Part shown: positions 1 through 64,000 of the stretch, one piece after another
Numbering within the stretch: position 1 is the first letter of the stretch
Layout: each line of letters opens with the position of its first letter
From: Phoronis australis
Taxonomy: Eukaryota; Animalia; Phoronida
Assembly: GCA_002633005.1 (NCBI GenBank)
Contig: NMRA01000506.1
Location: 20,069 to 84,068, forward strand
DNA length: 64,000 bases
Reading direction: 5' to 3'
Notes under the pieces: generated by a model
What the model was told of the DNA's origin: nothing
Databases searched by the model: none
What the model saw: only the letters and a program-made list of their open reading frames with translations
Position numbers and translations under genes: made by a program

Positions 1-175
1 ACACCATTGACTACATGCTCACACACCACCCCGCCATTGACTACATGCTCACACACTACCACACCATTGACTACATGCTCACACACCACCACACCATTGA
101 CTACATGCTCACACGCCACCACATCTTTGACTTAAGTGGTCAGACACCACCTTACCATTGACTATAATGCTCACA
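1..175. repeat. 30-bp minisatellite (ACACCATTGACTACATGCTCACACACCACC), copy A
   Basis: About 4-5 tandem units from position 1, running off the window edge; the same unit recurs at ~25160-25525. Confidence 0.9.
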
Positions 176-395
176 CGATTCTGTGCCTCTGAGAAAAAAG
201 AGTGTAACAAGAAATTTGGATCTTAAACAAACAAGAACACGACCTTTACAGTAATCCTTGAAAGAAACGACATTGCTATCCTTAGCCTTACCGTCCAAAG
301 AACTACTCTTTTCCCTTTTAAAGCAGGCATGGAAATGGTTAAACAATTTTAACCGTCGATTTGACTTCAGATAATTTAGACTTCTAAAATGCAGA

Positions 396-2712
396 CGGCT
401 AAATCGCAAACAAGGTCCATATTTGAGAGTTGACTGCGTTACGGTCTAAAATAATTTCTTTTTGGTTACTTACCAAATGCCAATTTAATCTCATTGTGCA
501 AGGAGTTATTTAGTTGTGCAAATGTCATCAAAATCGACAATGCTTGAGAAATTTATGCATATTTTTGAATTTCATGCATTTTTAGCGTTACGAGTGCCCA
601 CTTTAAAAATAACAATTTTCAACTGCCAAGAGTAGAAAAGAAATTTATTTTATTAAGAAATCAATTGTTTAGATATGACTGGGAATGACTTGAGTTACTT
701 TCAGAGTCAATTAGATGAAGTTGTGCCTAGCGACTGAGAAATAGTAGGGTTCATCATAAAACAGGCACTCGTTACGAAATTTGTGAATTCTCTTCACACT
801 CTGTAACGAAAAGAACTGCAAAATATATCAGCCTAGGCAACACAGCAAATTATTCAATATCTAAACAAACCAAAAGTTTCGATATTGAATGGGTTCTACT
901 GTGTTGAAAATGGGCCTAAAAGGCTAAGAAAATGTAGTGTACGTACCCCCATGTGGAATTCAGTAATACAAATGGTCATTGCAAGTAATTATTGCCTTTT
1001 AAATAACATCATGGTGCTTATTATCATCAAAGAAAAATAAATGGCCATACAACATTATGTTACCATGTGTTGCAGAAACAGTGATGTAGTGTACGTACCC
1101 CCTTTTGTAGGGTACGTACCCCCATGATTAGAAATGTCATGAAATTAATATATCACTTGGTAAGTGAGCAACATTGGTCATAGACAGTTTCCTTCCTTAA
1201 AAATGTTAGGTTAAAAGAGTGTTTATTGCCAATACATTTGTTTTGAGTAAAATATTAGCATTTGTGTAGTGTACGTACACCCATATTTTAATTTGTGCCT
1301 ATTTTGAAAGTATGGCAGATATGCCCATGAATCCTGTGCTTTTTATTTTTTCTCTTTGAATTGATTTAGTAAATCAACTAACTCTCAGTAGATTCTTATA
1401 ATTTAGTTACAAACCTGACATGTCATTGAAATGTAGTGTATGTACCCCTATAAATACCCTATAAATACCATGAAACAAAAATATTACACGGTAAATAAGC
1501 AACACTTGTCACAGACAGCTTCCTCCATTAAAAATGCTAGGTTAAAAGGGTGTTAATTATAAATACATTTGTTTTGAGTGAAATATTAGAATTTGTTTAG
1601 TGTACGTACCGCTATGTTTTAACATGTGCCTGTTTTCAAAGAATGACAGACAGATATGCACATGACTGCATGCTGTACTATTTATTTGTTCTCTTTGAAT
1701 AGTGGTGAATGAACTAACTCTCAGTAATTTTAATTATTTTTATCAAACTGAACAGTCATTGAAATGTAGTGTACGTACCCCTGTGTAGTGTACGTACATT
1801 CAACCTCTTTGCTATAAAGTATTGCCCACAACAATTTTTACATACAGCTGCTGTTCTCATGAACAATACTGATATTTCCAAAATGAATACAGTCTGACAA
1901 AAAAACAATGTACATTATCAAATTTGTGGACAATAAAATGCCACACAGGACTTGGCTAGTACTGAAAATCCTACAAGACAAGACAAGTCACGTCATGTGA
2001 CAACTGATGTTGCAGAGGAAGGTTCTCTATCTTTCAATACAACTTCAACTTGCAACAAACCAACAAGTAGAGGCAGCACAAAACTCGAGACCATCCCATA
2101 CATTTGTAACTTAGTCAAAATTTGACGTTGATTGACTGTGCGTAGTGTACGTACCCCCCAACCAGTACCATTTTTTACTGTTCACAAGAGGAACACTAGG
2201 CCTAGCATTACTTTAACTATTTTGACCAACTGGTGAATGTATTGAAAACTAGGCAAATAGCACCAATAAAGTTTTTGAAAAAGTAGTTACTTGTCATTTT
2301 CTTTTTGGAAAGAATCATACTGCTAGAGAAGGAAGTTCTCATTATACTGTGTTAAAATATGCAATGTATCATCGTCTAGAACACCTTGATCAGCACGGTA
2401 ATACCTTTTCTTATTTTAGTGCATGATACTTCTTCAATTTAATCAAAAACTTATTAAATTAACAGCTACCTTGTGAATTTTTGCATGGTAGAAGTGGGTT
2501 GTGACCACAAGTTGTAGTGTACGTACCCTTTTATACAACTGCGATGCATTAGGCCATAAAATTTTATTCGGTGGTTCTTGTGCAAAAATATTTTAGATTA
2601 CAAACCTGGAATGGTGGTACTTGAAAATAACCCAGCTTTTACAGTTATATGACAACCTTCATTTTTCACCAAAAGTGGCCACCGAATATGGACCTTGATT
2701 GTGATTTGGCCG
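396..2712. mobile_element. Non-autonomous DNA transposon, Academ-like
   Basis: Imperfect ~28-bp TIRs: CGGCTAAATCGCAAACAAGGTCCATATT at 396 vs reverse complement of the 2712 end, CGGCCAAATCACAATCAAGGTCCATATT. 3-bp TSD AGA at 393-395 and 2713-2715. About 10 internal copies of TGTAGTGTACGTACCCC, an internal ~300-bp duplication and no transposase ORF. Superfamily is inferred from YR..YR termini and the 3-bp TSD. Confidence 0.7.
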
Positions 2713-3010
2713 AGAATCACTGATGGAACTTGCCTCCAACCAAAATTTGAGGAAAACTGTTGTGCAGTCTTTATATATTAATGTATGCCAAAACAATTGT
2801 ATAGTCGTCATATATTACTGTATGCCAAAATTGCACCAATGCTGTTTAACGAACCTACTAGTACTTTACAAACTGGATGACAAATAAACTTTTCTAACCT
2901 TAGTATGATTAAGAAGTGTGGTTGTCTACAAGATGTAACGAGAACACGGGCATATGATGGCTCGTGAGAATCTTTGTAATTTCACTTGAACTGTTGTTCA
3001 TAATTTTCAG

Positions 3011-4752
3011 CAGATTCAGTTGGCAGTGGGGACACTGTGGATGCCAGACTGGGGTTTGGCAAGGGCTCAAGGTATGTTGTCAGATCCTCAGATGCTCCTC
3101 ATAATTATTAACCCAAATGATTGATGCGGAAAACTCTAGATTTTAAAGGAATTCCCGTGACTTATGAAAACCTGTCAAATATGCATCATTTATTCCCCAT
3201 TTCCTGTACTGTGATGTGCAAACAACTTAAGAGATTGATTCATAAATACATAATTTCTGTAGCCACAAATTTTCCTTGTAGAATCACCTTAGCCTACCCT
3301 TGTAGAATCACTTTAGCCTACCCTTGTAGAATCACTTTAGCCTACCCTTGTAGAATCACCTTAGCCTACCCTTGTAGAATCACTTTAGCCTACCCTTGTA
3401 GAATCACCTTAGCCTACCCTTGTAGAATCACTTTAGCCTATCAAAGCGAAACTAGTGTGGGTGCGAGGGGTGGGTCCCGCAATTCACAGAAAGTTTTTGA
3501 ATCCATCAATTCAGTTGTCTCAAAAAGAGGGCTCCGCTCATAGCATAACATCAACTTGCCAAATGTGACCTGGATTTACATATAGTACTAAGATCTGCGG
3601 TTAAAAATCTTCAAGTTGGGAGAGTGTAAAAGTAGTTAGTTTTCCGTAAGCTGGAGTTTGTGCCAAATTTTAGAAATAGGTAATATTAGTCATTCCAAAT
3701 TCAAGAATTATGATCAATGACACGATCGATAACCTTTATGTTTCACATTGTGGGATTAACGAAGAATTGCGTCATCAGCTATTTTGGCAATTTTTTTAAT
3801 TGTATCTATTTTCAGATTTAGAAGACCTATATATAACGCAGTATCTGATATTTGAGAAATGTAGTTAACACCATAATAGCCTAGGTCCAAATCTTAAGAA
3901 TCAAGAAAATTCAGTTTCAATTTAAATTTCGGTTTTGGGAGGTTCTCTATAAATACATTACGTTGTGTCATAGTTCTCTATAGATACATTAGGTTCTTTC
4001 TGTCTACTGAAGTTTTGCTACCCGCACTTTCATGGAGCGCAAACCTCAGGGGAAAACAAAGTATAAACGTTTTGCTTATATGATACAGTAGTCATGGTCT
4101 GTTGTGTGTTTACATAGCTGGGTGAGAGTGGTTTCCCGTTGTGTGAAAGATGCCATGTGTAAGTACTAAATGGAAAAACTTTGATGGGTACATAACAACC
4201 TGTGATATTATCTAGTCTAACTCAAATGTTGAGAAAAACACCAGGAATCATATGGATGTGAAAAACTTTATTAACACTACCCTAGCATTTTTTGTCAATA
4301 CAACTTCAACTTGCAACAAACCAACAAGTAGAGGCAGCACAAAACTCGAGACCATCCAGACTTTCTGTTCAATTGTGTGTAGGCCTAGTTTCGACAAATT
4401 GGTTACTTCTCATCGTTTAATTCTGATAGTGCTTGCTTACAGGTGATTTATATGCTTGTTTCTGTGAATTCACCTTTTTCCTCATGTAACAGTTCTTACA
4501 GTGTTGCGGTCCGGGTCAGTAGTTCTACCTCACTGGAGGCAAGGAAAGTGGCGTCAACTGTCCCAGAAGACGAATACAACATGACGTAACCAAACAGAGG
4601 TTACGCTCTCATTATGAACAACAGGAAGTTCTACCCTCACATCCATGCGGGTGATGCGGCCAATCTTTATCAAACTTTTCAGATGTTGGTGTTTGAAGTA
4701 GTTCGCAAAGACAACTTGACTGTTCGAGAAATGTTGAATTTAGCCTACGACT
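3011..4752 (+). pseudogene. Truncated caspase-3/7 pseudogene (two exons)
   Basis: Exons 3011-3071 (DSVGSGDTVDARLGFGKGS) and 4493-4752 keep their splice sites. In-frame TAA at 4587-4589 (TAT in the intact copy) and a 21-nt deletion removing the ERNGTDR segment. No SHG or QACRG exons were found downstream. Confidence 0.85.
3274..3440. repeat. 24-bp minisatellite (CCTTGTAGAATCAC[C/T]TTAGCCTAC) x7
   Basis: Seven tandem units; only two units at the paralogous site (~27152-27198). Confidence 0.9.
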
Positions 4753-7639
4753 GTAAGTCAGGTTTACATGTCCACAATTGCTCATATGTGTTCTAGAGTG
4801 TAACTTTGTTGCTGTTCTTTTCCTTCAATGTCATTATGATGTTCTGTGAATGTTGTTCTTGTATCTTATAGATGATGTTGTAATTTTTCAACTATTCGAA
4901 ATTTTTGCCATTCATAAAAATTGCAACCTATGAGTGCAATGTGAATTTAAAATGACAAAATATCCTTAAAGAAAGTTCTGTGGTAGGAATGGTTGTGCGT
5001 AAATGACCGTCCTGTGTCCAGTGCATTCTGTGCTAAAGCCTATCACTGAGTGCGTGATTCAGGTTATTTATTGTTCAAGTGAGATACGTCCTAAGTTCAC
5101 GGGCCTTTTTTACGGGTTTTTATTTTGACTTACGAATCATCTGTTGGTGCATTACAAATATTTTTCCAACAATTACACAATTTATTTGTGAAGGAGGCAA
5201 AGTTAAGGTACCCTCATGTCCCTCAGAGTGACACATTTTCATAGAAGAAACTTGCCCACCACCTGCAGCATTTGGAGAGTTGAAGTAGGCTCATAGCAGT
5301 GATAAACTTTCTCTACTTGTACCTGTCGCCATATTCGACTTGAAGGTCACACATTTTTCAGTCCTGTTGCAACCTTATATTGCCGGATTTTGTTGTTCAA
5401 ATTTAAAAGGGGACTGTGGTCAAACTAATGTTGCAGTTAATTGGTTCCAACATACAAATAAAGCTCACATTTGCCCGACTTGCGCGCCAAACAAAAGTCT
5501 ATTCGTATTCATGGTCAAAACACTTAATCCTGAAAGCGGTCACTGATTGGCTGATGTGTCAGTGATGTGAATGGCAGGGTATCCGCTCCTTTTCACATTC
5601 ATAGCTTTTGTCATATTTTGAAGAGTTTACATCGTAATTTATAATTGTATCAATCGTCCTTATTTTTCTTGTTTGCCATAGTGCTGTAAAAGCTTCGACA
5701 TGCCTTTTTGCATGGCACCTGGTTGTTCAAACTCTTCGAAAAAGGTGTTTTCTAATGGGATGGTCATTGCATACCATGAATGGGTTACCCAAGCCTTGGC
5801 GCAAAGCTGTATACTAAACATAGGCCTACAGGTTGTGCCGATATGGGTAAAAAATGGACAAATAAAATCTGACTGAACTAATGTCATTAAAACTAATCTC
5901 ATCCTTCAGTAAACCTAAGAACCAGGTTTCTACAGTAAATTAACTTCAGTATTTACCGGTGTTGGAAAAGTTAGCTATCGTTAATCGGCCGCTCCTAAAA
6001 TTTTTGCATTCTCTTGAGTCGGCTTTTTGCGATTACGTCAGTTTCCTGTCCCCCCGATTCTTTTATCAACTGTTCTTCGCTGCCGGCACCTAGGTTGTGT
6101 ACATGTCAAACAAATTATCGGAACTTGTTTCATTTCATTACAAGTTTGTAGTATTTTTATACCAGCAAACCGAATTTTAGAGCCAACCTAAATTTTTAGG
6201 AAATGGTGCCTGCGCCGTGTCACGAGCATGCTGTTTTTGAAACAGACGACACATTTCTTTGTTACAAAGGCTTGAAATATACTTTACAGTAAAATATCCC
6301 AATTTGTTCTCTGACCAGTACCGGCACACCGAACCTAACGCATAAACGGACAAAGTGGCCAAAAACAGTGTGACAAATAAACAAGCCAACAGACGGCGGG
6401 CCAACACTGGAGTATTCGAACTAACGCACGCGTGGTGATTTAGAAAAACCATGGACTTGTATGGTTGGTTTTACAAAATATGAATTATAGCGAGATTTGG
6501 GCCGCAGTCTAACCGGCTGTGCAACAGGACTGGCGTCTGTCTAGGTGTGCTCCCGTGCAGCCATCACTCGGTGAATTTGAAAGTTCAAAACCAGGAAGGT
6601 AAACAGTATTGGAAAGCAAAGACCAGTACGCAAAATTCTGCTCCTTGCCTCCGTCGCTTTGCCCCCTCCCGTAATTTCACGAACTCCACAATATTCCTCA
6701 TCGCCAATTTCACACCGTGGCATTTTATATTCCTGTGAGTTATTGTAGAGCACATTCGCTCCCCTCTATTCCTTTTATTGTACGCCGGTCCTATAAAATG
6801 TGCTGTACTCTTTTAGACAATTATCACGAAGGAACCAAATTCAGTAATCTGAAAAGTCACCCTTTCGGCACCAACAGCATGTAGGGGCGATTTTTCCCAA
6901 GCAATCTTTGTGTAACAAGTTTATTTTTAATTGAAATTAGCCACCTTTTCAACAGTATTTTTTTCAATGACAAATTCTGAATAGAACATGAAGCCTCTTT
7001 CAATTTTGCTGGCGAAAAGTGTCCTCCTTTTTCATGAGCTCGCGGTATGCCCATCAAGTGAAACCTTAACTCGGGACTATTAAAATCGAGAAAATATCTT
7101 TTTGTTGCTATAGACCGTGAAAAATCCACACACACTTTGAGTGGCATGCAACCCGAATAAGTCACATTTGTAAATCGCTAAGTCATTGACATGCTGAAAC
7201 GTATTTAAGCATGAAAAGAACATTGGAAAATAGCCGAATTGAAGTTCCACATATTGAATCACTGAGACATGAACTATAACGTATAAGTCATATTAAAAGT
7301 TGGCGATCCCATGTCAGTCCCGCCGACTTCTCTTCTAGAAAAGTGCGATGGCTACTACTTTAGGCTAAAAGTTCTGCAGTTGGTAAAACTGATTTGCATT
7401 TATGTTAGCAGCATTTTTTTTTTCATGCATCCCGTGTACTGTGTGTCGCATTCATTTGCCGATCTATTTGCTTCATGTTAACCTTGTAACGATAACTGAG
7501 CCGATGAATGAGCAGGCTGACCCACATATTTCACTGTGTAAAGAAAATATCCGATAATAATATATGTCCATCATGAAACTATTTATGTAACTTGGAACGT
7601 TCTAGAATACTGCGACTGATGCAATCTTTCAGATTTGTT

Positions 7640-7830
7640 TCGTTGACGTGTTCAAAATGCCCTGCGCATATGCCTGGATCGGCATATAAACCGCTGCGAC
7701 ATCATAGACACGGCCGTGCATGGACCGTACCGGTCACCGGCTTAAGTACTAGCGCCTAGTGAATATGTGTTTAATAAATACGGTAATAGTACGTGGACGA
7801 CCGTTCTCATCTTTGATTTATTGACGTCAC
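7640..7830 (+). promoter_or_regulatory. Candidate promoter/5' UTR of the bZIP gene
   Basis: TATAAA at 7685-7690, CRE half-site TGACGT near 7644, and full CRE TGACGTCA at 7822-7829 just before the ATG at 7835. Confidence 0.45.
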
Positions 7831-7834
7831 GTTG

Positions 7835-10800
7835 ATGGAGGTTCCTGCAACAGCGAATAATTTTGGTGGTTTTCCGCCGTTTCTACGTGCCTCTTTGGTG
7901 CATAAAAATTATCCACTTGCGGTTCTCAGCGAGAGCTCCTCGCGCTTGTCTAGCCGGGTCTTTCAACCAGGTGACGGCGCCTCGACGTCGATCGAACAGG
8001 ACAAGTCTCAAACTGAAAGTGTTGCTTCCTTGATAAACTCACAGGTATGTTGCGTACATTTATCGGATCTTAGTGTACGTCCGATCACCCGGGCAATTCC
8101 CTTCCGGCCGGGCTGATTTAATTGCATAAGGCAAATAGTCCGGCTAAACAGTCCATGCTTCCAGGTTAGAACAAAAGGTGTTTGCAGAGACTTAGTTCAC
8201 GGCGGTCTGTGAATGCCGTGTTTTATAAGCTGTAACTGGGCTCCTGGCTAGTTGACTGCGGCGTGACGACGGTGAACCGAATGCCAGTTTTGACCTCCGG
8301 TGGGCAATTTGCACTTAGTTACAGCCTGGGGGATTTTCTAATATTAAGTCAGCTGGTCAACTGCGGTTTATCGAAATACAAACGTATCTGGCGATCAGCT
8401 GATCAGGATGATGAAATATCCCGGCGATCAGCTGATGAAATAAGTGGGTTAAATTAGTTCTATTGGAAACCGAAAGAGTGCGCCGTGTACTCGGGTCTCG
8501 TACTTCAAGCAGTAAACACTCCGGCCTTCCTTTGATTACTCGAGGTGGAGGCACGTCATTGGAAGTTTCTTTAGACATGAGACATGGCGAAGAAAATGGT
8601 TAGCATGAATTGACAATGACTTTGGGAGATCCCTGCTCAAATTTCAGTCCGTGTCACGCTCTGTTATTGAAATGCTTTTCTTCGGCCCAGGCAGTCTCAG
8701 TACCTTTGAGTGAGATTCACCGTATTTCACTTGAACTTTCATCCATTTTGATTATTCACTGTTGCTTGCTCATTTATGTTGTTTTACGCCTGACTTCCCA
8801 TCACAGTGGCCATCCCCCCAAAAAAAATCTCCCAGTGTACATTTTGGCAATCAGGGGCCGCGAATGCTTGACGGCCTGACAAAGTCTTGGCTATTACTCT
8901 NNNNNNNNNNNNNCCCCCCCCCCCCCCCCCCAACTCAAAATCCTGGATCCGCCCCTGCATCAAATGATTTCTGCCAGTTGCAAACAAAAGAACTAAAATT
9001 AGCAGTCAATCCTTGGCTCGGCCGCTCGATGTGTCTGTCACGTGACAACATGTTTGCATTTCCAGGAAACAGTTTTTCTGAAGTTGTTCGGCTGACTGCA
9101 TAAGTTAATTACATGGAAAATTTGACTACTATTTCAAGAACCGACTGCTAATATAATAATATAGAGTACAGGGAAACCCCACGAGGAAAATAAAATGTGG
9201 AGCCAATGAATAATCGCTTTGATGGACCGTGTATTAACTTTTGACGTGAGCAATAAAACAATTAACCAGTTAAACTACCTGGGGGGTCTGTTCGGGTGTG
9301 TCGTGTACGGATGCCCAATAAGAACTCTGCCTTCTACGGCAATTTCGCTGTGAACGATTGCCTTGTCTTATTAAATTCCATATGAAAATGGGCATTTCAA
9401 AATTTAAAAATTCTCCTAAAGAGTTGGATGATCCGGTACAGATTCTCCTGAAGAGTTGGATGAGTCGGTACAGATTCTACAAAAGATGGTCATGTGCTAT
9501 TTTGTAAATATGAGCATTGTGTTTTCCCCGGAAATGGGCACGTCCAGTGTCAATAATTAATAATCAGGCTGCTTTACGTCAATTTCCAATAAAAATGTTT
9601 CCATTAAATTTGTCGATGGCTTTTTTCATAGAACTCCATGAGGTTAACGGGGCTGGTCCTGATTTCGCAGCTGCACAGCCGTCACAAAGTACTGAAGTAA
9701 CCCCGGTGTGCTCTCCCACGACATATGCTCATACCCGTTAACAGTGATCAGGTTTTTCCGCAGTGTCCAGTTTTCTTGGAAAGGAAGATGCAAATCATAT
9801 CAGTTAGCCAATATTGACCGCCTGTTGTGTTTCCTGATTGGTTTGTTGCATCTTTCACCGCCTGTGGTGTTTCCTGATTGGTTTGTTGCATCTTTGACAC
9901 GCTTTCCTCGTGTGTCGCTGTAAATTGATGTAAAAGGCATTGAATTCATTAAGTTTTTGTAATTTTTGTTTATTTTTCTTTCAATTTTAGGATTTAGATA
10001 CAATTGAGGTGCTCACATAGATATTCCAACAACGGCTATAAAATTAATAAGTTGAATTTTAGGACGGAAAGGAAAATGAAATGAAAACTCCCAAACCCGT
10101 CATGATAACTCCCAAGCCCATTATGATAACAGCTTAACCAGTGAAAGAAAGCCTGGCCTCACGATTAGGCCAATAAGACTGCAGGAAATTCTTGGAAAAG
10201 CAACAAAATTTCCTGGCATCTACTCTCATCTGTATAACTTGGACTAGTGTGCGGTAAATCTAATAGACGTGTGTTTTAATCAGCTCTGGAATACAGCCCA
10301 TCTGTGTGCGATTCATTACTCAGTGTTCATTAAATCTTTGATTATTGATAATGGACATAGTGAATAATCAACCACAATGGCAGGTAGAAGTTAAAAAGCT
10401 TGCTTTTAATTTACAAAAACTTAATAATTCAAAACGTTTTCGTTCTTCATTATTTGTTGTTGATGGAAACTACTCTCCTTTTTAGGAAACTACAGATGAT
10501 TCGAAAATTGCTCGTCGTAGATACCTGAATAAATTGGCAGCACAGAGATGTAGAGATAAAAAGAAAATTCAAGCTGATCAACTTAAAACGGTAATTCTCC
10601 TATACTTTAACAACGTTTGCTTGTATAATTTAAATATATGTTATAAATTGCATAAATATCCCTCCACCTCCGGCTTTCTCAGCTTGTTTTGTTCCAAGTC
10701 ATTTGTTTTGTTTTGTTTTTCTTGATGTATCGTTTGTAGCCTCATTTTGTAATAACTTAGAATTATGCTTCATTGAAAATTACTAGACAAATATTGGAAT

Positions 10801-11196
10801 TAGGAAATTGAATGGTAGTGTTTCAAGTGTCGCTGGCTTTTTGGTGCTTCTATTTCGTTGCTCCAGTACTTTTATTTCAAACTTTTACATCTTCAATAGA
10901 GAAAGGCGTTGTTTTATTGATATATAAAAGTTTGAAATTCTTGTACAAAACTAGCAACGATTTTGCACTCCTCTAACTATTACTAATTCTAGGAGACCGA
11001 GAAATTGGAATGCCAAAATACCGCCCTGAAACATACCGTCAGAAAACTGGTCAAGCAAAAAGATGAACTAGTGTTCCTTTTAAAAACTCATGCTCAGACA
11101 TTTCATCCTGGTGAAGATATTCTGCGAAGTGTAAGCGACACTATGGCAAAGAACACAAGAAACCACTATAGAAATGGTGAAGACTGGCCGCATTGA
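7835..11196 (+). CDS. Fos/ATF3/BATF-family bZIP transcription factor, ~172 aa, 3 exons
   Basis: Exons 7835-8044, 10486-10590 and 10993-11196, all GT-AG and phase 0. Basic region RRRYLNKLAAQRCRDKKK, zipper QLKT|ETEKLECQNTALKHTVRKLVKQKDELVFLLKTH with terminal His. The intron before ET-x-x-LE matches the Fos/ATF3/BATF position. Exon 1 is less certain than exons 2-3. Confidence 0.85.
8804..8958. mobile_element. MITE fragment (CAGGGGCGGATCCAGG-type end)
   Basis: 3' end AAAATCCTGGATCCGCCCCTG after a poly-C run and N gap; a related element lies at 59331-59488. Confidence 0.4.
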
Positions 11197-13152
11197 TTTC
11201 ATGTTGTTATCTCAGGAACTACTGAATTATTAGGAGTGGGTTGTTTGTAAAGTCGGTTAGAATTTTGATAATCTATTTTAGGGTTACACAAAGTCAATTG
11301 TTACGTACGTGTAGTTTGTTGTGTATACGTGTGAACTTGCCAGAGTTCATAACTGATCGTGAGTAACTCACACTTCCAAAAAATGTTGGACTCGAATATA
11401 AATATTTTGCACCCCGGCAGGGGCGCCACGCTCGCTCCAGCCGCAGCAGGTACAAATGTTGTCTTTGTCTCAGAAAAGGCAGTGTGGTGACGTTTAAAGC
11501 GGCAGTAATCCACTTCCTGTCCAAGAAGCGAACTTTTGATTCCGACAACTCACTGGTATAAAGTTGGTCCCAGTTTATTGTTTAGTCAGATGAGAAATGA
11601 CTTCTAGGTTTGTAAAAACCTGGCATTTCGTTATTCGTTGATAACATAATGGCACGCCAAGCTAATTCAGAGCCTGCTCAAGCAATAACGAGCTGTCCGT
11701 TGTTTTGAAACCATGAAGTCACTTCTAATTTTATAAAAGAAAAAATTGAGACCAGTTTCAAAACGCTGTCTAAGACATAAGTTGTTTTTGAATGGAAGGC
11801 AGGTTCATTACCGCTTTCATAAAGGTAAAGTTGGAACAAACTGCGAAAAGTGGGAGTGATTATCTGGACTGCTGAGATCTGAGCCACTGTTAGAAAACTG
11901 GGATTGTTTCTCTGAAATGTGACTTTACACGACGTTTTTATACAGAGACTAAACGGAGATTTACTCGAAATTTTACTACTGGTTCTAAGTGTCCGAATAG
12001 ACTCGGCCTTACAAAAAACGCAGCGTTACATTTCCCAACGATACTTACGATCGTCTTTGATGTACAACTGGACTTAGGTCTTTGATAAAACGATTCCCTG
12101 ATGTGCGTTAAAATTGACTTCCAGTTTGTCAGTTTGCGTCTCAGTATCGATAACTGTGACTGCTGCATTCGACTTTTCAAGAGGTTTTGCTGTTTTGACG
12201 TCAAGAAATACTCGCTCAAACCTGATTAGTATTGGGTTTACCGGGCCATGCGCATAATTCTTGAGTGTGCTTAATACAGCGCAATATGCAATGCGTGCTT
12301 GGATGCTCGGATGTGGTATTGTAGGTTTTTTGAAAAATTTTCAGTCAATAATTGAATGAGCCCCTATGGAGCCCTGCAACTGTTGGCGATACAATCCAAA
12401 GCTATATTTGTGTAGAAGTTTGTGCTATTGATATTTATTTTATGTTTATTACTGTATCATTTTGTCTCGAAAATGCAACCTGTCTATCTCATTTTAAATT
12501 TTAATTAAATCCAATGGTATTGTTTTATTTAAATCTAATCGTATATACGTCAAGTAATAAAGATGCAAGTAACCATCAAGAGTTATCTCGTCATTGTTTA
12601 GTGACGTCATGGCTGATAACAGTCGACTTCATTACACGTGGGATAATTTTATTGTAGATAATGGGAGTAATGGGAGTGGTTTGCGTTGTATAAACACAGT
12701 TCCTTGTAAGTTTGTCGAGATCGAACAAGTATGGGAGCGTTCACAACATGCCACTTTTTACCCCTCCCCCCTCACCTGTAATCATGATATAAACCCTCTA
12801 ACCAACCTCATCACAGCCAACCCTACCCACTCCCAACTGACAGTTCGTAAGTGATCCTATCGTAGTCATTCTAATGACAAACCAAATTGCATTTTCCTCT
12901 CCTTTATTCTCCAGTGAAACAAAGAACACCAACCATCAAATCGTACTGTGATGCAGGTATTCTAATGAACCATGTGATGTCGTCAGCATGAGTCTACCCC
13001 CCCCCCCCCNCCAACCCTATCAAAAATTGCCATCTTTCCAACCTCATCCCCTTCAAGTGATGACGTAATATGTGAAATTCAATGCTCCCTATAGGCAAGG
13101 TGTCGCTATGCATTTACAAGAAAAGTTTCATTCGGAATATCTCGGTATTTTT

Positions 13153-15119
13153 GTAGACTCAAATTATCCCTCTCGGACGTGTTTTCGTAAGTTTTCAATG
13201 ATTGGTCATGAAGCAAATCCTCCTAAGGTTAACAGTCTGTAACACAAATTTCTGAAGATAGTGATTTGGCTACATTATGTGACTTTAAATCCGTATATTC
13301 AAGCCCAGATAGGTGATTCTGTGTGTCGATTATGTATTGCTGTCAGAAAGTGACGGTGTTTTCACTACAAACCTGGCTTTTTACCACCGCCACTATAGTG
13401 TTACTGAACGAACCTTTTCATTTTTTTCGTCCCACGTCTTACCGAGACCGGTGCAATGTGTGTTATCGTAAAAAGGCCAACTAGTCATTAATAGCAAGGT
13501 CAAAGTTGAATTCAGGACCTCCTTAGGTTGAAATAAATAAAAAACATAAAATAAAAATGTCCTTGAAAACAACAATTTCCGGGCACCACTACCCAGTGCT
13601 GAGATCCAGCAGGTGCCGAGACAAAGGCGGCCAGACGTAGCCAACTCGGAAGTCAAAATCTGAGATAACCCTGCACCATAGCCACCAAGCTGAAAAATGT
13701 GTATCTTGGAACTAATATATTTGTGTTTATAATAGCCTTCGAGTTATCAAGCAACATCGCTAAGTTCAGCTGCTCGTGTGGCCGTCGGTACAGTTTGATC
13801 TGACGCTTTTCAACATCATTTTTCGGCTTAGGACATCATGCCAAAAACTGACGGGATATTATTCTGGAGCAGCATAACGGCTGTCGGTGCTGCACACGTC
13901 ATATCAACACCGTTTCCCCATTCTTAGCGGACAATTTCTTGAGCTATAGACTAAAGTAAGTTTTACTCGACTGCGTGTGGTTTGCCGGGTAAAATGGCGG
14001 CTTGGAAACGCAGACGAAGGTGTGCTAAGAATGCTGCGTTCTGATTGGTCAATTAAGCCGTCCGTCATAATCCAGNNNNNNNNNNNNNNNNNNNNNNNNN
14101 NNNNNNNNNNNNNNNNNNNNNNNNNNNNNNNNNNNNNNNNNNNNNNNNNNNNNNNNNNNNNNNNNNNNNNNNNNNNNNNNNNNNNNNNNNNNNNNNNNNN
14201 NNNNNNNGTAGACTCAAATTATCCCTCTCGGACGTGTTTTCGTAAGTTTTCAATGATTGGTCATGAAGCAAATCCTCCTAAGGTTAACAGTCTGTAACAC
14301 AAATTTCTGAAGATAGTGGTTTGGCTACATTATGTGACTTTAAATCCGTATATTCAAGCCCAGATAGGTGATTCTGTGTGTCGATTATGTATTGCTGTCA
14401 GAAAGTGACGGTGTTTTCACTACAAACCTGGCTTTTTACCACCGCCACTAGTGTTACTGAACGAACCTTTTCATTTTTTTCGTCCCACGTCTTACCGAGA
14501 CCGGTGCAATGTGTGTTATCGTAAAAAGGCCAACTAGCCATTAATAGCAAGGTCAAAGTTGAATTCAGGACCTCCTTAGGTTGAAATAAATAAAAAACAT
14601 AAAATAAAAATGTCCTTGAAAACAACAATTTCCGGGCACTACCTCAGTGCTGAGATCCAGCAGGTGCCGAGACAAAGGCGGCCAGACGTAGCCAACTCGG
14701 GAGTCAAAATCTGAGATAGCCCTGCACCATAGCCACCAAGATGAAAAGTGTGTATCTTGGAACTAATATATTTGTGTTTATAATAGCCTTCGAGTTATCA
14801 AGCAACATCGCTAAGTTCAGCTGCTCGTGTGGCCGTACAGTTTGATCTGACGCTTTTCAACATCATTTTTCGGCTTAGGACATGCCAAGAAATGACGGGA
14901 TATTATTCTGGAGCAGCATAACGGCTGTCGGTGCTGCACACGTCATATCAACACCGTTTCCCCATTCTTAGCGGACAATTTCTTGAGCTATAGACTAAAG
15001 TAAGTTTTACTCGACTGCGTGTTTTTTGTCGGGTAAAATGGCGGCTTGGAAACGCAGACGAAGGTGCGCTAAGAATGCTGCGTTCTGATTGGTCAATTAA
15101 GCCGTCCGTCATAATCCAG
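13153..15119. repeat. Near-identical ~920-bp tandem duplication across an N gap (13153-14075 vs 14208-15119)
   Basis: Copies differ by few SNPs and indels and abut the gap at 14076-14207; probably uncollapsed haplotypes. Confidence 0.85.
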
Positions 15120-16189
15120 ACGAAACGGTGGCCAGTTCTGGATGCCACGATCTCAGTTTAATTTACGATGAGAATTTTTGTTGATACATTTTTATTCAAA
15201 TAGTTATAGATTGTTACATAGTAACCCTGTTATTTCCCGTTTAAAGGAATTGTGACCCGAGGGGTCGCTAGTTACAATTTCTCCAAATCTCACGGCGCGG
15301 GCTCTAGATACAGGAACTTTAGAGGACATGTTATATTCTATTCATCCCCATTTCGATCATTAACTCTACAAAACCAACAAAAATGAAAAAATCCATCTAT
15401 CATTGTGATTGACGGCTGGCATCCCTATGCAGCTCATAGAATGAAAATACACAATCATGTGAGTGTTAGAATATCCGCGCCCATCACCAAGGATCATCAT
15501 ATTACTTCCAGTTCCAGCCATCACGTTTTCCCGCCAAATCGTTACCTCCCAAGGGAAGACTGTCTGGGTTATAACCCGGAAGTTATGTCCTTTTTAGGCT
15601 TGTATTTGAAAACAACATGCCTTCTGTAATACCATGCGTTGTCAGATCAAGCTGTTAAGATTTTTATTTCTAGGCCACCGGCTTTTGAAAAGTTAATACA
15701 AAACATCACAAAAATCGCTACAACATTGTAGAGAGCTTTGAAAATTAATAGCCAACATTCTGAGCCTCCGACTGTTCCTGTAATTTTGTGTTTGTTCGAT
15801 AAAAATAAATATTTGGCTCAAAATTCATGCTTCCGGTATTTTGTTTATTTTGAACCACAGGCGCTTGGGTTTATGTGACGTCATTTGCGATAAACCCAAG
15901 CGCCTGTGTTTTGAACAAAGTTTTTTCGTCCGCAAATTCCGACGTTCCGTACTTGGGTCTCGTGCAGTTCAACGTAGATGGATAAAAGCACGTGACAAAC
16001 CTCACAATCGTGTACAACCATAGATACTCGTTAAGAAACGCATTAAAGCACATAACTCTGATGCGTCGTATTTGTATTTTTTCAGTAAGTGGAAATTTTT
16101 GCCATTCAGAATTTAAAATGACTTGTAAGTTCATAAATATTTCTTGAAGTGCGTTTTGTGGCAAAAATGATCTTGTGCAATTATAAATG

Positions 16190-17000
16190 ATCGACCCGTG
16201 TCCAGTGCAGTACGTACCAAGCTTTGGTGCTATGAGGCATAAGCGCTGAGTACCTGGATTCAGGTTATTCTTAAAGCGAGATGCGTTATAAGTTCAAGGG
16301 CTTTCTTTACGTTTTTTTTTTTATTATTTTTTATTTTGACTTACAAATCATCAATCGCTACATTTAAATATTGTTCGTTAAATGAACAATTTGCTCGTGA
16401 AGGAGGCAAATTTAAGGTACACAAGTGTCCCTTGGGCACAGAAATTAATTATCTTCGCAGTTTCTGAGTGAAGCCCTCACATTATAACAAGAAAAAGAAA
16501 ATATTGCCCCCAGGTACAGCATTTGGATAGTTGAAGTATGCTTACACCAGTGATAAAACTTTCTTTGCTCATACCTATCGCCACATTTTACTTCAAGGTC
16601 AAATATTTTTCAGTCGTGTAGCGACCTTGTATTGCCGGATTTTGTTGTTCAAATTTAAACTTTAATTGCGGAATGGTTTGCATAGGTTTCTTACTGACAC
16701 TGTGGGACGGATTAGAAAGTAGGCCTATGTAGTTCAGCAGTTTTAGCTCGTTTCCGTTGTCTAACTACAGGATTTTGTGCTTAAGTTGCTATACACCATG
16801 TTCTGGTGTCAAAATGACTTCCTTCTTAGATGCATCGTGTTCTTGTCTTGTAAATCCGCTGACAGTTTTACTGCTTGAGTAGCTGAAACAAAGTCACTGT
16901 GACACATAACGCCAAATGGCTGTCAATGAAGCAATCTCATGCAGCCACTGAAAGGGACGAAGACTATACCACGCTCATGCTGTAAGGGCAATAAACATGA
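16190..17000 (+). repeat. Diverged third copy of sequence found in the caspase intron (similar to 5010-5410, 28700-29120, 29540-29580 and 30570-30745)
   Basis: Shared blocks such as TTTATTTTGACTTAC, GCCGGATTTTGTTGTTCAAATTTAAA, GCTATACACCATGTTCTGG and GCAGCCACTG. This copy lacks the LINE insertion present at ~29590-30300. Confidence 0.7.
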
Positions 17001-17831
17001 TAATCAGGCAGGTCTCGCAGAATTAAAAGCCGGTTTCCCATTGCTTAAACCGCAGTAAAGAATAAGCCAAAAACCAACCGCAGTAACTTGCCAGTGTTGC
17101 CTCTGAACCGAACTGACAGCCACCGCAGTGGTATCAAAGACTCGGGTAGGTAGTATCTGAGGTTTAAACGGAGTTTTTATACCACAGAAAGCGCATATAT
17201 CGGACATAACCTGGTTCCCGGGCCTCACAAGATGACGTCACGGATAACTTGTGAAGGCCCCCAACCAATCTCGTGGGTCTGTGTAGGAGACTAATATCGG
17301 ACAATGCGGAAGGAGTCCCGCATAAAGCCGATGCGAAATGGGTCAAACGAGACGCTTGTTCAAGCTACTGTCCTTAGTCAGGGGTTGCGTTGGGTTTTTG
17401 AAGCGCCGGTACATATTTCATTAATTCTGGTCACCGAAGAATAACCGAGATTTAAAAATCTAAGTTGACTTCCTCGAATAAAAATTGAACCAACGACGTA
17501 TGACCTATGTCGAACGCCGGGCCCGGTAGCCTACGTGTATTTCTATTTTTTACTCATTTTCAAGTTCGAACGTTTCACTCGCAATTTCGAGTTCACGGGT
17601 GTAACGGTCGTAGCCAGTTGTCGCCGGGGACTTTCTGTTGTTGGCGTCTTCTGCAGTACACCAAGAATATCCGCATATTGAAATTTACACTTACCATATA
17701 TAAAACTTCAACCATAATACTTCGCAAAAAATCAACAAATTTATTGAAATCTGAAACATTTTAAGAGCCAAATCCCTGCCTTGTTCATGTCCAAAGCCGA
17801 AATAACATGTGCTCGTGACACATGAAATAAT

Positions 17832-18000
17832 GGCATTTTCGAGGGAATTGTGTCTCAGATTTTTTAAATAGGCTCTAGTTCTTCGGAACGAATCAAGAGT
17901 GCCGGGCGGCCGTTTTTTGCTCAAAATGCTCTAAAAAGTCGATGATTGAAAAACTAGAACCTATTTCAAAAAACTGAGACACGGTTCTCGCGAAAATGCC
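17832..18000. repeat. Inverted repeat with ~49-bp arms, probably a MITE interior
   Basis: GGCATTTTCGAGGGAATTGTGTCTCAGATTTTTTAAATAGGCTCTAGTT pairs with AACTAGAACCTATTTCAAAAAACTGAGACACGGTTCTCGCGAAAATGCC. Confidence 0.6.
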
Positions 18001-18962
18001 GTTATCACCATGTTGGCAGAAAAACAATATGATTGGAGGAACGTTATTTTTAAAATCTCTGTTCACATTAAATTTTTTTTACTGAAAAACGCATATCCCA
18101 TGAAAAATTAACACAAGTAAATGAAAATAATAAATTTTGTTAGGTGATTTATTTTCCTTTTTGGAATTCAAGCTGAAACCGCAAGAGCTGGTTCTGGAGA
18201 TTAACCAAAATACATGTCATTAAAACACGAATAAATTCAGAAAATTCTTGACTGCGCCCGGCCCTCCCCACCCTGTGGGATTCCCCGCTTCCCATGGTCC
18301 CCAGCCGGGCTCCCTATCCAGAATATGCAAACACTAAGTGCCGTAGGGAATTGCTCATAATATTCTGTTTTGATAAACACGACACTATTCGTTGGCGTGG
18401 GGATTTAAATGTTCATGTATCTACGAAAATTGACTTATTCATAAATAATTTTTTTTGACAATTAGAAGTTAATCTTGTAAGAATTCATGATGCTTCTGTG
18501 GGCTTAGTTGCAGGCTGAACTTGTGAAAATCGTTACCATCCGATCCATAATTAATAGCAAAGTAGGCCTACACTAGACAACTTTATTGCCTTTTTGAAAT
18601 AACTCTCACGACTGCGGACTCGGAGGGTCATTGATGAAATTCTGAGAATGCTACGTAACAGGGTGTACTCACAATCTAAATGACAATGCTGACCTTGAAA
18701 CAAGAAAAGTGTTTAAAATTCACAGACGGGGACCAAAATGGGCTCTTATAATTCTTTGAATCAACTACTAAATCACTCATTGCCACTCATTGACTTCGGA
18801 AGATTGTATTGTCACTTCCCTTGGTGCTTTTTAGTTTGCTGTATTATTGCACAATAAGATTTTCGCTCTGGCCAAAACTGAGTTGTTCATTTTTGTTTGC
18901 TATTCCCAAGCATTCATAGCACGTAATGGTTCAGACCAACATGCACTAAAAACAAGGTGTAA

Positions 18963-19711
18963 CCGTGCACTGCCGCATGATACGATTAACGTAGTCCATG
19001 GAAGTAAAAAACAAATTCGAAAATACAGCGCTGTGCGTTGATGATTGGTTCTGACTCAGATCCCCCGCCCACGACGATCGTGGGGGTCGGTACACTTGGT
19101 GGAGGGGGGCATGAGTTTTTTTTTGAAGTTTAATTGGTTTGTGCTCTCCAATGCTTTTTACCGTCTCATCGCACTTCGGTCCTGGTGCCAATCATAACAG
19201 AAGGCAGAATGGTGAATGTTGGCCAATTCCCCTTTTGTCCACTGACGTCACAAGCATACTGGCGCCCCCAGTGGAGGCCCTGAGAACTCGTAAATAAACC
19301 GAGTTCATGAACCCGGTAGTATCCAGCCTAGCAAAGGCCGAGCCAAGCTGGCGAACAGACTTGTATTTATTGTGGGATGTTGAGTATCGTTTTTTTTAAA
19401 AACATAATGCATGGTATATAATAATGAATGGTATATAGTATCAATTAATTATGATTGAAAGATTCCNCCGTGCACTGCCGCATGATACGATTAACGTAGT
19501 CCATGAAAGTAAAAAACAAATTCCTGGCGAAAATACAGCGCTGTGCGTTGATGATTGGTTCTGACTCAGATCCCCCGCCCACGACGATCGTGGGGGTCGG
19601 TACACTTGGTGGAGGGGGGCATGAGTTTTTTTTTTGAAGTTTAATTGGTTTGTGCTCTCCAATGCTTTTTACCGTCTCATCGCACTTCGGTCCTGGTGCC
19701 AATCCTTACAG
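18963..19711. promoter_or_regulatory. Duplicated promoter-like module (18963-19200 and 19468-19711)
   Basis: Each copy has ATTGG (CCAAT) boxes, AP-1 TGACTCA (19052 and 19562) and a GC box CCCCGCCC. CRE TGACGTCA at 19243 lies between them. The second copy starts at a single N. Confidence 0.4.
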
Positions 19712-20284
19712 AAGTGGCAGTTGACGGAAACGAGAGGTACATATTCGCATTGTATTTATTGCCACTCCTAGCGGTGTTTTCACTTCCGTCAACACTCGGC
19801 AGGGAAATTTCAGTGCTGTAATTCGTGGCGGATTACTCAACAAATTAGTCATAGTTTGGCTTTCCCATTTGGTGGGAACTTAAATACTTCTCCATTTGCT
19901 GGAAATCAAGTACATTCGAACTACACGATGAATGATTCCGAAGACGTTCCCAGTCAGGGTGCGACAGGTTAGTTAAAACTGTCTTACTCTTCTTAGACTT
20001 AGTTTCATTTTCGTCAGCTCCCGGAATCCGCCAACATAACAACTGACTTAAGTTTAGCCCTAAGGGTTCCGGATTTTGAGAACCAGTTTAATACCCGCTA
20101 TTTAGTGGAGAAAACCTAGGACTATGATATTACTCCCAGAGAAAACTAGATCTCAAAATGCGGAACTCCTGTAATTGACTGTTTAAAAGTTTAACATGTT
20201 TAAGATTGGACCATTCCATGTTGTATTTGTCCTCCCTAGGCTTAGCCTCCAGCATTACGAGAAAAAAATTTAAGTATCTGTGAC

Positions 20285-20705
20285 TGTATAGACAGTTACC
20301 GACATCTCTAGCTGGTCCTAGTAGAGACGGTGAACTTATTAGACCTTCACATGCTAGGAGCTTTTCAGCGAATTATGCCTCACACTGATAACTGGTTACT
20401 AGTAAAAGTAACATCAAAGTCATGCTTGCCAGCTGCGATAAAAATAGGAGCGTGTGCTGTGAAAAATGGCCAGTTTCCAGTTGGGCAACTGAACAAAGGA
20501 TTGTTCGAAGGAAAAGTTTGATTACTGGGGTATTTGTTCAAGATGAAAGGAAATAGTGATGTCGACGGCATCCTAAGGTGTCCCTCTATGCACCAAAGGT
20601 ACTTATAACAACCAGACTTTGATATTTTAATCTGTGTGAGGCATAATTTGCTGAAAAGCTTCTGTCTCTACTGGGGCCAGCTAGAGACAGTGGTCAGTGT
20701 CTAGT
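20285..20705. mobile_element. MITE with ~45-bp imperfect TIRs
   Basis: TCTCTAGCTGGTCCTAGTAGAGACGG near 20305 vs CTGTCTCTACTGGGGCCAGCTAGAGA near 20663 (inverted); a similar end recurs at ~45558-45590. Confidence 0.5.
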
Positions 20706-21232
20706 ATCTGTATAATTTGTTAGTCTAGTTGGCTCTACAATGTTTGTCTTCTGGTGGTGAAGATATTAACATGCTGACGTAGTCTCCATGTCAGTGGAGT
20801 GAAAATGAATTTTGTAGTACTTGTATAAGTTTGTGCCTAACAGAAGGGATAACTAGTTACAAATACTGTGATATTGCCCAGTTTGCTAAATCAGTGTCGG
20901 TAATATGCGGCGTAAATTGGCAACGTGTTGTTTAGATTATGCAGGAGCTCATCGACTGGATGCGATCCGAGGCAGTTACATTCGAATAGTTTTTGCAAAA
21001 GTCACGTGTTCTCATTTAAAATACTCTGCAATATCTCACGTAATCTCTCAGTTTTGATTTTAGCTGGGTCCTAGCGTAGGTCCGAGCGTTTTGGACGCTT
21101 GCCAAGTTTCCGATGCTTCGTCTCATACGGGGGGGGGCGCCTCGAACCAGTTCACTCAATTCATGAAGTCAAATTTCAATCATCTGCACGTAAACACATT
21201 TTGACACTCGATCGTTACCATTAATGACTTAA

Positions 21233-23086
21233 AGACATAGTTTCACACCAAAACAACTGCTTTTCAACTCAAAGAATAGCATTGCAGGAGCCTGTTACTT
21301 GGGCTAGTTACTGTCCGCACAGCGTGATTAATTAGATAAGCCCAGCAGTAATGACCTTCTCCGACTTCAGTCGAGTAAATTCTGAAAACAGACTAGGCGG
21401 TTACATAAGCGTCTGTGATGTCGAGTCCGGAAGACAACTGTGTTGTAGGAATGAACTCGGCTGGTAAACCGCAGTCACACAAGGCAGAAACCAATATGGA
21501 TTACGAAAGCTTTAGCGACGATTCTTCCAACGATGAGGAAATTTTAGAAAATTTTTTGTTACGATAAAGCGTCGGACACAGACAATATGCACAACGACCA
21601 TCGTGAGCGTGCTCTTGACAACGTAAACGGGCCCTGCAGGTTCGAACCAGTGCCTGCAAGTGTCCCGGTCGCTTTGGATCAAGAGACAGCGGCGGATCCC
21701 GAAGACAATGTCCGCACAACTTCAGACATTTTATCACGTTAGGTAAATGGAAAACAAAAACAATCCCGCGAGTTTGAATGCGAATATGTTTATTTTCGAT
21801 TTATTTATAATACTTCAAGTTACATAAAAAGCAATTTCAAACATCGGGACTGTTAGACGGATAAACTGCGATATGCAAGACTGTCGTTTTGTCCTACGTT
21901 TCTTGATTTGCGTAGGTTGAAAGCAAGATGGGATAAGTTTTGTTGTAGGTTATGTATTGCAATTTGTATTTTATAACAAAAGCTTATTTTTGATTTTATA
22001 TCTATTTTAAGTAATTACTGAACAGAGAGGGGGTCGAAACCATTAAAAGTCACCCGCACTCGAATAAATTTAATCCCCATAATGTTTATTTAATTGCCAA
22101 AATACGACAGGTAAGTAGCATTCAAGCAACTACACACAATTATGTTGCAAAAATCGCAATTCAAAAGAAAAGCGGCTTCCGACAGTGTCCTTCGATGTTA
22201 TACACCATTCAGTAACGTTGTTCGCTTACTAGTGTGGCCAAGGCATAGTAGCTTCCGCAAAGCGACAGCATGTACAGTTTTGAATATTATCTAGAATTTC
22301 ACTTACCTTGGTTTCCAACCATACTGCGATTGCAGGCTGTCGACCTCGAAACAGTCTGCAGAAAAATGTTTACTCCATATCACCGAATACGGCGACGGTC
22401 CACTAAATTTTCTCATGGACCTCAAGAAATCTTCCCACCTGCGATGCAGTCTGGGGTTAGTGGGAAACCTATGTAATGACACCCCAGAGTGCCCAGACCC
22501 TGACACATTGTCACAGCCTCCAATCACACAACAGTCCGGCATTGTTCTTCAAATCTTTAATAGAGTTGAAGTATAAAAGTGTGTTTAATGTCGAAATAAG
22601 TATTCCAATTGGCACACAACAACAGTGATACGTCGTGCGTAGACAGACAGTGCGAAAGACGTGCGGCTGTACTCGAACACTTTATTGAGGACTCATTGCT
22701 AACTACTGTGAAATGTTTATGGCAACGCACAAGACCATGTGCATATGTGTCACATTTCAGACAATTAATTGGCAAAAGTTGCAAAATAAACCCATTCTAA
22801 CAAACGGAAAGCTTCCATTTGTGCCAGATAGTCCCAGTACAAACCTATGGACACACTCGGCTGCGATCGGGTCCGCTTCCGGACGTGACGTGATTCCGAA
22901 GATAGCCGAAGTTGAAAATTTTCTGTTCTTGAAATTTTGTGGGGAAGTGGGAGCATGTTTTACACGAATAATTGAAGAATATGGGGCATGAAATAAAAAG
23001 AAATGTGGTTTATAAGCAATCTTTATTAACAGTCAGCACATGTGTATACATATTAACTACAACTAAATAGCTGTGAATCGACCTCT
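21233..23086 (-). mobile_element. Decayed Kolobok-type DNA transposon (THAP on -, P2X7-ballast-like ORF start on +)
   Basis: TTAA at 21229-21232 and 23087-23090; TIR AGACATAGTTTCAC vs AGAGGTCGATTCAC (10/14). THAP relic at 22308-22542 (-) and an acidic, frameshifted ORF from 21496 (+) containing GPCRFEP, similar to the PYxFEP motif. Confidence 0.65.
22308..22542 (-). pseudogene. THAP zinc-finger exon, transposase N-terminus relic
   Basis: MPDCCVIGGCDN..SLHRFPTNPRLHRRWEDFLRSMR..SVIWSKHFSADCF follows the C2CH pattern but the third Cys is replaced by Trp; it ends at an AG|GTAAGT donor. Confidence 0.75.
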
Positions 23087-25159
23087 TTAAATTCTTTACG
23101 TATAAGACTCAATGATAGTAGCGTTAACTCTCTAGCGAGTACTAATAAAACTTTACGACATTGTGCTGTCTTACGGCATGTGAAGAAAGTGTCGTCTGCG
23201 CAGGTGTCTGCAGTTGCACTGTGGAAAAATACTTTATTTCCAAATGGTTTCAAGTCATCGAGCTCTAATCTTGCAACTGGTAACCAAACAAAGGGGCATG
23301 AAGCTACCAAGCAAGTATGAAACGAATAAACGATAACGGGGATTCCTTCCAAAATGGAAGGAAGATTTTGACTTGTTACGGCATGATAGCGATCAGAGGC
23401 AGAATAAAATGTGTTGTGTCCCGTGTGAAAAATACGCCGAAATAGTTCATCTCTTGCGTCTGAGTCGGATGTGTTTAAGATCGAATCTTTGAAAAGTCAC
23501 CAACATTCAACAGCTTACTTGTAGTTTATAAAAAACATTTTTTACTGAATTGAGAAGCCAAGGTGAAGTTGTAGCGTGTACTACTTCATTCACTGGACCA
23601 GTGTTCTCCACATCTGAAAATCTAAACAGGTCGCACGCGTAAAAACTGCAACAAACATGCCGGAACCGTGAGGTGGTCAACATTCTCCGTAATAGGCTAC
23701 TGTGAATCTTATTTTTACCCACGAACTTCAACAGTAATGCACAATAGTGCAAACAGAAAAATGTGTTTGCTCAACTTTTTATTTTTAAAACTTGAACTTA
23801 TTTACAAACATATGACATAACCATTTCTTTAGTCAATAATTTTGAAATAAAAGTCTAAACAGATGTGTGTGAAACAGAACAAGGAAATATTTTACTCAAC
23901 ACTTGTGATGTGAACGTGGACTAAGTCCAAAAAGCATAACACAGACATAAGCTTTTCCCACAGTTCAAGTGAAGTGTCTTTGTAAATGTAAAGCCAGTCG
24001 CATTTTTATGTCTATGTCTTGACAGCCGAGTCTACATTGTCTCTCGGTCTTATGTCTTGCACAGCATTCATACAGTCAATACCCCAGCCCGCATTGTCTG
24101 TCTGAATTCGATGTTGTGAAGTTGGTACAACATTAAACTTCTGCACTCCAGAACTCTTGTAAAAACTGCACAAGATGCGAGTCTTCCATTAAAACGACTC
24201 ACGTGCATTTTTCATTTACTTAGTACTTGGATGGAAAGTGTTATACCTGTAGATGAAAACTAGTATTTTCTAGAACGATAGCGACTGGATTGCCAAACGC
24301 TTGCAACTGTAGAATTCTCATAAATTTCAGGATTGTCACAAAATCATTCTTGCAGCTGAGAACCATCTATTCTCAAGTTGGAGCAAATTTTATTGTAAAC
24401 ATGCCGATGTCAGATGTTGTCGACAAAAATTCGGTCCATCGTTCATGGTATGAATATTTGAAATATCGCCACCATTCGGATCTGAATATCTGCATCTAAG
24501 TCAACGTCAGTATCTGAAACATCTCGAGTGTCGTTTTTTAAAATAATCTTTACCGTACTTCCTTCTACGCCTTCCCGTAACTGATGACATTACTAAGTAT
24601 GTAGAATGCGCATGTCAATGGGTAACAGAAGCCAGCATAGAGTTAATAACGTAAAGAGCCTGGTAGGTAAACAAGACTCTGAGAGATTACGCGAGATATT
24701 ACCTTGGGTTTATAAAGGGAGCACGTGATTTTGGCTTCAATTTCTCACCGAGAGACATATATTTTGAACTTTACTCAGTGACGTCACTAGCTATCCCCAA
24801 ACTCGGAATTACTTCCTTGAAACTGCAAACGTCGCACCAGTCGTGAAATCCAAATACAAATATCCACTTTAATAAACTTGTACAAAACTTAAATGTCATG
24901 TAATATATCCTCTTACACATGTTTATTGAGCTTGTGCTAACAGGTATAATGTGCGACATACACATATGTTTGAAAAGAGTAATTTGAGTTTAATTATGTT
25001 TGGACAAGTGTCTTATAGGACAAGTTCAATTAAAACTTAATGTCGAGCCCTGCATATGGTTAGTAAGTCTATGTTCCAAGTCCATGATGTCCTATTATTC
25101 AAAAACAATTTAAAATTATTTACAAATTTAGTCAGGACAACCTGGAATTATGTACTAAC

Positions 25160-25525
25160 AATCACCACACCATTGACTACAGCGCTCAAACACCACCACG
25201 CCATTGACTACATACTCACACACCACCACACCATTGTCTACATACTTGCACACCACCACATCAGTGACTACATGCTCACACACCACCACACCATTGAATA
25301 CATACTCACACCATCACACCATTGTCTACAGCGCTCACCCCATCACACCATTGACTACATGCTCACACACCACCACACCATTGACTACATGCTCACACAC
25401 CACCACACCTTTGACTACTTGCTCACACATCACCACACCATTGACTACATGCTCACACACCACCACACCATTGACTACATGCTCACACATCACCACACCA
25501 TTGACTACATGCTCTCACACCACAT
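25160..25525. repeat. 30-bp minisatellite, copy B (~12 units)
   Basis: Same unit as 1-175; it generates the spurious His-rich and Thr-rich ORFs. Confidence 0.9.
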
Positions 25526-25772
25526 ATTCCTAAATAACAATCCTAAATGCAATTACGGTAATTAAAAAATGTCTTGCTTTCACAGATAGCACAGGTGGTT
25601 TGAATATGAATGCCAAAAGTCTATGTCTACTAAACCATGCTTCACTCTTTATTTTAAGAAGATACTGAAGTCCTGTTACTAATACTTTTTAAAAAACCCA
25701 TGATTATTGCTTATATGGCATTCATCAGAACCATCAACAACATGGTCCAGATAATAATTTTATGCAAGCTTA

Positions 25773-26650
25773 GGGCGAGTTCTAATTTAAAAAACAATTA
25801 ATTAAAATGTGTTTTTATGAGAGTGGTTAGTAATGTTTTAAAATTTCATTTCAGATTTTATATTTTGACAGTCACATTTACTTATTCGTTTTGAATAAGT
25901 ATTCTATTTTACACATAACAGGTTTACCTGGTCACTAGTAGTTTTCAAATACAAAATGATTATCACTCTCATTTCTACCTGTATGGCTTACCATCATCAA
26001 AGGGAAGTGAAGATTTTAGGTGGTTGTTTTATATCTTTAATCAAATATATTGAAAAGTTAAAATCCTAGAGTATATTCCTAGCATAGGCCTACCTGTGGT
26101 GATTGGGTATAAAAGGTCAATCGGTACATTTTAATTAAAAAAACATTAAATTAGTAGCAAAAGACCAATATAGCTTAAATGCTGCAAAAGCTTGAATCAT
26201 TTTAAGTTGATATCTTAGTCACAACAAACAATTTAATATTAGAAATTCAGAAAGTACGTCCATCATGTACGTCCGTCACACTAACTCAACTTCTATCGAG
26301 CTGCCTGACAAAAATTTCTTGAAAGATATTCTCAAAAAATTAGTGTGTTGTACTTTGCAAACATTCTACTATATCATCATATAAAACAAAAAAATTAATG
26401 TAACTCACAGAAAATTAACATTAAAAAAAAAAATTTTTTAAATTCAAATTCTCTGCGTACGTCTTACACACCCCTTTAAAGACAATTTTTTCAGTCAGAT
26501 TAAAAGATAGGGGAAAAGTTGATACATGCTTTGAAAGCTATCAGTGAGACTTATCAAGCGATGTATTAATTATTTTCCTAGGATGAACATTTTTTTCACA
26601 ATTGATCAAAATTTTCTGTGATTGTATGTCCGTCACAAATGGATTTGCCC
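25773..26650. mobile_element. Putative MITE (GGGC termini, TA flanks)
   Basis: TA|GGGCGAGTTC ... GGATTTGCCC|TA, with internal repeats of TACGTCCGTCACA; absent from the upstream paralogous segment. Confidence 0.4.
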
Positions 26651-26885
26651 TATTATTGCATGCCAAAACAGTTGTACAGTCTTTACATATTACTGTATGC
26701 CAAAATTGCACCAATGCTGTTTAACGAACCTACTAGTACTTTACAAACTGGATGACAAATAAACTTTTCTAACCTTAGTATGATTAAGAAGTGTGGTTTT
26801 CTATAAGATGTAACGAGAACACGGGCATATGATGGCTCGTGAGAATCTTTATAATTTCACTTGAACTGTTGTTCATAATTTTCAG

Positions 26886-29800
26886 CAAGTCCAGCAGTTG
26901 GCAGTGGGGACACTGTGGATGCCAGACTGGGGTTTGGCAAGGGCTCAAGGTATGTTTTCAGATCCTCAGATGCTCCTCATAATTCTTAGCCCCAAGTGAT
27001 TGATGCAAAAACTCTTGGTTTTAAAGGAATTCCCGTGACTTATGAAAACCTGTCAAATATGCATAATTTATTCCTCATTTCCTGTACTGTAGGTTGCAAA
27101 CAACTTAAGAGATTGACTCATAAATACATAATTTCTGTAGCCACGAATTTTCCTTGTAGAATCACCTTAGCCTTCCCTTGTAGAATCACTTTAGCCTATC
27201 AAATAGATACTAGTGTGGCTGCAGAGGTGGGTCCCGCAATTCACAGTTGTTGAATCCATTAATGCAGTTGTCTCAAAAAGAGGGCTCCGCTCATAGCATA
27301 ACATCAACTTGCCAAATGTAACCTGGATTTACATATAGTACTAATATCTGCGGTTAAAAATCTTCAATTTGGGAGAGTGAAAAAGTAGTTAGTTTTCCGT
27401 AAGCTGGAGTTCGTGCCAAATTTTAGAAATAGGTAATATTGGTCATTCCAAATTCAAGAATTATGATCAATGACACGTTCATTCAAGTTTATGTTTCACG
27501 GGGCATTAAAGAAGAATTGCGTCATCTGCTATTTTTGGCAATTTTGTGAATTGTATCTATTTTCAGATTTAGTAGACCTATATAAAACAGTATCTGATAT
27601 TTGAGAAATGAAGTTAACACCATAACAGCCTATGTCTAAATCTTCAGAATCAAGAAAATTCAGTTTCTGTTTAAATTTCGGTTTTGGGAGGTTCTCTATA
27701 GATACATTAGGTTGTATCATAGTTTTTCCTGTCTACTGAAGTTTTGCTACCCGCACTTTCATGGAGGGCACACCTCAGGGGAAAACAAAGTATAAACGTT
27801 TTGCTTATATGATACAGTAGTCATGGTCTGTTGTGTGTTTACATAGCTGGGTGAGAGTGGTTTCCCATTGTGTGAATAATGCCATGTGTAAGTAAATGGA
27901 AAAACTTAGATGGATACATAGCAACCTGTGGTATTATCTAGTCTAACTCAAATGTTGACTAAGAAAAACACCAGGAATCATATGGATGTGAAAGTCTCTA
28001 TTAACACTACCTTAGCATTTTCGGTAATCCTGACTTTCTGTTCAATTGTGTAGTTTCGACAAATTGGTTACATCTCATTGTTTAATTCTGATAGTGCTTG
28101 CTTACAGGTGATTTATATGCTTGTTTCTCTGAATTTTCTTTTTCCTCATGTAACAGTTCTTACAGTGTTGCGGGCCGGGTCAGTAGTTCTACCTCACTGG
28201 AGGCAAGGAAAGTGGCGTCAGCTGTCCCAGAAGAGGAATACAACATGACGTATCCAAAGAGAGGCTACGCTGTCATTATGAACAACAGAAAGTTCTACCC
28301 TCACACCCGTATGGGCGAGAGAAACGGCACAGACCGTGATGCGGCCAATCTTTATCAAACTTTCCAGATGTTGGGGTTTGAAGTAGTTCGCAAAGACAAC
28401 TTGACTGTTCAAGAAATGTTGAATTTAGTCTACGAGTGTAAGTCAAGTTTACATGTCCACAATTGCTCATATGTGTTCTAGAGTGTAACTTTGTTGCTGT
28501 TCTTTTCCCTCAATGTCATTATGATATTCTGTGAATGTTGTTCTTGTGTCTTATAGATGGTGTTGTAATTTTTCAACTATTGGAAATTTTTGCCATTCAT
28601 TAAAATTGCAACCTATGAGTGCAATGTGAACTTAAAATGACAAAATATTCCTTAAAGAAAGTTCTTTGGTAAGAATGGTTGTGTGTAAATAACCATCCTA
28701 TGTCCAGTGCATTCTGTGCTAATGTATAGCACTGAGTGCATGATTCAGATTATTTATTGTTCAAGTGAGATACGTCCAAAGTTCAAGGGCCTTTTTTACG
28801 GGTTTTTATTTTGACTTTCGAATCATTTGTTGGTGCATTACAAATATTTTTCCGAGAATCACACAATTTGTCCCTCAGAGTGACACATTTTCATAGCAGA
28901 AACTTGNNNNNNNNNNNNNNNNNNNNNNNNNNNNNNNNNACATTTTCATAGCAGAAACTTGCCCCCCCCCCCCCACCTGCACCATTTGTAGAGTTGAAGT
29001 AGGCTCATAGCAGTGATAAGCTTTCTCTACTTGTACCTGTCGCCATATTTTACTTGATGGTCACACATTTTTCAGTCCTGTTGCAACCTTGTAATGCCGG
29101 ATTTTGTTGTTCAAATTTAAAAGAGGAGTTAGGGGACTGTAGTCAAAATAATGTTGCAGTTAATTGGTTCCAACATGCAAATAAAACTCACAGTTATCCG
29201 ACTTGTACGCCAAACAAAAGTAGATTCGTATTCATGGTCAAAACACTTAATACTGAAAGCGGTTGCTGATTGGCTGATGTGTCAGTGATGTGAATGGCAG
29301 GGTATCAGCTCCTTTTCACATTCATAGCTTATGTCATATTTTGAAGAGTTTACATCGTAATTTATCATTGTTTCAATCGTCCTTATTTTTTCCTGTTTGC
29401 CATAGTGCTGTAAAAGGAGCTAGAAACCTGATTCAAGGGTTTAGCAGTTTGACCTGGTGGGACTCAAACCAATGACCTCGAGTAAAGAAAGCGAGCACCT
29501 ATCACACTAGGCCACACTGTCCCCTCTTGTGATTAAGTGGCTATACACCATGTTCTGGCGTTAAAACGACTTCCTTATTATAGCAACAACTACAATAATA
29601 ATGTAATAATAATAATAATAATAATAATTAAACTTTATTTGTAAGGAATAGGATCCAATACAGTTTAAAACATGCTTTGGGCAAACCCTAATATAGAGCA
29701 TGGTTCTCATAGAGCAGTAAATTAAATTATATTGAATTAAGAAATTAAATTAAATTAAATTGATATTTACAAATTAAATTTATCAATCGAATTAAAATTT

Positions 29801-32800
29801 AAAGTTAACAATAAATTAAAACTCCTATGTGATATATATAATGAATTCTATGGTGGGCAAAAGACTGAAACAAAGGGAGGGACAACTATGAAGACAACAT
29901 GCACAAGTAAGTGATTAGTTTGTGCCTGAAGTCATCAAAACCATCCGCCCCCTTCAGGCTATTTAGTAAATCGTTCCATTCTCCAATAAAAGAGGACTTG
30001 GAGTATTACGAAGTTCTGTGTCTGGGGACAACAAAGTTGTATGAGGAAGAGATTTCTGGTCCTAATTTGGTGGCTGTTTTGAACGAGTAACGAGTTACGA
30101 GTTAAATAAGTTGGTACATTACTGTGAAAACAGTTATGCGCCATACACAAAGGCCGATATACGAAATATTTGTCGACAGGCAGCCACCCCAGTCTGCTAA
30201 ATATATGAATTGATGGAGTGTCAAAAGGCACACCTGCTTCTGAGCCTTCAATAGACGGGAAACCAAATTCGCATTGCATCCTGACCACACAGTACTACAA
30301 TAAATGAAGAGAGGAAATACACAGACTCTGAAATATTTCAGACGCCCTTCTGTGGGAAGAAATGGTGATATTCATTGGAAAAGATCAAGATGTTGTCTAA
30401 TTTGGGACACAGTCCCACGAATATGAATAGACCAGCTAAGGGTTTTGTCAACAGTGACACCCAATAACTTTTTGCTGTCAACCTATTTGAGCTGAGCACC
30501 CGAAATAGCCAGATTAAGTTCAAGGTTACTTCTAACGTTACGTTGATCTGAGCCAATACTCATCTTTTTTTTTTCGTGTTGTTATCCTGTTATCCCACTA
30601 ACAATGTTACTGCTTTGTATGCTGAAACTAACCCACCGTGACTCGTAACGTCAAATGACTGGAGCAATCTTATGCAGCCACTGCAGGTTATATACCAGAT
30701 ACCCTAGGCTATCATACGCTCATGCTATATGGGAAAGAAACATGAAAAGTAATGTTTTGGTCTGGACTATTCGTGGAAAAACTTTTACTGAATTAACGAG
30801 AAGTGTCGATGACGCTGATACTTACTAACTCTTCAAAATATAAATATCTTGGACTGATTGGAGAAGTTATTTCAGTAGCAACATCTGTGAGCTGTAATTG
30901 CGGAGAGCTGCATTCAGAGCAGAAGACATTTCAATATGAAGCAACTGGTGTTAGATGTGTCATTCAAAAGTAATATTACCAAATGTCTGCGAACCACCGT
31001 TAAACATTATGTCGTGAGTCGATGCAAAATCATTTGAAACATTGTCATTTTAAAAACTAAGAGACAAAAAACTTGCAGGTCTACTAGCTGATGCAAATTT
31101 AAGTATAAAACACGTTTAAGATAATAATTTTACCTTTTATTTACACAAACAATCAAAGTATAAGTGAAATTTAGTGAGGTCATAAAATGCAGCGAATCAA
31201 AAACATTTCTGCGACAAAACATAGACCTGCATCAAAACATACCTTTACCAAGTACAAAACATCAATAAATTCATTTTTCCATGCTCTTAAACACTTGTTA
31301 TTCAAGTTGTCTAAAGCAGGAAGATTTTTCCACCAAGTATTGAGACAATCTCTCTGTTGTGATAAAATGAGCTGTTCTAAATGTGCTACCAAACAATGTG
31401 GGTTAATGTGCACTTAAAAGAGGAAAGATTTGACCACAGTTGGCCTCTATAAACACGTGTTTGTTATGAATGCACTGTCAGAAGATTTTTGATGAAATTT
31501 CAGAGATTTCATTGAAACACATGCATGCATGCCTGACAATATGAAGGAACAATAAGAAAGAGTAGCCTAGTGCATCTTAATTTGGGTAATGACATCATGA
31601 ACTTTTTGTACCAAGAGAGTTATCTTATCATGTATGCAAGGGACACAACTCTAAATTTAAAACACAACACTATTACTATTCAACACTGTTCATTCAATGT
31701 TTCAGATGGAGCCAAGGACCATTCACAGAATGACTGCTTTGCTTGTGCAATACTTTCCCATGGGGAGGAGAATGTTGTGTACGGCGTCGATGGCACTCTT
31801 AAAATAGAGGAAATCACTAATCCCTTCAAAGGAAACAACTGCAAGTCTTTGGTTGGAAAGCCAAAAATTTTCCTTGTGCAGGTACTTCCTACTGTATTAC
31901 GGTAGTTTTCACATGACAATCACGTGTATATCCTTTGAAATTTTGGGGTAAGAGTTGTTTTGTGTTTCTTTTCTGTCATTTCTTGTCTCAATTTTCATCA
32001 ATTTAATAAAATTAATTTACCTATTTCTTCACCCTTTGTGGATAAGTGTTGTTATTTTTGAAAGCACAACATTGAGAATTTGTATGTCGCTTTTTCAAAG
32101 CTCAAATCACTTCTCTTTTTACCTGATTGAGTCACCTCCACAGGTAATTCATCGTGTAACAGACTTATGGGACTACCAACTACCTGAATGCATGCTTTTA
32201 TACATCTCATTGGGTGAAGTATTGTTTCGTCAGTGCCATCAAGTGACTGTTCAGCTACTCATGGCATGCACTGTAGACTAAATGCGTTTCATTTCTTGAT
32301 TTCTGGCAGGCCTGCCGAGGTACGCTGCTGGATCATGGTGCGGATAAGGCTGATGCTGGGATGGAGGTGGATACCCCAATTGAACGAATACCAACAGAAG
32401 CTGACTTCCTTATGGGTTACTCTGTAGTTCCAGGTAGAGTGTGATCTTGATTTATTGGGTCCTATTGATTGTTTCCGTTTGGGAGGACATTTGTAATATT
32501 CTGTTTGAAAAAGGGAATACGGTGAGTTCCAAGAAGTGTTGTGTGCATTTTCATTTGATACCAAGTTCATAAATGTATTCACTGTAGAAAATTTGACTTT
32601 CTGATGCTCATTTCGAACACCAATAGAGTTTCTCTATGTGAAAGCGCATTATATTGCAACCTTTCAGGTGTTGTGTAACTTAATCTAATATTTAATTACA
32701 ATTTTGTATTTGTACTTTTATGCAAGTCAAAACTATCAGTAAAGCTAAACTTGAGAAATAAATGTGAAATTTAGTTTGCATGAAAAGATTTCTGTCTTGT

Positions 32801-34222
32801 TGAGATAGCATTATTCGGAAAGATTTTTTTCTCACCTGGTTTGAGTTACATTTCGTTGCACTAGTTTCGAGTGAAAATGAAACAGAAATGTTCCCTGTAA
32901 ACAAGTAGAATCTTTTCTGACAACATCCACAACTCTAAAAAGTAACATGATAATGAAATCAGTCATATGAATGCAATGTCATGCCATTAGATGGTTTGTA
33001 ATGTCAGACGTGCCTTCCCAGATCACGGGAATACAATGTCATGCCATTAGATGGTTTGTAATGTCAGACGTGCCTTCCCAGATCACGTGAATACAATGTC
33101 ATGCCATTAGATTGTTTTTAATGTCAGACGTGCCTTCCTAGACCATATCAGGCTTATCAGGGGAACAGTTTGCTTACTGTGAATGCCTTAAATGAAACGC
33201 CAGTGATAATGCGGTCTAAAGTTTGATTTCTAAATTTCTTAACTACCAGTAACACAACAAAACTATGTATAATTCATATCATAGAATTTTCCCCTCAATT
33301 CAAGTGCCATGCAGTGTTAATTAGGTGTCAAGCTAAAATTGCAAAATTCAAACTGGAATAAATCAACGAAGATAGACTTGCATAAAGTTTTGACATCACG
33401 AAAACAACTTTGTGAAAAGACAAAATTCACAGCTACGTTAATTGCATTTTCACAACCAACTGCTTTCAAGTGCAACTTGCATGCTAATTCCTTATCTCTG
33501 TGATTGCTTGGTCAAATTAGTTAGAATACACAACATATAGCGACGATGTGAATATGAAGTAGGTTAGAAATTGTCAAATGTTTTTAAGAACGAGTTTTGT
33601 AGGTTTTTTTGAAATAGCATTGTTGTTGAGTCCCTGCTCTGAACATCAGCAGTAAGAGCATGCATCACCTCAATGGACAATTCCATCGTGGCTGACGTAT
33701 ACAAACTTTACATAAACAAATCCTAGTCTGTAAATTTTTCAACACTTTTATATAGAATTGCACATGTGGGGAGAGGAGAGGGAAAACTGTTTTGTTGACT
33801 CTGGTGAAATGGCTACAAGAGAACGATCCCTATACGAGTCTACATGTAGAACGTATACAGTATTTCTGATGAAGGATCTGCCAACCTCCAAGGTCACCTT
33901 GCAAGAGTTTGCAATTTGATCTCCAGCAACTTATGTGGTAGTGATTATTTCTGTGTTTACTTTATACACTTCAGGATATTTTTCTTGGCGGAATTCCACT
34001 AGAGGGTCCTGGTTTGTTCAAGCAATCTGTGACGTGTTCGACCAATATGCGGAGCAACTTGACAAGTACGACATGCTCAAATTGATGACGAGGGTTAGCA
34101 AAAAGGTTGCGTACGATTTCGAATCCAATGCGGCCCAGTCACACATGAACAAGAAGAAACAAGTGCCATGCATCACCTCTATGTTGACAAAGGACTTGTA
34201 TTTTAGACCAAAAGCTAACTAG
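26886..34222 (+). CDS. CASP7: Effector caspase-3/7-like protease (5 exons identified; first coding exon not located)
   Basis: Exons 26886-26949 (DTVDAR, like caspase-7 DSVD/AKP), 28157(or 28166)-28437 (YNMTYPKRGYAVIMNN..RNGTDRD), 31706-31881 (ILSHG..GKPKIFLVQ), 32310-32433 (ACRG..IPTEADFL) and 33975-34222 (GYFSWRNSTRGSWFVQ..QVPCITSMLTKDLYF*). Phases are consistent. AATAAA at ~34852, 34998 and 35023. CASP3 vs CASP7 orthology is unresolved. Confidence 0.95.
29415..29521 (-). mobile_element. tRNA-derived SINE, 5' fragment
   Basis: On the minus strand: A box TGGCCTAGTGTG and B box GGTTTGAGTCCC, followed by CAGGTCAAAC... body; lies in a caspase intron. Confidence 0.6.
29590..30300 (-). mobile_element. 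LINE (CR1/L2-like) 3' fragment
   Basis: Degenerate ORF2 C-terminus (IFSRLGWLPV..CFHSNVPTYL..HQIRTR), then an AT-rich 3' UTR with AATAAA and a (TTA)n tail. It interrupts sequence that is contiguous at ~16790-16990. Confidence 0.65.
32969..33140. repeat. ~59-bp tandem repeat x3
   Basis: GAAT(G/A)CAATGTCATGCCATTAGATGGTTTGTAATGTCAGACGTGCCTTCC occurs three times. Confidence 0.85.
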
Positions 34223-35288
34223 ATGATCCAGTTGTAATTATTTTAAAATATTTAGTTTTAAACTGGGCTGGTATCATACTGAAAGTGGCAAGTTGGATGT
34301 ATTAGTAATTTGTCGCATAGTGTGAATTAGTGTTTAGATGTCTTTTGCATGGATGTGAATGTGATCCACCTGTTATCTGAAGAGCCACACTTTTCACTGG
34401 AATCTTCACTTTCACACCAATTACCTTTTGTTGGCATGATGACTTACTATTTTATGCGGTTTCAGTCGAGTCACAGGACATGCACTTTGAACATTTGCAT
34501 TGAGGAGTACTTTAAATTTTATCTGTCGACAGAATGCATTTAGAAAACTGACAGCATAACTTGTGATCTGGACGTAGAGGTCTCCATGGCCTGTTATAAC
34601 AGGGTGTTGCACTCCCTTATGTACCTGTTGACTATGTGCTCGGGTTGAATGTAACCATCCTCTTTCAATTTATAGTCAGAAAATGTTTATCTGTACTCTT
34701 TTCTTTAGTTTGGTTTAGACAACCATTGTTTTGTACAATCTGTGCAGTGATACGATTCAATACCCAAGTTCATTTCAAAATCATGTGATCGAAACACACT
34801 TGTTCGTTTGATGTTCATTGACCCAGCTGTACAGGTGATTACTCAATATGCAATAAAGGCATTGATACCAGTTGTACAAGGAATGCAAGTATAGTGTACT
34901 CAGCTCAGTATAGAACGATAAAACCAGGAAACATTCAATGTAGCATTGTTAACTGTGCCATGAAGAATGACTGAAGGCTCTCACTTCACTGTTGCAAAAT
35001 AAAGGTTTAGCCACGTAGTAGAAATAAACATTATCTCAGTAACTAGTATTCTCAAAGACTGCATTTTTGCTGAAGTGTGATTTATTTATTTTTCAAAAAT
35101 AGTTGTGTGGAAAACAAAACCAAACTTCCGACTTGTCTCCAGTCATTTTTCATGAAACAGGTCTCTAGAGTTTGTCAGATTGGGTCTCCTCAGTTGCTTG
35201 TATCTCTGTGTTGTCATCAATAATAAAAAGTCATGATAGTGAGACATGTTCTTATTTGTTAATTACATCATTTTTTGGCCATAGTACG

Positions 35289-35631
35289 ATTAGAAAACAG
35301 ACAATCGGCGCACAAATAAAAAAGTTCATGTTAACTCAACGTTTCGTCTATTCATAAAACATCAGGATAAGTACAGTAGGAAAACAAGTGGCGATTACCA
35401 TTCAAGTCACATCCATGTAGTGAAATGAGAGTGAGTTACACAGGGAAAGTGAGTAGGTCATCACCATAGTTGCAGGGTCACTGAGCTTTGCACGTTATTC
35501 CACATGGATGTGACTTGAATGATGATCGACACTTGTCCTACTGTACATATCCCGATGATGTCTTGTGAATAGACAAAACGTTGAGTTAACATGAACTTTT
35601 TTATTTGTGCGGCGATTGTCCGTTTTCTAAT
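35289..35631. repeat. Inverted repeat (~130-bp arms) carrying degenerate hammerhead-ribozyme-like motifs; possible Penelope-like element end
   Basis: Arms at 35289-35418 and 35502-35631; their consensus is CCTGATGATGTCTTGTGAATAGACGAAACGTTG. Confidence 0.6.
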
Positions 35632-36507
35632 TGTTCTTATTTGGTATGTTGTAACCAATGGATGATGTTGTAACCACTGGATGTTGCTCGCCTTGCTTCA
35701 CAGTCCTGGTTTTACTGGAAGACAATTGAACACTGCTTAAAAGTGTCTCTTATTTATCTCAGCTCAGTCTTAATTGTGTGTGAATGCACAGGTGGAGTGA
35801 ACAAGAACCTGGATATAATGCAAAAGCCAATTCCTGAGGTGTGCCAATATTCAGGAAATAATTACAAGAACATGTTGAAGAAACAATCCAGTTGTCACAA
35901 CCATAAATACTGGAGCCAATCAGTTGCATCCCAGTAGGTATGGCAACATGTCTCACATACAGTGATGCGGAAAATATAGCACGAGTCACTGACCAGCAGC
36001 AACAGGACTTTCATCGAGTCAAAATGTCAAGTTAGAAGTCCGACTGAGTATTTACGGACTCAACCATTGAACTGTTACCTTGAACAAGACTGACTAGTGT
36101 TGGTGTCCAGCAACAGCTTAATCAATATCAGAAAAGAACTTGAGCACACTCGCACAGCTAAAATTATTTTAAAAAATTCTACTTATTTTGCAAAGGACTA
36201 CTTTGAAGTAACCTTTTGCCTCACCTAGTTCACACAGTCAGTTTTGCACTTCTGAAAATATCTATGCAAAGCCGAGTCATTAGTTCTAGTGATGCACACC
36301 TCTTTAACTGTATCAAAAAGGTTTGAATATTGCGTGTTTATCACTTGCTTACTCAAGACATTTCCCACACCCATCCACTACATAGGCTGTATATTCGGTT
36401 TATTTCACAGACCCTGATTATCAGGAAATATAATTTCTCAATTCACTTTGTGCAAATTAAGTACAGAATTATCATATAGGGTGTTTTATCACATTTATTT
36501 CAGAGAG

Positions 36508-39500
36508 CTATTTGAACAAATGTTGATCAGAATCACATTGCACCTGAATATATTCAGTTCTGAAGAGGTCGTCGTCACGCCAACAGCTCTGTCTGCAGCT
36601 GTAAACTAGAACTGTTCCAAACTCCAGAATGGTTTCTGAAATAAATAATTACATACTGCACTATTCACTTAGGAAAACAAGAATTGCCTTCACCACAAAC
36701 AGCAGGAGTAACACATGTTCTACAAAACCTCACTTATCATATTCATTCTAATAAGCGCCCATGCCAATATGAGCGCCCCTCCCCACGCCTTTTCAGACTT
36801 TGCTGAAATAAGTGCCCAGCCCATGAATGTGTACAAGCGAAAAATGGCTTACCTACAATGCTAAAATTCTATAGTAACGTCTTCCAATTTATTAGCAAGA
36901 TCTGATAGACATAAAAAGATCATTGAGCGCGGAATTTCCAGACCACTACCCTCACCGCCATGTCGGTATTTAGCCCTGACTTCATACTTCAAACTTCTGC
37001 TGTGCTTCAAAAAAAGTAAAAGTTTTGCTGATCTCTCGAGGAACACGTCCCACTATGGTCTGGCCTTTCAGAACAGACACAGCGTGCTTTTCAACCACAT
37101 AGAATCTTTCACATGCAGTTTCCAATTCTATCTCGACAGGATTCCAATTTCTTTGAACACGTCAAAACCGCAAATTGAAGACAGGTACTCAAAGCATGCC
37201 ATTCAGCAAATGACTTTATCGCGAATAAAAAACTTGGAGTTGGCTAGGAAGCACGTGCTACATACCTATCATCATAGACATTAGTCTTCGGGACCTATCT
37301 TTTCATGAAACAATGGGTAGCATAGCATCGGCAAGAAATAAATATTGCCACTAACTTCCGAAATAAAAACCATAAAAAACTTATGTGTTATTTTTAAGAG
37401 GAATTATTCAATTAATCATAACTTGTGTGTTTAAAGTCAAATATCTGATAAAATGACCCACTGATAGTGAATACTTCTGCACCCTTACACTCGAATCTCT
37501 TGGAAAATAACGGACTGTCATGCCTACTGTCATCCAGTGACTCAATGACACTAAACAGGTTATTATTTAAAAAGACTAATTCTTACTAAAATGACACAAA
37601 CAAAAAACTGAATTTCGGGCCCCTATATTAATATAAAGGGCCAAGCCAGAAGGCGGCCAAAGAGCGGGGTGCCTACATTAATTTGTTGGGTCAAAACTGT
37701 ATTTTTATTCAAGTTGCCATACCTACGATTGCGAGGCATTGACATGAGTTATATTCAAGGGATTTCAGAACAATTTTCTGTAAGATGATCATAATTTAAC
37801 AATGAAGTTTGATAACAATGTACCACAGTTTAGTAGAAAGTCCGTCGTAGGTAACACAAACTTAACAGAGCGTAAATTTGATGAGAATCCTAGCTTACGA
37901 CTTCATCCACAATATAATGCAGTGCTCAATACATGATGACTCTAGGATGTTGGTGAATACAATGGTGAATTGCTGTGTTCCAGGGTTTGTATGGATCAGA
38001 GTGTATACAGGCTTCTCTGTATCAAAGAACCTTCACACAAACACCATTCTGCCAGTACAATTTCTATAAATGAAGGTGCGAGTCTGTTTTTCCAAAAAGC
38101 ATATGGGCTAAAAATATTAACTGCAGACAACATTCAGTGTCGTTATGTCCATCTGTCTCAGCTGCTATGACATTTTCAGTGAATATTTACAACAAAAATA
38201 ATCCAGCTCTGACTAAATATAAATCAGTACTGAGAACCAGTGAATTAATTCCCTTAACATTCACTTTGACTCTCACAGAAAAGTGTTGAAGGTTGTCTGG
38301 TTCATTGCATTAATTACAGATAATAAAGTAATTCTCAACTTAATCAATACTTGGCTATTACTACCTTACCACCAACTGTAAGTCTGCCCACTTACTTTTG
38401 GTACAATGTGTTCAAAGTGTGTCGCTGTTGTGTTATATCCAGCACTGGGTTAGTTGTGAATATATGTCTACAAGATAATTACCATCAGGTCTGTCTTTGA
38501 CTTTCAGTGCTGAGACAAGAGCAGGCATTAACTGCAGTTCATAAACACGTTCACTGCCACATGATTGACAACAAGGTACTGGTGTGTCACTGTTAACAAG
38601 GTTGAGGGGTGACCCATCCCAGTGATACCTAGAATGGGAGACAGGTGTTAGGTTGCCAATATCTNTGGGGAAATTTCAGTTGGAACAAGTCACAAGGGGA
38701 AAATTCAACAGGCAAGGGTAAAGCAGACGTATCAGCAAGGGTAAAGCAGACGTATCAGCAAGGGTAAAGCAGACGTATCAGCCTGTCAGTTTCAGCTTCC
38801 ATTTTTCCATTTGTACACAATATCAAAATATTTCATTTAAAACAGTTATAAATCCACATTTATTGCAAGAAGTGATGTTTAGATCACTTACTGTGCTATA
38901 AAATTTGTCTCAACTTGTTTCGTAGTACTCAAATGAGAAGTAATTTCAGGTTTTCAATAGAACTGACAGCTCAGTTTTTGTCGAGACCAAGCTTGATGCA
39001 AAATAATAAAATGACTCCACGACAAGCCAACTTGAAGACCTGGTCTCCAGCAATAACATGACACGCCGTGACAAGCCAATTTGAAGACCTGGTCTCCAGT
39101 AATAACGTGACACGCCGTGACCAGCCACCTTGAAGACCTGGTCTCCAGTAATAACATGACACACTGTGACAAGCCAACTTGAAGACCTAGTCTCCAGAAA
39201 TACAATGACACGCTGTGACAAGCCACCTTGAAGACTTGGTCTCCAGTAATAACACGACACACCGCGACAAGCCACCTTGAAGACCTGGTCTCCAGCAATA
39301 ACATGACATACTGCGACAAGCCAACTTGAAGACTTGGTCTCCAGCAATAACAATCTGACAGTTCTTATCAAGCCATGAATCACCTTCAGTTTGACAAAGC
39401 AGTAATTTGCAACCAATAGTATAACTTAAGTGGTCTAAAGCAAAAGTTGATTTTTGAGATGGAAAATGGGTTTACAGTTCTTTCAAAACTAAATAATTTT

Positions 39501-42500
39501 CAATGCAAAAACATTGAATGGTGCACTGTGTCATCCATTTGTGTATGGTAATGCGCAAGGCACACCATACCTTACACACTGCTCAGGACATCTTCTGAGT
39601 ACTTTACTGAACTTTTGAAATGCCACATCACCATGTCGAGGTAAAGCTTTTTCATACTTCTCAGAAGACGCACTTCGACTGAAACGAAACATACTTTAAA
39701 GGAGCACTTCCCAATTACTGCCTTAAAAATACTTAAAGCTGCATTTTGCCCCGTTTAGCTGGCTGAAAAAAGGAAATCGAATTTGGCCTTTTACTCTCAT
39801 AATATCAGTCTCATAATAATCCTTACCATGATACTCAGCAGGATTCAAATTCCATTAACAACCCAGTCACAGGCAATGCGTACCTGCACCACAGAAATAG
39901 CATACTATTATGGTGAGCAATATTACAAGACTGACTTTATGAGAGCAATAGGCTGAATTCATAATTTTCCTAAACCAACTCTAGTCTCAGGCTATGAGTA
40001 CCTGCAATATGGAAACAGAATCCCATAGGTAAGCAATATGATAAGACAAAGCTAAACAAGGCAATATGCAGCTTTACCAACTGATACTCCAAACCTTTCA
40101 AATGGCTGCTACCCTTAAAGTTGGTGGAACCAACTTTGGCAAACAGGATGGCTACATAAAATGCAAAGTAAACCAAACTTTTTGTATGTTATACAATAAT
40201 ATGCATCTCCACGTTAAACCAGGCACAAAAATTTTTGCATTATCTAACAACTGAGAGAAAAAATTAATCATCGTTCCCTGGAAACATCTGATCAGTAGTT
40301 AGCATTAGTAAACTTTGTGTGTCAATACAAACTCACCAACAGTGTTAGTTTTTATGTTGCTCTCCTGATCAACTTGTTGCTGCTGCTATCTATTTACAGT
40401 TCAACCCATAACAGGGTAACCAACTATACTAGTATTACCACAAACTATCCCACAGTGTTTAGGAGAGTCAACGGTCCCATTTAGGTGTTTGGGGTAGTCA
40501 ATATGGTCTTTCAAAATCAAATTGTAGAACACTATTTCTCACATGACCTGGAATGTGTTACGATACGACTGGTTAATTACACCAAGTACGTAATTCTTTT
40601 GACATTACACGCCTTCAAAGATTCAGACATCAAGTGGACATTTTTCAGATAGTTTGAACATACGCCCCAATATTATTGTAACAATAACCGTGACTTAAAC
40701 AATATTCCCACCCAAAAGTACACCCATGGGAACAATCCCAAGTTCCCACCAAGTCGTCACAGACATTAATTCACCCAAAATACACTACAAAATTTGTGGT
40801 GACTTCCAAGCGCATATTCACTTTCATTTGACGTTTTTGAAAGGTCATTTTCCACCCGTGTGCTTACTTTCGGAAACTTTCTGGTAATAGTCTTCAATTG
40901 TACATGGCTATGACTGTTGCCTTACCCTGACACTTCCAAGTCAAACATTGCTTCAAAGTCAACGTTTTCTTTTTTGACATATGCACTAAGTAATCTCTTC
41001 TCATGTAACATATCATCCATGGTGTCGTCAGGTTCTTCAAACACTGACAAATAGTAACCCACAAATGAAACATCCAACAAGTCATGTCCACTGCAAACAT
41101 CTAACTGAGCGGAAGTGTTGAGGTGTTGCATAATAGCCAGGTCACCTACAGATATATCTTCAGGTGTGCAGTCAAGAGGACCATTTGGACTACAACTACT
41201 GGATAATGTTAACTGCTGCAGCTCCCCAGCGACTTCTTTTGGTATACTATCATGTACCTCGCACTGCTGTTTACCACTCACAATCTGAGCACAGGTTTCC
41301 ACCACTGGCTCATGTGTGGTTGTCTCATTGTATGTAGTGTCACCATGGTAACAGTCCCCAACACGTGGCGGAGATTCCCCAGTGCCCCAATCATCCTCAT
41401 CATTACACCAACTGTCACTCTCAAACAAAAGTTCAGAAATGACTTCATGCGTGTTTGAAGAGTAGGATGAGTCAAGCTTTTGAACACGATAGACATACCA
41501 ACTGCAAATGAAAAGGGTAGCCGTTGATCAAAAGCTAAATATATTATTAAACAGTTTCATCAGGATTTCGTGATGAGATTACAGAACAAATTTTTTCTAA
41601 TAATCCAGGAAACTTACTTTAAACAGTAGAGTTTTCGGAAGCCGATGTTGACTGCTTCCTTCCTCAGTGTGATCCTGTGAAGTACTAGGGGTCAAGATGT
41701 GTCATAAGCATGGGTAAAGTTTAAATGCCCAATAATTATTAAACGGAAAATGCAAAAATAATTGATAGTGACAATGACACTAGAAAAACACGAAAGAATC
41801 TCCTGAACAGATAACCCTGATCTCGTTCTTGTTTTTCTGGTGTCACTGTCACTATCAATTATTTTTGCATTTTGCGTTTAGTCATGATTGGGCATTTAAA
41901 CTTCTCAAGCGTTTATGACACCATCTTGACCCCCACAACTTCAAAGGGTCATAACGAAGAAGGAAGCAGTCAACATCGGCTTTCAAAAACTTCTGCCAAT
42001 TAAGGTAAATTTCCTAGATTATTAGAGTTTCTACTGCAGTAATCTATTATTTATTGGCAAGTCACAGATGTAGCTTATTTCCACTAGGTGGAAAGCCATA
42101 TAGCTTTTAATACAGTAGTTTTCAAAATAAACTGAACAGACTTCAATGGAACTATGAAACACTTCTTGCCAGAATTATTTGGCAGAGAGTTGAACTTTTG
42201 TTCCAAAAAATAATGTATTTGTAGAACTAAAAGAGAGTTTAATATGGCACCATGGCACTTAGCTATAGATTTGTTAATTTGTGACTGGACCTGCATGTAA
42301 AGTTGTCGCAATATTGACAAAGCACGGGGGAGCAACATCTATCTGGATTTTGTTGATATTTAGCCAGAATTGAAACAGAGTCTTATCACAACTTAGTTCT
42401 TCGAAATTTTGTCAAAATTGCCAAGTTTATTTTGAAAACTATTACACATAAAATGACTTATCAACAATTTTCACAATACATTTCTAAAGACAGAAGCCCT

Positions 42501-45500
42501 CTGTTTACACAAGATTGTATTGCAAGTCCTACCTCTCAGCAGTATTTCGACATTTTGGGTGAACACAGGCGAAGACGTACAAAATCCTATGATATGGAGA
42601 GTTGTGCAGAGGACAGTAGATCTGGGTAACCAATACAAGAGTCTGTTGACACGTCCTGCAATTGGCAGCAACTGGTGCACAACTCTGAAAGTTCACCTGT
42701 AAAAAACACGATTAGCAAATTATGTACTAACATACTCAAAGGGCAATCGAAGTAGTTAAATGACATCATATCTCTTGGCGAGCAGAGTGTAAAAATGGCC
42801 AGTATCATGTAGATTCTAACAGATATTTGTAAGTTCTGGTAGCACTTAAAATGTATGACTGTTGATCACATGTTACTATGACGTGTACGAACTTTAACAT
42901 GTATTTAGTTTTGTTGCATGTTTTAATTACTTAGAAGTCGTTTGCTTCAGTGCTGATTACGTTGACAGTATAAATCTTTCATCATTTATTTATTTATTTA
43001 TTTATTTATTTAAACTTCTTTAAAAGACTGGGTGACCACTTCAGTGAATACACTGATTTTCAAGTGGGCCCAGTTGGAAATAAGTACATGAAGTAAAATA
43101 CAGAGACATATGTACAGTTAGATTGAAAAGATTAATAAGTAAAATAAATTAGTGAAAAAATTAGTTAATATGTACAATTAGATGAATAAAAAAGATAAAG
43201 GAGGGTAAATAATAAGCTGAGGACTACAATCCCAAACCACGTACAATGTCCCAGTAATTCTGTTTGAAGACATGGACATTGGGCGTGTTCGTAACGGCAG
43301 TCCCCAGCCCATTCACTTGGTACATATGACGTTACTGCCAGTTGCCGATTCGGGCAACCAAACCAAGGAATACAGTCCCAACAGGTGGTATGACGTCACA
43401 TCACTGACGTGGAAGGAATTAAATACATCGACGGCCTGCTCAGGTGTCCCTCTACAGGGATATACCCAGGTTTCAAAACTCCTCTCGCCAGCTGGGTGAG
43501 TGATCCAGAAAATCTACTCACCCAGCTTAAAGGTAGCTCGCCTGGATGTTGCGCGTCGGACACCACATACTTGCTGCCAAGGGTAATAAAAATGATTCTT
43601 ACGTGCATTGTTGTCACCATCTCAGTATTAGGGCTAACATCATTTTTGCACAATGCAGAATTCCAAGAAACTTTCAACATTGATGACTGAGGCCAGCAAC
43701 GCACGACGTAGCCTTGGCGCAGTCTTATTTTAATGTACAGCTTGTGCCGATGTGGGTAAAAAACTGACGAGATAAAATCTGACACAAAAGTAGTGTCGTT
43801 AAAAACTGAACTCTTGCTTGAGAAGACTGAAAATTATTTACCGTGTTTGAAAAAACTGGCGTTCTACCGTTTATTCTGCTGCTAAAATTGCAGCATGATC
43901 TTTTGCGTCAGCTTTCAGCGCCATGAAATATTGCATCACCCACCAGCCCGGCCAGTTTCTTTTTTCGCCAATTCTTCAATCAACTGTTGTTCTTTAACTT
44001 TTACGAGGAGGAGTACACGTCACAACTAACTACCACAATTTGTTTCATTAACTTCATTAACAGTTTTTAATGCCAGCAAACTGAATTTCAGAACAAATTT
44101 TGCTGTTGCGAAGCTGTCGTCATCTCCCATGAGAAGTCGCAAAACTTGAGGAAGTGGCACCCAAGACAATAGCACGTGCACCAGTCGTGCACAAGTCATG
44201 CCTCATGTGTGGACTAGAACAGTTTTCAAGGGGTGTCATGCCAGTGGCCACACCGAGAAATGCTGTGCTGTACTGTGCTGCTAAATCATATGGCTGGACC
44301 AAAATACGGAAAAAATCTTTACATCTGGAAATCTTATGGCTACATTAAATAGATTCAATGCCATCAATCTAGTTAAAAATTTTATATTACTTTGGTAGTA
44401 AATATAATAAGGACAATCATTGTAATTACGTTCTCAACCATTATTATATATTAAAAAATCTTGGCTAAAATTACACTGCAAAATAAGGTGTCAATTCCAA
44501 GAAATATGTTTTTTTTTCACTCGCTGTGAGCACAATGGACCTGTCTCCGCCTTCCCCCTTTTTCTTCTTTTCGGACTAGTCCATAAATTCCTTGGTGCAA
44601 GACCTCCTGTGACCTTTTGTCTACACAAATCGCAAAACTGACTCAGTAGGAGCACACTGTGTCGATGTTTTTACTACTGCAGCATCGAGACGCGAGCCAA
44701 AATTTACCTTAAATTCAAGATAAAAACTGCACAGGGAAGAGAAAATTTATTAGTTTTCACCTTGGAAACAATTGAGTTTTTATTTTGCGCTCTGAAAATG
44801 TGCTCACCACCCAGGCAACCGGCAAGTGAACTTTTACTCGCTCAACGCCATTTTTAATCGCATTGGTATATATCTCTGCTCTATGCACAAAAGGTATTAA
44901 TAGTAACGTGACTTCGATGTTTTATAATAAGTGTGAGAATTCGCCAAAAATCTTCCGTCGTATCAGTGAAGCCCCTGTTGTAGATGTGCTTCCTGTGAAT
45001 CACATATGAGCCTCTGTTAGCTACTCGCTAACGGGCAATTGCCTGTTAGCTGAATAGTTAGCACGCTTGCCGGTTTTACAGGGGTCGCTGGTTTGATTCC
45101 CGGGTCAGGTAATCTCAGCTATTACTACAAATGGCGTAATCGGCAAACGGATATGATATACTGATGAAGCACTGCCAACAAGTACCAGCGGACCTCGAGA
45201 CGGCGCGCATGGAAGGTTCCAGGAGTCAAGGACCTCTATGAGAGACTACCTTGTGTTCACCTGAGTTCTGGTGGTAAAGGTACCAATGACCTGTATGCGA
45301 GACATCCTGGTGTTCACCTTCCTGGTGGCGTTCCTGTTCCGTAGGAAAGGGGGGAATGTTGTAGATGTGCTTCCGGTGAATCATATATGAGCCTCTCAAC
45401 GGGCAATTGCCTATTGGCTGAGCCTGAATGGTTAGCACGCTTGCCGGTTTTAAACTTTTATGGGGTCGCTGGTTCGATCCCCGGTCAGGATTAGGTCACA

Positions 45501-45795
45501 TGGGCAGCGCAACACTGAAAAAATGGGGGGCTATAGCCCCTCCCTCCCCCCTCACCGCCTCTACTGGGTAAGCTAGAGACGGTGACCAATGAATGTCTAG
45601 ACTAGACATACCGACACATGAATGATAGACACCCAGGTTAAAACATTCACAACGCTGAAACGTGTTAGACCTAATTGTTCGGGATTATAATGTAGTAAGC
45701 AAATCTACCTGTTTTCCCCCAATTTTACTGATTTCAGGAGAAAGTTCCAAAAGGGCCTTCGTTTCCTCGTCAGGAATGCCAATTAATGTTGTCAT
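36508..45795 (-). CDS. PDCD2L: Programmed cell death protein 2-like, ~402 aa, 6 exons
   Basis: Exons 45795-45709 (MTTLIGIPD..SKIGGKQ), 42696-42533 (CRTC..QIYCPLHNSPYHRILYVFAC), 41501-40926 (WCNDEDDWG), 39678-39571 (EKYEK..GDVAFQKF..CPEQCVR), 38628-38483 (YHWDGSPL..CQSCGSERVYELQLMPALV) and 36635-36508 (EFGTVLVYSCRQSCW..*). All GT-AG with consistent phases; no MYND finger. Confidence 0.95.
38711..38782. repeat. 23-bp tandem repeat x3
   Basis: GCAAGGGTAAAGCAGACGTATCA repeated three times. Confidence 0.85.
39021..39352. repeat. ~49-bp minisatellite x7 in a PDCD2L intron
   Basis: Units of GACAAGCCAACTTGAAGACCTGGTCTCCAGCAATAACATGACACGCCGT. Confidence 0.9.
41576..42045. mobile_element. Foldback/MITE-like palindrome with ~200-bp arms in PDCD2L intron 2
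   Basis: 41597-41790 is an imperfect reverse complement of 41830-42025 (e.g. AGCCGATGTTGACTGCTTCCTTC / GAAGGAAGCAGTCAACATCGGCT), with a ~40-bp spacer. Confidence 0.8.
42984..43200 (-). mobile_element. Probable LINE/SINE 3' end
   Basis: (TTTA)n tail followed by CACTGATTTTCAAGTGGGCCCAG and an AT-rich UTR-like stretch. Confidence 0.35.
44976..45489 (+). mobile_element. Miniature non-autonomous LTR retrotransposon (TRIM) with tRNA-like sequence in its LTRs
   Basis: 5' LTR 44976-45129 (TGTTGT...ACTACA); PBS TGGCGTAATCGGCA at 45132; PPT AGGAAAGGGGGGAA at 45343-45356; 3' LTR from 45357, truncated near 45489. A and B boxes are present in both LTRs. Confidence 0.8.
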
Positions 45796-46494
45796 TTTGT
45801 GGTTTCAGAGGAGAACTTGTATCAGAAAGCAGAAAGTCGAAAACGTGCCGAGAAGTACGTCATCGTTTCGTGCGTGGTTTTACAATATATAGGTCATTGC
45901 ACACTTCCTGGTTTGGCGTGAGACTGTAAATAAAGTCAATTAAAATGATTTTGATTGTTTAAGTTTCAGCATTTTTAATTTGAAGGAATTGGAATGGCTA
46001 GTGGTTCAAAAAAGAAAGCGTGAGTATATTAAGTGATCTTTTAGTTTCGGCACTACTGTATTAGTTGGTATCTTACGCCATAAGTACACGCCGACTCAAT
46101 GAGATTCTGTTCAAAACATTTCAACAATTCAGTTGCGCAATTGATCTTCCAGCAACCTAACCTGGGTAGAGTTCCATAGTGAAAATCACCTTGTTCCAAG
46201 TTTCAAACTTGGTACCTTTTGCTTCAGTCCGAGGTGTCCTATACATTTACCCCCTCGCCTCCTTACATCCGCCTCTCTCAACCATGTATGGCACCATACA
46301 TGACAACTAATACTAACGGTCGTCAGCCATCATGGGACCATAAAATTAAGGAGACTGTGTGCTTCCTCTGTATCCATACCGTTGTTGGGTGCCAGTATAG
46401 TGAATAATCAAATTGTTTCAAGGTTCAAAGCCAGGCATCCTAAGTAGACCACCAAAGGCAATTAAAGAGCAACTGTCCTAAAGGGAGTGACTAA

Positions 46495-46679
46495 AGGAGA
46501 ATACCACCCGATTTAATTAGTCTTTTTTACCATCTTAATCGGTCTATATCCACATCACCTTGTATACGGTCAACAACCACACTTCTTAATCATACTATGG
46601 TTAGAAAAGTTTATTTGTCATCCAGTTTGTAAAGTACTAGTAGCCAAGTTAAACGGCACTGGTGCAATTTTGGCATACA
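46495..46679 (+). mobile_element. Truncated extra Kolobok left end
   Basis: CTAA|AGGAGAATACCACCCGATTTAAT matches the terminus at 46684; its distal part matches 2817-2930 and 26693-26810 in reverse. Confidence 0.6.
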
Positions 46680-46683
46680 TTAA

Positions 46684-48573
46684 AAGAGAATTCCACCCGA
46701 TTTAATTTGCCTTTTTTACCGTCTTGATCGGTCTATATCCTCATCAACACGTATACGATCGATCTTACCTCGCTGAGAGGTGTCGCGTTAACCTGTGAGG
46801 AAGGTACTGAGAAACGACGTAGCAACATCAGTGGTTGTTCTGCAGAGTGCCGCTATGGTGTTGTGTATCGTTCCTGCTTGTGCGAACAATTTAGCTGCGA
46901 GGAAAGTGGGTATATCATTTTTTCGATTTCCTCGAGAGCCCATAATGCTTCGGAAGTGGCTCGTGATAGTGAAGAATGAAACGTACGCCATTAATACCAA
47001 ATATGAGGCCGTGAAACTTTGCCATGTCTGCCAGTGGCCTGCAATCGTCGGATCAGTTGTTGATCAGTTTTTGATCATGGAGAATTGTAATTATAGCCAT
47101 GAAAACATAAACTATTACAATTAATTCAAGGCTTGAGAACATAACGTTTTATATAATGTGTTTGATGACTGACTCGTTCGTCAGGCTTCTGTTTGGTCCT
47201 CCAGGTGTAGGATGATTTGCCACTTCTTTTTCTCAGCCCTAAAAAACGTCGTAAGCACACTTCTGTTTAGATGTGGTGCAAAATCAGGATGGTTGTGAGA
47301 CACATCTGCGGTTCTTCAAGCAGGCGTTTCACTTGCGGAATTTCATGGCAGCAAACGCATCATTTGTTCGCATTATCATGCAGTTAGCTTACTGACACCA
47401 TGACAAGTCATTCAAAAGGTTTTCGGAACTATCCAAGTGTTGCGTTGTCTGTACACGTTCGCGGAGCCTCTCTATTATTTCTTGATCAGTGTATTCCAGT
47501 TCGAACTGATAGCCTGTGAAACCTAATGATTGACCTATGAAGTCTTCGTCCGATGACCACTCGTCTAAATCTGGGATTGCGAGTTGCCAGGTTGACGTTT
47601 ATTATTGTTAGTTCTGTTTCAAAATGAATTATTCTCACCCTAACCATTGCTTATATCAAACTGAAACAAAGTCTGTATCATTAGATACAATTTGTAATGC
47701 CTTGGAGTGTTCATGAGTGCAAATGTTTTGAGAAGCCAGTAATGAATAAATCACTGCATTACCGGCTTTGTTGATGCAATAAACTAATTGACCTGGCTCC
47801 GAGGCTGTGTGAGCGCATGCTAATTCAGTGTTTGCTGACAGAAAGCTGTCGAATCATTGTTACTGTACAAGTTTTGCCCTGATGGTTCTGTAGATGGGTA
47901 ACCTGACTTTGTGACCCTCAACGAGCTAGTAAGTAGATTTGAAGTTTCGCGGCTAATTCACCAAAATAACCACGTGCACATTTTTTCTTTGGCTCACTAA
48001 TATAGTGTTTTCGTGACTGGAAGTTTAGTTTTTCCAACTTTGGATGGTTATGTTCGTGATGTCTTCAGTCCGGCCGCGATGGGTCTGATTGGGTTCCGAG
48101 CCATTGGCCGGGATAGCAAGCGTTTTGTGTGTTTAGAACTGAAAAAATCGCAAGTCTAAAATTACAACACATAGCTATGTTTTCCTGTCTGTATTTCACA
48201 GACGAATCATTTGAGTTTATCACTGAAACTCCCGCGACCACAGACCTTGGTAACTTGGCCTACCGAACTTTGTAGGCTACGGTACATTCAAATACCTAAA
48301 AATCTGTAACAGCGAAATAACACGTTTGTTCAATAACATCAAATTTTGATGATTTATTGGTGTAAAACGAGGAATTCAAGTGGTAAGCTGACACCAGTAA
48401 GCCTATTGTGAATTTGTGAACAGACTGCATTCGAACCTCTGGCGTCATTGATTAATTTCAACACCTCCGTCTGCCATCAGATGTCAAGTAAAAGAGCTGT
48501 ACTTGCTGTTATCGAGTGGAACTACTCGATCTAAACTGATGCAAACTAGGTTGTTTTTGGGTGGCATTCTCCC
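46684..48573 (+). mobile_element. Decayed Kolobok(P)-type DNA transposon with convergent THAP (+) and P2X7-ballast-like (-) relics
   Basis: TTAA at 46680-46683 and 48574-48577; TIR AAGAGAATTCCACCC / GGGAGAATGCCACCC. THAP from 46855 (CIVPAC..SFFRFP..KW..KLCH). On -, 47580-47220 reads GYQFE..SWCQ*ANC.M..CVCCHEI..CLT.HPDF..LNRSVL with one stop and frameshifts. Confidence 0.8.
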
Positions 48574-50516
48574 TTAAGAGAGACCTTTATATTACTGCAC
48601 TCATTGCAGATTCGCCATTGTTCAAAAGCTGTAACTCGAGGAGAAAAATTAAGACAACATGCTCTCGTTGAAAATATACGTTAATACTTCGCGGAATCTT
48701 GCAAGATGAACACCTGCTTGTTTTTTAATTTTGCGGCTAGGTACTCGAAAGTAGTGGTCTCGGCAGTATAAACAATAGCAACTCCATGTTTGTACAGTGT
48801 GTTAGCAATATCAGATAAAGCTAATTTTCCACATGTGATGTCATAAATAATTACACATTTTATGAACTGCATCCTTAAGAATAGAAATAAATCATATTCT
48901 TTAAGCACTAAAAATCTGTAAGCAGGGAATATAAGAATATGTAAACATTTTTTGGTCTATTTGTGGCCTGGGGCAGTGTTATTATACTTACTGAAAACCC
49001 AGAAGCGGACTGATCAAGATCTTAAAACAATACATTAAAGTTTGGTTCCCTAACGAAATCTTATACATGGTGTGATGGAAAAGTTAAAATTTTGATCAAA
49101 ATTTTGCCGTGTGTATTGTCGTGTATGTTGCATTAGTGTTCACATCACAATGTCCTGTAAAGTAATGAAATTGTTTACTTTGGTTGGCTAATATTTTTTT
49201 AAGTACTTAAAGATATTAGTAGTAGGAAACTATTATCTGCAGGGACTTTGGATGAGTTGCTTTTTAATGGAAAATAAGTAATTAATAGATATTTTGTTGT
49301 ATTTATTTTTTAAGGTAAATAAAGTAAAATTCTTATTTGCCAGTGTCTATTGTTGATGCTTTAAGTTGAAAAAGACAAGGAGTTTGTCTTAACATTTTGT
49401 TGGTTTATCTTTGTTAAAAGATATATTTGTTCCTTGACCCCCGTAATACCATGTCCTCTCATGCAGATCATGTCCTCCCATACAGATCATTTTCAGTTTA
49501 TATTCAACAGAACTAGGTCAGAAGAGATGCGGTATCAATTGATTACAGGGATATATCACACCACAAGAAACCGAAATATAGTCATGTGAGGGGTAGTATT
49601 TGACACGTGGTTTTATACCGGACCTGATACATGCAATATGCCACTTTCAGTTCCGTAATCAAATCTTCCGCACTGGTGAGCGAATGTTGGTATTTAACAA
49701 ATCCAAAGTATAATGCTCTCATGGTAGAGAAATAAATTCTTCTTTCTGACAATGTGCATATTTCATACAATTAACCAAAAATCCATAGATATTTTGTGTG
49801 ATGTCACTATTCATGTGGTATAATAGCATGTTTTACTTGTCGTCTGCTCACTAACNNNNNNNNNNNNNNNNNNNNNNNNNNNNNNNNNNNNNNNNNNNNN
49901 NNNNNNNNNNNNNNNNNNNNNNNNNNNNNNNNNNNNNNNNNNNNNNNNNNNNNNNNNNNNNNNNNNNNNNNNNNNNNNNNNNNNNNNNNNNNNNNNNNNN
50001 NNNNNNNNNNNNNNNNNNNNNNNNNNNNNNNNNNNNNNNNNNNNNNNNNNNNNNNNNNNNNNNNNNNNNNNNNNNNNNNNNNNNNNNNNNNNNNNNNNNN
50101 NNNNNNNNNNNNNNNNNNNNNNNNNNNNNNNNNNNNNNNNNNNNNNNNNNNNNNNNNNNNNNNNNNNNNNNNNNNNNNNNNNNNNNNNNNNNNNNNNNNN
50201 NNNNNNNNNNNNNNNNNNNNNNNNNNNNNNNNNNNNNNNNNNNNNNNNNNNNNNNNNNNNNNNNNNNNNNNNNNNNNNNNNNNNNNNNNNNNNNNNNNNN
50301 NNNNNNNNNNNNNNNNNNNNNNNNNNNNNNNNNNNNNNNNNNNNNNNNNNNNNNNNNNNNNNNNNNNNNNNNNNNNNNNNNNNNNNNNNNNNNNNNNNNN
50401 NNNNNNNNNNNNNNNNNNNNNNNNNNNNNNNNNNNNNNNNNNNNNNNNNNNNNNNNNNNNNNNNNNNNNNNNNNNNNNNNNNNNNNNNNNNNNNNNNNNN
50501 NNNNNNNNNNNNNNNN

Positions 50517-53500
50517 CTCCAGAAACTGAACACGAAACTCCAGCTCCTTCAGCAATCTCTTTTGAGCGTTTCTCGTCAACACTGCCACTGGAGCTACTAG
50601 AGCTGCTGCGATCTAACTGCACTTTCGCAGTTCGAATGTTGGCACTACCTTTAGATTCAGGTTCAGCCGTAATCACGGCATCAAACGTTGAACAATCTGT
50701 TTCGTTGCTTGTTACAGAGGCAATCATCTGATCCCTCGTCTCTGTTTCAGTTCGAATAATGACATGGGAGTGGCTGCTGTACTTCGGTTTCTCGTCAGAT
50801 TGCCCCATGAAGGAATCCTTAGCATTAGCCTCCCTCATCCACTCTGACGTCAGACTTCCACTCATGAAGCTGTCCTGTGGAACACCGTTAGATGAACCAG
50901 TTTCTTTGACGAGCGTTGTAAATTTCTCAGTTCTGACAGAAACGCGTTGCTGACTTGCATGGTCACCTTTCACATCGCCCATTTTTTCACTGGTGGAATC
51001 TGCAACATTTTCGATCTTGGTTACTACAGTTCGTGACTGTCATCTTACCTACTTGTTTACAATGTTCAAATAATAGTAATGTATTTGGAGAACTCTCATG
51101 GTTGTTAAATGATCTCGTTGCAGCAATCGGCAAACTGAGCCGTCTCCTTGATAAAATGGCACGGGGAAAAGAAAACGAGACTAGCTTGTTTATAATATGT
51201 TGTTATTTCCGCATGTACTGCTGACTTCTTTCATCATTCGACTTTTTCTGTGGGCCTTACTTCCCGGTACTATATCTTAGTTCAATTTGCTTCTCAAATA
51301 TAACAAGTAACGTTTTGATTTCCAAGATTTAGGCACACATGTGTTCCAAGGGACTTCTACCTACACACGCGTGTCTGTAAATAGTTATTTACATATACAG
51401 GGTGTAGGTTACTTAAAATCTGCAACTGAATGAAAGCTGTCAAAATTTAAGATCTTACCAGCCCTTTGGTTTTTGAGACGTTCTTTGACTCTTGAATGAC
51501 CTTGATGTTCATCAAGGCGACGGAAATAAAGATTGTATTGTGGTAAGATAAATATGTATGGGTAAGTATGAATCTAATTTTGATTTTAGTTTCTCATATA
51601 GCTTAAAAGCAGTTTTCATGGTCAACACACGCGCACTGCGTCATCGTAGATGTTCAGAGGGGCATAGAGAGAGAACAAATTTTAAAGTACCTATGGAAAC
51701 GGCATTACTTGGTCCATATTCTTCTTTGTCACCAACATTTGCCTGTATGCTTCTGACCTCGCTACTATCGTGTGTTGAAAGGAAGAATTCTTGACTCGCC
51801 TCGCCTTTTTTGTTGACCTGAATGGAAACGATCAAAGACCCAGGAATTTTATACAAATGTAAACTGTATTAATGAAGTTTTTTTCTCTCCAAAGGTATTT
51901 CAGTCATACATTCAGGCTGCTTACTTCACTGCAATTATCAGTGTCATGATAATTTATCGTTATTTTTAGTAGATGGCCAAGACCCCAAATAGCAATTATC
52001 ATACCATAGTTTTACCAAATTAAAATAGTTGTATTTAAGTTTTGTTTTTGCTATGAAGTGCTTTGTCGTCAATTTATCCGCAAGTTATGTTTTAAGCACA
52101 ACAAAACTTAATTACATGAGCTTACCATGTTTGGTGTTGACGACCCTACTGACATTCCTGTCGTGTTTTCAAGGGAGGACATGTCAACGGCGTGAATCCC
52201 GGAGACGCTGGCCGTGGACGACGAATTTGAAACCAACATAAGTTCATCTTTAGGAAACAATGTTTCCATTTTTGAGTTAAAGTGATTCGACATGTCTGGT
52301 ATAAAGTCATCTAAGCTGAAATCTTCACTTGCAGTTGTAGTTTCGCCATGATCTACATTGGAAGTTACATTCTGACTTGTACAGTTGAATTCAGCAGATG
52401 ACAACTCATTGAACCCGAGGTTGTTTTTTGCCTCCGTCGATAGCGTGGTTGCCTTAGTAGTTTTAAACGTCGAAGTTGTAGTGTATGCTTCTGGGCGAGA
52501 GTTTGGCCCATCGTCATGAACCGATAGATCAACAGACGATGCGCTTTCTATTTCTAAGAGTTGAATTGAAGAAAAGTCTTTTGAATCAGGGTTATCGCCC
52601 TGACCGTCTGAAACAGATAGAAGATGCATTTTGGAATCGGTATTTAAGCGACCTCCCGTCTACCCACGTATTTTCACAAAAGTATAGTTTTTACATGCTA
52701 TACATCTTTAATTCCGAAAATGTCCACAAATAGTTTGAATTCTACAATTTTGTTGATAGGGAAAAGAAATAATTTAGCACCGTTTATAAAAAGATTTATT
52801 CATTTAGCGATGGTGTCCCTACAAGCCCGTTCGCTGTTTGGATTTGTTATACAGCACAGCTTGTCATTTCGTTCATCTACTTCAGACCGTCTACGTATGC
52901 GCCAGTGCGTGCAGCTGCACCTGTGCCTGAATTTAATCACATGCGCCTACACGAGAAATACTTGAGAATACCCACGGATCGTGTTATTGACTATGTAGGT
53001 GAAGGAGGCATCAATTAAGATTGTCAAATTAATTGAATCGTAATTAGAATTGACAAATAGTCGGCGCACGGGCATTATCACGCCGATGTCTTAGATATTT
53101 CTACACTGATTTGTAGCATGATACGGTATAGTTTGCAAAATTTGTTCTATCGAAATGTCTGGTTAATAGCTAACATGACCGAAGAAAGCTTTTTGTAAAA
53201 CCACCCGAGTCCTGCGTTGGGAAACAAGAGTAACTGTAATATTTTGTGATGACGTAAGTACCAAAATGACCCTTGAAACGCTGCTTACCTTGTATGTAGC
53301 ATATATGTAACCAAGGAATGAAATACCCTTTTAAGGTTTAAAAAACGATTTACCTGAATCCGTTATCACGATTCCTGGCACGTCCACGGCCCGTTCATTC
53401 TGAGATATGATGCCCCTCTTCACTCCTTCCTGAATCAACGGAATCATCACCATGACAGCCGCTTGCCAGGCTCCCAATGAATTGGCAGAAAATTCTTGTT

Positions 53501-56007
53501 GTTGTCCGAGTTGAGCAGAAATCACTTGTAGCAACGAATTAACGAGTGCCTTTTGATGAAAGAATGAATAGTTACATTTTACTTTATACAATTCATGAGA
53601 CCAAATAAAAATCGTGTAAAGGTGGCGGATTCATGTTTACAAAAGGGGCACTCAAATATTATTCTGCCTGTGACGTCATTCATGGCCGCTGGTTAAGGAG
53701 TCCAGTCACGGACTCGGAGAGAACGGTGTCTCCCTGAACCTCCTGTGACGCTGTTTTGATGCACAGAAACCAATTTTTCATTTGAACTCTCGTAAATCCT
53801 GAAGTAACTACGTACCATGTGTAATAAGCTGGTAGCAATTTCTCCAGTTTGAAGTCACATAAATTTTCGTGACTGAAGTTCCCACATGGGTGACAACATT
53901 TCATCTCCGAGGGGAAATTTGAGGCTACGAAAACACCCGAGATGTTCCAAATTCTGTTTAAGTCTGTTATCACACGGTTATCCTGGCACATTCGAAAGCA
54001 CTCCATTTTGAGAGTCTCATGACTTGTTAGTGATCGAAGCTTGAACACGCGCAGACACTTAGAAACTAGGCCCGTTTCACGACACCTTGCACTATCGTCA
54101 ATAGATTTGTACAAGTCCCGATGTCAAGAGGCTTGTTTTTAATCAGGATATCCGACTCTAACGTCTTATTTTGTGGAATTGACGAATTACCACATTAGCG
54201 ATGGCCTCACGACAATAAAACACTGGGTAAAGTAAATTGATGTATCGTGAACTAAAAATGGTGATTTTTCGAACTGTTTAGCTTCTGAAATTGAACTCTA
54301 AGTAAAATTTAAGTTAAGAGCACTTTTACCCGAAGAAGTACGATAAAAATTAGCCATTAATACGTTAGGTGCGCTGATGAATGCTTTAGTAACTCTTTGA
54401 ACCGTGAGTAGTGCTACTGGGCAACGCATAGCGAGAACGCTTTACAATGGACTAGACTGATATCGATTTAGAAACCGTTGTCGTATGGAGCTGAACCTAA
54501 ACGGCAGGTTTTCGTAATGTATGAAACACCTCCAAAGGTGACCTCTTTCTGGAGTTTGTTTCAAGAAAAATGACACAAGACTCAAGACTACAATTTAGTG
54601 TTACACTCCACACAACTATTTCTGACAAACAATTAAATCTCTAAGCAAAATTAAGAACAAAGTGTCTGAGAATATACACATAACAGTTAACCTATGATAT
54701 AGTTTTTATTCATTATTTCTAGATTGTTATCCATTCGTAATTACTTAGCTGAACATTTTCCCAGCAGTTGCGAAGTAGGAGCGTAAAAACGAATTTCTGT
54801 ATTAAAAATCTTACTCACTTTCATGAAAGTAAGGCTCCTGAGGCCGGTAAGGTTGCATAAAACGGCCCAGACGCGAACTCAAGGAAGTTCCCTAAATCTT
54901 TTGCGTGTTTGGTTCGTTCTTTACTCACAGCTGTATTATTTTTTCTATCATTTTATCTTTATTATGGGCTCACATTTGACTAATCACGTTCTAATAATAT
55001 AACTAAAAACTGAGCCTTTAATTCAATCAAAATAATTAGAGACTTAGTCCTTAAATTAGGGGCATCGTATGAAAAGATACGAATTTATTTCCAATGACAT
55101 TGAGATTTCAACGTAGAGTTCAATCACAATTTGTATTTTAATACAAACAAAAAAATTGCTTAGTAATGATACTCAAACAACATAAGAAAGGACAATCAGT
55201 GTTTTTACATGCCCAAAAATACGCAATAGATATAGAGAACTTAGTTGAGACCCTATTTGGGACTGTTTCATGCAACCGGCCACTGGCCTCCAGCGTGCGA
55301 TCGATTTCGTGAAAGCCAAAAACACAACCGCGTTCCTGAGTATATTAAATTCCTTGTTTGGAAAGTCACTTGAGTTTACTACCCTGATAAGGGTCGTTAA
55401 TTTCCATGCCCAGAATTGGGGGACGGCACTTGACTTTCCTAATTGCCAACTGCTGGTTGTTATGACCCTTGATAATTGGCCCATTATGTTGTGCGGCCAA
55501 CAGAATTAACGAAACATAATACTGGTTGCGGATTAATTTTAGTTTTGGGAAACAAAAATCCTCTTTTTTCTCCGATTTTAATTCAAAAACCTAACCATGA
55601 GGTGAACTTTAAACGAGGTATTCAAAAATGCTATTTCAAAACTTTCAAAATGAAAATTTGAAAAATACCAATATCGCCCCCTGTGCTTACAGCCATGTTT
55701 ACAATGGGCAGTTTCGCACCTGATAAGGCAAGTTAATGTCCAGGGAACGATTACATCAGCTGAAGCTGTATGGAAGATAGCGGCGGATTTTAAAGTTAGC
55801 AAACGGGTCGAAGTTGCCTAAACTGGGCCGGTGAGGGTCTCAGCGTAGGATTCTTTTCGTGCACTTTCAAAAAGGCCCCAGATAATACATAAAAAACGTT
55901 TATTTGTTATTTTATTATTGTTATTATTATTACTATTACTATTAATATTACTATTACTATTATTTTTATTATTATTATCATCATCATCATCATCATCGTT
56001 GTTGTCG

Positions 56008-56039
<32 letters not shown>

Positions 56040-57690
56040 GATCACACATGTGCTAGAATAGATCGGAGCCGTCAAGTAATTTACTCGAAGGATAATTTGA
56101 GACGTGCGCAGACAACGTTCACCGCGGAAGGAAAACTACCAAAATATCCCAGGTACTTCAAATGAATTTGAGGTTACAAAAATTTCCGTCTGTGAACATA
56201 TTTAGCCAAAAGTTATTGAACGACGAATGGTTTGCGTTTTATGTATGACATACATAGTACTTATAAAATAAGCAGAATCTAATATAGAATATATTTTTGC
56301 TTGTGCACCAACAAAATGGCTTTCAAACTGCCCACGATATCAAACTTGCTTGACTTCATCAACTTAAATAAGTCAATAAAAACGCAAATAGGTGTACACA
56401 GTGGCCTGTAATTACGTGTAATTCCTATTTCAAGTGAAGTATTGCGATTGATGAAACGCGTTCTATATTTTCTGGTAAATACAAAGCTCAGGCATCTGAC
56501 GACATGCACTAATGTACGGGCGGCGCGCACCATAGGTGCCGCTGCGCCAGCCATGTAATGATCCCGGACTGTTGTTGGGTGTGTGACGTAAGTAACCAAA
56601 CTCCACTTACTGATGCATCTTTAGCGAACATCCCTCTGTTTCCCATCTCGAAGCCCAGTCTGTTCATATTTAAGCGAATTGTTGCTAAGTTCGGGTAACC
56701 GTTGATGGAATTCGTAAGCAACGTCACCATGGAATTAGCGAGAGCAACAGCAACGCCATCTTTTTGAATCGTGTCAAAGGTAAAGCGTTCACGACGACTT
56801 CCTTTTTTGCCATCCTGGTTTTTATGAAAGTCTCTGGCCAAATGGGGGCACTTGTCGAGAAACCTGTCAACGATTGAATTGGAATAAGTGGAACTACGTT
56901 AATGACACTTTTATCAAATCTTTGTTTTTCTCTCCACTGTTCAATTTCATAAACATTTTCTAGGCCTGCTTCATGACTGTTTTGTTAGTCAAGAATTCAG
57001 TAATAAAAGTTTCGAATAGGAATTCCTTATCAAAATTTCCATCTAACTACTTTTTGTAGCCTGTGTTAATGAGCAACTCAAAGTCGTGTTGAAATTTGTT
57101 GGCTGAAATCACCAAGACGGTCATACTGTTTCGGCGGCAGAATCTAAACTACCGTGACAAACGAAATTCACGAGTCTTGTCTGACGCAGTAACGAACTGT
57201 CGGTTCTGCGCAAACTCCAAAACAATTTCTAATCTGAGTAACGAACAAGATGAAGTCGATTTTATAGCGGTAGATGGACAAAATCAAAAGTTGACTTCTT
57301 GATGGAAGGTACGCTACGCGAAATTTGCTAACTCAGATGTTATTATGATTCTTGATTGCTGAAAGCCGAGAAAGACGTGGTTCCTTTTTGTTGCTTCTCA
57401 ATTTATGCAGCTATTGGGAAGTATCAAATAAGATCGAAATCTTAAAGATAACATGCCGTTCGTTACCTGACGATAATCATGATCCCGATATGAACTCTCT
57501 GGTCAACTGTCGACAGCGTCTGTGCCCAAGTTTGTCGCAAGATTTCACATTGTTGGGCCGACAGGCGCACCTGGCTACCCTCCATGAAATCATCGTTGGT
57601 CCGACTTTGCCTTTTTATTCTCGTTCCGGATAACTGCGGTTCAAACCAACTTTCTACAGAATAAGTTTGCTTTTGACAACAAGTTCCCAT
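50517..57690 (-). CDS. Predicted N-acylated globin-fold protein lacking E7/F8 His, with long low-complexity C-terminal tail (3' end runs into gap)
   Basis: Exons 57690-57467 (MGTCC..LSAQQCEILRQTW..IGIMIIVR, phase 2 = B12.2), 56863-56611 (FLDKCPHLARDF..VALANSMVTLL..RLGFEMGNRG..DAS, phase 0 = G7.0), 53549-53354 (ALVNSLLQVISAQLG..F..GAW), 52607-52126, 51817-51691, probably 51500-51459, and ~51000-50517. Joins after exon 5 are tentative. Confidence 0.75.
55905..56040. repeat. Compound microsatellite (TAT)n(CAT)n(GTT)n
   Basis: Directly visible, inside globin-like intron 2. Confidence 0.9.
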
Positions 57691-59330
57691 GGTTCGAAAG
57701 TGGTCTTGATGCTCCGAAACTTGTTTAATGTTTTCTGTACGAGACCAAGTCCTCTATGCAATTTTTGAAACAGGGAAACAAAAGTTCATTATTCGAGACC
57801 TCATTCCATGGTTCCTCACGGCTCGATGGCTGGTGGGAGAATAAATTTAGATATAATTCTTTTGCAAAACAACCGTTTACTAGGTGGTTGAAGTTATCAA
57901 CCTGTAGCAATGAAATAGGTAAAATGCATTCCATGTCAGGGATACCAATTCGTGCCGTCCGCTTGTTAGTTTACTAGTAAGGTCGGTTTCGAAGGTTACC
58001 GTGCATTGCTCGAAAACATTTGAGTTTTTTGGTCGTAGTTTAATGTTCTAACATTACCGTGCAAGTCCACTCGCAGGTTTGTAAACTAGCAGAGAATGGG
58101 TGAGCGACATTGCTCGATTTGTTTTTTACCTCTGATATTTTTTATAGCCGAGCGTGTTTCTGTTGTACGCATTCTCAAACTACAGAAATGTATCGAAGCT
58201 GCATCCCGCATAGTTTTATTGTACTTAGTGGGCAAAATCAATAATAGTAGTACACTAACCTACAGCTATAGTGGGTTCAAACATGATGTGTGTCTTGTTC
58301 AATTCACGACTTTTAACATATTTTAATCAAGCAATAATTAGCGACAAATACGTTCAGCTGGTTGACTGTTGAGTGGCGTCCCCCCGCATGAGGCTGGTCC
58401 CCAGTCAAAGTCAAACTNACGAGCCTACAGGTGAGACATTCTATTAAAAACATAGAGCACTTTTTTGGAATATTTTGTAAATCTAGAGCTTTTTTATATT
58501 TATCCGTTGCAAAACTGGTTGACGTTAGTTTCGTTTATATGAGGCATTTTCACGATCCGCACGTAATACTGGGATCGTACTCAAATTTAAATCAGGGTGT
58601 AAACGTAAAATTGAATTGCGTTCGTCTGGGTAAAAACGATATTTACATTCAGTTCTCTATACAACCCCAAACTAAAACGCGACACAACACCTTTTTTAGT
58701 AAGGAGATGACTGGTCTAAAACTGATTTACAGTCTCCAATGAGTACCCCCCCGCAGGATTGCTCCAGTGGCATTACGCAGAAAGAGGCGGAGCATGGTTT
58801 CAATTTTTTCAAATGATGAATGGCCTTGGATAAGCTGACTGGCTATGTCAGAAAAACAAACGAAGAGAGGCCATTAGAGCTACGCAGTAGCTGGATGCTA
58901 CTGTAGCCTTGTCATCAGAAGGAAATTGAATGAAACATTCGAATGAGTATATCAGTTGATAACGGCATTTTAGGTAACCAGTCGAGATGACAAAATGTCA
59001 TGGCAACATTCTTTCCTGCGGACCACGAACCCGCCAATGGCAAAACCTCATTCCCGTTAGGTGTCAACTGAAGACAACAGCGGTTTCCGGCTTGACCACT
59101 TGCAGGCCAATTATTTACCGCGGTTCAACTTGAAAAATTGCTAAAACGGTAGATTTACCAAGAACTGAAACCTAACGCATTAGTGTAGTTTGGTTTGTAA
59201 TTTTATTACTTCTTCTAGTGAAATGGTCTAAATCAAAATTTTCACGAGAAATTCAATTTTAAAAGCGAAACAGTTCCAAAAATCATCGATTTGTCCACGA
59301 AATATCAATTTATTTTCGCCTGTCCTATAC

Positions 59331-59488
59331 CAGTGCCGGATTTAGGGGGGGGGNCAAGGAGGCCATAGCTTCCCTAAATTCTCCCAGATTTCATTTGACA
59401 GGATCTCAGGGTGCGAATGTCTGACGGGCAAAATCCTGGCTAATACTCTGCCTTGTCCCTCTTACTCAAAATCCTGCTTCCGCCCCTG
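59331..59488. mobile_element. Short MITE (hAT-like CAGTG/CAGGG termini)
   Basis: CAGTGCCGGATTTAGGG ... AAAATCCTGCTTCCGCCCCTG form imperfect inverted termini. Confidence 0.5.
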
Positions 59489-62265
59489 TATCATCAGTGA
59501 AGTCATCGTTAGAGCGCAGGTGGGAAGATTCGAGGTGGGCTGTCGTCAGCTCCTTCGACTTCTAGGCGAGCAAAATGCTCACTGGCGTTTGTAGCAAACA
59601 TTGTAAATGTAGTTAACACTGCTACAATGAGCTAACAAATGATATTTGTTGTTTTCAGGTGATGCAGTGCTGCCAATGGTAATTCGTTAAGTACTTAGCT
59701 CTTCTTGCCCACATGGTGTGAGTGAGGATATGCGCGGCACGCCAGAGAGGCAAAGTTCTCCCTGGCATAAACGTGAGCTCTGACCCTCAAACCTCAGTTC
59801 GAGCGTGAGGTATGGTCTGCCTGCGCCCTACCCAGTACTGATCCACACAAAGGGATCAGCGCTCCTGATTAAAACATGCTTCTTGATGGCAGCTGGTCCT
59901 ATCCAAATTTAGCTGTCGAAAGTGCCGTAAAAGGTCAAGTTTCTGCTGATACATTTGCCTGTGACTGGAAAAGGCTCTGGTTAAATTGCGTAGACGCCGG
60001 CGCGAGTTACTCTGCCACAACGGCTGGTAACGAATACTTGCTTCGCGTGTAATGCATAGGGATATCTTACGAAGATCTGCGTGATCTTACGCTGTCACCA
60101 GTAACATTACGGAACGGATGGGCTCATCTTAGGACAGCCCAGGCACTTGACCCATATTTAAGGGCAAACATCTTAGAGGAATGGCAATGAACTGTTTGTA
60201 CGGGCCTCTTCTGTCCATTTGGTGTTATTATTGCCGTTGGGCTGTTAGCGGTGAGCGCAACGTTACATAACGGAAAGCCTTTGACAAGGACTAACGTTCG
60301 CGAACTGAATCCGGCTCGCGCCATATTATTGAGAATTGCATCATTAGGTAAGTGCGACATCTTGCCGAGTTCTAACTTTTGTCGTTTCTGTATGCGAAAT
60401 TACACTCGGTCAAAATTAAGTTGCAAAGTTTGTAAAATCCCTAGTTAATCCATGTTTCAGGAAAAAAAAATGTCTCACAGTTACTTTGGCATGAAGTTAC
60501 TTTTTACTTGAATTTTGCCGGGTTGAACAAGTGTGTTAGTGCAAAAGCGAATAGACTACCCGTCATAGGCCTACTGTTTGTTTCCAATTTCAAGAACTTT
60601 TAGCTTTAGGAGTGTGACGTAATAACGTTATGTCCCTATTTATGCGTGTATTAAATTGAATTCTACCTTTCATTGCCCATATGATGAATTGCTTCACGTC
60701 AGTCGCCTGCCAACTCTATGATACGGTATTCCGACATTATCCACTTCCCTCAAGATAGTGTTTACCCTCCGGGGATACCCAATTTAGACAGTGGGACCCA
60801 GTTGTAGAGAGCTTCTATCGAAAAAGTCACCCTCACGTCATTCCCCGGGGTTTTATTACGCCTACCCCTTTCCACTGATAAACCTAACTCTTTTGCGGGG
60901 AATCTTGGACACTGAGCTGAATTTTAACTGTCAGCCAAAAATACTTGTGAGAGGAGACGATAGCATGCTGCCAAAAATGAGTACATCTTTTGCAACCAAA
61001 CTTTTAAAAATTTCTACTCTTCTGCAGATTCGTGTAATTGGAAAAGAGAACCTTTTGTAGACTCGAGTTTCAAACTCTCAAAAGTAGTAAGCACTTTCGT
61101 AAAGGAATTACCAAAACTAATCGGACTTTTTTCAGGAAACGCATCATTTTTAGGGAAACCGTGGTCGTGAAAAAGTCATTATTCTGAGTAAGATCGGTAG
61201 TTTCCCTTCCTCGAGAATTTCTACTCACTGACTAGCTGCTCTCCTCCGTGCCACTCTTGCGGCAGCACCGGGTGGGGCAGCAACTAGACATGCCCCAGTT
61301 GAAGCATATTTCCGTAGACTATGGCTATATACTGGGCGGCTAGTGCCTGATTTTTTCATTTTCTTGTGTTACAAGTTTTCACTTCACATTGAATAGCTTT
61401 TAGTTAAATTTGATAGTATGCTCTAGTCCCTGTATTTAACAATTAAAAATTAACGTATATCATGTACGTTGATTTTTTATTGTTAAATACTAATGGTTAG
61501 TTTATTACATAATTGCCTCGAGCGGGTTTTACGCTGGGTACTCATTTCCAAACACAGACGTTTTGTCCATCCCAAGAGTTAAACACATAGCTTCAAGATT
61601 TTTTGTGCTTCGATCACTGTGGCCATTAATGTGCCTGATCAGATCTTAGACGGCCTGTTACGTTCTTCGAGTCCTGTGCCAAGAAAGCTTTAATTTAACT
61701 TGAAAATTCCCTATGCACAAACGCCTGTCCTCGAGTCATTCAAGTTGCAGTTTTCATTGAGCACCCTGGGGAATTTTTTTGGCTTGGACCTGTCCTTAAT
61801 TTTCACAAATTTTCGCGAAGCTTAGGCTGCACCACTTTTGCTTGTATTGTAACATGGTAACCTATTTGTGGTCGCTGAGACCACATTGATTTATCCAACT
61901 GTCAATAGAGAGCATTACGAACAAATGCGAGACTTTGCGAGAAGTTCCATAGCTGCAGAGAAGGTGAATATTTGTTTATACCGGTATGTAACCTTCAGCA
62001 CGGTTATCTAGATAAAGTAATTTGCTAGATTACTTGAGTGCATCAAGTTCGATTATTTTTTATGTTAAATCGACAATATCTATTCTTAATATCCCCAGAA
62101 ATCGTCGGTGCAGCAGCGATTTTAATCAGGGCGTGGGCCAAGAACGACTGTTGACAGTTCACGACATTCGGTTCAAAGTTCACCAAGCGGATTTGAACTC
62201 GAGTCGAGTCTCGGGCTCGGAAGCGACGTTGAAAGAAAGAAAGGTTGAATCAGAATCTTGGCAAG

Positions 62266-62326
62266 ATGGGGAGAGCTGGAACGCATCAACACAGGGCAAG
62301 CCATGGCAGAAATAACAGCATGCCCC
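62266..62326 (+). CDS. Possible first coding exon of an unidentified gene
   Basis: Locally GC-richer region with ATG at 62266 or GCCATGG at 62303 and a strong GTAAGT donor at 62327; no recognisable product. Confidence 0.25.
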
Positions 62327-64000
62327 GTAAGTATCATTGATTCTAGACCTTTATGTTTGTGGATATTTGTCGCCCACACTTATTGTACGCCTACTGTTGG
62401 TATGAATGGTGTGTTATGTAACAATCAAAACATGAGTATTGAGTATTGTCAACTGTGGCTGCCTGCCAGCTGGGTTGATCATTTTGCTTGAAGGATGAAT
62501 TAATTACTTTATGAATCAGCAATTATGTCTTGTAAATGAATGTTAAAAAGCAAGTTTTGCTTAACTTATTGTTGAAAGATGTTTTGTTTGACATTGATTG
62601 CCTTTGAAACACCTTGGTTCTTTTTAACTGTCTGTACCTGTGTTACATTTGGTATCTTTTTATTTTTAAGACATTTAAATATAAAAGACAAAGCTTCTTC
62701 AAAGAGATGTGTCTAGAGATCTATTATACATGTGCTAATGTTGTTGCTTAGCAACTGCATTCCAATGAGCAGTGGAATTTTCAGCTTTGTTGATTGTTAT
62801 ACCAGGAGCACATGGATTTCAAAATTTTAATTTAATTTTTTGAATTTCACAAAATGCCGTTGGCTCCAAATGAAAATTATTTTTAAACTCTGTTAATTCG
62901 TTTTTCCTAATGATAACCAAAGGCATTCTGTAATAAATTGACTAAGTTTGTAATTTTAGTTCATCATAAGTTAAAAGACTTCATTTTGTTTGCTGTATTT
63001 TAACATGAGATTTTAGTGTATTAATATGACAAGCAGAGGACCATGTATCACATCTGTCAATATGTATGAATTGTGTATTCTTGAATGTTATCACCATGTT
63101 CATCATCCCCACATCATCATCATCGTCATCATCATCTCCACTGAGGTATTTTCAGTTAATTCCACCAAGTGTCGCTCCTCCGAGCATTTTCATTTGAAAA
63201 CTGTCAGTTATGTTTACATGTCTACAGAATTATTTGATTGCTTTTGTACACATGACAGAAGAACAACTGTGACGACCTCTTTAAAACCAATATTTACCCG
63301 ATGTTCAACATTTGTGCTCTCATCTAAAGTGTGAATTTATACAAATGTGGCTCAATGCCAATACCAGTTCTTCAGGAAGCCCTTTCTTAGGTTGTTCTAA
63401 CTCAGACATACAAAATCAAAATGAAATTAACTTTCAATACAGAAATTACCTATATGATATTGCCTGTCAATTGATAAGTGACCTCAGTCATTAAGTTATA
63501 GTTCAGGAACCATCTGTTATCACTTGCAGTACTTTCTCACTAGAGGCAAAACTTCACTTTTAGTGAAGTGGGAAAGGTTAACTCTGGTAGTTAATCTGTT
63601 TGTGAAACTTCGCTGAAAATAGCTGGATTTAAAGGTGAAGCTTTGGTACTCACTGAAACTTCAGCGGAGTTATCAGTACAGGTTAGGCAATAATATAGAA
63701 TCACGCTAGAATCAATGAGATATCCTGCCAAAGGTGCTGTTGTAGCGTCGGCGATATTCTCTCAATAGATACACATAAATAAATAAATAAAAGAAAGCAA
63801 ATCTGATGAAGAATGACACTGATTATTTTCATAAACACTCGTAAATGGCGGGAGAACAACTTTCAGTTAGCCTCAAACCCATCACTTTAAATTTGTATAA
63901 ATTGCACCATCTGGTGTTTGCTCTGATGACTAAATCGCCATCTAGCAATAACTTTGATATCGCTGTCTGGAGGGAAAGCTAATCGAAGTTTCGCTGAAGC

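Follow-up and report, generated by a model that had tools for sequence, protein, structure and literature searches.

In a 64,000-nucleotide stretch of Phoronis australis DNA (hereafter the window), positions 44976..45489 hold what is very probably a decayed copy of a multi-copy, non-coding mini LTR retrotransposon with tRNA-type boxes in its LTRs (Helenus type), belonging to a family that Pol III likely transcribed and that likely depended, for its copying in trans, on a Gypsy element primed by tRNA-Ser. Helenus (TRIMp3) is a class introduced in 2024 by Kojima, in which boxes of tRNA type lie inside the LTR (consensus TRGCY..YGG for the A box and GGTTC for the B box), and its animal members are tied to Gypsy via primer sites and 4-bp TSDs (PMC10886601). 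That paper, in the part available, gives LTR to interior ratios up to about 8, and it leans to several separate origins; Pol III use is unproven for the published Helenus elements too (PMC10886601). Five features of this class are present in the element described here: two LTRs in an element of less than about 1 kb in total that encodes no protein, A and B boxes, a primer site, a purine tract and dispersed multi-copy occurrence. The element, its neighbouring repeat and the surrounding gene are laid out as follows.

44976..45129, plus strand: 5' LTR, 154 bp, TGTTG..TACA, defined by the sequence and by contig exits to unlike flanks
45027..45050, plus strand: self-complementary stretch of 24 nt, a 10-bp stem with one G-T pair, its 3' arm being the start of the A box
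45047..45058, plus strand: A-box-like motif, from a box scan at no more than 1 mismatch
45074..45077, plus strand: four-T run between the boxes, a possible weak Pol III stop (predicted function); 3' LTR equivalent at 45448
45090..45100, plus strand: B-box-like motif, 43 bases past the A box
45130..45356, plus strand: non-coding interior, 227 bp
45132..45145, plus strand: primer-binding site, tRNA-Ser type, 2 bases past the 5' LTR (two A between)
45227-45274 and 45284-45328, plus strand: imperfect interior repeat pair, from self-comparison
45343..45356, plus strand: polypurine tract, abutting the 3' LTR
45357..45489, plus strand: 3' LTR, cut short, 133 bp, B box at 45471, without CA end
45499..45566, no strand assigned: piece of another short dispersed repeat occupying the expected LTR end; loose contig ends lie before 45498/45499 and behind 45540
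42533-42696, minus strand: next PDCD2-like exon, joined in phase 0 to the first exon
42697-45708, minus strand: inferred PDCD2-like intron 1, between the exons, predicted from sequence
45709..45795, minus strand: inferred first coding exon of the PDCD2-like gene (ATG, GT donor, AG acceptor, phase 0 join)

The direct repeats start at 44976 and 45357 (blastn E 5e-26). An initial annotation of this DNA had described them as about 154 bp long with TG..CA ends, which holds for the 5' LTR but not for the right repeat: with 133 bp, it stops at 45489 and lacks the final 20 bases and the CA end, so that the annotation overstated how intact the copy is. With fewer than 5 mismatches allowed, this missing tail has no other occurrence in the window. 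Over 120 aligned columns the two LTRs differ by 7 substitutions (K2P 0.061), and several indels separate them as well, indicating that the copy is not fresh; a 13-base gap in the 3' LTR deletes part of the left arm of the self-complementary stretch and retains its 10-bp palindrome. A 308-nt contig from one of the DNA runs (X1, which may be the window's own sample) crosses the 3' LTR junction without differences, and the cut end is thus probably not an assembly error. No TSD is readable, since the 3' LTR end is lost and adjoins another repeat, from which it is separated by 9 bases (45490-45498). AGCCCC of the left flank was considered as TSD and rejected, as it recurs at 45535 inside the neighbouring C-rich repeat. 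The repeat at 45499..45566 is likely a palindromic MITE; it consists of half of a short palindromic repeat fused to the apparent end of a different one, and has many unlike flanks in the DNA runs. The left flank (44430-44975) is itself repeated, with a summed depth of ~290-5,200 compared to ~36 (X1), and the element therefore sits in or beside another repeat.

Other parts of the anatomy agree with what had been annotated. The interior is indeed 227 bp long and non-coding, no ATG-started frame exceeding 52 codons across the whole element, and it contains the reported internal repeat (36 nt at 83%). At 45132-45145, 13 of 14 bases match the complement of the tRNA-Ser 3' end, a motif that is present in a human tRNA-Ser template oligo (PMC3299991, in the part available). 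Of the final 15 interior bases, adjoining the 3' LTR, 14 are purines, a run equalled in 11/5000 shuffles. The A box at 45047 and the B boxes at 45090 and 45471 were all recovered, and when one mismatch per box is allowed, these LTRs account for two of the three A/B pairs of the 64 kb, compared to 0-2 pairs in a whole shuffled window (20 shuffles). No further copy of the element was found within the window.

The copies elsewhere were followed in contigs of four DNA runs (X1-X4), all from one sample that is possibly the window's source, mapped at 80% likeness. The LTR bin reaches a summed contig depth of 84,313 in X1, compared to a mean of 36.5 over seven single-copy bins, an excess of ~2,300-fold (~2,950-fold in X4), and the interior bins stand at 283-443-fold single-copy depth in X1 and 273-467-fold in X4. 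Summed contig depth cannot be equated with copy number, and along the LTR it changes by a factor of about eight; we therefore take from it only a rough size of the family, in the range of hundreds to a few thousand copies. That LTRs exceed interiors in depth is likely due to solo LTRs or to sister families. Moreover, the depth in X1 falls from ~130,000 at 45045 to ~17,000 at 45107, and part of the LTR signal may hence stem from another repeat sharing the 5' half.

Contigs leave the element for unlike flanks exactly at both LTR ends. Among the 24 of 1225 loose-end rows listed, 18 contigs in X3 diverge before 44976 with an agreement of 0.41, and 19 contigs in X2 (0.37) and 21 in X4 (0.38) diverge behind 45129, which places the LTR ends at many loci and argues against a SINE-like common tail. 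The whole layout recurs at a second locus, represented by one contig at single-copy depth in all four runs, in which an LTR is followed by the primer site, 102 other letters, the interior end, the purine tract and the beginning of a second LTR; another contig runs from 172 unrelated bases into the LTR. Neither of the outcomes that the initial annotation had named as counting against it, an arrangement unique in the genome or copies with SINE tails and no LTR architecture, was thus observed. At the one primer-site base that differs from tRNA-Ser, the tRNA-matching letter accounts for 11,838 of the 11,958 units of summed depth in X1 (35 contigs; 99%), and at 45056 of the A box most other copies are nearer the consensus (79,380 of 80,522 summed depth, X1). 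The window copy has thus decayed from a better-matching family. Contig joints from 45135 back to 45006 and from 45186 back to 45046 may point to copies elsewhere in the genome that are arranged in tandem or carry internal deletions. An LTR motif search of metagenome and viral contigs gave 0 matches. The primer-site motif occurs at 118 metagenome loci (median GC 62%), none of which shows further likeness to the element, beyond the motif itself, at E<0.2, and these loci were therefore taken as chance matches.

The unit inside the LTR had been described as tRNA-shaped, and this description could not be upheld. ARAGORN recognised 0 tRNA genes in it, a search of Rfam gave 0 matches at E<=10, and folding against shuffles yielded z-scores of +0.10 and +0.27 without a cloverleaf. 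A 7-bp acceptor stem and a 5-bp T stem are likewise absent; the GCCTG..CAGGT pairing that had been read as acceptor-like lies one base off the tRNA register, and most other copies differ at 45045 and 45107. As a consequence, a tRNA origin of the unit rests on two short boxes and on a by-eye likeness to published LTRs. This outcome would suit a standard TRIM that Pol II transcribes and in whose LTR the remains of a dead SINE or of a tRNA persist, the boxes being passengers, and the four-T run inside the unit and the mutated boxes of the window copy point the same way. Against such a TRIM speak the closer fit of most copies to the A-box consensus, the tRNA-like box spacing of 43, and the fact that, by eye and in the available part of the published set, the layout of a hairpin followed by an A box recurs in Helenus elements of distant animals. 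We consider it improbable that the boxes are passengers. A working tRNA, or a primer supplied by the element itself, would account for the presence of both A and B boxes, yet no cloverleaf forms, and the best duplex between LTR and primer site has -15.4 kcal/mol compared to -32.1 for a perfect match and is equalled by 53 of 1000 random 154-mers, whereas a host-type tRNA-Ser end fully matches the site in most copies; of the alternatives weighed here, this is the least credible.

A tRNA-derived SINE or other short repeat that was tandemly duplicated by chance, with no LTR mechanism involved, would fit the 3' copy without CA end, the lack of a TSD and the far higher depth over the A-box half of the LTR than at the LTR end. 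However, the primer site lies 2 bases past the CA and the purine tract abuts the TG, the contigs exit exactly at 44976 and 45129 with a flank agreement of 0.37-0.49 and hence without a common tail, and the full layout exists at another locus. A SINE2 layout is absent as well, the boxes lying ~70 bases inside a TG..CA repeat with no common tail behind 45129 in the contigs. A chance tandem duplication is therefore largely refuted and, in our estimate, highly improbable. The reading of a multi-copy, non-autonomous LTR element with tRNA-type boxes, of Helenus type and probably of a new family, which the initial annotation had put forward in essence, is the one supported by these data.

With Helenus the element shares a short non-coding LTR build, A and B boxes in the LTR, a primer site for a tRNA 3' end, a purine tract, LTRs that outnumber interiors, and a size that, at 535 bp if whole, falls within the published 311-1263 bp. 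Its tRNA likeness is weaker than that of the Helenus families known to tRNAscan-SE. By-eye comparison with parts 1 and 5-11 of the Helenus supplement (PMC10886601) disclosed no identical family; the primer-site letters and four other motifs of 9-14 bases gave no match in a search of the whole supplement, in which line breaks can hide matches, and in the same file 3 of 6 motifs of a second set did match. A literature search outside subscription journals and Repbase found no follow-up describing new animal Helenus families. The family is thus probably an undescribed one of a published class, as judged by eye and by short motifs. Judged from the supplement entries, the Ser-primed mussel families Helenus-2_MyGa, Helenus-2_MoPh and Helenus-2_LimFor are nearest in build, with a tRNA-Ser primer, an interior of 226-268 bp, an LTR of 141-156 bp and a palindrome closing on the A box. 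In Helenus-2_MyGa (144 + 226, Ser primer), the first nine LTR bases are the same as in the window element. The mussel families differ in their primer-site letters, and their LTR body and interior are alike only in short motifs (by eye). Cassandra TRIMs (PMC7215508) and Ajax (PMC10886601) also carry a Pol III promoter in the LTR, but one of 5S rRNA-derived boxes A and C instead of tRNA-type A and B boxes; Cassandra is moreover a plant element, and its LTRs are reported, in the part of that paper available, to be self-complementary. The animal biv-TRIM (PMC6934838) has inverted repeats and palindromes as well, but according to the available part of its description its hairpins are interior ones and a canonical primer site is missing, whereas the window element has a hairpin in the LTR and a canonical site.

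Relative to a PDCD2-like gene the element is antisense and falls within the predicted intron 1, about 220 bases from the first exon, a placement that the initial annotation had also given and that follows from the ATG exon and its in-phase (phase 0) join to the next exon. Later minus-strand exons match PDCD2_C, and the exon near 41 kb has an amphioxus PDCD2-like match at 30% (4 matches in all). Searches with exons of the window either gave no match or reached distant animals only, the caspase with 36-69% identity and named matches in molluscs, a priapulid, a hemichordate and chordates, which marks the host as an animal without a close relative among these proteins. Nothing here indicates an effect of the element on this gene. 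At 45995-46030 of the plus strand, some 200 bases away from where the PDCD2-like gene starts and pointing in the opposite direction, lies a short ATG exon ending in GTGAGT, which possibly forms a head-to-head pair with the PDCD2-like gene.

Several other features of the window were recorded. At 29150-29520 (minus strand) an A/B pair with a spacing of 44 stands in a G-rich head followed by a body of ~300 bases; from its sequence it looks like a tRNA-derived SINE and is unrelated to the LTR. A 3-kb duplication (2776-5692 and 26651-29416, 87-94% identity) includes a caspase exon, and the caspase-3/7-like gene extends to about 34213. THAP-domain frames, possibly DNA transposon remains, are located at 22306-22548 (minus strand) and 46792-47121 (plus strand). 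Long imperfect inverted repeats (~80% identity) of fold-back or MITE-like type occur at 35283-35637 and at 41596-42026, the latter in a PDCD2-like intron. Tandem duplicates that are 96-97% identical (13153-15119 and 18963-19714) flank N gaps and likely represent both haplotypes in the assembly, and a bZIP exon lies at 10486-10722 (plus strand).

For the Helenus-type family, a life cycle can be proposed in which Pol III, directed by the internal A and B boxes, would start near 45040 and its RNA would then run through the interior into the 3' LTR. This RNA would be packaged in the particle of a helper, likely Gypsy, and reverse-transcribed from a host tRNA-Ser bound at the primer site; synthesis of the second strand would start from the purine tract, and the integrase of the helper would insert the copy, probably duplicating 4 bp of target as animal Helenus does. 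Since its insertion, the window copy has accumulated changes in both boxes and in the primer site and has lost its 3' LTR end beside the other repeat, and given these changes it is probably no longer mobile. A difficulty for the Pol III model is the T4 run, which lies 34 bases past the predicted start and could stop the polymerase early within the 5' LTR.

The self-complementary stretch at 45027-45050 folds into a hairpin with a 10-bp stem (one G-T) around a perfect 10-base palindrome (45034-45043). Its fold has a z-score of -4.35 for a region picked after seeing it; comparable stems number 2 in the 64-kb window and 0-5 in ten shuffles, and 7 of 6266 51-base windows fold equally well. That a stem should end exactly on the A box by chance is unlikely, with the caveat that this coincidence was chosen after sight. 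In the part of the published set available, a by-eye tally puts a like stretch in about 49 of the 76 Helenus LTRs from animals other than insects; it opens with GCTA or GTTA, closes on the TAGC or TGGC of the A box and varies in its centre letters. By group, the same by-eye tally amounts to 2/2 in coelacanth, 13/14 in ostariophysan fish, 31/51 in bivalves, 3/3 in nemerteans, 0/3 in brachiopods, 0/1 in ctenophores and 0/2 in sturgeon and paddlefish, the last two having a palindrome at that position but with a different sequence. These entries are not independent, representing about four lineages, and were compared by eye and short motif without alignment. None was seen in the wasp and fungal Helenus entries examined by eye. 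Five of six hairpin motif searches gave their first match in the animal part of the supplement file, and the sixth motif also matches fungal interiors. Compared to the versions in the available entries, the hairpin of the window family is two bases longer and differs in its letters. The words "hairpin" and "palindrom" are absent from the text of the Helenus paper (PMC10886601), and our literature search found no description of an A-box hairpin.

A more speculative suggestion, which we hold to be less likely than not, is that much of animal Helenus, the window family included, descends from a single ancient lineage whose mark is a hairpin of 22-24 nt at the A box. Its self-complementarity would have been kept in coelacanth, carp-like fishes, bivalves, ribbon worms and the present host while its centre letters varied, and the hairpin would be a signal to read through the first LTR and end in the second. 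The same distribution could result from horizontal transfer or from a tRNA head that folded back repeatedly. The 5' end of the RNA would already lie within the hairpin, so that a complete one could form only from the 3' LTR; somewhat more doubtful still is the idea that it could mark the RNA 3' end, either as a stop, in strand transfer or in the pairing of two RNAs. Hairpin-aided stopping of Pol III in yeast works, according to the available part of a preprint (bioRxiv 10.1101/2021.08.27.457903), at a distance of 0 or 7 bases and not at 18. From the end of the core hairpin to T4 there are 23 bases, and only an extended fold that uses the window copy's own letters reaches 7, so a hairpin-aided stop at T4 stays speculation.

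As a find, the element is one more Helenus family, seen in a damaged copy. The hairpin, if conserved, would provide a handle on how Pol III passes the promoter and stop of the first LTR yet ends in the second, and on whether animal Helenus arose once or many times; a single hairpin-marked lineage, if true, would speak against an independent origin in every animal group.
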